From: an uncultured Syntrophomonadaceae bacterium
GTDB lineage: Bacteria > Bacillota > Dethiobacteria > DTU022
Assembly (NCBI GenBank): GCA_964390725.1
Contig: CAYMIW010000008.1
Span: 13,829 to 77,828 of the forward strand
Reading direction: 5' to 3'
DNA length: 64,000 nt
The notes under the pieces are model-generated. The model saw only the letters and a list, made by a program, of their open reading frames with translations, did not search any database and was not told where the DNA came from. This document shows, in pieces, positions 1 to 64,000 of the stretch. The position numbers and the translations under genes are program-made. Position 1 is the first letter of the stretch. Every line of letters begins with the position of its first letter.

Positions 1-2
1 GC

Positions 3-563
3 CAGGTAGAAAAAAGCTCAAGCGGCTATATCAGGGGCTTCATTGTCATGTATACCCTATGCCTGGCTGTAGGGCTGTTTATTGCCCTCGGTATGACCAG
101 AATAGTATATGGTATTCCGTTTTACTACCTGATTATTCCCGGATACATTTTGGCAATAATTCTTATGTTTCTTTCCAAGCCTTCCTTTACAGCAATCGCT
201 TTTGATTCGGGAGGCGTGGCTACCGGCCCAATGACAGTCACCTTTATTATGGCCCTGGCAATAGGAGCAGCTGACGTGATTGAAGGGCGAGACTCGGTAG
301 CAGACGGCTTCGGATTGATTGCCCTGGTTGCCCTGGCCCCGATCATTATGATCATGCTGCTCGGTTTTTTATACCCCGACGATAACCAGGAAGCAAAGAA
401 AAACAATGCTGACAATGATATTGATTTACAGGATAATCATGATAGTGCAGATGTTTTAACTCCGGATCAGGACTATCCAGGCGAACATAGTGAAAATGAG
501 CTGTATAATAACCAGAACGATGAGGACAACGAGGAGGTAAATAGCGATGAGAACAACTCTTAA
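3..563 (+). CDS. DUF1538-family integral membrane protein, 5'-truncated by the window start. It has a D/E/N-rich low-complexity C-terminal tail.
   Basis: Reading frame is open from nt 3 with no upstream stop. Hydrophobic multi-TM sequence is followed by an acidic tail (DDNQEAKKNNADNDIDLQDNHDSADV...). Its 3' end overlaps the next P-II-like gene by 17 nt, which is the typical DUF1538/P-II pairing. Confidence 0.6.
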   Translation, partial: QVEKSSSGYIRGFIVMYTLCLAVGLFIALGMTRIVYGIPFYYLIIPGYILAIILMFLSKPSFTAIAFDSGGVATGPMTVTFIMALAIGAADVIEGRDSVADGFGLIALVALAPIIMIMLLGFLYPDDNQEAKKNNADNDIDLQDNHDSADVLTPDQDYPGEHSENELYNNQNDEDNEEVNSDENNS

Positions 564-900
564 GCACGATTTAATTGTAACCATAGTAAAGAAAGGTTAC
601 TGCGAAAGAATTGTGAAAGCTACCAGGAAAGCCGGCGCGGAAGGAGCAACAATCATCCCTGCCCGTGGAACGGGAATCCACGAAACCAAGAAATTACTTG
701 GTATTCCAATTGAGCCGGAAAAAGAGGTTATTTTGACAATTGTTAAAGAAGAAAAAAGCGAAAGTGTACTCGATGCAATAATAGATGCAGGTGATCTTGA
801 AAAGCCGGCAACCGGTATTGCCTTTGTGATTGAACTCAAAAAAGTATGCGGAGTAGTGCACCTGGTAAAAGCACTGGAGGAAGCCCAGGATAAAGAATAG
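547..900 (+). CDS. P-II (GlnB-like) family small regulatory protein paired with the DUF1538 membrane protein
   Basis: 117 aa with an ATIIPARGTG...GIAFV core resembling the P-II fold. GAGGAGG lies 8 nt upstream of the ATG. The start overlaps the upstream gene. Confidence 0.55.
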   Translation: MRTTLKHDLIVTIVKKGYCERIVKATRKAGAEGATIIPARGTGIHETKKLLGIPIEPEKEVILTIVKEEKSESVLDAIIDAGDLEKPATGIAFVIELKKVCGVVHLVKALEEAQDKE

Positions 901-962
901 GAGGCGTTAGCCCCCTATATTATTCTTTCTTATCAAATTAATATGGACCCTCTGATCAAGCT

Positions 963-1121
963 TTAGAGCTTGGAAAATTCATCTTTTCCAACTCCGCATA
1001 CAGGGCAAACCCAGTCATCGGGTAGATCTTCAAAAGAAGTTCCCGGTTCGATTCCGCCATCCTTATCTCCTTCTGCCGGATCATAAATATATCCGCAAAC
1101 CTGGCATTCCCATTTGTCCAC
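963..1121 (-). CDS. Rubredoxin (52 aa), GTG start
   Basis: Manual translation of the minus strand gives [52 protein letters not shown]. It contains the two CxxCG motifs and the WxCP motif typical of rubredoxin. GGGAGG lies 7 nt upstream of the GTG. The ORF-track entry 956..1210 is in a different, non-homologous frame. Confidence 0.85.
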
Positions 1122-1151
1122 TGATCATTCCTCCCTTGACTTTTTTTTCGC

Positions 1152-1169
1152 CCGGAAGAGAACTCTTCC
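1152..1169. promoter_or_regulatory. Perfect 18-bp palindrome CGGAAGAGAACTCTTCCG between the rubredoxin promoter and its RBS. Candidate repressor operator.
   Basis: Seen directly in the sequence. A TGnTATAAT extended -10 lies on the minus strand at about 1189-1197. That puts the palindrome at roughly +13 to +30 of the predicted transcript. Confidence 0.45.
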
Positions 1170-1362
1170 GATATTACGCAACACTTTGAATTATAACACA
1201 GATTTTTCAATCTTTGAAATAACTGTTTCAGGTTGTATGTTCTATTATCGGGCAGGATTCACAACCTCGCCCGAAGAATAGAATTAAAAGGTTTACGGCC
1301 ATTATAATAATTACAGAGCTACTTATCCAGTCCAGATGCAGCAGCGAAAGGGGAAATGAATA

Positions 1363-2898
1363 ATGCTGGCCAAGGTTCATTCCTGTGCAATTTTAGGAAT
1401 CAACGGTATACCGCTTGAAATCGAGGTTTACATATCAGACGGCCTGCCTTCTTTTGACATTATCGGCCTGCCTGATGCTTCAGTCCGCGAAGCCAGGGAA
1501 CGGGTTAGATCTGCAGTTCGCAACAGTGGCTACGATTTTCCTTACTCCCGCATTACTGTTAACATGGCCCCGGCAGATATTAAAAAGGAAGGCTCTTCTT
1601 TTGACCTTGCTATTGCCATCGGCCTGCTTACTGCAACGGGAGAGTTGAATGGAAAGGATATTCCGACAAATGCGGTTTTTATTGGGGAACTTTCACTGGA
1701 TGGCAAGCTGCGGCCCATAAACGGATCACTGGCCATGGCGCTCTCCCTGAGCGAAATGAAACAATACAACGATTGTCTTTTATACCTGCCCCGCGAGAAC
1801 AGCCCGGAAGCATCCCTTGTAAAAAATATCCAGGCAAGAGGAGCCTTTTCCCTGAAAGAGCTGGTTAACCATCTTAAGGGATCTGCGGATCTACCGGCAA
1901 CACTGCCGACTCCTGAAGAAGACCATGATCAACTGGAATACGAACACAATTACAGCGAGGTAAGAGGGCAGGAGTCAGCTAAACGGGCCCTGGAAATTGC
2001 TGCTGCCGGTGCACATAATATTTTACTATACGGGCCTCCGGGCAGTGGAAAGACCATGCTGGCCAGACGTATACCTTCCATCCTTCCTAAACCATCACTG
2101 GAAGAAATCCTGGAGATTACCCGCATCCACAGTGTTGCCGGAAAACTAAAACCCGGTAAACCGCTGATCAGGAATCGTCCTTTTTGCAGTCCTCACCACA
2201 GTGCTTCAACAGCAGGGATAATCGGCGGCGGTAAAACACCTGCACCGGGAGAAGTAAGCCTGGCCCACAGGGGAGTTCTCTTCTTCGATGAACTTCCCGA
2301 GTACAACCGTGAGGTTCTCGAGGCGCTGCGCCAACCGCTTGAAGACAGAACTGTAACCGTTACCAGGGTGGCAGCAACAGTTACCTACCCTGCTGATTTT
2401 ATGTTTGTCGGATCAATGAATCCATGCCCCTGTGGTAATTACGGAGATCCAAAACGAGAATGTCGCTGCAGCCCCACTCAAATATTTCGGTATCGCTCGA
2501 AGCTCTCCGGGCCGCTTTTAGACCGAATTGATATCCAGGTTGAAGTTCCTTCAATTAAATATGAACAGCTGCAGGATAAAAGAGAAAGTGAAAGTTCAGA
2601 AGTGATCCGCCAAAGGGTCGAAGGTGCACGGTTACTGCAGCAGGAAAGGTTCAGCAGGCTGAAAATCACTGCAAACTCGCAACTTCGCTCACGCCACTTT
2701 GAGAAACACTGCCCTCTTGATCGCGAGGCTCGCCAGCTTCTTCACCAATCATTCCAGCGGCTTAATCTTTCGATGCGAGCTCATGATCGAATCATCAAAG
2801 TAGCCAGAACTATTGCCGATCTTGAACAATCAGAAATGATAAAAGCCAATCACATTGCCGAAGCAGTACAGTACAGGCAGCTGGACAGGCAGCTTTAA
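1363..2898 (+). CDS. comM: YifB/ComM-family Mg-chelatase-like AAA+ ATPase
   Basis: 511 aa with an N-terminal Lon-protease-like domain (SCAILGINGIPLEIEV), a Walker A GPPGSGKTM and a C-terminal ChlI domain. GGGGA RBS is present. Confidence 0.9.
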   Translation: MLAKVHSCAILGINGIPLEIEVYISDGLPSFDIIGLPDASVREARERVRSAVRNSGYDFPYSRITVNMAPADIKKEGSSFDLAIAIGLLTATGELNGKDIPTNAVFIGELSLDGKLRPINGSLAMALSLSEMKQYNDCLLYLPRENSPEASLVKNIQARGAFSLKELVNHLKGSADLPATLPTPEEDHDQLEYEHNYSEVRGQESAKRALEIAAAGAHNILLYGPPGSGKTMLARRIPSILPKPSLEEILEITRIHSVAGKLKPGKPLIRNRPFCSPHHSASTAGIIGGGKTPAPGEVSLAHRGVLFFDELPEYNREVLEALRQPLEDRTVTVTRVAATVTYPADFMFVGSMNPCPCGNYGDPKRECRCSPTQIFRYRSKLSGPLLDRIDIQVEVPSIKYEQLQDKRESESSEVIRQRVEGARLLQQERFSRLKITANSQLRSRHFEKHCPLDREARQLLHQSFQRLNLSMRAHDRIIKVARTIADLEQSEMIKANHIAEAVQYRQLDRQL

Positions 2899-3028
2899 AA
2901 TATAACAAATAAGGTATATCCTGTAAAATTATTACTGCGTCTGATTATTCATTTTTAGCCTGTAACCCATTAAAGAACAGGTAATATATCTCTTTAAACA
3001 AATCGGCATTGGCGCGGTATTCTTAGTT

Positions 3029-3598
3029 TTGCTGTTGACAATGCGTTCTTTTTCTCCGCCCTTTATTCTGACAATGAGTATAGAAGTTGCTATATTAATC
3101 AACTTGGCTATACCTTACTTTTCAGGTTCAAGAATATTTTACACGGCATTTTTGATAATCAGTTCAGTCCAACTCGGTGCTACTGTAGATTATGCAATTC
3201 TTTTCACAGAAAGATATAAGGAGTTTCGGCAAACAGCAAATAAAAAACAATCTGTTGTTAATACTGTTTCCACTGCAACTGTATCTATATTAACATCTGC
3301 AACTGTTTTAACCATAGTTGGCTTTTTGCTAGGTAATATTTCAAGTCATGGAGTGCTCTCCCAGCTTGGTTATTTCCTTGGCAGAGGAACGCTCTGCTCG
3401 CTTGCCGTTGTCTTGTTTGTTTTACCGGGACTGCTTTATGTTTTCGACGGCTGGATCGCGCGAACCACTTTGAAAACAAACTACAAAGTGGAAGAAAAAG
3501 GGGGCTATCACTATGAAAGATCCGAAAATAATCCTGATGCTAGTATTGTCACCGATCCTGATAATATCTTTAGCAACGATTGTGTTCGCAGCCGGTGA
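3029..3598 (+). pseudogene. C-terminal fragment, the last ~5 TM helices, of an MMPL/RND-superfamily transporter. The N-terminal ~600 aa are missing.
   Basis: VDYAILFTERYKEF...LAVVLFVLPGLL matches the conserved MMPL C-terminal TM bundle. The frame opens only 60 nt upstream, directly after comM. No ATG is present; the first possible start is TTG. Confidence 0.5.
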
Positions 3599-5445
3599 TT
3601 TGTCAGTTAAAGAGGAAGTAGTTTACGTTATAACCGATGCATCCGGAAATGTTAACGGTTCCTATGTTGTAAATATAGTAGAAGGAGGAAACATAACAGA
3701 TTATGGTAATTATTCGGAAGTAAAAATGCTAAACACCAACGATCCAATCACCCTTAACGGCGATAAGGTAACAATTACGACATCGGCTGACAAAATTTAC
3801 TATGAAGGTGTATTAATAAACAATGATCTACCCTGGATTATATCTATCAGTTATTACATAGATGGCATTAAGTATCCTCCCGAGCAAGTTGCCGGGATGA
3901 GCGGTGCGCTCGAAATGAAAATATCAGTGCGAAATAATCCAAATTGTAATAATGTTTTTTTCGATAATTATACACTTCAAGCAACTATTACACTTGATAC
4001 AAAACGTTTCACCGATATTCAAGCAAATGGTGCAACCGAAGCATACTCCGGCGGCGACAAAAAACTATCTTATATAATTCTGCCAAAAAGCGAAAAAGAT
4101 ATAGTCATCATTGCAAATGTAATCAATTTTGCTTTAGAGCCAATTGAAATAAACGGTTTAATTATGGATTTTGGTGAAGCTATTGATTTAAACACAGATG
4201 TTTTCGATTTGCCTGATTACGATAGTGCAATTTCAGATTTAAAGAGCGCTGCCAGGGCTCTAGATAACGGTGCATCAGAGCTTAGACAAGGAGTATCCTC
4301 TCTGGTTAATGGTAATGACGAACTTTGTAGGGGGTTGGCATCATTAGACGAGAATAGTTCAGTTCTGATCAACAGTGCAGAACTGGTAGCAAACACGATT
4401 TTTTCTTCTGCCACAAAACAGCTGCAAACAGAACTTATCAAAGCGGGTATGTGTGAGTCCGATGCGTCACAAATAATCTTAACCCAAAAGAATTACTATG
4501 CCGTAATATCGAAACTGTCTGATTGTATTCCTACAGAATCGCAGATATCTTCAGCTGAAAGTGCCATTAGAGACCAGCTTGCAGGAAAAGGTATTGAGGA
4601 CAAAACTCAACAAAACATTATCATATCTCTTGCAGCAAATATTTTGTTAATAGAAGAAGCCGATACAGTTGAAGAGGCTCTTGCAATGTCAGGAGTAATA
4701 ATAGCTGATGCTTTTTATGTGCAGGAAGCTATGGCAATTTTTTCTTCTTCAACAGACCCGGTTGTCAACGAAACTATAATCTCCCTGACTGAAATGTTGA
4801 GTGTCCTCTCCTTATAACCTTGATCCGGCAGCAGCGACAGCAACTGCATGCACAGCCTTGGCCCTGGATGCTAATAACCCTTCTGAACAAATAATTGATG
4901 CTATATCTAAAACACAGAATGCTACAATAGTGTCAGCAACAGCAGCAGACCATGATATCATACAGGCATTTTGCACCGCAGCAGTGCATGAACATATGAT
5001 TAATGCTGATGATTGTTTCACATCACTGAAAAAACAGCTTGACGGAGTAATGTCATTTCTAAAAGGAATTGAAATATATACAGATGGCGTAGCAAAAGCA
5101 GCATCGGGAGCAAATACCCTGCTATCCGGTTCTGTTTCATTGCTGGATGGTGCAAACGGGCTGGCAGATGGAACAAACAAACTGCGATCAAAAACAGAAG
5201 ATTTGAATATCGATACAACAAGAACTGTCATACGTGAAATTCAAGAGGCAATTGATAATTACCGGAATACTGATTTCACTCCAGTGTCCTTTGCTTCAGA
5301 GAAAAATACAAACGTAAATCATGTTCAGTTTGTTATAAAAACATCAGCTGTTGAACTTTCTGAAAAAGAAATAACTAAAGAAGATGAACCCGAAACATTA
5401 TCATTCTGGAATAAATTGTTAAGATTATTCGGCCTGGAAAAATAA
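3513..5445 (+). pseudogene. YhgE/Pip-like surface protein. It has an N-terminal TM anchor and LxxGxxxL repeat regions. It is split into two frames at ~4800 and lacks the C-terminal membrane domain.
   Basis: ORF 3513..4817 (434 aa) and ORF 4801..5445 (214 aa) overlap by 17 nt in different frames. Both carry ALDNGASELRQGVSSLVNG / LLDGANGLADGTNKL type repeats diagnostic of the YhgE/Pip N-terminal domain. No TM helices follow. Confidence 0.45.
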
Positions 5446-5635
5446 TGCTAATTAAATTCTGTCCTGGTATCCCCGCCCGCTCTCCTCATCAGGCAACAGC
5501 TCCACGTTGAGCAATTAAAGCTCTGCCCTCGTATTCTGCCCGGCTTTCATCTGCAGTACAATCAGACGCTCCAATAACAGCATTAAAAACAATAAAATTA
5601 TCTCCCCTGTTCTTTAGATACCAGCCGGTAACAAT

Positions 5636-6007
5636 TCAGCATGCCAGTATATTTTTTATGTGTCTGAGACTGGTTACATTATAATCAGCGCTGCTCAGGG
5701 TGACTGCCACCAGGTCAATGCGTGAAGGTGCTTCACTGCAGTGGTTGGTTTGAAGGTAGTATTGGGCCAGGCGGTATAATCGACGGGCCTTGTCGGGAGT
5801 AATCGATTCTTCAGGCCGACCATATTTTGAACTGGTTTTTGTTCGCACTTCGACAAATACAATGGTTTCTCCATCGAGAGCTATTATATCAACTTCACCA
5901 ATTTTACAGCGGTAGTTTGTGGTTACAATTATATAATCCAGCTTTTTGAGATATTCGCGGGCAATTATTTCACCGCTATGCCCAACTTTAAGTCGTCTTT
6001 CAGTTAT
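5636..6007 (-). CDS. yraN: YraN (UPF0102) family predicted endonuclease. No canonical start codon; a probable AUA or AUU start.
   Basis: Minus-strand frame is open from 6034. It encodes ...ITERRLKVGHSGEIIAREYLKKLDYIIVTTNYRCKIGEVDIIALDGETIVFVEVRTKTSSKYG..., matching the YraN GxxGE...YL...G...D core. No ATG, GTG or TTG occurs before the conserved core. GGGGGA at 6014-6019 is followed 7 nt later by ATA at 6005-6007. Confidence 0.7.
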   Translation of the reverse strand: MTERRLKVGHSGEIIAREYLKKLDYIIVTTNYRCKIGEVDIIALDGETIVFVEVRTKTSSKYGRPEESITPDKARRLYRLAQYYLQTNHCSEAPSRIDLVAVTLSSADYNVTSLRHIKNILAC

Positions 6008-6023
6008 TTCAATTCCCCCTGAA

Positions 6024-6797
6024 TCAATCGTATTTTAACCTGAAAGTTACCCTGTGTTCAGGGCAAGGCCCAAGCCGGTTTAACGCATTGCGGTGTTCTT
6101 CGGTTCCGTAACCCATATTACGGGAAAAACCATACCCGGGGTACTGTTCATCTAATTTTTGCATCATCATATCCCTCGCAACCTTGGCCAGAACAGATGC
6201 AGCAGCTATAGATAAAGAAAGACCGTCTCCACCGACAAGCGCTTTCTGGGCGCAAGGTGACTCCGGCATGGTAAAACCATCGACTAAAATATACTCTGGT
6301 TTGCAGGATAACCTTTCCAGGGCACGTTTCATCGCCAAAAAAGATGCTTTATGTATATTTAAGCTGTCTATTTCAGACTTTGTAGCACTTCCCAGACCAT
6401 AAGACAAAGCATTAACTATTATCTCTTCGTAGAGCATTCTGCGTTTTTCCGCCGTTAGTTTTTTTGAATCATTCAAACCTGTAATTCCAGCGCCGGGTCG
6501 TAATATAACAGCTGCTGCTACTACCGGGCCAGCCAGAGGCCCGCGTCCTGCCTCATCAATCCCCGCAATGTATCTGAAGCCGTTTTCCCAGAGTAATTTT
6601 TCTTCAACTAGCATTTTTTCCAGGCGATTATGTTCCACCTGTTTGCGTTTTTCCATTCTGCGACGTTTCGAAATCAGTTTCTGTGCACCTTTGCGACCAT
6701 CTTGCTGCAGAGCCGCTTCAAGTTCAGGGGTAACTTTCTCCAAATTCATGATGTAAGATGAAAGTTGTTCCATGGTTAAATCTTTAAACGACGACAT
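6024..6797 (-). CDS. rnhB: Ribonuclease HII
   Basis: 257 aa with GIDEAGRGPLAGPVV and other RNase HII motifs. Its conserved position is after rbgA. Confidence 0.93.
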   Translation of the reverse strand: MSSFKDLTMEQLSSYIMNLEKVTPELEAALQQDGRKGAQKLISKRRRMEKRKQVEHNRLEKMLVEEKLLWENGFRYIAGIDEAGRGPLAGPVVAAAVILRPGAGITGLNDSKKLTAEKRRMLYEEIIVNALSYGLGSATKSEIDSLNIHKASFLAMKRALERLSCKPEYILVDGFTMPESPCAQKALVGGDGLSLSIAAASVLAKVARDMMMQKLDEQYPGYGFSRNMGYGTEEHRNALNRLGPCPEHRVTFRLKYD

Positions 6798-6809
6798 TTA
6801 AATACCTCT

Positions 6810-7643
6810 TTAAATGGAAGGATGCTCAAGAGTTGCCCTGCCCAAACCGCCACTTTGAAAATCTCTTAATAGTACTGCTGCTGACCGGTCATAGTCAATT
6901 TTACCACCGGGCAGAATGCAGCCATTTATACTGCCTATTCCGGCAAGCATGGTATCTGTATCTCCTATTTCCAATCCCTGGTAACGTTTTAATAAAAAAC
7001 TTTCTTTACCATGTTCGACATAATATGACAACAACCGCCTGGCTGTCTGCTGAATGTCTACCCTGCTGTGGGGAATAGCTCCAACCATTGCCAGGGGCCA
7101 GACACTGTCCCGATCAATCCTGGGCCAGAGTATCCCCGGGGTATCAAGCAGTTCTAAACGGGGATTAATGCGTATCCACTGCCTCCCCCTTGTCACACCC
7201 GGTTGATTTCCGGTGCGGGTGACAGATTTTTTTACAAAGTAGTTAATCATGGTCGATTTGCCAACGTTTGGTATTCCGGCTATGATCATTCTTAAAGGGC
7301 GGTTAAGCCGCCCTTTTTTAATATTATTTTCTTCCTTACCTAAGTAATTCAATAGATTGTTTAAGTATACCTTGTTATAAACACTGAATGCCATAGCCGG
7401 CTTGCCGCTATTCTTAAAATATTTCAACCACAGCTTGGTTACATCTTCTTCGGCCCGGTCAGCTTTGTGGAGAAGAATAAGATGTTTTTTACTGCCGATC
7501 AATTTTGGAAAGGAGGGATTACTGCTACTGGAAGGGATACGGGCATCGAGCAACTCTACAACCAGATCAACAATTTTTATATCCTGACGAAGGCATATTT
7601 CAGCCCTGGCCATGTTTCCCGGATACCACTGTCCTTCTTTCAT
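6810..7643 (-). CDS. rbgA: Ribosome biogenesis GTPase A (YlqF/RbgA)
   Basis: Circularly permuted GTPase motifs: GIPNVGKSTMIN and DTPGILWP. Confidence 0.92.
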   Translation of the reverse strand: MKEGQWYPGNMARAEICLRQDIKIVDLVVELLDARIPSSSSNPSFPKLIGSKKHLILLHKADRAEEDVTKLWLKYFKNSGKPAMAFSVYNKVYLNNLLNYLGKEENNIKKGRLNRPLRMIIAGIPNVGKSTMINYFVKKSVTRTGNQPGVTRGRQWIRINPRLELLDTPGILWPRIDRDSVWPLAMVGAIPHSRVDIQQTARRLLSYYVEHGKESFLLKRYQGLEIGDTDTMLAGIGSINGCILPGGKIDYDRSAAVLLRDFQSGGLGRATLEHPSI

Positions 7644-7646
7644 ATC

Positions 7647-8183
7647 TCATTCCGCCTTACTGTCAATTGTCCTCGCATCCCAGGGCGGCCAGAAAATAAA
7701 AAAGGCTTTGCCCTTGAGCCTGTCAAGAGAAACAAAGCCAACCCTCGGATCCCGGCTATCCATGCTGTTAATGCGGTAATCACCCATGGTGAACATAAAT
7801 CCGGGCGGCACTTCCACCGGGCCAAAGTCTGCCATATCCATATCATCCAGCAGATAAGGCTCATCCAGTAGGTTGCCATTCAGGTAAACCCGACCGTTGT
7901 TGATTTCCACAATATCTCCAGCCAAGCCGATAACGCGCTTTATAAAATCACGGCCGGGTTCATACTCAAAAACGATTATATCGCCAATCTGGGGCTGACC
8001 AAAACGGTAGATAATTTTATTCACCATGAGACGTTCGGTCTCATGAAGGGTAGGATACATTGATCTTCCCTCCACGACAAAAACCTCAAACAGGAACAAA
8101 CGAATAATAAGAGCCAAAACTATTGCAATTAGGATTGATTTAACCCAATCCCAGAGCTCTTTCCACTTGTCCAAGTTAATCAT
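7647..8183 (-). CDS. lepB: Signal peptidase I
   Basis: N-terminal TM helix. SMYPTL, GDIIVF and KRVIGLAGD boxes are present. Confidence 0.9.
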   Translation of the reverse strand: MINLDKWKELWDWVKSILIAIVLALIIRLFLFEVFVVEGRSMYPTLHETERLMVNKIIYRFGQPQIGDIIVFEYEPGRDFIKRVIGLAGDIVEINNGRVYLNGNLLDEPYLLDDMDMADFGPVEVPPGFMFTMGDYRINSMDSRDPRVGFVSLDRLKGKAFFIFWPPWDARTIDSKAE

Positions 8184-8189
8184 CCCCGC

Positions 8190-8540
8190 TTAGCGTCGCT
8201 CTTTAATCCTTGCTGCTTTTCCAGTTCTTTCTCTCAGGTAATAAAGTTTAGCCCTGCGGACGCGTCCCTTCTTGACTACATCAATTTTATTAATTGATGG
8301 TGAGTGAACGGGAAAAATTCTTTCCACACCTATACCGAATGTAACCCGGCGAACCGTAAAAGTTTCCCGCGCGCCGCTACCCTGACGTCTGATTACAACA
8401 CCTTCGAAGACCTGGCTCCGTTCACGCCCGCCTTCAACAACTTTAACGTGAACCTTAACTGTATCACCCGGGTTAAAATGCGGCAATCCCTCTTTGAGAT
8501 TACGCTTTTCAACTTCTTTAATCAAGTCCATATTTCTCAA
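8190..8540 (-). CDS. rplS: 50S ribosomal protein L19
   Basis: 116 aa. [32 protein letters not shown] is a typical L19 sequence. Confidence 0.95.
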
Positions 8541-8575
8541 GCCTCCTTAGAATACTGGATTATTATATCATACAC

Positions 8576-9322
8576 TTATTGATCAAAATCACGCTTTTTT
8601 AGTTCTTCCAGGTAATTACTATCCTCTGTTGTGAGGGGTGCCTTTTTTAAAAGATCAGGCCGGCTAAGATAAGTCCGCTTTAAAGATTGCTGCCTGCGCC
8701 AGCGGGAAATCTCCTGGTGGTTGCCGGAAAGCAAAATTCCCGGAACTTCCATATTCCTGAAAACAGCTGGCCTGGTATAATGCGGATATTCAAGCAACGA
8801 TTCCGTAAATGATTCTTCTTTTAACGAGTCATTTGTCAGCAGGCCGGGAAGAAGGCGAACAACAGAATCGGCTATAACTGCAGCGGCAAGCTCCCCGCCT
8901 GTAAGGACATAATCGCCGATCGAAATTTCATCATCAACAAGGCTCGCTCTTACCCTTTCATCTACTCCCTCATAACGGCCGCAGATCATTATTAAGTGCT
9001 CTTCGGCAGATAATTCAACAGCTGTATCCTGATTGTAACGTCGACCCCGGGGAGTCAGTAAAATAACCCTCGGAGATTGAATTTGACTTTTTGAAGATAA
9101 ATCTTCAACGGCCTTGAAAAGCGGTTCCGGTTTCAGGACCATCCCACAACCACCACCATAAGGTGTATCATCAACCTGACGATGACGGTCTTCGGTGTAA
9201 TTGCGTAGATCAACCAGGTTAATCAGAACCAGTTTCTTTTCAATAGCTCTTTTAATCATGCTTTCACTAAAGGGCCCTTCAAAAATAGCCGGAAATATAC
9301 TAAGTATATCGATAATCATCAC
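8576..9322 (-). CDS. trmD: tRNA (guanine37-N1)-methyltransferase
   Basis: [17 protein letters not shown]-terminus and the SPOUT fold motifs. Confidence 0.93.
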
Positions 9323-9334
9323 ATTGAATCACCC

Positions 9335-9874
9335 TTATAGATCCTGCAATCCTTCCGGGAGTTCGACCAGGACAAGATTTTTTTCCAGATTAACTTCTTT
9401 GATAATCTTTTTCACTGCCGGAACCAGGATATTCTTTTTCTGCTTTTGATCCGGTCTGACCTGCAGAAGATCATGCCCACCGGTTGTTATAACGTCTGAT
9501 ACAACACCAATGAATCGATTATCAACACTGTAAACATTTAAACCGACAAGCTGATCGTGATAAAAACTGCCTTCGGGCAACGGCAGCCGCTTTTCTTTGG
9601 GGATAATAAGCAATCTGCCCCCTATTGATGCCGCAGCTTCGCGGGTGTCGATCCCCTGGAACTTTATCAACCAGAAGCGCCCGTACTGTGCGCTTTGCTC
9701 GACTGAATAAGTTACTCTTCCTGCTTCATTGACCAAAGCTACCAAATCAAGAAGAGAAACCCTCTCCGGGTGATCCGAATACGGATATACTTTAACCATA
9801 CCGGTAACACCATGAGGCGATAAAACTCTGCCAACTGCTACCTCATCCTCTTCATTGAACAATTTCAACAACAA
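9335..9874 (-). CDS. rimM: 16S rRNA processing protein RimM
   Basis: [17 protein letters not shown]-terminus, followed by a PRC barrel region. Confidence 0.9.
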
Positions 9875-10091
9875 CCCGCTTGTTCTCTTTTACAGCAGCA
9901 GCATTGACAACAGTCCTGATTGCCTTGGCAATCCGTCCCTGTTTACCAATTACTTTCCCCATATCGTCCGGTGCCACTCTCAGCTCGAGAACAATTAATC
10001 TTTCGCTTTCAACCAGCTGTACGTCAACCTGATCGGGCTGATCAACCAGGGCTCTGGCAATTTGCTCTAAAAGTGTCTTCATTTTGACCAA
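9852..10091 (-). CDS. KH-domain RNA-binding protein (YlqC/UPF0109)
   Basis: 79 aa with the KH GxxG motif ([15 protein letters not shown]). Its conserved position is between rpsP and rimM. Confidence 0.85.
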
Positions 10092-10104
10092 CCTCCCTGA
10101 AGAA

Positions 10105-10350
10105 CTACTTACTCAGACCGGCTCTTTCAAAAAGCGCCTTAACGGTATCAGATGGTTTTGCTCCTTTGGCAAGCCACTGCTGAACTTTTTCGGCATTGAC
10201 TTCAAAAGTAGTCGGTTTGGTAGTAGGGTTATAATAACCAATTTCTTCGATGAAACGCCCATCACGCGGATAACGTGAATCAGCCACAACTACACGATAA
10301 AATGGCTTCTTTTTAGCTCCTACACGCTTTAATCTTATTCTAACTGCCAA
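10105..10350 (-). CDS. rpsP: 30S ribosomal protein S16
   Basis: [26 protein letters not shown] is a canonical S16 N-terminus. Confidence 0.95.
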
Positions 10351-10390
10351 TTAAATCACCTCCGTTTTTGTAATTTTATCTATGTTGTTC

Positions 10391-11740
10391 TTAAAAAGGA
10401 AAACCTTTCTTCCCCTTTTTAAGCTTTTTAAGAGCTCCTTTTTTCTCCAACGAACCCATTTGTTTAAACATTTTTTGCATTTGGCTGAATTGATTAAGAA
10501 GGCGATTTACATCCTGGACACTGGTACCGCTACCCCTGGCAATCCTGCGGCGGCGGCTGCTATTAATAATTGATGGTTCGACCCGTTCCACCGGGGTCAT
10601 CGATCCGATGATAGCCTCCACCCGCTTGAAATTATCTTCATTAAGTGACATCTGACGTACTTCCTTGGGTATTCCTCCACCACCCGGAAGCATATTAAAA
10701 ATATCCTCCAGGGAACCCATGTTCCGCAGTTGACCGAGTTGATCACGAAAATCATCAAGAGTAAATTGCTGCTTGCGCAGTTTTTGTTCCATTTCTTTTG
10801 CTTTTTCCTGATCAAATGATGCTTCTGCCTTTTCAATCAGTGATAGAACATCGCCCATACCTAAAATTCGCGAAGCCATCCTGTCAGGATGAAACAGCTC
10901 CAGGTTTTCAGTTTTTTCGCCTACACCGGCAAATTTAATTGGGCATCCCGTAACAGCACGAACTGATAAAGCCGCACCGCCTCTTGTGTCCCCGTCTAGT
11001 TTCGTCAGAATAACCCCACTTAATATAACAGCTTCATTAAACTCCTTAGCGGCGTTAACTGCATCCTGGCCAGTCATTGCATCGACAACCAGAAGAGTCT
11101 CGTTGGGTTCAACAACGCTTTTAATTTCTTTAATTTCTTCCATCATTTCGTCATCTATATGTAACCTGCCCGCAGTATCAAATATTACAGTATCGAAGCT
11201 TTCATTTTCTGCATGTTTTAAACCTAACCGGCATATTTCAACCGGATTCATTTCCTCACGGCTGAAAACCTCTTCTCCCACTGACTTACTTAACAGTTCC
11301 AACTGCTTTACTGCGCCCGGACGGTAGATATCAGCAGCAACCAGTAATGGTGTACGACCGTTGCGCCGTAAATAAGCGGCCAGTTTAACCGCGGTTGTAG
11401 TTTTGCCGGATCCCTGAAGACCAACCACCATGATCCTTGCCGGACTTTTTCCAGACAGGTTTAAGCCACTCTGCTTTTCTCCCATCAACCTGGCCATCTC
11501 TTCGTTGACTATTTTGACAACCTGCTGACCGGGAGTTAAACTGTTCATCACTTCGCTACCTATAGCCCTGCTGCGTACTGATGCTATAAAATCTTTTACC
11601 ACTTTAAAGTTTACATCGGCTTCGAGTAGAGCCAGGCGTATTTCGCGCATAGCTGTATCAACATCTTTTTCACCCAGCTTGCCCTTGCCTCTCAACTGCC
11701 GAAGTGTATTCTGTAATTTTTCAGCAAGATTATTAAACAT
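10391..11740 (-). CDS. ffh: Signal recognition particle protein Ffh
   Basis: N-terminal and GTPase domains (GLQGSGKTTT, DTAGR) and an M domain with a Met-rich C-terminus. Confidence 0.95.
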   Translation of the reverse strand: MFNNLAEKLQNTLRQLRGKGKLGEKDVDTAMREIRLALLEADVNFKVVKDFIASVRSRAIGSEVMNSLTPGQQVVKIVNEEMARLMGEKQSGLNLSGKSPARIMVVGLQGSGKTTTAVKLAAYLRRNGRTPLLVAADIYRPGAVKQLELLSKSVGEEVFSREEMNPVEICRLGLKHAENESFDTVIFDTAGRLHIDDEMMEEIKEIKSVVEPNETLLVVDAMTGQDAVNAAKEFNEAVILSGVILTKLDGDTRGGAALSVRAVTGCPIKFAGVGEKTENLELFHPDRMASRILGMGDVLSLIEKAEASFDQEKAKEMEQKLRKQQFTLDDFRDQLGQLRNMGSLEDIFNMLPGGGGIPKEVRQMSLNEDNFKRVEAIIGSMTPVERVEPSIINSSRRRRIARGSGTSVQDVNRLLNQFSQMQKMFKQMGSLEKKGALKKLKKGKKGFPF

Positions 11741-11753
11741 TTTCCAGTTGCCT

Positions 11754-12101
11754 CTATCTTTCAGTGGTTATTCTTATTTTTTCTATTACATCTTTCAACC
11801 CGGCCAGATCAGCATGAGTAAGATGATCCTGTTGTAATATCTCTTCTGCTTGAGATAAAAGCTTTTGCTGCTCTACAAACAGTGCACAGTATCCCAGTTT
11901 ATTCTCAATATTTTCCAGAGATCGAACTGCACGCCGGATTAGATCATGAACTGCCTGTCTGCTGATCCGATAGTCTTCAGCTATTTCCCCGAGGGAATAG
12001 TTATCGCTGAAATAAAGACGCAACACTTCCCTCTGCCTTTCAGTCAATAGTGAAGCATAAAAATCATAGAGCAGGTTAACCCTGTTATATTGATCCAGCA
12101 T
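11754..12101 (-). CDS. ylxM: YlxM/UPF0122 putative helix-turn-helix protein preceding ffh
   Basis: 115 aa. LTERQREVLRLYFSDNYSLGEIAEDYRISRQAV resembles sigma-70 region 4. It sits in the conserved position upstream of ffh. Confidence 0.85.
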   Translation of the reverse strand: MLDQYNRVNLLYDFYASLLTERQREVLRLYFSDNYSLGEIAEDYRISRQAVHDLIRRAVRSLENIENKLGYCALFVEQQKLLSQAEEILQQDHLTHADLAGLKDVIEKIRITTER

Positions 12102-12295
12102 AGCTTCTCCTGTAAAGTAATTATCCTTTACAGACGCATTATACCAGACCCCAGTCGATTTAGCAACTCACAGAATGCTGTCCCTATTGTATGAAATTTT
12201 AAGTACTTATTGTATTTATTAACATATAGTAGTAATATTAGGTAATTACTGTATTACTATTCTCTCAATACTTTATTATCAAAGGAGGTACTTAG

Positions 12296-12733
12296 ATGAC
12301 TGAAAGCGAAGCTGCAGTAAGTAGCCAGGAAGTTGGTGTTGGATTGCGCCTGGTCGGAATTATCATTGATGGTATCGTTCTTGGAATTATTGGCTATTTA
12401 ATAGCTGCAGTAACAGGAAGTACAACAACCGGAGGCTTTGAGCTAACCGGTGGACCGGCATTTATCTTCTATTTGCTGGGTTTTATTTATTATATTTTGA
12501 TGGAGACATACGTAGGCGGTACTTTAGGTAAACTTGCCCTGGGAATGCGGGTTCGTATGGAAGATGGCAGCTCTTGTTCCTTGAGCGCATCCTTAATCCG
12601 CAACATCCTGCGCATTGTTGATGCACTGCCAGGGATCATTCCTTACCTGCTAGGAGCAATATTTATATGGACTTCTCCAAGGAAACAGCGCCTTGGAGAC
12701 AAGTTGGCAAAAACAGTTGTGGTCAAAAAATAA
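12296..12733 (+). CDS. RDD-family membrane protein
   Basis: 145 aa with TM helices and the RLGDKLAKTVVVKK RDD C-terminal signature. AAAGGAGG RBS is present. Confidence 0.75.
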   Translation: MTESEAAVSSQEVGVGLRLVGIIIDGIVLGIIGYLIAAVTGSTTTGGFELTGGPAFIFYLLGFIYYILMETYVGGTLGKLALGMRVRMEDGSSCSLSASLIRNILRIVDALPGIIPYLLGAIFIWTSPRKQRLGDKLAKTVVVKK

Positions 12734-12779
12734 ATACTGCTATACGAATAAAACCATAAATTGTGTCTGATTGAAATTA

Positions 12780-12803
12780 CCCCCCCTTAACCAGGGGGGT
12801 TTT
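12780..12803. terminator. Bidirectional rho-independent terminator hairpin (CCCCCC-TTAACCA-GGGGGG-TTTT) between the convergent RDD and ftsY genes
   Basis: 6-bp GC-only stem with a 7-nt loop. It is flanked by an A-tract 5' and a T-tract 3'. It abuts the ftsY stop codon. Confidence 0.7.
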
Positions 12804-13713
12804 ATATCTTTTCAAGAAGTGCTTCTGCAAACAGGGCTGGATCAAAAGGAGCGAGATCATCAATCTTTTCACCGGTGCCGATATAACAAACCGGAATTCC
12901 AAGTTTATCCTGGATACCGATAATTATTCCACCACGAGCAGTACCATCCAGCTTTGTAAGGACAAGCCCATTCAAAGGAAGAGACTTGTTAAAATTTTCT
13001 GCCTGGGCCAGGGCGTTTTGGCCAGTTGTTGCATCAACTACCAGCATAACCTGATGTGGTGCACCGGGCATAGTCCGGTCTATAACACGGTAAATTTTAT
13101 TTAATTCTTCCATCAGGTTATATTTATTGTGCAAGCGACCGGCAGTGTCACCGATAAGAACATCCACATTCCTCGCCCTGGCTGAATTAACAGCATCAAA
13201 ATAAAGGGCGGAAGGGTCGGTGCCACTTTGTTGCTTAATAATATCCGCCCCACTTCTTTCTGCCCAAACCTCTAGTTGTTCAACAGCTGCTGCCCTAAAT
13301 GTATCACCGGCAACAAGCATTACTTTCTCACCCCTGGAACTGTAATGGTGAGCCAGTTTGCCGGCAGTTGTTGTTTTTCCGGATCCGTTTACCCCTACGA
13401 GAAGAATAACATAGGGTTTCTGGTTCAATCTGAGCGGAGGTTGAGTTTCTGAGAGCAATGCCTTGATATTATCTTTAAAGAGGGTTCCGAATTCATCCCT
13501 GTTTTTAATTTTACTGCAGGCAACCTTTTCTTTAAGCTGTTCAATAATTTTCATACTGGTTTCAATGCCCACATCGCCTGTTACCAAGATCTCCTCAAGC
13601 TCTTCATAAAATTTTTGATCGAGCTCACCATCTTTTAAAATAGCGTCCAGGCGGCTAATAAAACCATTTTTACTACGAGATAGACCGTTTTTAAATTTAT
13701 CTATCAGGCTCAT
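12802..13713 (-). CDS. ftsY: Signal recognition particle receptor FtsY
   Basis: 303 aa with the NG domain motifs GVNGSGKTTT and DTAGR. Confidence 0.93.
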   Translation of the reverse strand: MSLIDKFKNGLSRSKNGFISRLDAILKDGELDQKFYEELEEILVTGDVGIETSMKIIEQLKEKVACSKIKNRDEFGTLFKDNIKALLSETQPPLRLNQKPYVILLVGVNGSGKTTTAGKLAHHYSSRGEKVMLVAGDTFRAAAVEQLEVWAERSGADIIKQQSGTDPSALYFDAVNSARARNVDVLIGDTAGRLHNKYNLMEELNKIYRVIDRTMPGAPHQVMLVVDATTGQNALAQAENFNKSLPLNGLVLTKLDGTARGGIIIGIQDKLGIPVCYIGTGEKIDDLAPFDPALFAEALLEKI

Positions 13714-13719
13714 CTTTGT

Positions 13720-16700
13720 TTATTTCTCCCCTGCGACCAGATTATCTTCAAGTTTAATAGAAACCAGGCGTGAAACTCCGGGTTCGGGCATTGTCACACC
13801 ATAAAGAACTTCTGACTCTTCCATAGTTCTTTTTCGGTGAGTGATCAGGATAAACTGGGCATCTTCAGCATTATCTTTCAGAAACCCTGTGAAACGGGTA
13901 AGGTTGGCATCGTCTAGCATCGATTCGACTTCATCAAGCAAATAAAATGGCGCTGGTTTAAAGCGCAATATTGCAAATACAAGAGCAATCGCAATCAGCA
14001 CTTTTTCTCCCCCGGAAAATAAGGTAATATTCTGCAGTTTTTTACCTGGGGGCTGGGCAATTATTTCAATCCCGGATTCAAGAATATTACTTTCATCGGT
14101 TAATTTTAGCGATACCTTTCCACCCTGAAACAACGACTGAAATGTATTATTAAAGTTTTCGTTAATCTGGTCGAAAGCCCGGTTAAAAAAATACTCCATT
14201 CGCTGATCAATTTCAGCGAGAACTCTATTTAGTGATGCTTCTCCTTTTAATAAATCTTCTTTCTGTTCCTCCAGGAAGCTAATTCTCTCTTCCAACCTGG
14301 ATAATTCCTCAATTGCTCCAAGATTAACCTCACCAAGAGCATCCAAATCCTCTTTCAGGTTCTCAATCTCCATTTTACCTGTCTCTGGATTATATTCATC
14401 CTCAAGGTCAAGAACTACTAGAGTTTTAAATAGTTCCCTGAACCTGATCTCCTGGTAATTAACCTCGGTTTGTAATCTTGTCTGTTCAACTGAAAGCTGC
14501 CGTTCCCGTTTTTCACGCCTTGACAGCTGAGTCTGCCTGCGCCGTTCATCTTCTTCCATCTCAATCAAAGCTGCTTCTGTTTGATCAACCTCTTCAACAA
14601 TTTTTTCCAAAGTAATAATAAGCTCGGCTCTCTGGTCATTCAAACCCTCAAGTTTGTCAGACAGCTCCTGCTGTAGTGTTTTATTGTCTGCCAAATCCTT
14701 GTTGTATTTAAGAGTTGCTCTTTCTTTTTCGGCTTTTTCATCGTTTGGCTTAATAAGATTTTCTTCAAGCTCAGAGATCCTGGCTTTTAATGATTCCCGT
14801 TGTTCCCTGCAGGAACTAATTTGCACCAGTGTGTCTGTTATCGACTGTTCCAGTTTATTTTTCTCATCAAGAAACTGACGATGGTCATGTTTTAATGCTT
14901 CAAGATTTTCTTCAAGATCGCTCGATTTTTTCTTGCTATTTTCAATCTCTGACCTGTATTTGTCCAACCTATCTCTAATTTCATCTACCTCGCTGCTTAA
15001 TTCTGAGCGAGTTTGGATTTCCTCTGTAATTTTAGCTTCTATTGTTTCTTTTTCAATAACAGAGCGCTCCATATCGCGCTTTACTAAAGATATATTTTCT
15101 GTAATTTTATTGTTTTCACCCGCTATGCTGTTGAAATCATTCTGCATTTTTTCCAATTCGTCTTTTATGTTTAAAACAATCCCTGAAACTTCTTTATATT
15201 GTTTTTCAAGCAATGCATGATCCTTCTGCAGTTCTTCAATTTCCCTGCGCCTGCCCAGTGGCATACCGGCGTTCCTCTTTGGCAGACTTCCACCCCGCAT
15301 GACACCACCCGGGTTAATCATTTCTCCGTCCAGAGTTACTACTTTGCAGCTATAACTGACAAATCGAGCTGCTTTTGAAGCATCTTCGAGAGAGCGGCAG
15401 ATTAAAACAGACGAAAGCAAATAATCTACCGCCTTGCAGTAAGATTGATCTACCTTAACCAGTTCAGATGCTTTACCTATTACACCTTTTAAGTCACGCC
15501 AACCGGGATATCTCTCCAGGGGACTGGCAGGATGGTGAAGAATATCGAGGGGTAAAAATGTTGCCCAACCTTTGTTCTGTTCCTTCAGGTATTTAATAGC
15601 ACCCTGTACATCTTTTTCTGTTTTAGCTACCAGGTACTGCATGCTTGACCCCAGGGCAGATTCTATGGCCTGAACGTGTTCGCTTTCAACTTTGATCAGA
15701 TCAGCTACAGGCCCGACAATACCCGGTGCCCGGGGTCCTGCCTGCACTATTTCTTTAACTCCGCGGTAATAACCGGTTAGGGCAGCATCCTGTTCTTTTA
15801 AAAGATTCAATCTCCCTGAAACACTGTTTAGCTTTTCTCTTATTTTTTGTTCATAGTCTATTTGTTCGGTCAATTTATCACTAAGAGCTTCCTGGCCGGT
15901 TTTATTTCTCTTTATCGCCTCTTCGCCTTCAACCAGGGATTCCTGCAATTGTTTGATCTTCATTTCCAGGGTATCTATGTTTGCAGTGTAACTTTTTTGT
16001 TTCTCTTTAAGCTTATTTTCTTCAAGCTGCGTATTCTTCAACTGCTCCTGCAAGCGCTCCAGATGCCGGCTTAGTTCAGTTACCGTTACTGTAGCCGCTG
16101 CACGATGAGCTTCTGCTTTATATATATCTTCCTGCAATCGTTCAATTTTGTTGGCAGCCTCACTCTGTTCCAGCATATGCAACCGTTCACGCTGCTGTTT
16201 TAAAATTTCTTCTAAGCTGCTGTACTCATTATTTTTTACCAGCAAATCATCTTCAGCGCGGGATCTACGCTCAACTATATCCGCCTTGATTTGATCCAGC
16301 TGCTTTATTCGGTTTGCATTCTGGTCCAACTGCTCTTTGTAGTGAAGCTCGCGCTCCCTGAGCAGCTTCAGTTCACTCTCCTGTTGTTCATAATAACGAA
16401 CCAGTTGATTTAATTTTTGTTCCTCTTCTTTTTTCACGGTTTTATTGTCAGCCAGGTTATTCTTCAAATCCTGCAGCGCTTTTTCCTGCTGACCTCTTTT
16501 GGATGCCGAGCTTAAGAGGGCATCGTTAACTGATTGGAGCTGTCGGTTAACTTTATCAAGCTGTTCGCGTGTTTGTATGAGTTGGAATGATAATAGCTTT
16601 TTTTCTTCCCCTTCAACCTGCTGCTGCAAACGTCTGTATTCTCTTGTTACCTCAGCCTGTTCCTGGAGCGGTTCTATTTGTGTTCCCAGTTCATAGACAA

Positions 16701-17280
16701 GATCCTGGACCCTGATTAAGTTATCCCGAGTTTCATCAAGACGGCGCCTGGCTTCTTTTTTGCGCATCTTGTACTTTAATATACCGGCAGCCTCTTCAAA
16801 TATTTCCCGTCTTTCTTCAGGGCGGCTATTAATTATTTCATCTACCCGCCCCTGGCCAATTACTGAATATACCTCTTTGCCAATCCCGGTATCCATAAAC
16901 ATTTCAGTTATATCTTTTAAACGACATGGAGTTTTATTGATGTAGTACTCACTATCCCCGTTTCGGAATAGACGCCTGGTAATAGTGACTTCATCATAAT
17001 CAAGATTCAGGTAATCTGCAGCGCCGCCAAAGGTGAGCGACACTTCAGCAAAATTCAGCGGTTTGCGACTATCGCTGCCGGAAAAAATTATCTCTTCCAT
17101 GCGTGAACCACGCAGCGATTTAACACTCTGTTCTCCAAGTGCCCAGCGAACAGCATCAACTATATTACTCTTACCGCAACCGTTTGGCCCGATAATTGCT
17201 GATATGCCTTCGCCAAGGATCAGTTCTGATTTCTCAGCAAAAGATTTAAAACCATAAAGCTCCATACTTTTTAAATGCAA
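13720..17280 (-). CDS. smc: Chromosome segregation protein SMC
   Basis: 1186 aa. Walker A GPNGCGKSN at the N-terminus, long coiled coils, a hinge, and the C-terminal LSGGEK signature and Walker B. Confidence 0.95.
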   Translation of the reverse strand: MHLKSMELYGFKSFAEKSELILGEGISAIIGPNGCGKSNIVDAVRWALGEQSVKSLRGSRMEEIIFSGSDSRKPLNFAEVSLTFGGAADYLNLDYDEVTITRRLFRNGDSEYYINKTPCRLKDITEMFMDTGIGKEVYSVIGQGRVDEIINSRPEERREIFEEAAGILKYKMRKKEARRRLDETRDNLIRVQDLVYELGTQIEPLQEQAEVTREYRRLQQQVEGEEKKLLSFQLIQTREQLDKVNRQLQSVNDALLSSASKRGQQEKALQDLKNNLADNKTVKKEEEQKLNQLVRYYEQQESELKLLRERELHYKEQLDQNANRIKQLDQIKADIVERRSRAEDDLLVKNNEYSSLEEILKQQRERLHMLEQSEAANKIERLQEDIYKAEAHRAAATVTVTELSRHLERLQEQLKNTQLEENKLKEKQKSYTANIDTLEMKIKQLQESLVEGEEAIKRNKTGQEALSDKLTEQIDYEQKIREKLNSVSGRLNLLKEQDAALTGYYRGVKEIVQAGPRAPGIVGPVADLIKVESEHVQAIESALGSSMQYLVAKTEKDVQGAIKYLKEQNKGWATFLPLDILHHPASPLERYPGWRDLKGVIGKASELVKVDQSYCKAVDYLLSSVLICRSLEDASKAARFVSYSCKVVTLDGEMINPGGVMRGGSLPKRNAGMPLGRRREIEELQKDHALLEKQYKEVSGIVLNIKDELEKMQNDFNSIAGENNKITENISLVKRDMERSVIEKETIEAKITEEIQTRSELSSEVDEIRDRLDKYRSEIENSKKKSSDLEENLEALKHDHRQFLDEKNKLEQSITDTLVQISSCREQRESLKARISELEENLIKPNDEKAEKERATLKYNKDLADNKTLQQELSDKLEGLNDQRAELIITLEKIVEEVDQTEAALIEMEEDERRRQTQLSRREKRERQLSVEQTRLQTEVNYQEIRFRELFKTLVVLDLEDEYNPETGKMEIENLKEDLDALGEVNLGAIEELSRLEERISFLEEQKEDLLKGEASLNRVLAEIDQRMEYFFNRAFDQINENFNNTFQSLFQGGKVSLKLTDESNILESGIEIIAQPPGKKLQNITLFSGGEKVLIAIALVFAILRFKPAPFYLLDEVESMLDDANLTRFTGFLKDNAEDAQFILITHRKRTMEESEVLYGVTMPEPGVSRLVSIKLEDNLVAGEK

Positions 17281-17321
17281 TTGCCATGCTCCTCACTGAT
17301 TAAACATAACAGTTAATATGT

Positions 17322-18035
17322 TTAAGGCGTTAACTTGCCCCACGCTTCTTTTGCCGCTCCCTGCTCCGCTTCTTTTTTACTGTGTCCTTTACCGCGACCA
17401 ACAACATCATCAACGATGATAACTTCTGCTTCAAATATTTTGTTATGATCGGGACCGCTTTCATTAATAATGCGATAGACTGGCGTTTTTAAAAACCTGG
17501 CCTGGGAAAATTCTTGTAAAAGAGTCTTATAGTCTCTTCTGAGAACCCCTTCCTGCAGTTCGATCAGGACAGGCTGAAATAATCCGAGGACATGTATCCT
17601 GCACTGTTCAAGGCCAAGATCGAGATAAAGAGCCCCGATCAAGGCCTCAACAGCGTCACTTAACAGTGAAGGTCTGCTTGCTCCCCCACCAACTATTTCA
17701 CCACGTCCCAGTCGGATAAACTTTCCCAGGTTAATCCTGTATGCTAACCTGGCCAGGGAAGCTTCACATACAAGATCAGCTCTGAGTTTGGTTAACTTCC
17801 CTTCTGGAAGTTGTGGGTATTGTTCATAAAGATAATCACTGATTACCAATTCCAGGACAGCATCGCCCAGGAACTCAAGCCTTTCATTATTAGCCCTCCG
17901 ATGTCCTTTTTCGTGAGCATAAGAACTATGGGTCAATGCTTGTTCATATAATAAATAATTATTCCCGTTCCATCCCAGTTCCAGTAAAAATTGCTTCACT
18001 TTTTCAGACCAAATCATCCGGGTTCCCTTCTGCAT
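17322..18035 (-). CDS. rnc: Ribonuclease III
   Basis: ERLEFLGDAVLEL RNase III signature and a C-terminal dsRBD. Confidence 0.93.
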   Translation of the reverse strand: MQKGTRMIWSEKVKQFLLELGWNGNNYLLYEQALTHSSYAHEKGHRRANNERLEFLGDAVLELVISDYLYEQYPQLPEGKLTKLRADLVCEASLARLAYRINLGKFIRLGRGEIVGGGASRPSLLSDAVEALIGALYLDLGLEQCRIHVLGLFQPVLIELQEGVLRRDYKTLLQEFSQARFLKTPVYRIINESGPDHNKIFEAEVIIVDDVVGRGKGHSKKEAEQGAAKEAWGKLTP

Positions 18036-18393
18036 AATTCAGTTAATTTGAAATTACACTTTGCCTGTATTATTACAGTCCAGGTATTCTGAGTCATCAC
18101 TAACGGTAATAACCTCTCAATTTGCCTGGTTTTTATTAGCAGTACATGAGCCAGGCCTGCATTAAATCAGGCCTGTATTGTAATATATAACCTGCCAATT
18201 AAAAAATAATTTCTTCGGCATGTTCATTACCATCAACACCTTGCACCCCAAGGTGAAAGATACTGACAGGCTCTTCCGAATTCTCAGTTGAAACGGAAAT
18301 GCCTTTCCTTCCCCCAGCTCTGTATAGTCAGAAGATGTTTTCGCACTGATGGTATTGATTGATGCTTTTTTCACTATCTCACCCCGGCTGATA

Positions 18394-18621
18394 TTATGCT
18401 TTTGACTCAATATATCTCACAACATCGCCAATAGTTTTGATATTCTCTATCTCCTGATCGGATATCTCAAGATCAAACTCTTCTTCAAGAGCCATCACCA
18501 GTTCAACTATATCCAATGAATCAGCATCAATATCTTCAAAAGTTGTATCAAGGGTTAATTTATCAATACTAACTTCAAGTTGATCTACGACAATATTTTT
18601 AACCTTGCTTTCAACGCTCAC
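18394..18621 (-). CDS. acpP: Acyl carrier protein
   Basis: 75 aa with the [20 protein letters not shown] phosphopantetheine attachment motif. GTG start is preceded by GGGAGGTG. Confidence 0.92.
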
Positions 18622-18862
18622 TAAATCACCTCCCTTGCAATAGTTTTCCTTACTGTATTCAACTGTTTCAGTTTATCATATTATCATTTATGGATCATCA
18701 ATAGGTTACCTTTAATTCACTACTAACCTGTTATGATTGACCTCACCGGTCTACATTAATAAATAGTATATCAATTCTCCTCAAATGATCAATACAGGGC
18801 AGACCTGTTTAAAAAATACCTTTATCTAATCCGACAAATCACACCGGTAACCGTACAATAAT

Positions 18863-19903
18863 TTATTCCCCTGTATCAACCTTTGTTGTAATTGCAATGT
18901 CACACAGAGAGCGCTGAAGTAAATCTGCTACTTTTTTCTTTACAAATGGGTGCGCCTGTCTGATTAATGCCTGTTCTATTGATCTTGCTTTTGATGAACC
19001 ATGACATTTTATGCACAAACCATTAACCCCAAGCAGCGGTGCCCCTCCGTAACCGGAAGAATCAACTTTTTGAAGCAGGCCTAAAAAAACAGGTTGTAAA
19101 AGATAAGCACCCAGTTTATAGCGCAGTTTTGTCTTTATCCCGCTTCTGAAATAATTTAGGATAGCCCGGGAAAGCCCTTCAGAAGTTTTAAGAAATATAT
19201 TGCCAACAAAACCATCGCATACAACAACATCTGCCGTATTATAAAATGCATCAGTCCCTTCAATATTTCCACAAAAGCCAGGAAGATGTTTTTCCAGTAA
19301 CGGATATGCTTTTTTTACCTGTGCATTACCCTTATTCGACTCCGTGCCAATATTTAATAAGCCAACCCTCGGTTCCTTTATTCCTAGAACCTGCTGAGCA
19401 TAAAGCCTGCCCATAAAAGCATACTGCAGGAGTTGTTCTGAACTGGCATCCATGTTTGCCCCGACATCAAGGAATAGGACCGGTTGTCCGCCAAAACTCG
19501 GCATTGGCGTAAGTAAAGCCGGTCTGCTGATTCCTTCTACCCTGCCCAAAAATAACAGGCTAGCTGCCATCAAAGCTCCTGTATTCCCGGCGCTTAATGC
19601 AGCGTCCGCGTACCCGGAGGAAACCATTTGAATGGTTTTAACCATTGAAGAATTTTTTTTCCTGCGTATTGATAGTCCGGGATCATCATCATTCTCAATC
19701 ACTTCATCGGTATGAACTGTATCAATACGATCTGCAGGATAATCTTCTTTTTCAAGGATTGAATTTATTTTTTTCAGATCACCGATCAGGACAAGATTTA
19801 GATCTTCTAACGAAGAAAGCGCCGATAATGCGCCCCTGACTATTTCTTCGGGCGCGTTATCACCGCCCATTGCATCAACTGCCACCTTAACCAAGTTCAT
19901 CAC
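18863..19903 (-). CDS. plsX: Phosphate acyltransferase PlsX
   Basis: VAVDAMGGDNAPEEIV N-terminus, 346 aa. Confidence 0.93.
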   Translation of the reverse strand: MMNLVKVAVDAMGGDNAPEEIVRGALSALSSLEDLNLVLIGDLKKINSILEKEDYPADRIDTVHTDEVIENDDDPGLSIRRKKNSSMVKTIQMVSSGYADAALSAGNTGALMAASLLFLGRVEGISRPALLTPMPSFGGQPVLFLDVGANMDASSEQLLQYAFMGRLYAQQVLGIKEPRVGLLNIGTESNKGNAQVKKAYPLLEKHLPGFCGNIEGTDAFYNTADVVVCDGFVGNIFLKTSEGLSRAILNYFRSGIKTKLRYKLGAYLLQPVFLGLLQKVDSSGYGGAPLLGVNGLCIKCHGSSKARSIEQALIRQAHPFVKKKVADLLQRSLCDIAITTKVDTGE

Positions 19904-19931
19904 TTCCCTAAAGCCGGTATTCCGACAGATA

Positions 19932-19970
19932 CAGTACGCCCCTTATACTTACGTTATAAGGGGCGTACTG
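19932..19970 (-). other. Perfect 14-bp inverted repeat (CAGTACGCCCCTTA / TAAGGGGCGTACTG, 11-nt loop) between rpmF and plsX. RNA hairpin without a U-tract.
   Basis: Seen directly in the sequence. It lies 6 nt after the rpmF stop and 28 nt before the plsX start. Confidence 0.6.
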
Positions 19971-19975
19971 AACAA

Positions 19976-20152
19976 CTATTGCACTTTTACAGCTTCCCGA
20001 TTATTATAATAACCGCAATTCAAACATACCCGGTGGGTTGGCTTCAGTTCATGACACTGCGGACAAGGAACCAGTCTGGGTACAGATAGTTTATTTTGAG
20101 CCCTTCTCATATTCCGCTTAGACTTTGAAGTTCTTCTCTTGGGTACTGCCAC
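19976..20152 (-). CDS. rpmF: 50S ribosomal protein L32 (58 aa, GTG start). Absent from the ORF track because it is under 60 aa.
   Basis: Manual translation: VAVPKRRTSKSKRNMRRAQNKLSVPRLVPCPQCHELKPTHRVCLNCGYYNNREAVKVQ*. AAGGAGGGG RBS. Conserved position between yceD and plsX. Confidence 0.9.
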   Translation of the reverse strand: MAVPKRRTSKSKRNMRRAQNKLSVPRLVPCPQCHELKPTHRVCLNCGYYNNREAVKVQ

Positions 20153-20174
20153 AATTACCCCTCCTTAATCATAT

Positions 20175-20714
20175 TCAGCTACCTGAGCTAAACTCTTTTA
20201 ATTTTAGCAGCCTTGGATCTACTTTTCGATGATCAATATTGCACCTACAAGAACTGCGATTTAAATTTGTCCCACACTTCGGACAGAGCCCTTTACAATC
20301 CGGCATGCAGATCGGGCTGTAATCCTGAGCCAGAATAATCTGCTGGCGAATATATTCATCAAGGTATAAATAATCACCTTTAATTGTTAAACTGTTTGCC
20401 GCTTCAAAAGATAAATTATTTAAATCGTCACCACTGTCTACTTCGTGAGATAGAGTAAACGTCTCAGAAAATTCGGCTTTAATATTTTTTTGAAAAGAAT
20501 CCAGGCACCTCGAGCATTCGCAGCCATTTACTGCTTCAAGATTGCCCCTGATCACGATCTGATCACTGCTGTAAGAAGCCCTCAACTTTAACGAAAGGTT
20601 ACCACCCTGTGGAAAATCATCATAACAATCCCGCAGGTCCATATTAAACTGGTATTCTAGAGCTTCGCCTTTAGCTTTTTTTACTTCCGGTATATATATT
20701 CGCATCAGTTGCAC
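20175..20714 (-). CDS. yceD: YceD/DUF177 family protein
   Basis: 179 aa with the C-terminal CxxC...CxxC metal-binding arrangement. Conserved position upstream of rpmF. Confidence 0.85.
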   Translation of the reverse strand: MQLMRIYIPEVKKAKGEALEYQFNMDLRDCYDDFPQGGNLSLKLRASYSSDQIVIRGNLEAVNGCECSRCLDSFQKNIKAEFSETFTLSHEVDSGDDLNNLSFEAANSLTIKGDYLYLDEYIRQQIILAQDYSPICMPDCKGLCPKCGTNLNRSSCRCNIDHRKVDPRLLKLKEFSSGS

Positions 20715-20815
20715 CCCAAAAAAGCTAAAGTAATTATATAGACCATGAATTTCTTTGTCAACATGGGACCTAAAGCCAAGGAGACCTGTTGTTGGAGATG
20801 AAGCCCGGAGTAATC

Positions 20816-21232
20816 TTAGAAGGTAACTCCATCGATTCCTTCATCCACTACTCCAGATACTTCTGTAAATACAATCATAATGCGATTGGGAAGACAAACG
20901 ATACTTTCATAATCATAATTGATCCAGCCTGTGTGTGAACATATTGCGTTGGGGCACAGTTCTTCTCCCAGGGGTAGCATTCTAATTTTACCATCTTCTA
21001 TTTCTAGGCGAGCCGTATGCTGGTTATTATTCCCAAACTGAAAAGTATAGTCATATGATTCACCCGGCGCAAGTGAAATCTCCGCTACCTGTTTATTCTC
21101 CACATATATAGTGGCATATTTTCTTTCAGCAGCGTCGGCTTTCTGAATGTTAAACCAAAACCCTGAAATACCCCAGACAAATATTAAGGCAATAATTATA
21201 AAGTCTGCAATTTTAAATTTTAATTTTTCCAT
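20816..21232 (-). CDS. NusG domain II-containing (DUF1312) small membrane protein. Start moved to the internal MEKLKF.
   Basis: N-terminal TM helix, then a beta-rich domain with the CPNAICSHTGWI motif. GGGTGA RBS lies before the internal ATG at 21232. Confidence 0.6.
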   Translation of the reverse strand: MEKLKFKIADFIIIALIFVWGISGFWFNIQKADAAERKYATIYVENKQVAEISLAPGESYDYTFQFGNNNQHTARLEIEDGKIRMLPLGEELCPNAICSHTGWINYDYESIVCLPNRIMIVFTEVSGVVDEGIDGVTF

Positions 21233-21509
21233 TTTAATAGTCACCCAAAATTTATTATAACACATCATGAAATCAAACATTAGTCATTATTTATAATCGT
21301 TTATTTTATTAAGATTCCACCCTATTAAACCTTTAATACATAATTAAAACAAAATTTTATTGCACCAATATGATCCTGTATATTTTCATGCGTATTTCAC
21401 CCGTTTATATTACGAGTTTAGGCGAGATATGTTATGATAGCATAAGGAATTATATCTCAGTTTAAAACAAATAACACTTATAATTGCATCATTATGTGGA
21501 GGTGCTTCC

Positions 21510-22121
21510 GTGAGTTCTTCAGAACTTATCAGTAGTGAACAACAGGACCTGTTAAAAGAATTGGCTAATATAGGCGTGGGTAACGCTGTTACATCCCTTT
21601 CATCCATGCTCGGCGATCAGCCTATCGATATGGCTGTTCCAGTTGTTAAAGTAACGCCGCTGCAGGATGTGCCCGATTCATTCGGTGATCCCGAAAGTAC
21701 TGTAGCCGCATCTTTTTGTGAAGCAGATTGTCCGGCTCTCGGCCTTGTCCTGGTTTTTGTCTTACCCCTGGATGCAGCCGAAAATATGATAAACAAGATG
21801 CTCCCTGAAGGTGCCGATGATAGTGATGAAATGAAACGTTCAGTTTTGATGGAGCTGGGTAATATAATTACCGGTTCTTATTTGAGCGCCCTTTCTTTCA
21901 TGACGAATTTAACCTTTAACGCCTCTCCCCCGAGGCTGGGCATTGATATGGCCGGGGCAATCCTGGGTACAGTTATTGCTGAAACAAAAACTGTAGACGA
22001 TCAGATTATTCTTTTAAAAACCGAGCTTGCAATTGAAAGTGAAGGCATCCAGGGCAGCGTATTAATTCTGCCCGACAGCGGTTCCCTTGTTACATTATTT
22101 GAATATCTCGGGGCAATGTAA
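21510..22121 (+). CDS. CheC-like protein (CheC/CheX/FliY phosphatase family), stand-alone
   Basis: 203 aa with duplicated ELANIGVGNA...S / ELGNIITGS segments characteristic of CheC. GTG start is preceded by GGAGGTG. Confidence 0.7.
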   Translation: MSSSELISSEQQDLLKELANIGVGNAVTSLSSMLGDQPIDMAVPVVKVTPLQDVPDSFGDPESTVAASFCEADCPALGLVLVFVLPLDAAENMINKMLPEGADDSDEMKRSVLMELGNIITGSYLSALSFMTNLTFNASPPRLGIDMAGAILGTVIAETKTVDDQIILLKTELAIESEGIQGSVLILPDSGSLVTLFEYLGAM

Positions 22122-22235
22122 AAGAGGAAGCTAAAATATATTCGGTCCATTAGGACAATATTTGCATGACCCCTGAATCATCAATCCAGAATTATAACAG
22201 GCCTTCAATATGTTATAATCGGGGGAGATGATTTT

Positions 22236-25163
22236 TTGTTTAAAGTTAGTTTTAAGGAGGCATATGTAGCTTTGGCACAGAAAAAAACACCTTTTGATCA
22301 GCAAAAGGCAAATATAACTGATAACAATAAGAAAAAGAAAGAGAAAACCGCAAGGAAAAAACGTTCGGTTTGGAAAATTATTTTTTGGTCGCTCTTTATT
22401 CTCGTTATAGCTGTCGGTTCTGCTGTTGCAGTGATTGCATCAGGTTATATCAACGACGCTCCTGAACTGGACCCATCCCGTCTGGCAACGGTAGAAACTT
22501 CGTATCTCTATGATGTACACGGTAATGAGATTACAGCTCTTCATGAAGAACAAAACCGGATGGTGGTATCCCTGGACGAAATCCCTGTCCATGTCAGAAA
22601 TGCTTTTGTAGCAATCGAAGATGAACGTTTTTACAGTCATTTCGGTTTTGATATAATTGGGAGCATTAGGGCTGCCTTTGCCAACCTGCAAGCCGGTTCT
22701 ATTGTTCAGGGGGCAAGTACGTTGACCCAACAGTTAGCTCAGAGTGCTTTTTTAACTACCGAAACAAGTTACGAACGAAAAGTTCAGGAAATATGGCTCG
22801 CTATTCAAATGGAAAGAATTTATTCCAAGGAAGAAATAATGGAGCTGTATTTAAACAGGATGTATTTCGGTAACGGCGCTTATGGAGTTGAAGCTGCAGC
22901 TCAAACATACTTTAATAAAAGCGTTGGTGATCTTACCACCGCTGAAGGAGCAATGCTTGCAGCCGCTCTTCGCTATCCCAATTATTACAACCCTATTGAC
23001 AACAAAGTCGCTGCCGAAGAGAGAATGCAGCTGGTACTATCAAATATGCTTCGCCTGGAAATGATCAGCACTGAAGAATACAACCAGGCTGCTAACCAGA
23101 ATATAATTTATTCCAGCGCACCAAGCGAAGAATATCCTTACCCACATTATGTTGATTATGTAGTGCATCACGAACTGCTTAATATATTGAGTGACATGCC
23201 ATCTATCGGCTCGCGTGAAGAAGCCTACAGGGCAATTTATATGGGAGGTCTGAGAGTACACACAACTCTTGACCCATCGCTGCAGGAACATGTAGAAGAA
23301 GTAATGAACAGAACCGATCTGTACCCTACCACTATTTATGTTGATATGGACGCCACTAGAGAAGCAGTTGCAGATTTGCCCTCCCGCAGTGATCTGTCCA
23401 GCTCCCAGATAGAGGAATTAATCGATGAGGAAAACGGGGTTCCACAACCCCAGGCAGCAGTAGTTGTTGCAGACCCAACAACCGGGCAGATTAGAGCCCT
23501 TGGTGGTGGACGGGAATATCGGAAACGCTTTGATGAAATATTGCGGTTTAATATTCTTCGCCAGCCAGGATCAGCGATCAAACCGATTGTAACTTATGGT
23601 CCGGCCTTTGAAGAAGGAATACTTGCCGGGGCAGGCTCAACAATCGACGATTCGCCTTATATCAACCCTGCCGGAAACTGGTTCCCTGAAAACTTCGATT
23701 TTCAGTTCAGGGGTATGATTACAGCCAGGGAAGCTTTGTATATGTCCTACAACATTCCGGCAATCAGGACTCTTCAAGCACTTACTCCCAGGGTAGGAGC
23801 ATCTTACGCCCAGCGGATGGGCATTTCCACGCTGGATCCTGCTGAAGTTGACAACCTTAGTTTAACTCTCGGAGCGCTGACTTACGGGGTTAGTGCAATT
23901 GACATGGCCCAGGCATACAGTGTTCTGGCCAATGGAGGAGTAAAAATTGACCTGCATGCTATCGAAAAAATATTAGATCGCAGTGGGGAAGTTATTTATG
24001 AAAACCGGGTTGAGCCTGAACAGATCCTCAGTCCGCAGGCTGCCTTCCTGGTTAACGACATTCTTCAGGATTTTGTTACTAAATATTTAGGCCGGGCACT
24101 GCAGATTGACCGCCCGGTTGCTGCTAAAACCGGCACTACTGAAAACTGGAAAGATGTTTATCTTGTTGCATATACACCTAACCTGGTTGCTTCATTCTGG
24201 ATGGGTTATGATGAACCCAAAATGGGCAGGATCCAGCAGGGCTGGCGATATTCAACCGCATTTCTGCGCGAGGTTTTTCTGGAAGCCTTTGAAACCCTGG
24301 AAATTCAAAATTTTGAACGACCGGAAGGTATTGTGTCTGCCACAGTTTGCAGCAGATCCGGCTTGATACCAAATGAATCATGCCAGGCTGCCGGCACTGT
24401 CACAAGCGATTACTTTATTGCCGGTAATGTTCCAGTTGAAAGCTGTAATATGCACATTGGAAGTTTCTATAACCGGCCTCCTTTTATTACTACCGATGAA
24501 AGATGGTCCTCAAGGGGTGGCCCTGGAAGAGTTCCTGAAGACTCGAAAGAAATGCCTCCCGGCGGATTGACAGATATGTTTGAACAACATGGTGTTACAA
24601 CAAATGAATTTAGCCTTTTTAACGCTTTCGTTACTTCCGGCGGCATCACCCTGCAGTGGCAATACAACGGACCTGAAGTAGCCGGTTTTATACTATCCCG
24701 GAATATTCAGGGCCAGGAAGAAGGAAATTTTACAACCGAGCTTGATGCCAACACCAGGCAGTATAATGATAGTGACACTGAAACAGCCGGTTATTATTCG
24801 TATTCAATCGCTGCTGTTTACCCTGATGGACTAATTTCTGAAGCTGCAGCAATAACGGTTAGCAGCATGTCCATACCGGGAAGTGGTGGTGTTCTGCGCC
24901 CTGAAGATACAACTCCTGTTGTTCTGCCTGATTTTACCGGCACCTTTCAGGCCATTGCAGAAGGTGAATTATCTCGGTTAGGGTTACGAATAGGCCTGAT
25001 TGAAGAAGAGCATCATCCCGATATGCCCAGGAGAACTGTTATATCACAATATCCTCCCGGTGGAACCACTGTTCCAAAGGGCACTACTGTAAACCTGGTA
25101 GTCACTACCAGGCAGGAACCGGCACAAAACCCGGTCCAGGAGCCGGTAACTGATCAGGATTAA
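22236..25163 (+). CDS. Class A penicillin-binding protein (PBP1A family) with C-terminal fibronectin-III-like and PASTA domains
   Basis: Transglycosylase motifs (AFVAIEDERFYSHFG, a GASTLTQQ-like box). Transpeptidase SxxK, SxN and KTG motifs. The C-terminus carries ITLQWQYNGPEVAGFILSR...YSYSIAAVY and the PASTA-like PDFTGTFQAIAEGELSRLGLRIG...GTTVNLVV. Start codon is uncertain: TTG at 22236, or TTG 33 nt downstream after AAGGAGG. Confidence 0.85.
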   Translation: MFKVSFKEAYVALAQKKTPFDQQKANITDNNKKKKEKTARKKRSVWKIIFWSLFILVIAVGSAVAVIASGYINDAPELDPSRLATVETSYLYDVHGNEITALHEEQNRMVVSLDEIPVHVRNAFVAIEDERFYSHFGFDIIGSIRAAFANLQAGSIVQGASTLTQQLAQSAFLTTETSYERKVQEIWLAIQMERIYSKEEIMELYLNRMYFGNGAYGVEAAAQTYFNKSVGDLTTAEGAMLAAALRYPNYYNPIDNKVAAEERMQLVLSNMLRLEMISTEEYNQAANQNIIYSSAPSEEYPYPHYVDYVVHHELLNILSDMPSIGSREEAYRAIYMGGLRVHTTLDPSLQEHVEEVMNRTDLYPTTIYVDMDATREAVADLPSRSDLSSSQIEELIDEENGVPQPQAAVVVADPTTGQIRALGGGREYRKRFDEILRFNILRQPGSAIKPIVTYGPAFEEGILAGAGSTIDDSPYINPAGNWFPENFDFQFRGMITAREALYMSYNIPAIRTLQALTPRVGASYAQRMGISTLDPAEVDNLSLTLGALTYGVSAIDMAQAYSVLANGGVKIDLHAIEKILDRSGEVIYENRVEPEQILSPQAAFLVNDILQDFVTKYLGRALQIDRPVAAKTGTTENWKDVYLVAYTPNLVASFWMGYDEPKMGRIQQGWRYSTAFLREVFLEAFETLEIQNFERPEGIVSATVCSRSGLIPNESCQAAGTVTSDYFIAGNVPVESCNMHIGSFYNRPPFITTDERWSSRGGPGRVPEDSKEMPPGGLTDMFEQHGVTTNEFSLFNAFVTSGGITLQWQYNGPEVAGFILSRNIQGQEEGNFTTELDANTRQYNDSDTETAGYYSYSIAAVYPDGLISEAAAITVSSMSIPGSGGVLRPEDTTPVVLPDFTGTFQAIAEGELSRLGLRIGLIEEEHHPDMPRRTVISQYPPGGTTVPKGTTVNLVVTTRQEPAQNPVQEPVTDQD

Positions 25164-25181
25164 CAATCGGCTAAAAAAACA

Positions 25182-25466
25182 TTAAGCGGGGAGTCCCCAT
25201 AGTAATTCGTTGCTATTTTGCCTTTTATACCGGTATTTTTCGGGCAGGGAAAATAGAGTCTGGGAGATGCGGGTATATGGCTGCTGAATAGTGGTACAGC
25301 TGTAGCCAAACAGTGTCTCCCCCTCTTTTTCAAGCTGGCGCCATAAATGAGGGTATTCCATTTTCAACTCCTCTGCAACCTGTGCTGTAGTTTTATATAT
25401 ACCCGGTTCAAGTAAACTGACTACAGCCTGTTCCAAAGTTTGCCTATCCAAAATATTTACCTCCAA
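25182..25466 (-). CDS. Hypothetical 94-aa protein directly downstream of mutS2
   Basis: ORF only. It lies 12 nt after the mutS2 stop on the same strand. No family recognised. Confidence 0.4.
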   Translation of the reverse strand: MEVNILDRQTLEQAVVSLLEPGIYKTTAQVAEELKMEYPHLWRQLEKEGETLFGYSCTTIQQPYTRISQTLFSLPEKYRYKRQNSNELLWGLPA

Positions 25467-25477
25467 TGGCCGGCAAT

Positions 25478-27928
25478 TTAACTTTTAAGTTCCACTACAG
25501 TAACCCCATCTCCACCTTCAGCAGAGTTTCCATTGCGCATACTCTTGATCAGGTGGTGTTCCTTAAGGTATTTTCGAAGCCCTTCTTTTAGTTTACCGGT
25601 GCCTTTACCGTGAATAATATCAACCCGGTGAAGGCCTGCCCATAGGGCGTTGTCGAGTAACTTGTCTACAAGTGGCTGAGCCTCGTCCAGATTTGAGCCA
25701 CGCAAGTCTATGGAGCTGCTTATGCTTAAATCTTTGGTGACACTATACCCGCCTGAAACTGAATCCTTAAACTGGTTTTTCTCGTTATTTTTATTTTGCT
25801 CAACACGCAAATCGGACAGGGGCAGGAGCACTTTCATCATTCCAATCTGAACCTGTGCTTCTTCATTATTAACTGTAACAACTTCACCTCTTTGACGAAG
25901 TGAACAAACATATACAGGATCTCCCACTTTGAGGTCAACAGCCAGTGGAGATTCTCCTTCAAAATGTTCTTCATCACCATAACCAATTTCTTCTTTAACT
26001 GAATTAAGATTACGACGGATCTCCTCAAGCCGCGATGCCGGTTTATTATCACTGCTGTTTTTAATTGCCTTTAATTCACGTATCAGCTGGTCAGTCCTAT
26101 TTTTTGTCTTTTTTATTAATTCACGCGCTTCTTCTCTTGCCTCTTTCAGAATATCATCACGCCTTGAACGCAGCAGTTCTTTTTCTTTCTCAAGTTCAGC
26201 CATCATTTGCTCCGCCTTGCTTCTATCCAGAGCCGCCTGGTTACTGTCACGGTGATAACGCTGTTGATCTTCTACCAGGCTGGCGATAACCGCTTCAACC
26301 TGGTCATGTGAACGATGAACAAAGTTTTTTGCTTTTTTCATAACTTCTGGCGGTAAACCTAATTTATCGGCTATGTAAAAAGCATTACTCTGCCCGGGTA
26401 TTCCCTGGAGCAACCTGTATGTGGGGGTAAGCGTATGGGGGTCAAACTCCATTGCAGCGTTCTGCATCTGCCTGCGCACCTGGGCAAAAAGCTTTAACTC
26501 ATTTATGTGAGTTGTTGCAACAGTCATCGCCCCGCAGTTGGTTAAAAATTCAAGAATTGCCATAGCCAGGGCTGAACCTTCTGAGGGATCTGTTCCTGCA
26601 CCCAATTCATCAAGCAATATAAGAGAGTGCGGTCCGGATTCTGCCATTATTTCAATGATATTTTTCATGTGCCCTGAAAAAGTGCTCAACGATTGAGCAA
26701 TACTTTGTTCGTCCCCTATATCAACCCGAATGAGGTTAAAAACTGACATTCGTGTTCCCGGTTCAGCAGGAAGTTGTAGCCCACTCTGGGCCATCACTGC
26801 CATAAGGCCGATTGTTTTTAAAGACACCGTTTTACCCCCTGTGTTAGGCCCGGTAATCACCAGGGTTCGGACAGGGTTACCCCACTCGGCCGTCAGCGGC
26901 ACTTTCTCTCCTTCAATAAAAGGATGCCTGGCTTTATTCAAAAATATTTTTGTCTCTTCCCCGGGAATTAATTCCGGCTCATTACAACCACTGTTAAGAC
27001 TGTAACCTCCCCTGGAAAGAATAAAATCCAACTCCCCATACAGTGACCTGTTTTGAAACAACTCCTGGGCTATATCAGCAATTATACTGCTCAACTTATA
27101 AAGAATGCGTTCTAATTCTTGTTCTTCATAACGTTTTACTCCCGCCAGCTCATTCTGCATCTGAACCACCGGTAAGGGTTCTATAAACAAGGTAGCACCG
27201 CTGGAAGACTGATCATGCACAATTCCTTTCATCTGCTGCCTGTATTCCTGTTTTACAGGCAGAACAAATCTTTCTCCTCTGATTGTTACTAACGGTTCCT
27301 GCAGATATTTCCTGGTATTGGAACCGCGGATATAGTCATCCAACCTTTCACGTATTCTATTTTGCAATGACTGGCTTTGCCTGCGTAATGACTGCAGCCT
27401 CTCGGAAGCTGAATCAAGGACTCTCCCTTCTTCATCTATTGATCTGTTCATTTCTGCACTGGCTTCATAACAGGGAGCAATCAAACCAGCCAGACCAGCC
27501 ATCAGCGGATACAAGGAAGCCTGTTCACTGTCATTGAAAAATTTCAACCAGCGGTTAGAAGCTTTTATAAAATGATTCACTGCTGCAACTTCCTGGCCCG
27601 AAAGAACGGCTCCTTTGCAGGCCCTGCTTACATTAGTCTCAATATCTTCAACTGCAGTAGGAGAAAAAGCATTTCTACGGCGCAGTAGTTTACCTTCCGC
27701 TGTTTCCTGTTGCAACTTAACTACCTGTTTGTAATCTGCGGAAGGTAACAGTTTGTTCGCCATTAAAGCCCCCATCGGGCTGACAGTAAACGCAACCAAA
27801 TCCTTCCTGATTTTCTCGAATTCAAGTACTTTTATTTCACGATCCCTGACAACTTCTGTCAAACTTTCATCTCCTCGACACATATTGGCTGCCGCTAATA
27901 TAGAAACGATACATTTTTTCAATTCCAA
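25478..27928 (-). CDS. mutS2: Endonuclease MutS2
   Basis: Walker A GPNTGGKTV and MutS domains. C-terminal Smr domain (DLRGSNLDEA...VDIIHGKGTG). The true start is probably internal, because the N-terminus overlaps mpg by 62 nt. Confidence 0.9.
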   Translation of the reverse strand: MELKKCIVSILAAANMCRGDESLTEVVRDREIKVLEFEKIRKDLVAFTVSPMGALMANKLLPSADYKQVVKLQQETAEGKLLRRRNAFSPTAVEDIETNVSRACKGAVLSGQEVAAVNHFIKASNRWLKFFNDSEQASLYPLMAGLAGLIAPCYEASAEMNRSIDEEGRVLDSASERLQSLRRQSQSLQNRIRERLDDYIRGSNTRKYLQEPLVTIRGERFVLPVKQEYRQQMKGIVHDQSSSGATLFIEPLPVVQMQNELAGVKRYEEQELERILYKLSSIIADIAQELFQNRSLYGELDFILSRGGYSLNSGCNEPELIPGEETKIFLNKARHPFIEGEKVPLTAEWGNPVRTLVITGPNTGGKTVSLKTIGLMAVMAQSGLQLPAEPGTRMSVFNLIRVDIGDEQSIAQSLSTFSGHMKNIIEIMAESGPHSLILLDELGAGTDPSEGSALAMAILEFLTNCGAMTVATTHINELKLFAQVRRQMQNAAMEFDPHTLTPTYRLLQGIPGQSNAFYIADKLGLPPEVMKKAKNFVHRSHDQVEAVIASLVEDQQRYHRDSNQAALDRSKAEQMMAELEKEKELLRSRRDDILKEAREEARELIKKTKNRTDQLIRELKAIKNSSDNKPASRLEEIRRNLNSVKEEIGYGDEEHFEGESPLAVDLKVGDPVYVCSLRQRGEVVTVNNEEAQVQIGMMKVLLPLSDLRVEQNKNNEKNQFKDSVSGGYSVTKDLSISSSIDLRGSNLDEAQPLVDKLLDNALWAGLHRVDIIHGKGTGKLKEGLRKYLKEHHLIKSMRNGNSAEGGDGVTVVELKS

Positions 27929-28469
27929 CTGAAATACCTATTCTTGTTGCAGCCGTTATTTCTAACTCGCCCCGCTGACTATTTTCGTCCAGGTAAAGTG
28001 GCTTGCAGTTTAAATCATGACCGTCATACTTTTTATCAATTCCAAAAGCTATACACAGTTTACCAGGACCATTTGCCAGGTTAAGCTGCTCATATTTTGG
28101 CCCCCTGTTCTGTTTCATTATATTCAATCCCGATGTCGGTTCAACTGCCCGGATCAATACTGCCTCGCCGGTACCAATCGGCCTTGTGACAACATTAAAA
28201 CAGTAATAGTTCCCATAAATAAAATAGACATAAGCCATTCCAGCCGGTCCGAACATGGTTTCATTACGCCTGGTCTTTCCAGATGCGGCATGGCAGGCAG
28301 GATCACCCCTGCTCAGATAAGCTTCTGTTTCAACAATTATACCAGATACCAATCCTGCAGGTGTTTGATGACAAAGATAATGGCCAAGGAGTCCCCTGGC
28401 CACTTCGACTGTATGCATCTCTTTAAAAAGGTCGGAAAAAAAAGGCACAGTTTCTCCTTTCTTCACCAC
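27867..28469 (-). CDS. mpg: DNA-3-methyladenine glycosylase (Mpg/AAG family)
   Basis: 200 aa. GIIVETEAYLSRGDPACHA...GMAYVYFIYGNYYCFNVV matches the Mpg family. Confidence 0.85.
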   Translation of the reverse strand: MVKKGETVPFFSDLFKEMHTVEVARGLLGHYLCHQTPAGLVSGIIVETEAYLSRGDPACHAASGKTRRNETMFGPAGMAYVYFIYGNYYCFNVVTRPIGTGEAVLIRAVEPTSGLNIMKQNRGPKYEQLNLANGPGKLCIAFGIDKKYDGHDLNCKPLYLDENSQRGELEITAATRIGISVGIEKMYRFYISGSQYVSRR

Positions 28470-28493
28470 GGGGCCCTAAGAAACCCAGACGAT

Positions 28494-29063
28494 TTACAGC
28501 TTCATATTTATATAATAATTCATTATGAGTTCTTTAACCGTCTCAGCCAAAGGTGTTAAATAAAATTTTGTGAAAAAGGCTACCTCGGATCCTTCCAAAA
28601 CTTCCATAAATGACTGAAACGGAACCAGGTCAACTGCAGCAATTATTATATATACGAATACAACTCCGATCAGGGCACCCATTAAGGCACCCCCGAGGCG
28701 GTTTAAAAAGCCTACTACTGGTATTTTGTTAATCCATCTGAAACCCCTGGAAAAAAAACGAAAAACAACACTTAACACCAAGAGAAAAATAAGGAACAAT
28801 ATTACACCCGCAACAAGCTGAGGGACTTTTTCCATGGCGATTTCCAGACCCAGACTCTGGATTAAATCATGGTGAGGAATAATATCTTCAGGATTAATCA
28901 ACACAGCCAGCTGCTCACTGAAAAAGCGGCTGCCCCAAAAAGAAAGCAAAACAACTAGAAAAAACCCCATAATATCAAATAGCTGTTTAACCATGCCCCG
29001 CGAATAACCGCTAACCAGGTGAAATAAAAAAACAACAACCAGCAAAACATCAAACCAGTTCAT
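28494..29063 (-). CDS. cvpA: CvpA-family membrane protein
   Basis: MNWFDVLLVVVFLFHLVSGYSRG N-terminus and 4 TM helices. Confidence 0.8.
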   Translation of the reverse strand: MNWFDVLLVVVFLFHLVSGYSRGMVKQLFDIMGFFLVVLLSFWGSRFFSEQLAVLINPEDIIPHHDLIQSLGLEIAMEKVPQLVAGVILFLIFLLVLSVVFRFFSRGFRWINKIPVVGFLNRLGGALMGALIGVVFVYIIIAAVDLVPFQSFMEVLEGSEVAFFTKFYLTPLAETVKELIMNYYINMKL

Positions 29064-29325
29064 TATCTTTTTCCCGCTCTCTTACCTCATCTGTTTCCAA
29101 AGCTTTTTCCGGTTTTATTTTAAACAGCTCATCAGCAAGATTTAAGGCTGCCAGCACAGCTATTTTATGCCTGCTCATCTGAATGTTATTCTCAGCAAGG
29201 GTTCTCATTAACTGGTCGACATAACGACCTACCTGGTGCATTTTTTCCGGTGATGAGGAGCCTCTGAGGATATATTCTTCACCCATAATAGTTATGGTAA
29301 CCCTACTTTTATCCTGATCTTCCAT
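29050..29325 (-). CDS. zapA: Cell division protein ZapA
   Basis: 91 aa. VTITIMGEEYILRGSSSPEKMHQVGRYVDQLM matches ZapA. Confidence 0.85.
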   Translation of the reverse strand: MEDQDKSRVTITIMGEEYILRGSSSPEKMHQVGRYVDQLMRTLAENNIQMSRHKIAVLAALNLADELFKIKPEKALETDEVREREKDNELV

Positions 29326-29409
29326 TAGCTTCGCTCACTTCCTCCTGGATAGAAAGCTTTAACTGCCTGGGTAAGTTGTTCGCGACTTATAGCTTATTAT
29401 CCTGCTTGT

Positions 29410-31821
29410 TCAACCTCTTAAAACAGCTCCCAGTTTAAAAAGTGCTTTTTCTATTCTTTGCATAATTTCTTTAATACTGTCATCAGTCAGAGTTCCCCGG
29501 TCATCCCTGAAGGTAAGAGAATAAGCCAGACTCCGTTTACCAGCAGGAATCTGGTTTCCTTCATATAAATCAAAAAGGGTTGCTGCCTTCAGTGTTTTTC
29601 CAGCAGCCTGTTTAATTGTTTCCTCCAGCTGAAGAGCTGTAAGATCATCAGGTACTACCAGGGCTAAATCCCTTATTGCCGCCGGATAGCGTGGAATTGA
29701 AGAAACCCTCGGCACTATATTAGCTTCCCCGGCCAGCAGGTTAAAATCAATTTCACATACGGTTACTTCCTGGTGCAACCCCCATGCCTGTTGCGTATCC
29801 GGGTGCAGTTGACCAAGATATCCCAAACAATCACCATTTATCATGATTATAGCGCTTCTGGTTGGATGAGTGAATGGTTCGTTAACCGGTCTGTATTGAA
29901 CATTTTTAATCTGCAGGCGCTTGAAAATTAGTTCAAGAACACCCTTTACAGTATAATAATCAGCTCTTCTTGAAGGAACAGTCCAATTTGCCCCGGGTAA
30001 TTCTCCAGTTACAGCCAGACAAATTTTTGTTTTTTCATACGGCAGTTTTTCCAGGGGCAATGATTCCGGTTCATATACAGTGCCAATTTCAAAGAGTAAC
30101 TGATCCAGCTCCCTGTGGTTTAGATTGTGTTTTACCGCTTTCAAAATGCCAGGCAATAATGTCGTACGCATTATTCCCTGTTCTTCAGAAAGAGGGTTTT
30201 GGACAGGGATTACTTTCAGACGATAGTCATCCGCAGGCAACCTTAGCGATTGAAGATTAAGCGGATTCATAAAAGAATAGCTAATGCACTCGAAAAAGCC
30301 ACAACTGCTAATTAAATTTCTTATAGTACTTTTCAACCGTTCACTTTCTAATTCGCGGTTCTCGATCAACTTACCTTCAGGCAGGGTTGTCGGGATTTTT
30401 TCATAACCGTGAAGCCTGGCCACTTCTTCAACTATATCTTCTTCGAGCTTAATATCAGGCCGCCTTGGAGGAATTGTGACTTCCAGGGAATGATCATCGG
30501 TATTCCGCAGAGAAAAACCAAGCCTTTCCAGAATATTTTCTACTTCATTTCTTGTGATCTCCATACCCATAATCTTGTTGATTCTATCCACGCTGACCAT
30601 GACTTTAATCGGAGCTATATCAGAATGATTTACATCAATAATGCCTTTTAAGACTTCGCCTCCACATATCTCACTAATTAATAACGAAGCCCTGTTTTGT
30701 GCTGACATAACTTCCTGAGGATCTATTCCTCTTTCAAAGCGCTGCGATGCCTCCGAAGGAAGTGTTAACAGGCGAGCAGTTTTCCTGATACTGGTAGGAT
30801 TAAAAACGGCTGCCTCGATTAATACCTCGGTTGTTTCACTCCTGATTTCAGTATCTTCGCCACCCATAACTCCGGCTAAGCCAATCGGCTTGCTTTTGTC
30901 AGCTATAACCAGCATTTCAGAATTAAGAACTCTTTTTATTCCATCCAGGGTAACCAGTTCTTCACCCTCAACAGCTCTTCTGACAATAATTTCTTTGTCA
31001 CTGACCAGGTTTAGGTCAAACGCATGCAATGGTTGTCCAAACTCCAGCATTACATAGTTGGTAATATCAACAATGTTACTGATTGGCCTGATACCGGCTT
31101 TTAGTAATTTCATTTGTAGCCAGAGCGGGGAAGAATCAACCTTGATATTTTCAATTATCCTGGCTGTATAACGGGAGCAAAGGTCTGGATCTATAACTTT
31201 AACTCCTGCCTTACCCTCAATAGTTTTTTCTTCTTCCCGGGGATTAACAGGGGGCAGTTTGATCTCCCCTCCGGTCAGGGCCGCCACTTCGTAGGCAAAA
31301 TTAATCATTCCTAAACAATCTGAACGATTAGGAGTAAGGTCCAGCGAGAGGATCTTTTCATCCAGACCGAGTATTTTTTCAAGAGGACTACCAACAGGTG
31401 CATCATGATCAAGAATCAGGATGCCGTCTGAGTGGCTCAAATCCAGATTCAGCTCACCGGCAGAACAGAGCATCCCCTGGGATTTAATTCCATATATTTC
31501 AGCTTCCTTTATCTTGCGTGAACCGGGCAGTTCCGAACCGGGTTTTGCGACAGCAACAAGTTGACCGGCAGACATATTTGAAGCACCGCAGACTATATCC
31601 AGAGTATATTCCCCTATGTCCGTTTTTACAATGGTCAGGTTATTGCGTTCCGGATGCGGTTTTATATTTAATATTTTTCCGGCAACTACACCGGGTAGTT
31701 CAGGCCCAAATTGATCGACAGCCCCAACTTCAATTCCGGCCAGAGTTAATTTATCAGCTAAATCTTCAGGGTTAAGGGTGATATCAATATATTCTTTCAA
31801 CCAGTTATAAGGCACTCGCAT
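29410..31821 (-). CDS. pheT: Phenylalanine--tRNA ligase beta subunit
   Basis: 803 aa with the tRNA-binding, B3/B4, B5 and FDX-ACB domains. Confidence 0.95.
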   Translation of the reverse strand: MRVPYNWLKEYIDITLNPEDLADKLTLAGIEVGAVDQFGPELPGVVAGKILNIKPHPERNNLTIVKTDIGEYTLDIVCGASNMSAGQLVAVAKPGSELPGSRKIKEAEIYGIKSQGMLCSAGELNLDLSHSDGILILDHDAPVGSPLEKILGLDEKILSLDLTPNRSDCLGMINFAYEVAALTGGEIKLPPVNPREEEKTIEGKAGVKVIDPDLCSRYTARIIENIKVDSSPLWLQMKLLKAGIRPISNIVDITNYVMLEFGQPLHAFDLNLVSDKEIIVRRAVEGEELVTLDGIKRVLNSEMLVIADKSKPIGLAGVMGGEDTEIRSETTEVLIEAAVFNPTSIRKTARLLTLPSEASQRFERGIDPQEVMSAQNRASLLISEICGGEVLKGIIDVNHSDIAPIKVMVSVDRINKIMGMEITRNEVENILERLGFSLRNTDDHSLEVTIPPRRPDIKLEEDIVEEVARLHGYEKIPTTLPEGKLIENRELESERLKSTIRNLISSCGFFECISYSFMNPLNLQSLRLPADDYRLKVIPVQNPLSEEQGIMRTTLLPGILKAVKHNLNHRELDQLLFEIGTVYEPESLPLEKLPYEKTKICLAVTGELPGANWTVPSRRADYYTVKGVLELIFKRLQIKNVQYRPVNEPFTHPTRSAIIMINGDCLGYLGQLHPDTQQAWGLHQEVTVCEIDFNLLAGEANIVPRVSSIPRYPAAIRDLALVVPDDLTALQLEETIKQAAGKTLKAATLFDLYEGNQIPAGKRSLAYSLTFRDDRGTLTDDSIKEIMQRIEKALFKLGAVLRG

Positions 31822-31852
31822 TGGTTATCTCTCCTATCACATTAATCACTCT

Positions 31853-32878
31853 TTAAGCGAACTGCTTTAAAAACCGCAGGTCATTACTAAACAATGCTCT
31901 TAAGTCTCCAATTCCATATTTCAGCATGGCAATTCGATCAATTCCCATTCCAAAGGCAAATCCTGTTACTTCACGGGGGTTGTACCCGGAAACCTCCAGG
32001 ACACGGGGGTGAACCATTCCTGAACCCAGTATTTCCAACCATCCGGTATAACTACAGACTCGACATCCCTTTCCGCTACACATTATGCAGGATATATCAA
32101 CCTCTGCACTGGGCTCTGTGAAGGGAAAATAACTCGGCCGGAGACGAATCTTTTGATCCGCCCCAAACATTTCCCTGGCGAAAAGCAGCAAAGTCCCTTT
32201 TAGATCAGCAAAGGAAATATCCTTATCAACAGCCAGACCTTCAACCTGGTGAAACATGGGTGAGTGAGTGGCATCGTCATCACGTCTGAAAACTTTTCCA
32301 GGGGCAATTATTCTTACCGGCAATTCAGGGGCCTGTTTTTCCATTACCCTGACTTGTACCGGTGAAGTATGAGTGCGTAAAACTATTTTTGGAGCAACAT
32401 AAAAACTATCCTGCATATCACGGGCCGGATGGTCCGGGGGAAAATTTAGAGCTTCATAATTATAATAATCTGTTTCGACTTCCGGACCATGGACGACCCT
32501 GTACCCCAGGCCGACAAATATTTCCTTGATTTCTTCTGTAACAAGGGTCAATGGGTGTTTCTGACCAACCATAGGCGGACTTCCCGGGAGACTTACATCT
32601 ATTCTTTCCTTGTTCCAGCGGTTTTCTTTCTGCAGCTCGTCAAGGACCTGTTCTCTTTCTGTAATTGCTTTTTCCAGAATAATCCTGAGATCGTTAGCCT
32701 CCTTGCCAATTAAAGGCCTTTCTTCAGGCGGTACCGTTCCCAGGCTGCGTAATAGTGAGGTTAGTTCTCCCTTCTTACCCAATATGCGAACCTTAACCTC
32801 TTTTAACTGGTCAACGTTGGCTGTTTCAGTTATTTTTTTTATTGCATCTCTTTCTAGATCCTTCAATTTTTGCTTCAT
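31853..32878 (-). CDS. pheS: Phenylalanine--tRNA ligase alpha subunit. Start moved to the internal MKQKL (341 aa).
   Basis: Class II aaRS motifs. AGGGAGG RBS lies upstream of the ATG at 32878. The 23 residues upstream in the ORF-track version are encoded by the T-box terminator region. Confidence 0.93.
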
Positions 32879-32896
32879 CCCTAATACCTCCCTAAA

Positions 32897-33150
32897 ATAA
32901 AAAAACCCTCGAAAGAGGGACGAAAGAAATATTTTCCGCGGTACCACCCAAATTAGCCTGCATATGCTCTCTTGATAATGATAACGGTTTTACCGTTCCC
33001 ACCTATTGAGCATATGCCGTTCAGCAGGAAACTCCGGAGTGAAATTCGACCGGCTGCACCGGGATCAGTTCGCAGTCAGGACTGACCCTTCCTTGACAGA
33101 TTCATAACCGGCTTACTTGTCTCCATCATCGCAATTTCTATATAGGATAT
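32897..33150 (-). promoter_or_regulatory. T-box riboswitch leader of pheST with a Phe specifier (UUC followed by A)
   Basis: On the minus strand, AATTTGGGTGGTACCGCGG is the T-box consensus. It is followed by a terminator hairpin CCCTC-TTTC-GAGGG plus U7. The Stem I region contains GAATTTCA (UUC+A). Confidence 0.85.
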
Positions 33151-33157
33151 TATATGC

Positions 33158-33186
33158 ATTATAGCACCTGCATGCAGAGTGTTCAA
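33158..33186 (-). promoter_or_regulatory. Sigma-A type promoter for the pheST T-box leader: TTGAAC, 17-bp spacer, TATAAT
   Basis: Minus strand reads TTGAAC-ACTCTGCATGCAGGTGC-TATAAT, seen directly. Confidence 0.7.
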
Positions 33187-33193
33187 GAGCACT

Positions 33194-34003
33194 TTAGCTG
33201 TCGCGGTTAGCTATTTCAAATAAAATTATTCCAGCGGCTACGGCAGCATTTAGCGATTCAACATTACTCTGCAGAGGTATGGTTACTTTATAATTGGCAG
33301 CTTCAGCTAGTTCAGGAGAAAGCCCCCCAGCCTCATTACCGATAAATAATACTACAGGTCGTCTGAAATCCGCGTCATAATAAGCCATTCCACCATGAGC
33401 GACAGCAGCAATAGCTGTCAAGCCTTTTTCTTTCAGGCTGCAAATGAGTCTTAGAGGTTGATGAACAAATTCCACCTTCAGGGAAAATATTGAACCTGCG
33501 CTGGCTCTTAAAGCCTTTGGACCGAAAGGATCTGCACATCCACCGGTATAATATATGGTATCCGCTCCTGCTGCTGCAGCTGTTCTGATTATAGTTCCCA
33601 GATTACCGGGGTCCTGAAGCTCTTCTAATAGGATTATCAATTCTTGCTTAATAACCCCGTGATCAGGAGATTCTAAAGGATTATAGTAGAAAACAGCAGC
33701 AACAGGTTGTGGCTTTTCTGTTAAGGCTATTTTGTTAAATAACTGTTCGTTAACCTGGTAGAGCCGGGTTGAGGGTGGAACTTCTTTAACCCAGCTGCCG
33801 CCTGCACTTTCAGGATAACCAGTGGTGAAAAAAATAAATTCAGGTTGCAACCCTTTTTTCAATGCTTCCCTGATCAGGTTCGGCCCTTCAAGGGCAATTT
33901 TACCCTGCTTTTCTCTGAACTGTTTACTGGAATTAAGCTTTTTATATAGTAAAATTTTAGGGTTACTTGCGCTGCTTAACTCTTTATAACTCATTAAATC
34001 CAC
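33194..34003 (-). CDS. TrmH/SpoU-family RNA 2'-O-methyltransferase (YsgA-like rRNA methylase upstream of pheS)
   Basis: SPOUT motifs (LEGPNLIREAL, IGNEAGGLS). Conserved position upstream of pheS. Confidence 0.85.
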   Translation of the reverse strand: MDLMSYKELSSASNPKILLYKKLNSSKQFREKQGKIALEGPNLIREALKKGLQPEFIFFTTGYPESAGGSWVKEVPPSTRLYQVNEQLFNKIALTEKPQPVAAVFYYNPLESPDHGVIKQELIILLEELQDPGNLGTIIRTAAAAGADTIYYTGGCADPFGPKALRASAGSIFSLKVEFVHQPLRLICSLKEKGLTAIAAVAHGGMAYYDADFRRPVVLFIGNEAGGLSPELAEAANYKVTIPLQSNVESLNAAVAAGIILFEIANRDS

Positions 34004-34650
34004 CCCAGGACACCTAAATCTTTATTGCTGCCTATGGCAATTAGTATATCATCTTTTTCAATCCGATCACTGGCTCTTGGTGATATGTTAACTCCATCAC
34101 CGTCACTTTTTCTTATAGCGATAATACTGACTCCATGACGAGCTCTCATGTCCAATTCAGAAAGCATTTTCCCGGAAAGTTCCTCGGTGGCGGTTACCTC
34201 AACTACACTGTAATGATCGGACAATTCGAACAGATCAACAATCGAGGGGGCAAGTATACTGTGCGCCAGTTTTTTACCCATATCCTGTTCCGGATATACA
34301 ATTCTGTTTACTCCTATTTTTTTTAAAACACGTCCGTGCAACTCTGTCTGAGCCTTGGCGATAATATAGCGGGCCTTTAGTTCAACCAGTAAAATTGCAG
34401 CCATGATACTGCTGTGCATATCGCTGCTTATTGCCAGGACAACCGCATCATAGCTTTCAATGTTCAGCGACTTCATGGTTTTTTCTGAAGCTATATCAGC
34501 CTGCGCAGCATTAGTAACATCAGAGCTGATTCTCTGAATAATCTCCTCATCTATATCGATAATCATTACTTCATGCCCCGCCCCATATAGGGTTTTAGCT
34601 ACAGATATTCCAAATCTTCCTGCCCCAATCACTAAAAACTGTTTTGCCAT
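33994..34650 (-). CDS. Trk/Ktr K+ uptake system NAD-binding subunit (TrkA/KtrA)
   Basis: Rossmann fold VIGAGRFG and an RCK_C domain. Confidence 0.9.
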   Translation of the reverse strand: MAKQFLVIGAGRFGISVAKTLYGAGHEVMIIDIDEEIIQRISSDVTNAAQADIASEKTMKSLNIESYDAVVLAISSDMHSSIMAAILLVELKARYIIAKAQTELHGRVLKKIGVNRIVYPEQDMGKKLAHSILAPSIVDLFELSDHYSVVEVTATEELSGKMLSELDMRARHGVSIIAIRKSDGDGVNISPRASDRIEKDDILIAIGSNKDLGVLGWI

Positions 34651-34679
34651 CGTGCCACCTCCAATTCTTGTAATACCCT

Positions 34680-36017
34680 TTAACCAATCATTAGATTTTC
34701 TTCAGGGTAACGAAGTAACGGTTCCTTCTTATTCAAACCTGCCAGAGCAACCAACAATGATAGCGGGCCAATTCTTCCACCAAACATGGTAATAATAATC
34801 ATAATCTTACTTGGAATTGTTAATTCCGGAGTAATACCGGTTGAAAGACCTACTGTACCGAAAGCAGAAAAAGCTTCAAATAATAGATCCATGAAGTTAA
34901 AATTCTCAAAAATAGACATAATTAAGGTTGTAATGAACACAAGAACCATGGCTGCACAAATAATTGATACTGCTTTCATAATCTGATGAAGGGGAAAACG
35001 ACGTTTATAAATAACCGGTTCCCGACGGCCTCGAATCATTCCAAACATGGTTAGCACCACTACTCCAACAGTAGTTGTTTTTACCCCTCCTCCTGTTGAT
35101 GTCGGAGAAGCTCCGATGAACATCAACAAGATCAAAATTAACTGAGTGGAAATAGTCATTGCTCCGGTATCTAAAACACTGAACCCTGCAGTCCTGGGAG
35201 TAGCCGAAGTGAAAAGAGCTGTGAAAAATTTTCCCGGGAGTGACAGGGTACCCAGGGTAGCCGGGTTGTTAAATTCAAGGACAAGAATCAGCACCGTTCC
35301 ACCGATTAGCAGAATGGCAGTTATAATCAACACCATGTAGCTATGCAAAGACAAGCGGTGCCTGAACTGAAACCTGTTGGATAATTCCAGGATTACAGTA
35401 AAACCAAGGCCTCCTGCAATAAATAGTAACATGATTGTCCCATTAACAAGGTAATCAACCGGGGTTCCGGTCAGACTTTCATAGTTTCCGGTTAGATCAA
35501 AACCGGCATTACCAAAAGCAGATATAGAGTGGAAGAGTGCGTTAAAGTAACCCTGACTGCCTCCGAGTTGGGGAACGAAACGAATGCTGAGTAAAATTGT
35601 TCCAATAATTATGAACAGGAAAGACATTAGTACAACATTTATTACCATTACCTGTAACCCTTGCAGAGATTCCTGTCCTAAAACTTCTTTTACAACCAAG
35701 CTCCTTCGCAAAGATATCGGCCGACCCAAAAAAATAAAGATTATGGTAGTCATGGTCATAAATCCTATGGCGCCGAAGAGTATGAGCAACATTATTACTG
35801 TTTGTCCAAATACGGTAAAAAAAGTGCCTGTATCAACCACTACCAGACCTGTAACACAAACAGCTGATGTTGCAGTAAATAAAGCATCAATGAAGCTGAA
35901 TTCTTGTGAGCCGTGTGAAAGAGGCAAGCTTAGTAGAATTGTACCGATAATAATTAATCCTATAAATCCGGCCGCCATAACACGAGCCGGATTTATAGGT
36001 TTTGGCCTGTTTTTCAA
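34680..36017 (-). CDS. Trk/Ktr K+ uptake membrane subunit (TrkH/KtrB family)
   Basis: 445 aa polytopic protein with repeated selectivity-filter-like glycine motifs (TGL, GFS, GAS, TVG). Confidence 0.9.
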   Translation of the reverse strand: MKNRPKPINPARVMAAGFIGLIIIGTILLSLPLSHGSQEFSFIDALFTATSAVCVTGLVVVDTGTFFTVFGQTVIMLLILFGAIGFMTMTTIIFIFLGRPISLRRSLVVKEVLGQESLQGLQVMVINVVLMSFLFIIIGTILLSIRFVPQLGGSQGYFNALFHSISAFGNAGFDLTGNYESLTGTPVDYLVNGTIMLLFIAGGLGFTVILELSNRFQFRHRLSLHSYMVLIITAILLIGGTVLILVLEFNNPATLGTLSLPGKFFTALFTSATPRTAGFSVLDTGAMTISTQLILILLMFIGASPTSTGGGVKTTTVGVVVLTMFGMIRGRREPVIYKRRFPLHQIMKAVSIICAAMVLVFITTLIMSIFENFNFMDLLFEAFSAFGTVGLSTGITPELTIPSKIMIIITMFGGRIGPLSLLVALAGLNKKEPLLRYPEENLMIG

Positions 36018-36073
36018 TTGTCTTCATCTCCGTAGAGTGACTCCTAATATTTGCACAGGCAGAATAATATCAA

Positions 36074-36427
36074 TTATGCATTTTCCCTGGCCACTTCAAC
36101 CAGCCTGGAAAATGCAGCCCTATCGTTAACAGCAAGATCAGCTAATACTTTTCGGTTAATTTGCACTTCGGCTTTTTTCAGACCATTTATAAAACGGCTG
36201 TACGACATACCATCGTTACGGGCTGCAGCATTTATACGGGCAATCCACAACTTTCTAAAATCTCTCTTCTTTTGCTTGCGATCCCGGTAAGCATAAGAAA
36301 GTGATTTCATAACCTGTTGGTTGGCAACTCTAAAAAGTTTACTCTTAGCTCCATAATAACCTTTTGCCAGTTTTAAAATCTTTTTCCGCCTTTTTCTGGC
36401 GACTGAACCTCTCTTAGTGCGAGGCAT
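36074..36427 (-). CDS. rplT: 50S ribosomal protein L20
   Basis: [26 protein letters not shown] is a canonical L20 N-terminus. Confidence 0.95.
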
Positions 36428-36484
36428 AGTTAATCATCCTCCTACAATATAAACTAAATAATTCTATACAACCACATGCTGTCT

Positions 36485-36676
36485 TTACGGAATTAGCAAT
36501 TTGATCCGCTTTTCATCCGCTTTTTTAACAGTTGTAGATTTACGCAACCTTCTTTTCCGGATCTGACCTTTTTTCTCTAACATATGGCTGCCAAAAGCGC
36601 GAAAGCGTTTAATTTTTCCACTACCGGTCTTTTTAAAACGCTTGGCCGCACCACGGTGAGTTTTCATCTTAGGCAT
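36485..36676 (-). CDS. rpmI: 50S ribosomal protein L35. Start at the internal MPKMKTH.
   Basis: L35 universally starts MPKMKTH. The ORF-track start is an upstream TTG abutting the RBS. Confidence 0.9.
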
Positions 36677-36698
36677 TTTCTTATACAACCTTCCTCTG

Positions 36699-37208
36699 TT
36701 ATGATTTGGGCGTTAGAATCATGATCATGTTTCGCCCTTCCTGTTTTGCCGGCTTTTCTACAACCGCATAATCCTGCAGCTCATCAGCCAGCTGTTTGCA
36801 TAGCCGTTGGGCAATTTCAGGGTGGGTTATCTCGCGGCCCCTGAACATAACGGTAACTTTAACTTTATCACCGTTTTCAAGAAACTTTTTACTTCTTTTC
36901 ACTTTTACATCAAAATCGTGTGTATCAATATTTGGCCGCAATTTAACTTCTTTAACCGTGGTTACTTTCTGCTTTTTACGAGCCTCACGGTCTTTTTTGC
37001 TCTGCTCATACTTAAACTTGCCGTAATCCATTATGCGGCAAACCGGTGGTCGGGCGCTTGGTGCAACATTAACCAGATCCAGTTTCTTTTCACGGGCTAA
37101 CTGTAACGCCTCATCCGTTTTCATAACACCCAACTGAGTTCCATCTCCATCGATCACAAGGACTTCTCTGGCATTTATTTGTTCATTGACGAACAAATTC
37201 TTACTAAT
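36699..37208 (-). CDS. infC: Translation initiation factor IF-3, probable AUU start
   Basis: IF-3 domains are present. AGGAGGTGA is followed 9 nt later by an in-frame ATT (revcomp of 37206-37208). The in-frame TTG at 37196 lies 21 nt from the RBS. An AUU start is the conserved autoregulatory feature of infC. Confidence 0.75.
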
Positions 37209-37221
37209 ATCATTTCACCTC

Positions 37222-37260
37222 CTAAGAAATACAAATGAGCAGGTGTAAACCACCTGCTCA
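37222..37260 (-). terminator. Leader attenuator/terminator hairpin (GAGCAGGTG / CACCTGCTC stem plus U-rich tract) immediately upstream of the infC RBS
   Basis: Seen directly in the sequence. It sits between the predicted promoter and the infC RBS, as in the L20-controlled infC-rpmI-rplT leader of Bacillus. Confidence 0.6.
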
Positions 37261-37356
37261 TAATGATAAACCTTTATGAATAACCCGGGTGGCTCTTATT
37301 AAAGGCCCCAGGGTGAGAAGCGGTGGCTTCTACTTGATCTTACAAGTCTATTGATT

Positions 37357-37385
37357 AATATACCAGATAGAAGCAGAGGGGTCAA
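37357..37385 (-). promoter_or_regulatory. Promoter of the infC operon (TTGACC, 17-bp spacer, TATATT). The -35 box overlaps the thrS stop codon.
   Basis: Minus strand reads TTGACC-CCTCTGCTTCTATCTGG-TATATT, seen directly. Confidence 0.55.
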
Positions 37386-39289
37386 ATTATTTTTTCTGAA
37401 ATCTCATTATTAAGTTTAGATATAAAATCATCCAGGCTGAATTCCCCAAGATCGCCATCCCTGCGGTGCCTGACGGCTACCTTTTTATTTTCTTCCTCCC
37501 TGTCGCCTATGATTAACATGTAAGGTACTTTTTTAACCTGACCTTCTCGTATTTTATAACCCACCTTCTCATTGCGTTGATCAACCTCTACACGTAATCC
37601 TTCTTGTCTTAACTTGTTATATACTATTTCAGCATACGCATGACTGCGATCAGTAACTGGAATTACCAGGGCCTGAACAGGAGCAAGCCAGGAGGGGAAT
37701 GCTCCTCCATAATGTTCAATCAGCAGGGCAAAAAGCCTTTCCATTGATCCATAGACAACACGGTGAATAACTACAGGCCTGTGCTTAGCCCCATCTTCAC
37801 CTATGTATGTTAAATCAAATTTTTCAGGCATCTGGAAATCAAGTTGTATGGTACCACACTGCCAGCTACGCCCAAGACAATCCTGGAGGTGGAAATCTAT
37901 TTTAGGTCCGTAGAAAGCCCCGTCCCCTTCATTGACTTTATAATCAATATTTCTTTCCCTGAGAACTTTTTCTAATATAGCCGTGGCTTTATCCCACATT
38001 TCTTCAGATCCCATCGCCTTATCTGGCCTGGTACTCAGTTCAATGTTAAATTCAAAGCCAAATACTGTGTAGAAATGATCCATCAGGTCAATTACTCCCG
38101 CCACTTCACCTTCAACCTGGTCGGGAAGCATAAATATATGCGCATCATCCTGTGTGAATGAGCGCACTCTCATTAAGCCGTGCAACGTTCCCGATAGCTC
38201 ATGACGGTGGACTATACCCATTTCAGCAATCCTCCGCGGAAAATCACGGTAACTGTGCATTTTAGAACGGTAAACAAGCATAGCACCCGGACAGTTCATC
38301 GGTTTCACGGCAAAATCCTGATCGTCAATTTTTGTAAAATACATGTTCTCACGAAAATGATCCCAGTGTCCGGACTGTTCCCAGAGAGAACGATTCAGGA
38401 TTAGTGGTGTTCTTATTTCTTCATAACCAGCCTTGCGATGCTCCACCCTCCAGAAATCTGTTAACGTCTGCCAGACGACCATCCCATTGTTATGGAGAAA
38501 TGGAAATCCGGGCCCTTCTTCCTGCAGGCTGAAAAGGTCCAGCTCGCGCCCAAGCTTACGATGGTCGCGTTTTTTCGCTTCTTCAATTAAACGCAAGTGC
38601 TCCTGCAATTGTTCTTTTGTGGGAAATGCTGTTCCATAAATTCGCTGGAGCATGGGGTTTTTCTCGCTCCCCCTCCAGTAGGCACCGGCTAATCCAGTCA
38701 GTTTAAATGCTTTAACCAAGCCTGTATGACTCAGATGCGGCCCGGCGCAGAGATCAATAAAATCACCCTGTTCATAACAGCTGATTACAACATCTTCAGG
38801 GAGATCATTTATTAATTCCACTTTATAAGTTTCTTCTTTTTCCCTAAACAACTGCAGTGCTTCTGATCTGCTCATTTCCCTGCGCAGGATCGGTTTTCTT
38901 TCCTTAACAATCTTTTTCATTTCTTTTTCGATTGCAGGAAGATCATCAGCAGAAATCGGTTCTGGAAATTCAATATCGTAGTAAAAACCGTTTTCGATAG
39001 CCGGGCCAATACCAAGTTTTGCCATTGGATATAATCTTTTAACAGCGTGGGCCAGGATGTGGCTGGAAGTATGACGGTATATTTCTTCCCCCTTGGAAGA
39101 ATTGAAATCTACAAAGGTCACTTCGCTATTTCCGGGCAAAGGACTGTTCAAGTCACATTCTTTCCCGTCAACAAGAACGGCTATTATGCTTTTATCTTCA
39201 GCGACTTTCTCCTGATATAGATCCATACAGGTTGTACCCCCGGGATACTCCGCCTGTAATCCGTTTTCAAGTTTTACTTTTATATTCAT
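37382..39289 (-). CDS. thrS: Threonine--tRNA ligase
   Basis: 635 aa with TGS, editing, class II catalytic and anticodon-binding domains. Confidence 0.95.
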   Translation of the reverse strand: MNIKVKLENGLQAEYPGGTTCMDLYQEKVAEDKSIIAVLVDGKECDLNSPLPGNSEVTFVDFNSSKGEEIYRHTSSHILAHAVKRLYPMAKLGIGPAIENGFYYDIEFPEPISADDLPAIEKEMKKIVKERKPILRREMSRSEALQLFREKEETYKVELINDLPEDVVISCYEQGDFIDLCAGPHLSHTGLVKAFKLTGLAGAYWRGSEKNPMLQRIYGTAFPTKEQLQEHLRLIEEAKKRDHRKLGRELDLFSLQEEGPGFPFLHNNGMVVWQTLTDFWRVEHRKAGYEEIRTPLILNRSLWEQSGHWDHFRENMYFTKIDDQDFAVKPMNCPGAMLVYRSKMHSYRDFPRRIAEMGIVHRHELSGTLHGLMRVRSFTQDDAHIFMLPDQVEGEVAGVIDLMDHFYTVFGFEFNIELSTRPDKAMGSEEMWDKATAILEKVLRERNIDYKVNEGDGAFYGPKIDFHLQDCLGRSWQCGTIQLDFQMPEKFDLTYIGEDGAKHRPVVIHRVVYGSMERLFALLIEHYGGAFPSWLAPVQALVIPVTDRSHAYAEIVYNKLRQEGLRVEVDQRNEKVGYKIREGQVKKVPYMLIIGDREEENKKVAVRHRRDGDLGEFSLDDFISKLNNEISEKII

Positions 39290-39378
39290 TTGCCTCGCCT
39301 CCTACTTAATATTTAACTGTTTACTTTAAATAACTACATAATTATCGTTTGAGGCATCATGACAGCTGATGAAGACTT

Positions 39379-40305
39379 TTATCCTTTCAACTGAAATGCT
39401 CCGGGAATTAATTCTATTTCAACGGGAGCCTTACCTGGCTGTTCACCGTCAAGGTCGAGCAGAGTATTATCAGATGATAGCACAGCTATTTTTCCCCCCC
39501 TCATGCTGGTTATGTTTGGATGAAAAAGATGCTTACCTGCGTATACCTTGGGAAGGTTAAAGATCAGCTTTGTCTTGGCCATACCTTTAATAACAACTAT
39601 ATCAAACTGCCCGTCACTAATATCTGCTTCGGGCGCAATGCACATCCCCCCACCAAAATAGCGTCCGTTACCAACCACAATTACAGCTACTTTTTCGTTA
39701 AAAACCTCTTTACCATCTATCAATATAGTCATTGTTTTATTTTTATAAAGTATCAGGCTGACCAGGGTACCCCATAAAAACGAGATGAATCCGCCAAGAG
39801 CCTTACTGGTTCGGTTAACCCTTGCTACAGTTTCACCGTCAAGTCCCAGTCCTGCAATATTAATAAAAAACCTTTTCTCCTGCTTATTCTCATTATTGAT
39901 ATAAGTAACCTGTCCTAAATCAACTGACCGTACCTTACTGTTCAGTATATGCTGAACCGCTTCGTTGATCACCTTTGGTGTGCCTATAGTCCTGCCGAAG
40001 TCACGACCTGTCCCTGTAGACATAAAACCGGCGGCTGCCAGTTCATTTATCGGCTTTCCACCCTCAAAAAACCCATTTACTACTTCGTTGGCGGTTCCAT
40101 CACCTCCAACGGATATTATTAGGTTAAAACCATCATGCAGGTATTTCCTGGTAATTTCTGTAGCGTGATGCGGTGCTGTTGTAAAACAAAAGTCAATAGC
40201 AGCGCCCGCCTTTTTGAAAGCATCTTCCACTTCTGGCCATTTCTTTCCCGTTTTACCATTGGCTGAAGCCGGGTTAACAACAACAGCAATCTTGTTAGGC
40301 TGCAA
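39379..40305 (-). CDS. Diacylglycerol kinase family lipid kinase (YegS/DagK/BmrU-like)
   Basis: VVNPASANGKTGKKWPE and GGDGT motifs of the DAGK catalytic domain. Confidence 0.85.
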   Translation of the reverse strand: MQPNKIAVVVNPASANGKTGKKWPEVEDAFKKAGAAIDFCFTTAPHHATEITRKYLHDGFNLIISVGGDGTANEVVNGFFEGGKPINELAAAGFMSTGTGRDFGRTIGTPKVINEAVQHILNSKVRSVDLGQVTYINNENKQEKRFFINIAGLGLDGETVARVNRTSKALGGFISFLWGTLVSLILYKNKTMTILIDGKEVFNEKVAVIVVGNGRYFGGGMCIAPEADISDGQFDIVVIKGMAKTKLIFNLPKVYAGKHLFHPNITSMRGGKIAVLSSDNTLLDLDGEQPGKAPVEIELIPGAFQLKG

Positions 40306-40470
40306 TCAGGGCACCTCATTTCTGTTATCCTGGTATGCTTAATCCTTATATTGTTATCCAATTGCCTGTATGATTTATAAGTTTGTAATTAATTATAACA
40401 CAATAAAAACAATAACAAACCTCTCTACAAGCAACTGCTTTACCCTGAAACTAATAAGCAAAATACTCAT

Positions 40471-40499
40471 AAAAAAGCCTGTGCAGATATGCACAGGCT
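40471..40499 (-). terminator. Rho-independent terminator after livF (AGCCTGTGCA / TGCACAGGCT stem, then U6 on the minus strand)
   Basis: 10-bp perfect stem with an adjacent A6 tract on the plus strand. Confidence 0.8.
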
Positions 40500-40522
40500 T
40501 GCTAACAATAAGATATAATTAT

Positions 40523-41227
40523 TTACAAACCAAGATATGCTTTCTTAATATTGTCATCCTCAAGCAGAAAATCACAAGCCCCGCTGGATACAATACTACC
40601 GTTTTCCAAAACATAGGCTCGGTCGGCTATTTCGAGGCTTTGTTTAACATTCTGCTCGACCAGGAAAATTGTCAGCCCCTGATCACGAAGCATCTTAAGC
40701 ATCTCGAATGATTCTTTAACCAATTTAGGCGCCATTCCATATGAAAGTTCATCAAACATACCCAGTTTTGGCCCGGACATTAAACAGCGACCCATGGCCA
40801 ACATTTGCCTCTCTCCACCGCTAAGGGTTTTTGCCAGCTGTTTTCTTCTTTCTTTCAGCTTGGGAAATGTTTGATATACTTTTTCAAGCATTTCGTTTTT
40901 TTTCTTCCAATTTTCTTTCAGAAATGCTCCCATTTCCAGGTTTTCCTGGATTGACATATCCGGGAAAAGCCTACCTCCCTCAGGCAGGTAAGAAATCCCC
41001 ATTTCAACTACGCTGTTTGGTGTAAAACCGGTTATATCATTACCCGTAAATGTTACGCTTCCCGAAGCTGGTTTCATTAATCCTGCTATGGTGTTCAGCA
41101 GAGTCGTTTTTCCTGCGCCGTTTCCTCCGACAAGAGCAACAATTTCTCCCTCTTTGATATTTAAACACACATCCCACAGCACCTGAACATTTCCATAGAA
41201 AGCGTTTATATTCTTAATTTCCAACAT
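40523..41227 (-). CDS. livF: Branched-chain amino-acid ABC transporter ATP-binding protein LivF. Start moved to the internal MLEIKNI.
   Basis: Walker A GGNGAGKTT, the LSGGERQ signature and Walker B. Confidence 0.88.
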   Translation of the reverse strand: MLEIKNINAFYGNVQVLWDVCLNIKEGEIVALVGGNGAGKTTLLNTIAGLMKPASGSVTFTGNDITGFTPNSVVEMGISYLPEGGRLFPDMSIQENLEMGAFLKENWKKKNEMLEKVYQTFPKLKERRKQLAKTLSGGERQMLAMGRCLMSGPKLGMFDELSYGMAPKLVKESFEMLKMLRDQGLTIFLVEQNVKQSLEIADRAYVLENGSIVSSGACDFLLEDDNIKKAYLGL

Positions 41228-41237
41228 AGGCTCTACT

Positions 41238-41960
41238 TCACTCCCCCAGGTAGACTTCGATAACGGCACTGCTATTACAGACATCATCCGGACATCCTTC
41301 AGCTAGCAGTTTACCGTGATGCAAAACGAGTATCCGTTTGCATATACTCATGATTGCTTTCATTACATGCTCAATCATAATTATAGTAATACCCCGGTTC
41401 TGTATACGCTGGACAAGATCCATAGATTCTGTTACCTCTGTAGGGTTCAATCCAGCCATCAGTTCATCCAGAAGCATCATCTCAGGCTTGGTTGCCAGGG
41501 CGCGCGCTACCTCCACGCGCTTCTGGTTTACAAGAGTTAAACTGCCGGCAATATTATCCTGAATATTTTTAATGCCAACAAAGTCAATGCATTCTTCAGC
41601 TACTGCAACAGCTTCTTCTTTTGATTGTTTACTATCCGGGGATCCAAAAAGCGAGCCGAGCAGAACATTTTGATATACACTCATTTCCGGGAAAACCTTT
41701 ACAGCCTGGAAGGTTCTTACCAACCCCTTGTGGCAGATATAATTAGGCTTTAACCCGACAATATCTTCGTTGTTAAAAATAATTTTGCCGGAATTTGGGA
41801 CATAGGTGCCTGCTATCAAATTAAAGAGCGTTGTTTTGCCGGCCCCGTTTGGCCCAATCAAACCCAGCAGCTCACCCTTTTCAACTTGCAAGTCAACGCC
41901 GCCTACCGCAGCCAGTCCGCCAAAATATTTTGTTAAGCCTTCAACTTTTAGTATCTGCAT
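41238..41960 (-). CDS. livG: Branched-chain amino-acid ABC transporter ATP-binding protein LivG
   Basis: Walker A GPNGAGKTT, the LAGLNP signature region and Walker B LLDE. Confidence 0.88.
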   Translation of the reverse strand: MQILKVEGLTKYFGGLAAVGGVDLQVEKGELLGLIGPNGAGKTTLFNLIAGTYVPNSGKIIFNNEDIVGLKPNYICHKGLVRTFQAVKVFPEMSVYQNVLLGSLFGSPDSKQSKEEAVAVAEECIDFVGIKNIQDNIAGSLTLVNQKRVEVARALATKPEMMLLDELMAGLNPTEVTESMDLVQRIQNRGITIIMIEHVMKAIMSICKRILVLHHGKLLAEGCPDDVCNSSAVIEVYLGE

Positions 41961-42924
41961 TTTCCCCTCCTGGACTTCCCGACCTTAACTTCTTAATAAT
42001 ATAGGCAAATAATTTCTGGAACAAACCGATGATTCCATTCGGCAGGTAGATAATTGTAATCACCATGATCGTTCCGAAAATTAGCATGTAGTAATAGGGA
42101 AATCTGGTAACCAGAATTTCCTGCAGGTATGTGAATATCGACGCACCCAAAATCGGACCCAAAAGGCTTCCCATACCGCCGAATATAGCCATCAGGGTAG
42201 GCAGGAATGAGTAAAAAGCATCAAAGGCGATATAAGGATCAATAAAACCCCACCGTGTTGCCATTGCCGTTCCGGCAACGCCGGCAAACAGTGCGCTGAT
42301 AGCAAAGGTCATAACTTTAACCCTTACTACATTAATACCTATATGAACAGCGGCATCCTCGCTGCTGCCGATGCTTGATAGGGCAAGCCCGTATTTTGAA
42401 CGTTTGATCAAGTACATAGTGATCAATAATATAGCCAGAGTGCTTAGCAAAACATAGAAAACAGTAACATTGTCCACCCTTGTTACAAACTGGCCCCTCG
42501 TACCGATTATATTTACCTCAATCCAGGATACAACGTGCTTGATCAATTCAACCAGGCCAAAAGTAAAGATGGCAAAGTATACGCCCCGTAGACGCAAAGT
42601 AATCGTTCCGACTCCGTAGGCAAGAAGAAAGCTTGCCAGGCCGCCGGTTAACACCAACAAACCTATCGGGAGGTAGTCGCCTAGAAGCGCTGCATTATAA
42701 ATGCCTACTCCAAAAAATGCGGCAGTAGCCAGGGAAGTATATCCGGTCGGACCGGAAAACATGCTCCAGCTTAAAGAAAGAATTACATACATAATGATCG
42801 AACTGAGCAAAATTATAGTGTAAGTCCTGGCATATGAGGGTGCAAAAGCTAAAATCAGAAAAAATGCAACAGCCAGAGCCATTACCAAATGATTTTTATG
42901 TTTATCAAACCAGGCTAGATTCAT
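41941..42924 (-). CDS. livM: Branched-chain amino-acid ABC transporter permease LivM
   Basis: 327 aa polytopic LivM-type permease. Confidence 0.85.
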   Translation of the reverse strand: MNLAWFDKHKNHLVMALAVAFFLILAFAPSYARTYTIILLSSIIMYVILSLSWSMFSGPTGYTSLATAAFFGVGIYNAALLGDYLPIGLLVLTGGLASFLLAYGVGTITLRLRGVYFAIFTFGLVELIKHVVSWIEVNIIGTRGQFVTRVDNVTVFYVLLSTLAILLITMYLIKRSKYGLALSSIGSSEDAAVHIGINVVRVKVMTFAISALFAGVAGTAMATRWGFIDPYIAFDAFYSFLPTLMAIFGGMGSLLGPILGASIFTYLQEILVTRFPYYYMLIFGTIMVITIIYLPNGIIGLFQKLFAYIIKKLRSGSPGGENADTKS

Positions 42925-42928
42925 TTTT

Positions 42929-43831
42929 CTACCTCCCCATGATGCCAGCCGGTTTAACCAGCAACAAGATCATAAACACAAAGAAATAAGCAGCCATTGT
43001 TAATCCCGGTTCAAAAGCATTGACGATACTGCCTAGCATACCTAATATGAATCCACCGATTAAACTACCCGAGATACTGCCCAGGCCACCAAGCACAACA
43101 ACAATAATAGCGATAACTGTATACTGTAGACCCATGGTTGTTTGTATTGGGTAGACCATGCTGAGCAAAACACCGGCAAACCCTGCCATCAAAGCCCCGA
43201 TAGCAAAACAAAGAGCCAGCATTTTATTAATTTCAACACCCATTAGTCCCGCAGCATCAGGATCCTGTGCTGATGCCCTGATTGCTTTACCAATACGGGT
43301 ATGGGTCAGGAATAGGTAAAATAAAAGACATATAGCAACAGCAAAAGCCAGCAGAACCAGGCGGTTGGCTGAAAAACGTATGCTGCCCAGGTAAACTGAA
43401 TAAGCCATGAAAGAATAGCCCTGTATCTGGGTTCCCCAGATTACCATGGCCAGGCTCTGGATGATAAACATAATACCAAAAGCCAGCAAAATAGAATTTC
43501 CTTCAAAGGCAGGTAAAGAGGGCGATCTATCCTTCAAAGTCTTAAACAAAAAGCGATGTACTACATAGCCGACAAAAAATAAAAAAGGACCTGCTATAGC
43601 CAGCGAGTAAAGCGGATTAAGCAGGTGATTTGTAAACAACATCCAGGTGATAAAAGCGCCAACCATGATAAATTCTCCGTGGGCAATATTCAATATACGC
43701 GCTACACCGTACTGCATACTGAGCCCGACAGAGATCAGGGCATATATGCCCCCCATGATCAGCCCAGTGATAATTATGTTTAAAACCGCAGTTGTCATTG
43801 CTCCAACTCCTGTCCGGACATTCTTATACAA
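42929..43831 (-). CDS. livH: Branched-chain amino-acid ABC transporter permease LivH
   Basis: 300 aa polytopic LivH-type permease. Confidence 0.85.
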   Translation of the reverse strand: MYKNVRTGVGAMTTAVLNIIITGLIMGGIYALISVGLSMQYGVARILNIAHGEFIMVGAFITWMLFTNHLLNPLYSLAIAGPFLFFVGYVVHRFLFKTLKDRSPSLPAFEGNSILLAFGIMFIIQSLAMVIWGTQIQGYSFMAYSVYLGSIRFSANRLVLLAFAVAICLLFYLFLTHTRIGKAIRASAQDPDAAGLMGVEINKMLALCFAIGALMAGFAGVLLSMVYPIQTTMGLQYTVIAIIVVVLGGLGSISGSLIGGFILGMLGSIVNAFEPGLTMAAYFFVFMILLLVKPAGIMGR

Positions 43832-43957
43832 GATAGGCTGCCTTCTCGGTATTACCTCTCCGGTTTTAAACCGGGAGGCTGGAGTAAACTACCCATCAGG
43901 CAGCCTGATTTTTACTGATTATGATCTGTCTGTTTCTTATATAATCGAATTACTGTT

Positions 43958-45214
43958 TTACCAGGCAGGCTTGGGAATCACCGGATCTGCCGTGGCTTTA
44001 TCTGCCGGGGCAATCACTTCAAATTTTCCGTTGACCCATTGACCAACCTGACCTTCATAGCATTCGGCAGGTACAGCGCCGTTTTCAAACCAAACAGTGC
44101 CCATTACAGTTTCAAACCGTTCCTCACTGATAACGTCTTTAATTACATCATGATCAAGGGTACCGGCTTTTTCAATAGCCTGCTCCAGGATCTCCAGGGA
44201 AGCATAATACGGCAGGTGACCCCACCAATCAAACAGGTCTTCGCCTCCATAGTAATCAACAAACATATCGTAGAATTCCGCTGCCTCGGGAGAGCTCTTT
44301 TCATTCCAGGCTCCCCAACCCATAATTCCTTCAACCATGGGTCCGAAAATACCGGGGAAGAACTGGAAGTTTGCTCCAGGTCCCAGTAAAAGTACATCGG
44401 GGTTATAACCCATTTCAATACACTGCCCGACAAGCAGGAAGTTCTGATCGGGATAGGCAAAACAAAGCAGCGCGTCTACATCGGACGCCATTGCTTCGCT
44501 TATAATTGAAGACATGTCGTCAATTTCAGGCGGGACGCTTCTGGAGAAGGCAACTTCAATCCCATTTACTTCCAGCAAGGGAACTGCATCGCCGGAATAC
44601 TCAATGCCGTGCTGATCGGCAATGAAAATTATTGCTGCTGACTCAACACCGTTAGCAGCAAGCATATCAACCATTGCCGGGACCTGGTGAGTAGCGTGGT
44701 TTAATATTGAAAAGAAGTAAGGCAGGCGGGCCATTAAAGGTTCAAGTTCTTTTGCTCCACCTTCGGCACCCATCAGGATGTAGCCGTGCTGGCTGGTCAA
44801 TTCAGCCGCTGTCTTCAGAAAAGCGGTGCTGACCGGGGGAAGAAGGAAATCAACCTCATCTTCAACAATCAGCCTTTCCATGAGCCTGGTCATTGTTCCC
44901 ATGTCCGAGGTGTCATCATAAATAAGCAGCTCAACGGGCAATTGTTTTCCATACTCTTCCACATAAATGCCGCCCCGCTCATTTACCTTGTCAGCCCACA
45001 TGCGGTACATTGGTCCGAATGCCGATTCATCAAATACGGCATAAACACCGGATTGTGAACGGACACCACCAAAGACCAAAACTTCTTTATCTGTATCAAT
45101 AGGTGCTGCGCCTTCATCCTGGTCGGGAGCTGCATCTCCGCCGCATCCTGTTATCATCAAGGGCAAAACCAGAAAACATACAACCAAAAGCGCTAAAAAT
45201 ACTTTTTTAGTCAT
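43958..45214 (-). CDS. ABC transporter substrate-binding lipoprotein (LivJ/LivK-like, type I periplasmic binding fold)
   Basis: Lipobox LPLMITGCGG at the N-terminus. 418 aa with a type 1 PBP fold. Confidence 0.8.
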   Translation of the reverse strand: MTKKVFLALLVVCFLVLPLMITGCGGDAAPDQDEGAAPIDTDKEVLVFGGVRSQSGVYAVFDESAFGPMYRMWADKVNERGGIYVEEYGKQLPVELLIYDDTSDMGTMTRLMERLIVEDEVDFLLPPVSTAFLKTAAELTSQHGYILMGAEGGAKELEPLMARLPYFFSILNHATHQVPAMVDMLAANGVESAAIIFIADQHGIEYSGDAVPLLEVNGIEVAFSRSVPPEIDDMSSIISEAMASDVDALLCFAYPDQNFLLVGQCIEMGYNPDVLLLGPGANFQFFPGIFGPMVEGIMGWGAWNEKSSPEAAEFYDMFVDYYGGEDLFDWWGHLPYYASLEILEQAIEKAGTLDHDVIKDVISEERFETVMGTVWFENGAVPAECYEGQVGQWVNGKFEVIAPADKATADPVIPKPAW

Positions 45215-45356
45215 TAACTATACCCCCACTAAAATATTATTTTCATGCGATTATTTTCATTCAGATATCCGATTTTTAAAGAACTTAAATTTGGCCTCCT
45301 TTCTGTAGTATTGATACGCATTACCAGACAGTATAATTACGAAGAAATAGATTTTG

Positions 45357-45372
45357 TATATATATATATATA
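45357..45372. repeat. (TA)8 dinucleotide microsatellite overlapping the predicted -10 region of the liv operon promoter
   Basis: Seen directly: G TATATATATATATATA T TATATG. A TTGACA -35 box lies at 45388-45393 on the minus strand, 17 bp from a TATATA inside the repeat. Confidence 0.7.
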
Positions 45373-45478
45373 TATTATATGCAGTATTTTGTCAAACTTA
45401 ATTTTTCAAATTAATCAGCTTAAAAAATACAAAATATAAATTTCACAAATATCTTAATTTATGTTAACAACTCTAATG

Positions 45479-45514
45479 AAAAAGGGGATGATTAAAAAAT
45501 AATCATCCCCTTTT
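45479..45514 (-). terminator. Terminator hairpin (GGGGATGATT / AATCATCCCC, A/T tracts on both sides) after the DUF2207 gene and before the liv promoter
   Basis: 10-bp perfect stem flanked by an A4 and a T5 run. Bidirectional in form. Confidence 0.8.
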
Positions 45515-45528
45515 TCATATAACTTTAA

Positions 45529-47364
45529 TTAGCGGGCACCGCCGCCGCCTCCACCGCCTCCACCGCCTCCACCGCCTGAAAAACCCCCTCCACCGCCGGA
45601 ACCTGACGATGAAGCAGATTTGAAAGCGTTTTTGAAGGATTGTTCCATTGAAGATGTGACGGTATTAAACCGTGACGGGTTTGCCGCAATTGAACCGTAA
45701 GCGGGCCAGGCTACATATTTATTATCTGACAAATCAGGATAAACCAGCTTCAACTGCTCCATAACCTCTTTTGCCACATTCAGAACTATGGCATAGACAA
45801 GATAATGTTCCCATATAACCAGTGAAGGTATTGTGGATTGATCAAGTCGCGAGAAATGCTGCAAGAACTTTTTAAAAGCTTCCCACTTGGCATAATGATC
45901 CGCTCCAAGTGCAGTGAACCTTTTAAGCATGGTAAAGCCAACCAGGAAGAGCGGGCCGGCGATAACGGCAATCATCCCGGTTATTAAAATATCAAGCATT
46001 ATAAAAGGAATACCTATCACGGTCAAAATTATACCGGCGATTATCCCCGGCCAGTAAGTGCCAAGGAAGAATTTGTGTTTATCGGCACTTTCTTTTATAC
46101 TTTCCGTCCAGCTTTTATAAAATTTGTAGGTTTCTTCTTTACTGCGCTTACCAAATTGTTCGATTGCCTGCAAAGTAGTTCCTTCAGATTTAAACGCGCC
46201 AACCTTCTCAAAAATAAATGAATACAAAAGCTGTTCGTGTTTTTTTAAAACATCCTTTCCCTCAGCCGGGATTACTTTATAATCTGTAAATTCACGCTTA
46301 ATCAGCCTGCCCCGGGTAGCACTGTATTCTTCCAGTCTGAGGTGCCCCCTTCTGGCCAGATCCATTACCGTTGCGGTAAAATCTTCCGGTCCTGTGCGGC
46401 CCTTTCTAACCAGGTAACCGGCTTCAGACGGACTGTATTCAGCGGGAAGCTCACGGTAGTAATCCCCGTTGTATGCATCAGGATGGCGTCTTGATTTAAT
46501 AACAGCAGTAATCAACCATCCCAACATGCCAAGCAGAATAACCGGTCCCAGGAAAAAATCTATCCTGGTTACAGTTCTTTTCAGGTTTGCCTGCCGGGCC
46601 CATCTTTCCTCATCTTTTAACATATCCGGCAATCCATCCCGGCCTGTAAAATTGTCAGATCCCGGCACAAGCTCTTTTGGAAATGCAACCCTTCCTTCCA
46701 GGAAAGTACCCGGGGAAAGATCCTCTACTTCCCAGCGGACCGTTGTTGAATCGATCAGACCAACATATCCATGAAGCGGTCCGTGCCCCCATACCTTTAC
46801 CTGATCACTTGCTGTTTCTCCAGGAAGATACAGAGTTACAACTGCAGACTCTGTTCGTTGATCCCATTCGTCACCGATAAACTGCCAGTATATTTCAGCC
46901 AGGTCATTATGAACCTGGACAGCATTTGTTACCAGGTAGGATATTGTAAAGGTCCGGTCTTCATTAGAAGCCTCAAAACTCCAGTCAATAACTACTTCAT
47001 CGCCTATAGTATCAACATAGTAGATCCCGGGAATATCCTGGGTGCCTGCCGGCATTTGACGGTATAAGTTTCCTTCCTCGCTGACGACAACATCAGTAAT
47101 CGCCGTATTATATTTTAATGGTATGTATAACCATGCGCCCCTGTACCTTCCATCAAACCTAAAAGTTCGTTCTTCAACAACCTTCATTGAACCGTCGGGC
47201 AGTATTTCAGCTTCAATAAAAACCGTTGGGAAAAAAAATGAACGGTTATCCTGGGCTCCGGCTGTACCTGAAAGGAAGAATATGATCAGGAGTGTGATTA
47301 AAACAGTAACAGTTGTTAACCCACCTGACCGGTTTACGACAGACCTCTTAAGGTTATTCTTCAT
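45529..47364 (-). CDS. DUF2207-domain membrane protein with a C-terminal poly-glycine tail
   Basis: 611 aa: signal/TM helix, an extracytoplasmic domain, TM helices, then SSGSGGGGGFSGGGGGGGGGGGGGAR encoded by tandem 9-nt repeats. Paired with lemA. Confidence 0.8.
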   Translation of the reverse strand: MKNNLKRSVVNRSGGLTTVTVLITLLIIFFLSGTAGAQDNRSFFFPTVFIEAEILPDGSMKVVEERTFRFDGRYRGAWLYIPLKYNTAITDVVVSEEGNLYRQMPAGTQDIPGIYYVDTIGDEVVIDWSFEASNEDRTFTISYLVTNAVQVHNDLAEIYWQFIGDEWDQRTESAVVTLYLPGETASDQVKVWGHGPLHGYVGLIDSTTVRWEVEDLSPGTFLEGRVAFPKELVPGSDNFTGRDGLPDMLKDEERWARQANLKRTVTRIDFFLGPVILLGMLGWLITAVIKSRRHPDAYNGDYYRELPAEYSPSEAGYLVRKGRTGPEDFTATVMDLARRGHLRLEEYSATRGRLIKREFTDYKVIPAEGKDVLKKHEQLLYSFIFEKVGAFKSEGTTLQAIEQFGKRSKEETYKFYKSWTESIKESADKHKFFLGTYWPGIIAGIILTVIGIPFIMLDILITGMIAVIAGPLFLVGFTMLKRFTALGADHYAKWEAFKKFLQHFSRLDQSTIPSLVIWEHYLVYAIVLNVAKEVMEQLKLVYPDLSDNKYVAWPAYGSIAANPSRFNTVTSSMEQSFKNAFKSASSSGSGGGGGFSGGGGGGGGGGGGGAR

Positions 47365-47375
47365 TTGTTTTTCCT

Positions 47376-47948
47376 TTAAAATTCAACTTTTACTGCTTCA
47401 CGGGCAGCGGCTTCTTCGTCCAGGTTAAAATATTCTTCTTTATGAAAACCAAACATGCCGGCAACTAATACGGTTGGAAAACGCTGTATGCTGGTATTGT
47501 AGGTCATGACAGTATCATTATAGAACTGACGGGAAAAGGCAATTTTTCCCTCTGTATTGGTCAGTTCTTCCTGAAGCTGGCGGAAGTTGGCATCTGCCTT
47601 AAGTTCAGGATAATTTTCGGCTACTGCGAATAAAGTTTTTAAAGCTCCTGACAGCATATTTTCCGCACCGGACTGCTCCTTAACATCCTTTGCCTGAATT
47701 GCCATATTGCGGGCCTGGGTGACTTTTTCAAAGGTTTCTCTTTCGTGAGTAGCATAACCCTTAACAGTATTTACCAGGTTGGGAATTAAATCATAACGCC
47801 TTTTTAGTTGAACCTCAATTTGGGCCCATGCATTTTTAATTCTCTGCCTTAAAGTGACCAGGCGGTTGTATATACCGATTAGAGCAACAACAATGATAGC
47901 TATAATACCTATAATTACCCACACCATACAGTTCATCTCCCTTTCCAA
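47376..47948 (-). CDS. lemA: LemA family protein
   Basis: N-terminal TM helix and LemA domain (RYDLIPNLVNTVKGYATHE). Confidence 0.85.
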   Translation of the reverse strand: MEREMNCMVWVIIGIIAIIVVALIGIYNRLVTLRQRIKNAWAQIEVQLKRRYDLIPNLVNTVKGYATHERETFEKVTQARNMAIQAKDVKEQSGAENMLSGALKTLFAVAENYPELKADANFRQLQEELTNTEGKIAFSRQFYNDTVMTYNTSIQRFPTVLVAGMFGFHKEEYFNLDEEAAAREAVKVEF

Positions 47949-48030
47949 TATCTTTGATTTTTAATTGCCGTTGGTAAATATTTCGCAATCATCTGCGTTT
48001 TTCCTGCAACAAGCTTACTGCATCGATGAT

Positions 48031-49038
48031 TTATAGCTGCAGTTCCACAATATCTTCATCTTCCAGGATATACTCGCGGGGGACTGCCTGCCCGTCAAAT
48101 TTTGAAGAACCCCAGAGCAAGGCACTCTTTAGGTTTTTAGGGAAATCTTTATGTACCTGCGCAGCAAAGTCAAGCACATTACTGCCTTTTTTTAAGATAA
48201 AGGGCCGTTCCCTGTCTACAGAACGACCCGATGCCTTTCCATAAACCCTGATAATATTCAGGATTTCATATGCTTTTTCTTTTAAAACCTCCAAACCTGT
48301 TCCATTGTTAGATACTTCAATAAAATCCAACCCGGGCCATAACTCTTTTAATACTTCCAAGTTATCAGAAGCATCAGGGTGGTCTACCTTGTTGGCAAGC
48401 ATCAGGAAAGGTATAGGTGCAATAATAAATCCATCTTCAGACAGATCAATTACTTCACGTTCCTGGAGGATTGTAGTTAACCCTTCCATCTGTTCAAGAC
48501 AATCTGCAGTGGATAGATCAATCACAATCATCAACGCATCGGCATCTTTAAAAGTACCGATTAGACCGGCAGGAATATTCTCCCTGGAAAGAGGCGGAGT
48601 ATCAACCAGCTGAATGAAGGTATCTTTATAAGGCATCATTCCGCTAACCGGCAAAGCGGTTGCAAAAGGATATTCGGTTATTTTAACTTTGGCCCTGGAA
48701 AGAAGCCCAACCAAAGATGATTTCCCGCTGTTTGGATACCCGGCTAATACAATCTGTCCTGCTCCCTGCTTTTCTACACCAAAGGGGTTAAACCCGCTTT
48801 TTGTCTTCTTTTTATTCTTACCCTCTTCTTTAAAACGAGCTATTTTTTTCTTGATATCACCCTGCAGGCGCTCGGTACCTTTATGCTTGGGGATTATAGC
48901 CAGCATATCCTGGAGGGCAGCTATTTTATCTTCCGATGTTTGCGCATTTTTATAACGTTCTTCTGCGGCATAATACTGTGGTGTTAAATTGGCAGGCAAT
49001 ACAGACCCCCCTTGCTTTAACAGGTGCATTTGTATCAT
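48031..49038 (-). CDS. DRG-family (Obg-class) GTPase with a C-terminal TGS domain
   Basis: Lys-rich N-terminal region. G1 GYPNSGKSS and G3 DTPP motifs. The C-terminal PFILKKGSNVLDFAAQVHKDF...LWGSSKFDGQAVPREYILEDEDIV closely follows the DRG TGS consensus. Confidence 0.7.
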   Translation of the reverse strand: MIQMHLLKQGGSVLPANLTPQYYAAEERYKNAQTSEDKIAALQDMLAIIPKHKGTERLQGDIKKKIARFKEEGKNKKKTKSGFNPFGVEKQGAGQIVLAGYPNSGKSSLVGLLSRAKVKITEYPFATALPVSGMMPYKDTFIQLVDTPPLSRENIPAGLIGTFKDADALMIVIDLSTADCLEQMEGLTTILQEREVIDLSEDGFIIAPIPFLMLANKVDHPDASDNLEVLKELWPGLDFIEVSNNGTGLEVLKEKAYEILNIIRVYGKASGRSVDRERPFILKKGSNVLDFAAQVHKDFPKNLKSALLWGSSKFDGQAVPREYILEDEDIVELQL

Positions 49039-49083
49039 AGCACAGATAGAAAAAGATTTGTAGATACCAGAACAATGCCTTTC

Positions 49084-49113
49084 TTGACACAGATAACCGC
49101 CTAATGCTAAAAT
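49084..49113 (+). promoter_or_regulatory. Promoter for tRNA-Val: TTGACA, 18-bp spacer, TAAAAT
   Basis: Seen directly, ending ~20 nt upstream of the tRNA 5' end. Confidence 0.6.
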
Positions 49114-49132
49114 GTTTTTGCAATATAAACAT

Positions 49133-49207
49133 GCGCCTGTAGCTCAGGGGGAGAGCGCTTGCTTGACACGCAAGAGGCCCGTGGTTCAAAACCACGCAGG
49201 CGCACCA
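49133..49207 (+). tRNA. tRNA-Val (anticodon GAC) with encoded CCA
   Basis: Manual cloverleaf. Acceptor GCGCCTG/CAGGCGC, D stem GCTC/GAGC, anticodon stem CTTGC/GCAAG with loop TTGACAC (U33, GAC, A37), T arm CGTGG-TTCAAAA-CCACG, discriminator A, then CCA. Confidence 0.85.
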
Positions 49208-49239
49208 GAAAAGCTCTGCCAAAAGTGGCAGAGCTTTTT
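49208..49239 (+). terminator. Rho-independent terminator after tRNA-Val (AAAAGCTCTGCCA / TGGCAGAGCTTTT)
   Basis: 13-bp stem ending in a T-tract, seen directly. Confidence 0.85.
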
Positions 49240-49263
49240 ATCCGGCAACACTTCCTTAACTAA

Positions 49264-50607
49264 TTAGATCCGCCACATATCAGCAATATTATCGAAAGTC
49301 TCTACTTTACTGATTGATTGCAGCCAAGCTTCAATTTTTGAAGCCGGTAACAGTTTCGCTGATAAACGGCGAAATTTCGCATGCAGAGCATCAAGACCAA
49401 CTTTATTTTCCGGATCGCCCCGGGGAAAATCAGTTTGTTCGTGGTCAACAGTGCCGTTGCGTAAGATAACATTAAGCTTGGCTGCCCATTTCTGGGGGTA
49501 ATGTGCATCAAGCAGGGGATCAATTTCTACGGTGCAATGACTCATCAATTCTTCGAGTATTGGATCGTGCAGCCTTTCTTCCGTAAAATCATTTATTCCC
49601 ACGTGACCATATACCAGAGCGGTAGAAACACAAAATGGCAAACTAAACTTGGCCTCGTATATTGTTTCCGGGAATGGCTCACCAACTAGATCCCTTGCAA
49701 CTGAATAAGTTTGAATACGCAACAGCTCTATATCTTCCGGTTTAAGTCCCTTCTCCCTTAACCTCAACCCCAGGTCTATTGCCGCATGGGTATGACGGGT
49801 AGATGCATATAGCCTGAAGCTGATCTGCATGATCTTAAATTCGCTACCCAGACTTTCTACAATTTTTTCCATCTTTGCCTTGGGAGCAAAAACCCTCAGG
49901 AATCCTTTTTCCCCGGAGAGAATTGTTTTCGTGCTTGTATATCCTCCTGCAGCGAGCATTGCCGAAAACAGGCCATTCTGAGCTGCCTTACTGGCATGTA
50001 GAGGTTTACTCATCATCCCTTCGGGGCTGTAGTGCAGTTCCATCAACCCTGCCGCCTGGGTACCGGCATGTCCAAGGGCATAAATCAGCTGATCTTCATC
50101 GAGACCCATAACTTTTCCCGCAGCAATAGCAGCAGCGAAAGTTCCGCATGTCCCCGTTGTATGCCAGTAGTTATAGTGTGTAGGAGTCATAGCTTCAGCT
50201 ATGCGAATACCAACCTCGTAACCAACTACAATAGCAGTGATTAGATCTTTGCCCGAAGCGCCAACTTTTTCAGCTGCAGCAAGAGCAGCCGGTATGATCG
50301 GAGAGCCGGGGCGTAGAATTGAACTTCGATGAAGATCATCTAGTTCAAGAGAATGAGCGTAAAGACCATTGCCAAGAGCAGCATTTAATGCAGGCACCTT
50401 CTCTTTACGGCCAATTAAAACTGCCTGGGAAGAACCTCCCGCTTCTTCAATAATTTCTGTAACAACATGACCCGGTAAGGCAGTTGCCCCGGCGCAGGCT
50501 GCACCAACAAGATCAAGAAGGCATACCTTGGCCTGCTTTATCACTTCTTTAGGTAGTTTTTCATAACTAATTTCACGTGCAAACCTGGCCAGTTCCTGTT
50601 CTATCAT
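49264..50607 (-). CDS. MmgE/PrpD-family protein (2-methylcitrate dehydratase-like fold). Start moved to the internal MIEQELARF.
   Basis: N-terminal and C-terminal MmgE/PrpD regions (KVCLLDLVGAACAG...). It lies 65 nt downstream of the five-gene antiporter-like operon on the same strand. Confidence 0.75.
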   Translation of the reverse strand: MIEQELARFAREISYEKLPKEVIKQAKVCLLDLVGAACAGATALPGHVVTEIIEEAGGSSQAVLIGRKEKVPALNAALGNGLYAHSLELDDLHRSSILRPGSPIIPAALAAAEKVGASGKDLITAIVVGYEVGIRIAEAMTPTHYNYWHTTGTCGTFAAAIAAGKVMGLDEDQLIYALGHAGTQAAGLMELHYSPEGMMSKPLHASKAAQNGLFSAMLAAGGYTSTKTILSGEKGFLRVFAPKAKMEKIVESLGSEFKIMQISFRLYASTRHTHAAIDLGLRLREKGLKPEDIELLRIQTYSVARDLVGEPFPETIYEAKFSLPFCVSTALVYGHVGINDFTEERLHDPILEELMSHCTVEIDPLLDAHYPQKWAAKLNVILRNGTVDHEQTDFPRGDPENKVGLDALHAKFRRLSAKLLPASKIEAWLQSISKVETFDNIADMWRI

Positions 50608-50699
50608 GCGAATACTTCCCTTCTTTCTGAACATAAACTTACTGTTTCATTATTTATATATTCTTTTCGTACCTTTATACTCCTGCATCTGTATTACCT

Positions 50700-52883
50700 C
50701 TATGTAAAAAGATGGAGCGACATGATTATTATCAACATGATGAAAAAAACGAGCAGGTAATATTCAAAATTTGCAGTATTTACTAATAGATAAAATCGTC
50801 CCTCATGTTTGTAATCCAACTGAAACAAAAAGTTAAAAATACCCATAAAAAACTTCTTTGTAATAAGGAAAAAACGACGCAAAGCAAAAAGCCAGTACTG
50901 ATAGATATTGTTGAATAATCTCGATGAATATCTGGCCAGTTCACTAAATACTTCACTGTTGTTCTCCAAAGTGCTGATCCTGTAACTGAGCTTTTTTAAT
51001 GGGACCATGGTATCAACAACCAGGTAATCTGCTGACGAATCAAGAACCTTACCACCGATACAGTAATATTTTAGCAGGCAAGTACTTCTGATAAACCCTG
51101 TATCAACAGCATATTCCAGGGCTCTTCCGCTTCCTGTAAAGATTGCCTTGAAAAAGGCTACCAGCGGGCGGTAAACCAAGCTTTCTATACTCAGCCGCGC
51201 CGGTAACTTTATCTCAAATAATTTAAACCTCACGGCCAGGTAAAAGAATAATGCGGCAACAGCTACCACACCGGCCATACCCATCAGGTCGTGACTATCC
51301 CAAAAGTTAACTTTCAATAAATAATTATAATAGTATTCTTCAAAGTTAAATACCTGCACTACCGGAGCAACAATTTTTTTCAAAACCAGGAATGGGTTGG
51401 TTCCAATGAATAGTATAACCAGGCCGATGACAACAAATACAATTTTTTCATTCCAGGTTTCTTTACCTTTTACCTGGAGCTTGTCCGGTCTATGACCCAG
51501 GAATATTGAGCTAAACAGGCGGGCAATGTAACAGGTCGTCAAAACGCCTGTCAGCATAAAAATTCGTTCAGCCAAATAAAGGCTGTACTGTTGATGATGT
51601 TCAAAAGCTTCAACAATGGCATGGTGCAGCAACACCTTACTGGTATAACCATTTAACCCCGGTATACCGGCAATACCCATGGCCGCCAGTAGAAATACTA
51701 CTGCAGTGACCGGAAATTCACGCCAGAGACCACCCATTTTTTTTATATCAATTTCTCCCGTCCGGAAGTAAACAGCACCGACCATCATGAACATACCAGC
51801 CTTGAAAAAAGCATGGTTAACCACATGCAGGGTAAAACCGCCCATGGCCATGGGCCCTTCCAGCCCCAAATAAGCACAAACCCCAATTCCCATTAGAATA
51901 TAGCCCATCTGGCTCACGCTGCTGTATGCCAGTATTCTTTTTGCATTGGTCTGAAAAAGAGCAATAAATGCAGCAACAAACATAGTTAAAATTCCAAACC
52001 AGATGATGATGTAACCAAAGTGGGCAGTATATTCCCAGAGTGTTTTTACTTCAGCCTCTGCCGGGATAAAAAGGACATTCACAACACGCAATATGCCATA
52101 TGCTCCAGTTTTGATCATGATCCCTGAAAGAAGGGCACTGGCAGGTGACGGGGCCACCGGATGAGCTTTTGGTAACCAGATATGCAGGGGGACCATTCCA
52201 GCTTTTATCCCAAAACCGATAATTAACAATACAGCTATCACACTATGAAGAGGTATTCTGAGCAACGCTTCCAAAGACGGTGTTATTAAAACGGAACCGG
52301 TATACCAGTAGATAATTATAGAAGCAGTCAAAATGCAAAGACCGCCAAATATTCCCAAAAACAGGTATAGTTTGCCTGCGCTTGAAGCTTCCCCGGTCTG
52401 CGTGTGCACAACGAGCATATATGATGCTATTGACATCATTTCAAAAAAGAAAAATAGACTGAATAGGTCACCGGTTAAGAAAACGCCCAGGCAACCCCCC
52501 AGGGTTAACAAGTAAAAGGTATAATAACGATTTCTGCGTTTCTCATGGGTCATGTAGGAAAGAGAAAAAAGTGAAGCCAAAAACCAGATCAACGAAGATA
52601 AGAAATTAAAGAGAGCGCCAAGCCGGTCGACTTTAAAATACAGTGGGATATCACCAAAGCCAATCCTGTAATGGTTAACCACCACTTCTTCCCAGCTTCC
52701 ACGAAGCAGGATTAAAGAAAACAGACAAACCAAGCCAGTGAGCAAAACAACAAACCAGTCCCTGTACTTATCAGAAAACCTGCCAACAATAGCCGAAATC
52801 CCCGCCCCGGCTATGGGGATAAGTACAATTATCAGGGGCAAAAGGTTGACAACATGCTGATAACTTAACGGAGATTCATTCAT
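50700..52883 (-). CDS. NuoL/MrpA/MrpD-family proton-conducting antiporter-like subunit, long form (727 aa) with a ~230-aa C-terminal extension
   Basis: N-terminal ~480 aa carry the complex-I antiporter-module motifs (LHIWLPKAHPVAPSPASALLSG...TLHVVNHAFFKAGMF). The C-terminal extension has no recognised domain. Confidence 0.8.
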   Translation of the reverse strand: MNESPLSYQHVVNLLPLIIVLIPIAGAGISAIVGRFSDKYRDWFVVLLTGLVCLFSLILLRGSWEEVVVNHYRIGFGDIPLYFKVDRLGALFNFLSSLIWFLASLFSLSYMTHEKRRNRYYTFYLLTLGGCLGVFLTGDLFSLFFFFEMMSIASYMLVVHTQTGEASSAGKLYLFLGIFGGLCILTASIIIYWYTGSVLITPSLEALLRIPLHSVIAVLLIIGFGIKAGMVPLHIWLPKAHPVAPSPASALLSGIMIKTGAYGILRVVNVLFIPAEAEVKTLWEYTAHFGYIIIWFGILTMFVAAFIALFQTNAKRILAYSSVSQMGYILMGIGVCAYLGLEGPMAMGGFTLHVVNHAFFKAGMFMMVGAVYFRTGEIDIKKMGGLWREFPVTAVVFLLAAMGIAGIPGLNGYTSKVLLHHAIVEAFEHHQQYSLYLAERIFMLTGVLTTCYIARLFSSIFLGHRPDKLQVKGKETWNEKIVFVVIGLVILFIGTNPFLVLKKIVAPVVQVFNFEEYYYNYLLKVNFWDSHDLMGMAGVVAVAALFFYLAVRFKLFEIKLPARLSIESLVYRPLVAFFKAIFTGSGRALEYAVDTGFIRSTCLLKYYCIGGKVLDSSADYLVVDTMVPLKKLSYRISTLENNSEVFSELARYSSRLFNNIYQYWLFALRRFFLITKKFFMGIFNFLFQLDYKHEGRFYLLVNTANFEYYLLVFFIMLIIIMSLHLFT

Positions 52884-52967
52884 CGAACTGCTGCTCCCTC
52901 ATGCCAGATAATATGTTTGTTCAAACCGGCATTAAGTGCAATTATAGCTGAATAGACGGGAATTTGT

Positions 52968-54527
52968 CTACATGCTGAATAACGACCTTGCAGCTGCCAG
53001 GGCCAGCTCCCAGGCCCAGTTCACCGGCATCAGGGCAAAAGCAAAACAGCCGATAGCCAGTAAACCCATCGGTATAACCATGTGCCAGGGAGCCTCCAGA
53101 CCCAGCCTCCCACCGTAGCAGAGGTGATCATCCGCTTCCTGTCCATGATCATTTTCGCTACAACCATCATCAGTTACACTTTCGTGATCATGATGTGAAT
53201 CCTTCTCCCCGGGGAAAAATGCTGCAATGACAATTGGAAAATAGTAAGCAGCATTCAGCAGGCTGCTGACTATTAATATAGCGACAAAAACAGGCTGCCC
53301 TGCTTCCAGCGAAGCCAGCGAAAGCTGCCACTTGCTGATAAACCCGTTAAAAGGAGGTATTCCGACCATAGCTAAAGAGGCAATTGTGAAAAAGACCATG
53401 GTCAGGGGCATTTTAAGACCAATTCCTTTCATCTGACTTATATTGCGAATTCCTGTCCGGACAATAATTGCCCCGGCACATAAAAAGAGAAGCCCTTTCA
53501 TGAAAGCGTGAGTAAAAAGGTGATATAATCCACCGGTCAACCCACTCTGATTCAGCAGAAATATTCCAAGGATTATATAGCCGATCTGGGCGATGCTTGA
53601 ATAAGCCAAGCGTCGTTTTAAGTCATCCTGGAGCAGAGCCATGGCTGATCCCAATAAAATAGTAATCGCAGCAATAATTAGCATCACCGTGTCCCAGTTT
53701 GCCCTGCTGATGAAATCCGGGCTGTAAACATTAAAAATCACCCTGATCATTCCGTAAATACCGGTTTTAAGCATTATTCCGGAGAGAGCGGCACTGACCG
53801 GTGAAGGGGCAGCAGGGTGAGCATCCGGGAGCCAGACATGAACGGGAAACATCCCGGCTTTAAGACCAAAACCAAGCATAAAAGCCACGAAAGCAACTGT
53901 GGCTAACCCTGAAGGTTCAGTTATTAAACCGGGACGGGTAAAAACAACGGAACCGGTCAGATAAAAAGTTATCAGAAGGCCAAAAAATACCGACAGCCCA
54001 CCACCCACAGTCATGTACAAGTACTTGCCTGCAGCAAACATGGTAACCGGTGTTTCTTCATGGGCAATCAGTACGTAGGTGGTCAGGGCCATAAATTCGA
54101 AGAAAAGGAAGAGTCCAAGCAGGTCGCCGGCAAAAATGGTACCCATGCACCCGCCTTCAGCAAGAAGAAAGAAAGCGTAATATCGTTCCTTTTTATGTTC
54201 GTGGGCCATATAACCCGGTGAAAAACAGGCAGCCATAAACCAGACAAAGGAAAAAAATATACCAAGGAAAAATGTGAGCTGATCCACTTTAAATGATATC
54301 GAAAAGGGAAATGAAAAGTATTGGAATAACCCGAGCAGAATCTTCCCTTCCCTGATTGCCGGGTACATGCTGAGAACAAGTAAAAAAAACAGCCCCGTAA
54401 CCCCTATACAAATATACTCTTTATAGGAATATAACCTTTCTGAAAAAAAGAATAATAAAATACCGGAAATTATCGGTACAAAAATGATGATAGCCGGTAA
54501 AAAAGTATAAACAACCTCGTATTCCAA
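52968..54527 (-). CDS. NuoN/NuoM/MrpD-family antiporter-like subunit (519 aa) with a His/Asp-rich C-terminal loop
   Basis: VHVWLPDAHPAAPSPVSAALSG and HLFTHAFMKGLLFLCAG motifs. The C-terminus carries DSHHDHESVTDDGCSENDHGQEADDH. Confidence 0.85.
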   Translation of the reverse strand: MEYEVVYTFLPAIIIFVPIISGILLFFFSERLYSYKEYICIGVTGLFFLLVLSMYPAIREGKILLGLFQYFSFPFSISFKVDQLTFFLGIFFSFVWFMAACFSPGYMAHEHKKERYYAFFLLAEGGCMGTIFAGDLLGLFLFFEFMALTTYVLIAHEETPVTMFAAGKYLYMTVGGGLSVFFGLLITFYLTGSVVFTRPGLITEPSGLATVAFVAFMLGFGLKAGMFPVHVWLPDAHPAAPSPVSAALSGIMLKTGIYGMIRVIFNVYSPDFISRANWDTVMLIIAAITILLGSAMALLQDDLKRRLAYSSIAQIGYIILGIFLLNQSGLTGGLYHLFTHAFMKGLLFLCAGAIIVRTGIRNISQMKGIGLKMPLTMVFFTIASLAMVGIPPFNGFISKWQLSLASLEAGQPVFVAILIVSSLLNAAYYFPIVIAAFFPGEKDSHHDHESVTDDGCSENDHGQEADDHLCYGGRLGLEAPWHMVIPMGLLAIGCFAFALMPVNWAWELALAAARSLFSM

Positions 54528-54572
54528 AACAGCTCACCTCCGGTAAATATCAGGCGGCAATAAAACCCAACT

Positions 54573-56048
54573 CTAAAAATATAACTGAGCAATAGCCCTG
54601 GCCAAACTCAGTGGCCAGTTATAAGGCATAATGGTAAAAATAAATGCTCCGGCAGCAAAAATCAACAGCGGCACCATGCGCAATGGTTGCAGGCGTAATC
54701 TCTGCCGTTCTATATTTTGCAGCTCTCTGCACCCCAAAAAAGCATTAATCGAAATTGGAAAATAATAAGAAGCATTTAAAATACTGCTGAGAAGTAATAC
54801 CAGTATTATTGCCGGCATCCCAGCCTCAATGGCACCAAGTCCAAGATGCCATTTCGATACAAAAAGATTAAACGGCGGTATTCCAACAGAACTCACAGCA
54901 GCTATAGTAAAAGCCAGCATGGTAACCGGCATCTGCATACCAATACCTTTCATTTCACTGATTTTTGTTTTACCTGTATTAACATATATTACTCCGGCAC
55001 ATAAAAACATACAGCCCTTCATAAAGGCATGCGCCATTATATGGTAAACAGTACCAACCAAGGCCATTTCAGTTACCAGGGCTAACCCCAGTAAAATGTA
55101 GCCTACCTGGGCAATTCCAGAGTATGCTAACCGCCGGTTTAAATCATCCTGGGCAAAAGCACATATTGAACCATAAAGCATGCTGATTATAGCTAAAACC
55201 AGTAAAATGTTATTCCAGCCTGTTTCCTGGATAACAGTCAGACCAAAGATATCATGAAAAACCCTGATTAAACCAAGAACCCCTGTTTTTAGCATTATTA
55301 CCGAAGATATAGTAGCAGCCGGAGTAGGGGCAGCTGCATAAGCATCCGGCATCCAGATATGAAGTGGAATTACAGCTGATTTTATCCCGAAAGCAATCAG
55401 GTAACATACAAATGCTACTGCCAACACTGGTTCTCCCTCTGTAACAAGGCCACCCAAGCCAAAGGCCAGGCTGCCGGTAGTTGTATAAGTTATAACAACA
55501 GCCCAGAAAAGAGCCACCCCGGAGATTATTGTCATAAAGAAAAACTTCAAACCGGCTCTGTATGCCCCCGGGTTTGATTTATAGGCAACAAGTGGAACGA
55601 AGGAAAGCGACATCAACTCAAAGAAGAGAAAGAAAGTGAGCATATTACCACTCATTGAAACTCCCAGGCAACCACTGATGGCTATTAGCATGAAATAGAA
55701 AAATACTTTTCCTTCTTGTTTGTTTTTATAATAACCAATTGTATAGATAATGATTATGACACTTAAAAAAGAGAACAAAAGCAACATATACATGGACAAC
55801 AGGTCAATCCTGAATTCAATACCGGCAGGGGGCAGTAAATTAATTAGAAGGTAAACTATTTTGCCTGATGAAACACCGGGATACAGCAAAGCGGCAAACA
55901 AAAGTGGTAAAGTTACCGATCCGATGATGGCACCATTGCGCCATTCAGAACGGTAACGATCAGCAAACATCGCTCCCACTGCTCCAACCAGAGGAAACAG
56001 AAAAATCAGGGCTGGTATAATAGAGACTACGATTTGATTATGCTGCAA
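54573..56048 (-). CDS. NuoN/NuoM/MrpD-family antiporter-like subunit (491 aa)
   Basis: LHIWMPDAYAAAPTPAATISSV and HIMAHAFMKGCMFLCAG motifs. Confidence 0.85.
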   Translation of the reverse strand: MQHNQIVVSIIPALIFLFPLVGAVGAMFADRYRSEWRNGAIIGSVTLPLLFAALLYPGVSSGKIVYLLINLLPPAGIEFRIDLLSMYMLLLFSFLSVIIIIYTIGYYKNKQEGKVFFYFMLIAISGCLGVSMSGNMLTFFLFFELMSLSFVPLVAYKSNPGAYRAGLKFFFMTIISGVALFWAVVITYTTTGSLAFGLGGLVTEGEPVLAVAFVCYLIAFGIKSAVIPLHIWMPDAYAAAPTPAATISSVIMLKTGVLGLIRVFHDIFGLTVIQETGWNNILLVLAIISMLYGSICAFAQDDLNRRLAYSGIAQVGYILLGLALVTEMALVGTVYHIMAHAFMKGCMFLCAGVIYVNTGKTKISEMKGIGMQMPVTMLAFTIAAVSSVGIPPFNLFVSKWHLGLGAIEAGMPAIILVLLLSSILNASYYFPISINAFLGCRELQNIERQRLRLQPLRMVPLLIFAAGAFIFTIMPYNWPLSLARAIAQLYF

Positions 56049-56063
56049 CCACTATCACCCCTT

Positions 56064-57557
56064 TTACTGCGAAAATACGGATCTTACCACCGTTTCGATA
56101 AACGGAATACTGGTATGGTCGGCAAAAAGACCCAGGATAATTGCAAGCCCGGCTAGGATCAATGTTGGCACCAGCATGGTTAATGGTGCCTCATAACCAG
56201 GCTTCTTTACAAAGTCACCCTTCTTGAAAAAGGCATTTACAATAATCGGCAGATAATATATTGCATTAAGCAGCGTGCTGCCCAGGATAATATAACCATA
56301 AATTGGCATTCCGGATGCCAATGCTCCGGTTAAAATGTAATATTTGCTTACGTACCCCACAATTGGCGTAACGCCCATCAGGCCAAGCGCACCAATGGCA
56401 AAAGCCAGCATGGTCAGGGGCATCTGTCTGCCTATACCGTTCATCTGGTTTAAATCTTTCTTGCCGGTAACTGTTATGATCATTCCCGCACAAAAAAACA
56501 GGGTTATTTTTAGAATGGCGTGATTAATAATATGGATTAAACCACCAAGAGCACCTATCGGGTGGAGCATCAACACTCCAAGAGTAATATAACCCAGCTG
56601 CCCTATAGTTGAATAAGCAAGGCGCAGTTTTAAGACAGTCTGTTTTATCGCCATCAGTGACCCGACTATAATTGTAAAACAAACGAATACGGCCAAAACA
56701 TTAGTTACGTTAAGTCCGGATAATACTTCCGGGCTGTAGATAGAGAAGAAAACCCTGGCTATACCAAAAACTCCGGCTTTGACTATAGCAACAGCATGCA
56801 ATAAGGCACTGACCGGCGTCGGGGCAACCATAGCCCCGGGCAGCCAGGAGTGCAGCGGCATTAATGCCGCCTTGGTTCCAAAACCGGCAATCAGCAGGGC
56901 AAAAATAACTGTTATAAAAACGCTGTTCTCAGAGGCAACTGCGCTGAGAATTCCTCCAGGCATAAATTCAAGAGTTCCAACCAGATCATGAATCATAAAA
57001 ATTGATAAAAACACCAGGGCCCCACCGCCAAGGCTGTAACTGATATATTTAATTCCGGCTTTAACTGACTCTGGTGTTCCGGCATGCACAACCAGGGGAT
57101 AAGTACAAATGGCAAGATACTCGTAAAAAATATAAAAAGTAAAGAGATTACCGGCAAAAGCAACCCCCATGGCAGCGCTGCAGGATAAAACAAAAAAAAC
57201 AAAATAATTACGCTGGCTGTGTTCATGCTCCATGTAGCCAATCGAATAAACTGTGGCAAATATCCAGAGGGTGGAAGATACAATAGCAAATACCATACCC
57301 AGTGAATCAACTTTGAAGAATATTCCCAATCCGTCAAGGAAACTCAACACGCTAATCTGGATGTCTTCCCCAGCCATAACAGCAGGGAACATAGAAGCAA
57401 CTGCAATAAAAACTATAGATACGGTTACCAGAGATACCAGGTGCCGAAGGTTAGCTTTTTCTTCATCCAAAAAGCGAATGATTAAAGCACCGATAATTGG
57501 TATGACAACTGCAATTATTGGTTGTGGATAACCCAGGGTCAAGTAAATCTCCTCCAC
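56064..57557 (-). CDS. NuoN/NuoM/MrpD-family antiporter-like subunit (497 aa)
   Basis: LHSWLPGAMVAPTPVSALLHA and HIINHAILKITLFFCAG motifs. Confidence 0.85.
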   Translation of the reverse strand: MEEIYLTLGYPQPIIAVVIPIIGALIIRFLDEEKANLRHLVSLVTVSIVFIAVASMFPAVMAGEDIQISVLSFLDGLGIFFKVDSLGMVFAIVSSTLWIFATVYSIGYMEHEHSQRNYFVFFVLSCSAAMGVAFAGNLFTFYIFYEYLAICTYPLVVHAGTPESVKAGIKYISYSLGGGALVFLSIFMIHDLVGTLEFMPGGILSAVASENSVFITVIFALLIAGFGTKAALMPLHSWLPGAMVAPTPVSALLHAVAIVKAGVFGIARVFFSIYSPEVLSGLNVTNVLAVFVCFTIIVGSLMAIKQTVLKLRLAYSTIGQLGYITLGVLMLHPIGALGGLIHIINHAILKITLFFCAGMIITVTGKKDLNQMNGIGRQMPLTMLAFAIGALGLMGVTPIVGYVSKYYILTGALASGMPIYGYIILGSTLLNAIYYLPIIVNAFFKKGDFVKKPGYEAPLTMLVPTLILAGLAIILGLFADHTSIPFIETVVRSVFSQ

Positions 57558-57568
57558 TCAGATTAAAA

Positions 57569-59722
57569 CTATAGTAAAAACAACAGGCTGGTTGCCAGGA
57601 TAACACCGATCACTATTAAAACAATATATAAATCAAAATCAATGTTTGATATGTTAAAAGTCTGAAAGCGGCGGTCACCCCTGGTGCTGTAATCGAATTT
57701 AAACATTGCCATAAATATTTTTCGAAGGTAAGCGCCAGCCCTGCTAAATAATAGATTAATTATAACTAACCAGGACTCATGAATATAATTAAACATTGAA
57801 GACAACGTAATGATAAAAAAATAACCCATTCTATTAAAAAGGCGTGAATCAAGATCATCAGCACCACCAGCCGCCCGGACCAGCAGGGAAGGTGCTCCAT
57901 GAAATCCTTTATTCAGGTAATCATCTACAAACCTTCCTGCCCTGGTAAAGGTAAATCTTAAAACCTCGGTTGCAGGCCTGTAAAGTGTGTGTTCCACACT
58001 CAGGAAGTCAGGAGGCCTGATCAGGAATAAATCTTTCTTTCTGGCCAGCAGAAAAACAACAATCCCGATAAGCAATGCTATAATTATACCCATTAAATCA
58101 TCGATATTCCATACTATCGTCCTGGCAAGATAATTCACGTAATATTCGTTGTAAGTAAATACCGAAGACATGGGAACAATAATCTTATTAATGATCAAAT
58201 CCGGATTAAGGCCAAGGAATGTGATTATACCAATAAAGGATATGGCAATAAATCTCTCAATCAAGTTCTCCCCTGAATTATAATTTTCTATTTTTTTTGC
58301 ATTAACCGGTTTAATTTGTCCTCCAAAAATAGAAACAACCAGTTTGATTATATAGCATACCGTCAAGCCACTGGTTAACATAAACATCTTTTCGGCCGCC
58401 CAGAGATCCCAGAGGTGGTGGTGTTCAAAGGCTTCAACAATGGCATGGTGCAGTAAGGTTTTACTGACATAACCATTAAAGCCGGGAATACCTGTAATAC
58501 CGAAAGCGCAGACTAGAAAAGCGGTAAAAGTCAGTGGAAATTTTCGCCACAGCCCCCCTAACCTGTCCATATTCACTTCATGCAATCGTGTATAAATAAA
58601 ACCGAATAAAATAAAAAGTCCTGATTTGAAAAAGGCATGATTAATTATATGATAAGAAAAACCGCCAAAAGCCATGGCACCATCATACCCCAGGTAGCCT
58701 GCCGCACCGATACCCATTAAGATATAGCCCATCTGACTGATACTGCTGTAGGCAAGAAGCCTTTTGGCATTGTTTTGCAGTAAGGCCATCAGCGCCGCAA
58801 TAAACATGGTCAAAATACCCGCCCAGATAATAATATGACCCAGGTTTTCTGTAAAATGCCATAATGAGCTTTCAGCCATTTCACTTGTTGGACTATAGAG
58901 CATGGTTACTACCCGGATAATTCCATAAGCCCCGGTTTTAATCATAATACCGGAAAGCAAAGCACTCGCCGGCGCAGGTGCAACAGGATGAGCCTGGGGA
59001 AGCCAAATATGCAGGGGAATCATGCCCGCCTTTACCCCAAAACCGGCTATCATCAGCAGGGCAATCAGAGCAGCCTTGCCTCCGTCTGTCAGTAAAATCT
59101 GTGCCTGTTGAGTTATCGCTACTGAGCCTGTTACGCTGTTCAGTAATATAATTCCTGAAAGTAAAGCCAGTCCGCCGAGTAAACCCAGGTAAAGATAATT
59201 TGACCCTGCTTTTATTGCATCCGCAGTTTGATTATGAACAACAAGGGCATATGCAGCAAAAGTCATTAATTCAAAGAATAGAAAAAGACTCATGAAGTCG
59301 CCACACAAAAAAACACCTGCGCAGCCGCCAAGCGATAGAATTAAGAAAGTATAATAACGACCTTCCCTTAGATCTCCCCTTAAATAAGGCAGTGAAGCCA
59401 AAACAGCCAGCAACCAGATTAGCGCAGTAAAAAAAGTAAATACTGCGCCGGTCAGATCAACTCTCATAGAAACTGCCAGACCGGCTATGTCAGGAAGCCT
59501 GAACATTATGTTGTATCCCTGGAGAGCGAGCCGAAATAATTCAAAAGACAGGTAAAAGGTTAAGGTAGCAACAAATACGGCAATAACCTTTCCGCATGTT
59601 TTATTTCTCAAGCTCAATAAGCCAATGATCAACGACCCGATGATTGGTGTTAAAACAACAGCCAGGGGCAAGTAACTTACCATATATAGACCCTGTATCT
59701 GAATAATTAGGATATTTGCCAT
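57569..59722 (-). CDS. NuoL/MrpA/MrpD-family antiporter-like subunit, long form (717 aa from the internal MANILI start) with a ~230-aa C-terminal extension paralogous to that of 50700..52883
   Basis: LHIWLPQAHPVAPAPASALLSG and YHIINHAFFKSGLF motifs. C-terminal YRPATEVLRFTFTRAGRFVDDYLNKGF aligns with YRPLVAFFKAIFTGSGRALEYAVDTGF of the other long form. AGAGGGG RBS lies before the ATG at 59722. Confidence 0.8.
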   Translation of the reverse strand: MANILIIQIQGLYMVSYLPLAVVLTPIIGSLIIGLLSLRNKTCGKVIAVFVATLTFYLSFELFRLALQGYNIMFRLPDIAGLAVSMRVDLTGAVFTFFTALIWLLAVLASLPYLRGDLREGRYYTFLILSLGGCAGVFLCGDFMSLFLFFELMTFAAYALVVHNQTADAIKAGSNYLYLGLLGGLALLSGIILLNSVTGSVAITQQAQILLTDGGKAALIALLMIAGFGVKAGMIPLHIWLPQAHPVAPAPASALLSGIMIKTGAYGIIRVVTMLYSPTSEMAESSLWHFTENLGHIIIWAGILTMFIAALMALLQNNAKRLLAYSSISQMGYILMGIGAAGYLGYDGAMAFGGFSYHIINHAFFKSGLFILFGFIYTRLHEVNMDRLGGLWRKFPLTFTAFLVCAFGITGIPGFNGYVSKTLLHHAIVEAFEHHHLWDLWAAEKMFMLTSGLTVCYIIKLVVSIFGGQIKPVNAKKIENYNSGENLIERFIAISFIGIITFLGLNPDLIINKIIVPMSSVFTYNEYYVNYLARTIVWNIDDLMGIIIALLIGIVVFLLARKKDLFLIRPPDFLSVEHTLYRPATEVLRFTFTRAGRFVDDYLNKGFHGAPSLLVRAAGGADDLDSRLFNRMGYFFIITLSSMFNYIHESWLVIINLLFSRAGAYLRKIFMAMFKFDYSTRGDRRFQTFNISNIDFDLYIVLIVIGVILATSLLFLL

Positions 59723-60037
59723 GAATAAACCCCTCTGAATTTTTCTGAAACATGTATATGAAACAGTCAAACATTTATTCTCTCCGAACAACCGATTTCC
59801 TGCCTGTGAGAATGTTTTTATGCAACAATTCAATAAATAAATATGATATGAAAAACAACTTGACAGGAAAGCAAAAATGGTAAAAAATAAACAGGATAAG
59901 TTGTTGTTTTTTTGCTTTTATCATTTTTTTAAACCACGATTTCTATTCGTGATGTATTTTTTTGTTTTTTTATTGTGAATACATTAACTTGTTTAATATG
60001 CTTTTATAGTAAATGATTTATTAGTTGTGCAACAAAT

Positions 60038-60463
60038 ATGGGCTTGGGAAAGGAGGAGACAGAAGAAGTGCATGATTATGTTACAAGGGTTGTTTTTCGT
60101 TATATGCTTCTTTTTGTTCTTCTTTACGGGGCATATGTGATTATGCATGGCCACCTCTCGCCCGGAGGGGGTTTTTCGGGCGGAATGATCATCGGTTTGG
60201 GTCTTCTGCTGTACATTCTTATATTCGGGCAGCTGTGGAACGACAGCTTCAGGCAGATGATTATTGATGCCACGATTATTTTTGTTGGTATCGGAGGTAT
60301 ACTTGAGGTGTCAAAATTCTTAATTCCCCATGAACACGGACCTATAGGAGTTACAGGCACCTTATTTAGCGTGGGGATTATATCCGTTGCCAATTTCGGG
60401 ATAGGGGTTCTAGTGGCGAGCACCATCATTGCCATATATTACATGATCAGTGAGGAGGCCTAG
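60038..60463 (+). CDS. MnhB/MrpB-like small membrane subunit
   Basis: 141 aa with the HGHLSPGGGFSGGMIIG motif typical of the MnhB domain. The start is uncertain: ATG 60038 has no RBS; GTG 60068 follows AAGGAGGA. Confidence 0.7.
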   Translation: MGLGKEETEEVHDYVTRVVFRYMLLFVLLYGAYVIMHGHLSPGGGFSGGMIIGLGLLLYILIFGQLWNDSFRQMIIDATIIFVGIGGILEVSKFLIPHEHGPIGVTGTLFSVGIISVANFGIGVLVASTIIAIYYMISEEA

Positions 60464-60465
60464 CC

Positions 60466-60825
60466 GTGGATCTTGAGTTGCTCTATATGAATTTTCCTTA
60501 TTTTGTTGCAATCATACTTTTTTCGATGGGCACCCTGATTGTTCTAACTCAAACCAACCTGATTAAAAAAATTATCGGTATAAACATATTGCAAAGTGCA
60601 ATTTTTCTTTTTTTTATAACCGTTGGAAATATTCATGGCGGAGTTCCCCCCATTTATGATCCTAATCTCACCGACGTTCTCTATATCAACCCGCTTCCTT
60701 CAACTTTAATGCTGACAGGAATCGTGGTCAGTTTCAGTGTTACAGCATTTGCACTTGCATTAATTGTAAAACTCTATCTTTTTTATGGAACTATCTGTGC
60801 TCCTAACTTTATGAAATTGAAGTAG
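60466..60825 (+). CDS. mrpC: MrpC/NuoK-like small membrane subunit
   Basis: 119 aa, 3 TM helices. It resembles NuoK/MnhC. GTG start is preceded by GAGGAGG. Confidence 0.75.
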   Translation: MDLELLYMNFPYFVAIILFSMGTLIVLTQTNLIKKIIGINILQSAIFLFFITVGNIHGGVPPIYDPNLTDVLYINPLPSTLMLTGIVVSFSVTAFALALIVKLYLFYGTICAPNFMKLK

Positions 60826-60840
60826 AGGTGAACCCCTGAG

Positions 60841-62367
60841 ATGGTATCGGTGTTGAAACTGCCTTTTTTATGTATCATTGGTACTTTAATAGCTGCATTC
60901 TGTATGCCTGTTTTAGCGAGATGGAAAAGAAATTTATGTGCTCCGCTGGCAACTTTTGTTACGGGCATAGTTTTTATAACCACTATTGTTATTGCATACC
61001 ATGTAATGAACGGTGAACCGATTCGTTATGCAGTTTCAGGCTGGGCCCCCCCCTGGGGGATTGAGCTTGTTGTCGAATCTCTTTCAAGCATGATGCTAAT
61101 GCTGATCGCGGGCATTTGCTTTTTAATTCTTATTTACTCTTTTTCCGCCGTAAAACATGAAATGGAAAGCAATATCATCGGCTGGTATTATACTGCTTTT
61201 CTTATAACCATGGCCGGCATGATGGGCCTGATTGTATCCAACGACATTTTTAACTTTTATGTTTTTATAGAGGTCACCGGAATTGGTGCCTGCTCGCTGG
61301 TTGCAGCAAAAGGAACCCGTCAGGCTACTGAAGCCGCCCTTAAGTACCTCTTGCTGGCAACAATAGGATCCGGCTTTATTCTGTTTGGGATCGGTTTTAT
61401 TTATATGATCACCGGACACCTAAACCTAACCTTTATTGCGGCTGAATTGGCTGAAGTAAAAGATTCTTACCCCTTCCTGATTTGGACTGCACTCAGTTTC
61501 TTTACTGTTGGTTTTGGGGTTAAATCTGCTCTCTTCCCACTGCATCTCTGGCTTCCAGATGCTCACTCATCGGCTGCATCTCCTTCAAGTGCGGTTCTCT
61601 CAAGTCTCGTGGTTAAAGTTTACATAATTGCCTTTTTAAAAATATTATTCATTGCCTTTGGGTTAGATATATTTCATGAGACTTTTATCCGTCATTTGAT
61701 CATAATCCTATCAGTTATCGCGATGCTGGCCGGTTCTTTCTTTGCTTTTGTTCAGATCGAATTGAAAAGACGCCTGGCTTATTCAACCGTTGCCCAGGTT
61801 GGTTATGTATTTCTCGGCATCGGACTGGGCACACCCTGGGGTCTGGCAGCCGGCATGCTTCACATTGTTGTTCATGCTTTTATGAAAACCTGTCTCTTCC
61901 TTACAGCCGGAGCTTTTTATTATCAGACCGGAATTAAAAAGGTAAACCAGTTTGCCGGGATGGGTTACAAGATGCCTATAACTATGGGTGCATTTACTAT
62001 AGCCGCCTTATCCATGGTCGGAATACCTCTTTTGGGCGGTTTCATCAGTAAATATGGGCTGGCTCTTGGAAGCCTGGAAGCTAATCTTCCCCTGGTTATT
62101 GTTGTAATCATAATTAGCGGCCTGCTCAATGCAACTTATTACTTTCCTATTATTGGTCAGGCATATTTTTCACAGGAAGAAGCAGATGGCCATCATGATC
62201 AAAACAGTCACGGGCATAGTGGGGAAGCTAAAAAGTTTAAACTTGACCAGGTGCCCCTGAGCATGCTTGTTCCGATCGTTATCCTGGCCCTGGGAGTAAT
62301 CTATTTGGGAATATTCCCCGGTATTTTGCTCAACTTTATCAATAAAACAGTAACAGCCCTGCTATAA
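60841..62367 (+). CDS. MrpD/NuoN-family antiporter-like subunit (508 aa), the sixth paralog, with a His-rich C-terminal loop
   Basis: LHLWLPDAHSSAASPSSAVLSS and HIVVHAFMKTCLFLTAG motifs. The C-terminus carries DGHHDQNSHGHSGE. Confidence 0.85.
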   Translation: MVSVLKLPFLCIIGTLIAAFCMPVLARWKRNLCAPLATFVTGIVFITTIVIAYHVMNGEPIRYAVSGWAPPWGIELVVESLSSMMLMLIAGICFLILIYSFSAVKHEMESNIIGWYYTAFLITMAGMMGLIVSNDIFNFYVFIEVTGIGACSLVAAKGTRQATEAALKYLLLATIGSGFILFGIGFIYMITGHLNLTFIAAELAEVKDSYPFLIWTALSFFTVGFGVKSALFPLHLWLPDAHSSAASPSSAVLSSLVVKVYIIAFLKILFIAFGLDIFHETFIRHLIIILSVIAMLAGSFFAFVQIELKRRLAYSTVAQVGYVFLGIGLGTPWGLAAGMLHIVVHAFMKTCLFLTAGAFYYQTGIKKVNQFAGMGYKMPITMGAFTIAALSMVGIPLLGGFISKYGLALGSLEANLPLVIVVIIISGLLNATYYFPIIGQAYFSQEEADGHHDQNSHGHSGEAKKFKLDQVPLSMLVPIVILALGVIYLGIFPGILLNFINKTVTALL

Positions 62368-62391
62368 CAAAGCAGGTTGGAGGTGATCACC

Positions 62392-62907
62392 ATGCTTGAT
62401 AGAATGAAAAACGATGTGATGGGCTCAATGTTCATCTTTACCTTGATGATGGCTTTTTGGTTGCTAATATCGGCAAGCGTGCACTGGCAGCATATTCTGG
62501 CTGGAGCAGTGTTCAGTATTATCCTAACCTTATTCTGGAGCAACCTGCATATATCTTCAGAACATGTAACAAACTTTACAATCAGGCAAGGCTATTTACT
62601 ATTTAAATACTTTATTAAGCTGGGAATCGAAGTAGTTATCGCTAATATAAATGTAGCCATGATAGTCCTGAATCCCAAACTACCCATTTCACCGGGTATC
62701 GTAATCATGCGCTGCGATTTGGAACGTGCACTGCTCAGGGTATTGTATGTAAACTCAATTACTCTTACGCCTGGCACTATAACAGTTGAACTTGAAGATA
62801 ACTTGCTTATAGTGCACGCCCTGACAGAGGACGTTGCCCACGGAATTGAAGATTGGGAGCTTAACCGCAGGCTGATGGAAATGGAGGCCTTATACAAAAA
62901 TGATTAA
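62392..62907 (+). CDS. mrpE: Na+/H+ antiporter subunit E (MrpE/MnhE)
   Basis: MnhE-like sequence (two N-terminal TM helices, ...TLTPGTITVELEDNLLIVHAL). ATG at 62392 follows GGAGGTGA. Confidence 0.8.
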   Translation: MLDRMKNDVMGSMFIFTLMMAFWLLISASVHWQHILAGAVFSIILTLFWSNLHISSEHVTNFTIRQGYLLFKYFIKLGIEVVIANINVAMIVLNPKLPISPGIVIMRCDLERALLRVLYVNSITLTPGTITVELEDNLLIVHALTEDVAHGIEDWELNRRLMEMEALYKND

Positions 62908-63166
62908 CACAGTCCTTTACATTATAGTTATCGGTCAAATCTTGTTTTCTCTGCTGGCTATCCTAAGAGCTTACAGTGGGCCTACGGTGCTGGACAGGGT
63001 TGTAGCCATGAATGTTATCACTACAAACGTCGTTATTATTCTTTTAATCTTTGCTTTCATAGATAACAGCTATTACTATATAGATGTAGCATTTGTCTTC
63101 GTCCTCGGTTCATTTATCGGAACGCTTTGTATTCTGAAATTGCTTCGCGAGGGGCACATTATTTAG
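62900..63166 (+). CDS. mrpF: Na+/H+ antiporter subunit F (MrpF/MnhF)
   Basis: 88 aa with the LRAYSGPTVLDRVVAMNVITTNVVIILLIF motif. Confidence 0.8.
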   Translation: MINTVLYIIVIGQILFSLLAILRAYSGPTVLDRVVAMNVITTNVVIILLIFAFIDNSYYYIDVAFVFVLGSFIGTLCILKLLREGHII

Positions 63167-63177
63167 AGGTGATCAGT

Positions 63178-63570
63178 ATGGTTTATGAATATATTGCTAT
63201 ATTTTTTCTTTTTGGCGGTTTTTTCTTCCTTGTCGTCGGGGTGCTTGGTCTGATCAGGCTGCCTGATGTATACACGCGTATGCATGCGTTAGGCAAATGC
63301 GATACCCTTGGCACAGGTATGGTTTTAATCGGACTCATGCTGTTGGTTCGCGATGTCACTAACATTACTAAACTTATACTTATTATGGCAATGATTATTA
63401 CAATAAACCCTGTCGTAACCCACCTTATAGCAAAAACGGCTTACAACAGGGGTACCCCAATGGTAGAAGGAAGTTATGTTATTAACGATTATGTTGCTTC
63501 GCAACGCCGCAGGAGAAAAAGTCAGGTGGATAGCAAGCTTTCCCAGGAAGGGGGAGAAAAGCTGAAGTGA
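63178..63570 (+). CDS. mrpG: Na+/H+ antiporter subunit G (MrpG/MnhG). Start at the internal MVYEYI.
   Basis: GVLGLIRLPDVYTRMHALGKCDTLG motif. AGAGGTGA RBS lies before the ATG at 63178. Confidence 0.8.
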   Translation: MVYEYIAIFFLFGGFFFLVVGVLGLIRLPDVYTRMHALGKCDTLGTGMVLIGLMLLVRDVTNITKLILIMAMIITINPVVTHLIAKTAYNRGTPMVEGSYVINDYVASQRRRRKSQVDSKLSQEGGEKLK

Positions 63571-63806
63571 TAGATTTACTAATTGTATTAATGCTGTTAA
63601 TTTTAATCGCCACCACCCTTTCAATATTTATTTTTAATGATCTGCTATATATTGCGATCATTTTTGGTGCATACAGCATGGTTATGTCATTAATCTGGCA
63701 GCAGTTAAACTCGCCCGATTTAGCCATTACGGAAGCCGCGGTTGGAATCGGGATGACAGTTTTAATGGTAACCGTGGTCACCAAGGTTGGGAGGCGTCCG
63801 CAATAA
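63567..63806 (+). CDS. DUF4040 / MrpA-C-terminal-like (MbhD-like) small membrane subunit
   Basis: 79 aa, 3 TM helices. It resembles the DUF4040 domain found N-terminal to the MnhB region in MrpA and as separate MbhD-type proteins. Confidence 0.55.
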   Translation: MIDLLIVLMLLILIATTLSIFIFNDLLYIAIIFGAYSMVMSLIWQQLNSPDLAITEAAVGIGMTVLMVTVVTKVGRRPQ

Positions 63807-64000
63807 TGAGCACAAAAAGAATTATTTTTTATGCGATGTCAGTTGTTCTTGTTACATTGATTTCGTTTATGCTAATGCTGGCTGTGACTGAAATGCCGGT
63901 TTACGGAAATTTAGATAACCCTACCAATAACATGGTTTACGAAAGATATGTTAACAAGAGCGTTGAAGAAAGCGGCGGCACAAACATCGTGGCTAATATT
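63806..64000 (+). CDS. MnhB-like small membrane subunit, 3'-truncated by the window end
   Basis: ATG at 63806 and an open frame to the window end. MSTKRIIFYAMSVVLVTLISFMLMLAVTEMPVYGNLDNPTNNMVYERYVNKSVEESGGTNIVANI resembles the start of MrpB/MbhE proteins. Not in the ORF track, because no stop codon lies in the window. Confidence 0.5.
   Translation, partial: MSTKRIIFYAMSVVLVTLISFMLMLAVTEMPVYGNLDNPTNNMVYERYVNKSVEESGGTNIVANI

Follow-up and report, generated by a model that had tools for sequence, protein, structure and literature searches.

Five antiporter-like subunits without small subunits form one operon divergent to a group 3 Mrp operon in a soda-lake-type anaerobe

In structures of Mrp antiporters, the Na+ path has been placed in MrpA's C-terminal domain, MrpF, and MrpG (PMC9568556, PMC7419157), and alkaliphiles require electrogenic antiporters, which move more H+ than Na+ (PMC7419157). 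Irregular group 3 Mrp clusters, in which D and B genes are duplicated, have been described (PMC5703873), and the lateral helix is about 26 aa longer per added subunit (PMC9040806). The locus analyzed here belongs to a soda-lake-type anaerobe and reaches the end of a stretch of 64,000 nucleotides, termed the window. It consists of two transcription units pointing away from each other (Table 1). Six intact antiporter-like genes were detected within the window using ORF and Pfam profile searches (PF00361), in agreement with the initial annotation. However, the whole locus contains eight, because two further genes follow past position 64000 on two contigs (L099 and L100) that are 100% identical to positions 50841-64000 of the window (0 mismatches in 13,160 nt). 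On these contigs, MbhE (111 aa) is followed by a 493-aa PF00361 gene and then by a 665-aa PF00361 gene.

Table 1. Features of the two divergent units and of the region between them.
Feature	Position	Strand	Description
m5	50700-52883	-	727 aa; PF00361 2.3e-60; last array gene
m4	52968-54527	-	519 aa, MrpD-type; PF00361 3.8e-66
m3	54573-56048	-	491 aa, MrpD-type; PF00361 6e-61
m2	56064-57557	-	497 aa; PF00361 1.8e-56
m1	57569-59833 as ORF; gene 57569..59722	-	717 aa; PF00361 5.8e-60; array gene 1
AT-rich divergent intergenic region	59723..60037	.	alignment of 10 orthologous intergenic regions
MnhB/MrpB-like	60038-60463	+	141 aa; PF04039 2.2e-17
NuoK/MrpC-like	60466-60825	+	119 aa; PF00420 3.3e-19; NCBIfam 'antiporter subunit C' models
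pD, MrpD-type	60841-62367	+	508 aa; PF00361 6.4e-61
MrpE	62392-62907	+	171 aa; PF01899 8e-30; start per identical contigs
MrpF	62900-63166	+	88 aa; PF04066
MrpG	63178-63570	+	130 aa; PF03334 1.2e-26; start per identical contigs
MbhD/DUF4040	63567-63806	+	79 aa; PF13244 1e-12
MbhE-like, cut by window end	63806-64000	+	NCBIfam PRK12507/PRK12504; PF20501 in full-length 111-aa copy
D2, L-core type	past 64000 (identical contigs)	+	493 aa; PF00361
pA, lateral-helix A-type	past 64000 (identical contigs)	+	665 aa; PF00361

The plus-strand unit is a complete 10-gene Mbh-like/group 3 Mrp operon with the gene order B-C-D-E-F-G-MbhD-MbhE-L-A and three antiporter modules. As had been proposed, the small subunits are divided as in Mbh, with separate MbhD, MbhE, and MnhB genes. 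MbhD/DUF4040 represents the first piece of MrpA's C-terminal domain; it aligns with MbhD (6cfw_D) and MbsD (6u8y_D) and retains the Glu of 'PDLAITE56AAVG'. The second piece is encoded by the gene at the window end, which had been regarded as MnhB-like and is called 'subunit B' by some models, but which turned out to be of the MbhE type. For pD, the best NCBIfam matches were PRK12662 (subunit D) and PRK08377, and dN/dS was 0.03. Asp38 of MrpF is used for Na+ entry in Bacillus models. A gap-free alignment to 7qru_F, 6cfw_B, and 6u8y_B revealed that Asn occupies this conserved position here, as it does in 34 of 35 homologs of the same operon class; it is therefore uncertain which ion the Mrp next to the array transports. 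Anaerobe metagenomes commonly contain Mrp operons with 3-4 antiporter-like genes, and group 3 clusters have been published (PMC5703873); although large, the plus operon is therefore ordinary for its class. Hence, the view that the locus goes beyond textbook architecture, with far more antiporter modules, holds in comparison with Bacillus-type Mrp, but not for the plus operon among group 3 Mrp.

The unusual part of the locus is narrower than the initial annotation held, namely the five antiporter-like subunits in one minus-strand operon, which has the order A-L-D-D-A and zero small subunits. No description of an array of five modules without the usual partner subunits was found in the literature, and homologs carry generic names only. 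The array may act within a single multi-module machine, or the locus may hold several antiporters with shared small subunits, the two mechanisms put forward in the initial annotation. m1 is an A-type subunit, in which an MbhH/HyfB/MbsH-like core is followed by TM15, a long lateral-helix connector, and TM16, and m5 is a second A-type subunit with the longest connector. m1, m5, and pA are mutually 40-47% identical, and each has the C-terminal TM15, lateral helix, and TM16. The AF2 models of m1 (pLDDT 80) and m5 (pLDDT 82.6) placed TM15 at residues 540-562 and 530-552 and TM16 at residues 694-716 and 708-726, respectively, while the connector helices comprised residues 576-608, 613-618, and 621-678 in m1 and residues 566-624, 626-640, and 644-691 in m5. 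The top Foldseek matches of m5 were MrpA, NuoL, NdhF, HycC, and MbsH, all over the full length (590-745 columns). m2 is an L-core-type subunit without a lateral helix. Its TM7-TM8 signature, WLPGAM.APTPVSALLH254AVAIVK260, is of the NuoL/ND5/NdhF/MrpA type and aligns with 'WLPDAMEGPTPISALIHA' of NdhF; m2 is 48% identical to D2 of the plus operon, and both have the NuoL/MrpA TM8 His signature. m4 contains a His/Asp-rich loop ahead of the final TM helix, and its nearest relative is the D gene of stand-alone D+A pairs (L019, L021, and L024). The array spans 50700-59833, as initially given, only when ORFs are considered; the start of m1 is almost certainly the ATG at 59722, which is preceded by an AGAGGGG ribosome-binding site, and m1 was called as 717 aa on the identical contigs. 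For m2, gene callers placed the start at 57542, resulting in 492 aa. The gaps between the array genes are 84, 45, 15, and 11-26 nt, in line with the reported 11-84 nt.

A deletion remnant of m5 in one related locus (L003) and frameshifts in some copies of a tandemly amplified array unit in another (L018) would fit the notion that the five genes are redundant or decaying duplicates of Mrp large subunits without a function of their own. However, all five ORFs are intact, each has a full-length match to PF00361 Proton_antipo_M (E 1e-56 to 1e-66), and every functional residue is kept. At a dS of about 1, the dN/dS values were 0.10, 0.05, 0.07, 0.05, and 0.09 for m1 to m5, respectively. The array is under purifying selection, and this analysis contradicts decay, which had been considered in the initial annotation and which we regard as hardly credible. 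All eight paralogs of the locus retain the TM5 Glu, TM7 Lys, TM8 Lys, TM11 His/Lys, and TM12 Lys, including the two Lys residues that had been singled out before; these positions are E144, K223, K254, H340/K344, and K399 in m3, and the key residues are likewise retained in m4. Decay is also difficult to reconcile with the paralog identities of only 32-49%, which point to old duplications, and with the persistence of a one-to-one ortholog at each array position in L017 (48-68% identity). Every array position represents an old orthologous lineage.

At least 10 loci, with 58-94% identity, share the divergent arrangement, and many of the relatives are MAGs from soda-lake sediments. Nevertheless, the locus is not one supercluster, as had been assumed, but consists of two separable units, because one MAG (GCA_040751775.1) carries the Mrp operon alone on one contig (L016) and the array alone on another (L017). 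The array is an old set able to move independently.

With their Mbh-style split of the small subunits, and with MbhH (6cfw_H) as the solved homolog closest to the large subunits, the genes could encode the membrane arm of a respiratory complex of the Mbh/Mbx/Fpo/Hyf type, with the peripheral-arm genes just past the window. However, the scanned window ORFs are housekeeping genes, and the same genome continues with MbhE, D2, and pA, after which come two terminator-like hairpins within 175 nt and then a convergent operon. In the window and the continuation contigs, no genes for NuoB/C/D/H/I, [NiFe] large or small hydrogenase subunits, FdhF, or other formate dehydrogenase components belonged to either operon. 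Extension of the contig thus contradicted peripheral-arm genes just beyond the window and bore out the earlier statement that no peripheral arm is visible; a respiratory arm is very improbable.

The convergent operon encodes an RnfD-like protein, an RnfC-like protein, an Fe-S protein, and a molybdopterin oxidoreductase, and its synteny with the locus extends to at least 8 relatives besides the window's own genome. It is one candidate, besides an Rnf complex or a DabA-like partner, for an enzyme encoded elsewhere that would use the array as its ion-translocating module and thereby couple its chemistry to ion flow. Related A-type subunits do serve redox complexes, as exemplified by a complex-I-like operon (L020) with NuoD, NuoH, a GltD/NuoI fusion, NuoJ, NuoK, and five antiporter-like genes. 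Furthermore, a D+A pair is found directly 3' of RnfCDGEAB in L021, and Tat and FdhE genes flank the L017 array. Such a role is nonetheless unlikely: the candidate operon is convergent with the plus operon and separated from it by the 175 nt with both hairpins, lies about 17 kb from the array beyond the Mrp operon, and is missing beside the L017 array and beside the L016 Mrp operon. In addition, the array encodes no NuoH/J/K-type connecting subunits, and DabA/DUF2309 was not found in the scanned window ORFs or the checked array loci.

We tentatively favour a role of the array in haloalkaline Na+/H+ homeostasis, in which it would serve as an auxiliary H+-conducting arm with several modules, probably together with the Mrp small-subunit core. 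With about 74 TM helices in total, the five proteins would line up in the membrane as a single chain, clamped by the long lateral helices of m1 and m5 as NuoL and MrpA clamp their neighbours. Outside protons would enter at m2, the single MrpA/NuoL-type subunit with the TM8 His, and would then follow the central Lys/Glu/His axis. The partner is the least certain element; the array may dock to, or share, the Mrp small-subunit core. Because it has no Na+ site of its own, the array would provide the Mrp system with an additional arm for H+ conduction, which would increase the H+ taken up per Na+ expelled. If true, less membrane potential would be needed to acidify the cytoplasm at soda-lake pH, with its inverted pH gradient.

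The connectors of m1 and m5 comprise about 103 and 126 residues, and the C-terminal extensions 176 and 196 aa, compared with 130 aa in pA. In related operons, the extension lengthens with the module number, from a median of 151 aa for 2 D + A to 173.5 aa for 3 D + A (n=36; range 106-241 aa) and 214 aa for 4 D + A. However, because the 3 D + A range is wide and the longest extensions (238-241 aa) occur in stand-alone D+A pairs, the length does not set the number of subunits spanned. The AF2 confidence within the connectors was only 50-80, and these models are compatible with both a straight and a folded-back connector. MbhE is the last gene of the Mrp operon in UBA993, which leaves a small-subunit core with a single D gene. 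This modularity, the relation of extension length to module number, and the energetics of alkaliphiles count for an auxiliary arm. Against it count the separate location of the array and the Mrp operon in one MAG, the noise of the length ruler, the apparent loss of m5 in one lineage (L003), and the lack of Asp38 in MrpF; in addition, no regulatory motif common to the unlinked loci was found. The lateral helix of pA is ordinary in length, so the plus-strand complex looks self-sufficient, which also speaks against an auxiliary arm.

Nearly as likely as an auxiliary arm, though still doubtful, is a cation/proton transporter that works autonomously, without small subunits. Na+ or K+, as the counter-ion, would then pass through at least one of the five subunits and H+ through the others, with coupling along the central charged axis and the two lateral helices holding the chain together. 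The two clamps, the one MrpA-type entry subunit, and the two D-type subunits would be a self-contained set and match an autonomous complex just as well. The array, which is portable, is not linked to Mrp in MAG288, its unit is amplified in L018, where small subunits were not found within 22 kb, and a two-gene D+A module related to m4 and m5 occurs without small subunits in unrelated contexts, after Rnf in L021 and after PBP genes in L024. DAB, moreover, illustrates that PF00361 proteins can function outside Mrp and complex I. However, to our knowledge, no Mrp-family transporter has been shown to function without small subunits. The Na+ path components, i.e., the MrpA C-terminal domain, MrpF, and MrpG, are missing from the array, the canonical proton-path residues are present in all five subunits without an obvious substitution marking a Na+ channel, and the array adjoins the Mrp operon in most lineages.

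In the region between the two units, neither a match to an Rfam family nor a conserved RNA structure was found. Alignment and a promoter scan revealed that the plus operon has a conserved promoter of the sigma-70 type (CTTGACAG-N17-TAAAAAAT, about 59860-59888), and the alignment also contained a conserved 37-nt leader block at about 59965-60005. Another conserved block, GGCAGGAAAT..AGAGAATAAA, is located 5' of m1 on the minus strand, at about 59770-59800.

The minus strand of the locus carries five long tandem open reading frames (m1 to m5, in order of transcription; here called the array), and the divergent plus strand carries smaller genes and one further long ORF, pD. All six long ORFs in the window matched PF00361 (Proton_antipo_M) over their full lengths, with E-values of 1e-56 to 1e-66, and the cluster of multiple paralogs noticed in the initial annotation is therefore real. 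Gaps of 11-84 nt had been read from the array sequence, and this was borne out by intergenic distances of 84, 45, 15, and 11-26 nt, with no small ORFs in between. The m1 ORF had been called too long; the ATG following an AGAGGGG ribosome-binding site results in a protein of 717 aa, the same length as in gene-caller predictions and orthologs. The small plus-strand genes in the window encode MnhB, NuoK/MrpC, MrpE, MrpF, MrpG, and MbhD/DUF4040. The gene cut by the window end matched NCBIfam models of the MrpB/DUF4040 type, and its full-length copy is PF20501 MbhE. The positions of all features are collected in the table.

Positions of the array, the plus operon, and neighboring or related features
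Feature	Sequence	Position	Strand
Array, m1 to m5	window	50700-59833	-
m1 start codon (ATG)	window	59722	-
His-rich segment of m5 (residues ~418-432)	window	51600-51650	-
His/Asp/Glu-rich loop of m4 (residues ~465-510)	window	53000-53130	-
Plus operon, part within the window	window	60038-64000	+
MrpF gene	window	62900-63166	+
Sigma-70-type promoter	window	59860-59888	
Conserved 37-nt leader block	window	~59965-60005	
tRNA gene	window	49133-49204	+
MmgE/PrpD-family gene	window	49264-50634	-
Convergent operon, ~3 kb past the window end	L099 (identical contig)	16999-21527	convergent to plus operon
Convergent operon	L001	17008-21523	convergent to plus operon
Frameshifted m5	L003	1260-1950	
Repeated (A, L, D, D) unit	L018	1-19025	
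End of Mrp operon, UBA993 MAG	L015	3644-4500	
Two tandem A-type genes	L023	11273-15537	
Two tandem A-type genes	L025	~9782-14040	
Complex-I-like operon	L020	244-13744	
D+A pair	L021	4430-13771	
D+A pair	L024	5017-8223	
D+A pair	L019	2-2917	

The 508-aa pD protein is present on 11 public contigs, two of which (141 kb and 226 kb) match window positions 50841-64000 at 13,160 of 13,160 positions and thus stem from the same genome. Beyond the window, the next genes of the plus operon are MbhE (111 aa), D2 (493 aa), and A (665 aa, also called pA). Because D2 and A both contain PF00361, the number of antiporter-like genes at the locus rises to eight. Gene A is followed by 175 nt with two hairpins and then by a convergent operon encoding an RnfD-like protein, an RnfC-like protein, a 4Fe-4S Fer4_11 protein, and a molybdopterin oxidoreductase of 804 aa. 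This operon contains no RnfG/E/A/B, and its synteny is kept in at least eight relatives. The same layout was found in an uncultured Syntrophomonadaceae MAG with a 94% identical anchor gene. RnfC/RnfD would be an odd membrane/electron-input module for an enzyme of the DMSO reductase family. The scanned ORFs of the window have housekeeping functions (SMC, Ffh, PheT, ThrS, MutS2, PBP1, TrkH, a GTPase, and MmgE/PrpD), and a tRNA gene just downstream of the array is the sole Rfam match in the region. The MmgE/PrpD-family gene lies on the same strand as m5 and only 65 nt downstream of it, and is syntenic in two related loci (L003 and L102); based on the short gap and the synteny, it may be co-transcribed with the array.

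It had been proposed to extend the contig past position 64000 and to search for a peripheral arm. NuoB/NuoD-like and NuoC/NuoI-like genes were found neither in the two operons nor in the scanned window ORFs nor within 10 kb past the window, hydrogenase or formate dehydrogenase genes were not present in either operon, and a NuoH-like gene (PF00146) was absent from the locus, while it is present in the related L020 operon. A peripheral arm just past the window end was thus rejected, and this reading is essentially excluded. The initial annotation had also considered that the five array genes might be decayed duplicates. In comparison with the 94% identical relative, the dN/dS values of m1 to m5 were 0.10, 0.05, 0.07, 0.05, and 0.09 at a dS of about 1, and those of the plus-strand genes were 0.01-0.03. 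Together with the residue conservation described below, the array values of 0.05-0.10 rule out decay, and the pseudogene reading is essentially excluded. Nor are the homologs already annotated as a characterized complex; they are labelled only in general terms, for example "hydrogenase-4 component B", "proton-conducting transporter membrane subunit", and "multicomponent Na+:H+ antiporter subunit D".

The paralogs belong to three types. The A-type subunits, which bear a lateral helix (m1, m5, and plus-strand A), are 40-47% identical pairwise and have common insertions, among them a His-rich LLHHAIVEAFEHHH motif that follows the TM12 lysine. Their core TM7-8 sequence is of the M/N/D type (AHPVAPxPASALLSGIMIKTG). 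At the C-terminus, they are extended by TM15 and TM16, which are joined by a long amphipathic helical connector. Among solved structures, MbhH is the best match by sequence. The L-core-type subunits m2 and D2 (48% identical) have no lateral helix and carry the NuoL/ND5/NdhF/MrpA signature WLPxAM.APTPVSALLHAVAIVK with a His six residues before the TM8 lysine, the position of the His248 "switch" of MrpA (PMC9568556). Exactly one such MrpA/NuoL-type (TM8 His) subunit is encoded in the array and one in the plus operon. The MrpD-like D-type subunits (m3, m4, and pD) are 35-40% identical pairwise.

The TM5 Glu, TM7 Lys, TM8 Lys, TM11 His/Lys, and TM12 Lys are kept in 8 of 8 paralogs. All five array proteins are antiporter-like in these residues (TM8 Lys/His) and in their fold, the latter being supported by AF2 and Foldseek for m5 and by AF2 for m1. 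AF2 predicted a canonical fold for both (pLDDT 82.6 for m5 and 80.2 for m1), with helical connectors after TM15 of about 126 and 103 residues, respectively, up to TM16. Using Foldseek, 590-745 columns of m5 could be aligned with MrpA, NuoL, NdhF, HycC, and MbsH, all of which are lateral-helix-bearing subunits, and MrpA was the best match. A His-rich segment, LLHHAIVEAFEHH(H/Q), is found in m5, m1, and pA, and is missing from the D- and L-type subunits. In 70 sequences, its residues H420 and H421 do not vary, and the segment could serve as an antenna for protons or bind a metal. A further His/Asp/Glu-rich loop, EKDSHHDHESVTDDGCSENDHGQEADDHLCYGG, precedes the last TM helix of m4 and is resembled by the loop QEEADGHHDQNSHGHSGE of pD; both could be metal- or proton-binding.

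The plus operon encodes PF00361 subunits both in the window (pD) and on the identical contig (D2 and A), and its small-subunit set is complete (PF04039, PF00420, PF01899, PF04066, PF03334, PF13244, and PF20501). Judged from this gene content, it is a predicted Mrp-class antiporter operon. The Glu of DUF4040, which belongs to the acidic residues of the proposed Na+ path, is retained (ITE56AAVG in the alignment to MbhD/MbsD), as it is in group 1 Mrp (B. pseudofirmus 7qru, A. flavithermus 6z16), with which the locus also shares the superfamily, the fold, and the Lys/Glu/His proton axis. However, group 1 Mrp has one MrpA, in which the N-terminal core, the lateral helix, and the C-terminal domain are fused, and one MrpD, whereas at the locus the functions are distributed over more genes. 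In addition, residue 38 of MrpF is Asn in place of the Asp38 of Bacillus MrpF. Of 35 MrpF homologs from this operon class, 34 have Asn; MbhB and MbsB retain the Asp. Asp38 of Bacillus MrpF is a proposed residue of the Na+ entry path, and Asn38 may mark another ion specificity or entry route.

Irregular group 3 Mrp (CPA3) clusters include mrpCD1D2EFGAB of cyanobacteria, mrpFGBCDDAE of Microbacterium TS-1, and the cluster of Natranaerobius thermophilus with three mrpB genes (PMC5703873). Like the plus operon, they comprise every Mrp subunit type and D-type duplicates, occur in an alkaliphile/halophile setting, and have the functions of the MrpA C-terminus and MrpB split across several small genes. 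The plus operon differs from them in having three modules and the Asn in MrpF. In addition, its lateral helix belongs to an MbhH/HyfB-like subunit, and its MrpA-type core to another subunit that lacks the helix. Its split small-subunit layout is also that of MBH and MBS of Pyrococcus furiosus (6cfw, 6u8y; PMC7684303, PMC8165549), and the closest solved homologs are MbhH for the large subunits, MbhB/MbsB for MrpF, and MbhD/MbsD for the DUF4040 protein. In contrast to MBH and MBS, the locus contains neither a hydrogenase/sulfane-reductase arm nor equivalents of MbhJ-N, and it encodes 3 + 5 antiporter-like subunits, compared with one in MBH and two in MBS.

The array has no counterpart among the described group 3 Mrp clusters. 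Genes for MrpB/C/E/F/G or for an MrpA C-terminal domain were not found within it, and because no small subunits are encoded with it, it is not classed as an Mrp antiporter in its own right. Multiplied modules in one chain also occur in variants of complex I with extra pumps, i.e. the Nitrospira "2M" and the rhizobial "green" variants (PMC9040806, which cites Chadwick et al. 2018). The module count of five is matched by Complex_I_3 of Ca. Manganitrophaceae with its five pumping subunits (PMC9040806), a number that a recent paper termed unique to this group. However, these enzymes are redox-driven and have full Q and N modules as well as NuoA/H/J/K, whereas the array has no redox arm or connecting subunits and, unlike them, contains two lateral-helix subunits. 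In DAB (DabA/DabB) and cyanobacterial CUP-NDH-1, too, PF00361 subunits are coupled to cation flow in modules other than canonical Mrp or complex I, but there one or two such subunits are combined with a carbonic-anhydrase-like partner. Neither DabA (DUF2309) nor a CupA/ChpY partner flanks the array in the window, on the identical contig L099, or on L017, an array-only contig of a related MAG. That the array is a module for a partner enzyme encoded at an unlinked site appears improbable. Taken together, the array is a small-subunit-free variant set apart from known clusters, and the plus operon belongs to a known Mrp class. The initial observation was thus confirmed and extended, and its interpretation is partly supported.

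The divergent layout was found in at least 10 MAG loci with identities of 58-94%, many of them from soda-lake sediment. In MAG288 (GCA_040751775.1), the ten-gene plus operon adjoins folate biosynthesis genes (contig L016), and the array, encoding proteins of 705, 489, 500, 508, and 732 aa, is located on a separate contig (L017) between Tat/FdhE genes and a two-component system. Therefore, of the single "supercluster" initially proposed, the many modules stood, but the one unit did not. The proteins encoded on L017 are position-by-position orthologs of those of the window (m2 68%, m3 51%, m4 59%, and m5 51%). This orthologous order at an unlinked site argues for an old, portable operon in which each position is specialized. 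Portability and a self-contained composition speak for the array being an autonomous transporter, a reading that we regard as less likely than not, but only somewhat less probable than the favored one given below. The A-L-D-D-A operon would then encode an ion-translocating complex of about 320 kDa, built of antiporter-like subunits only and held by two long lateral-helix clamps. If true, the Mrp/complex I superfamily would gain a new class, and the modules could work as a transporter with no partner of the NuoK/J, MrpE/F/G, or redox type.

Several relatives deviate from the common layout. In L003, m5 is a frameshifted N-terminal fragment joined to the last ~70 codons, while m1 to m4 are intact, and m5 seems to be dispensable in this lineage, unless the MAG assembly is at fault. 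In L018, an (A, L, D, D) unit is repeated about three times in tandem, with a period of ~6.87 kb. The copies are 94-97% identical at the nucleotide level and several of them contain frameshifts; the repeats stem either from an amplification in the recent past or from an artefact of long-read assembly. The Mrp operon of the UBA993 MAG stops after MbhE and is followed by tRNA genes. It comprises the small-subunit core with one D gene and no L-type or A-type genes, so either the core also occurs with a single antiporter-like gene, or the large genes now lie at another site. These three variants suggest that large subunits were gained and lost in a modular fashion around a core of small subunits. 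An apparent m5 frameshift in L012 was only a run of N and is no evidence of decay.

To place both units, the A-type alignment was used as a query, and the gene layouts of eighty more distant metagenomic loci were mapped. The commonest layout was MrpE-F-G-MbhD-MbhE/B-C followed by D-L-L-A, i.e. four modules, from gut, digester, and sediment metagenomes, and three-module versions were also found. Because multi-module layouts are so common, the plus operon is an ordinary member of a widespread, little-studied Mrp class, and it fits the irregular "group 3" clusters of the literature (PMC5703873). The "mrp" of Dethiobacter alkaliphilus, with 11 genes (PMC5609068), likewise agrees with the plus operon alone. 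Among the loci surveyed, five-gene arrays lacking small subunits were confined to those of Dethiobacteria-like type. No cultured organism was among the best 120 homologs of m5 or m2. A literature search found no description of such an array, which is weak evidence, as subscription journals were mostly outside its scope.

The survey also yielded several unusual arrangements. Two tandem A-type genes with short extensions (~122 aa each) are present in Mrp operons with a full small-subunit set in L023 and L025 (705 and 707 aa in the latter). The complex-I-like operon of L020 encodes NuoD, NuoH, a fusion of a GltD-like NAD(P)H oxidoreductase with a NuoI-type 2x[4Fe-4S] part, NuoJ, NuoK, and then five antiporter-like subunits in the order D-D-D-L-A, with an A of 755 aa. 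D+A pairs without small subunits lie directly behind a complete RnfCDGEAB in L021 and downstream of penicillin-binding-protein genes in L024, and another is present in L019. In these pairs, the D protein has ~490 aa and the A protein ~765 aa with a very long C-terminal extension, and they are closest to m4 and m5. The public metagenomes thus hold Mrp operons with three to four modules and a five-module complex-I-like operon, which gives context to the claim that five pumping subunits are unique.

The A-type extensions were measured from the alignment column of m5 Asp532, which is Asp/Asn in most sequences and lies just before TM15, to the C-terminus. This anchor replaced a hydropathy-based TM15-TM16 gap, which was too noisy because segments of the amphipathic helix were scored as TM. 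The median extension was 151 aa in operons with 2 D + A and 173.5 aa (range 106-241) in 36 operons with 3 D + A, and it was 214 aa in L020 with 4 D + A. Plus-strand A has 130 aa, m1 176 aa, and m5 196 aa, and the L017 orthologs of m1 and m5 have 175 and 199 aa. The values scatter widely, with the maximum (238-241 aa) reached in D+A pairs. In complex I variants, the lateral helix is about 26 aa longer per extra subunit (PMC9040806). The trend agrees in direction with this value, and m1 and m5 could each span three or four neighbors, enough to clamp a five-subunit chain, but both points are suggestive only.

The MrpA/NuoL-type subunit is the only one in Mrp and complex I with a clear connection to the outside (PMC7419157), and the Na+ path is formed by the MrpA C-terminal domain, MrpF, and MrpG (PMC9568556). 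Because the array has no Na+ module, we tentatively read it as an additional arm of the Mrp system that conducts H+, a plausible assignment held with less than even confidence. The five array proteins would form one chain, and protons would enter via m2 and then spread along the charged axis. In a related reading, the array would dock onto the three-module Mrp, and the resulting chain of eight modules, with its very high H+/Na+ ratio, would be adapted to life at a pH of about 10. Antiporters of alkaliphiles must move more H+ than Na+ (PMC7419157). According to our calculation for n H+ per Na+, the membrane potential required against an inverted pH gradient scales as n/(n-1), so that more modules would help at pH ~10. 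The array may explain how low-energy anaerobes hold their cytoplasm acidic relative to soda-lake surroundings.

How antiporter-like subunits are coupled to one another and to the driving reaction is a central question for complex I, Mrp, and membrane-bound hydrogenases. A natural complex under selection that consists of five such subunits only, including one entry module of the MrpA type and two lateral helices as clamps, would offer a minimal setting in which to address it. It could reveal whether a module chain moves ions unaided, what the lateral helix does when nothing else needs clamping, and whether the H+/Na+ stoichiometry follows the module number.

The region in front of the Mrp operon contains a conserved sigma-70-type promoter, CTTGACAG-N17-TAAAAAAT. 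A regulatory motif common to the unlinked array and the Mrp operon of MAG288 was not found, but the comparison is uninformative at that distance. Downstream of the promoter, the leader contains a strongly conserved 37-nt block, TATTGTGAAT..AACTTG..TAAAT... As the region yielded no riboswitch or other known RNA in Rfam and the block has no consensus structure (0 predicted pairs), it is probably a binding site for a regulator.
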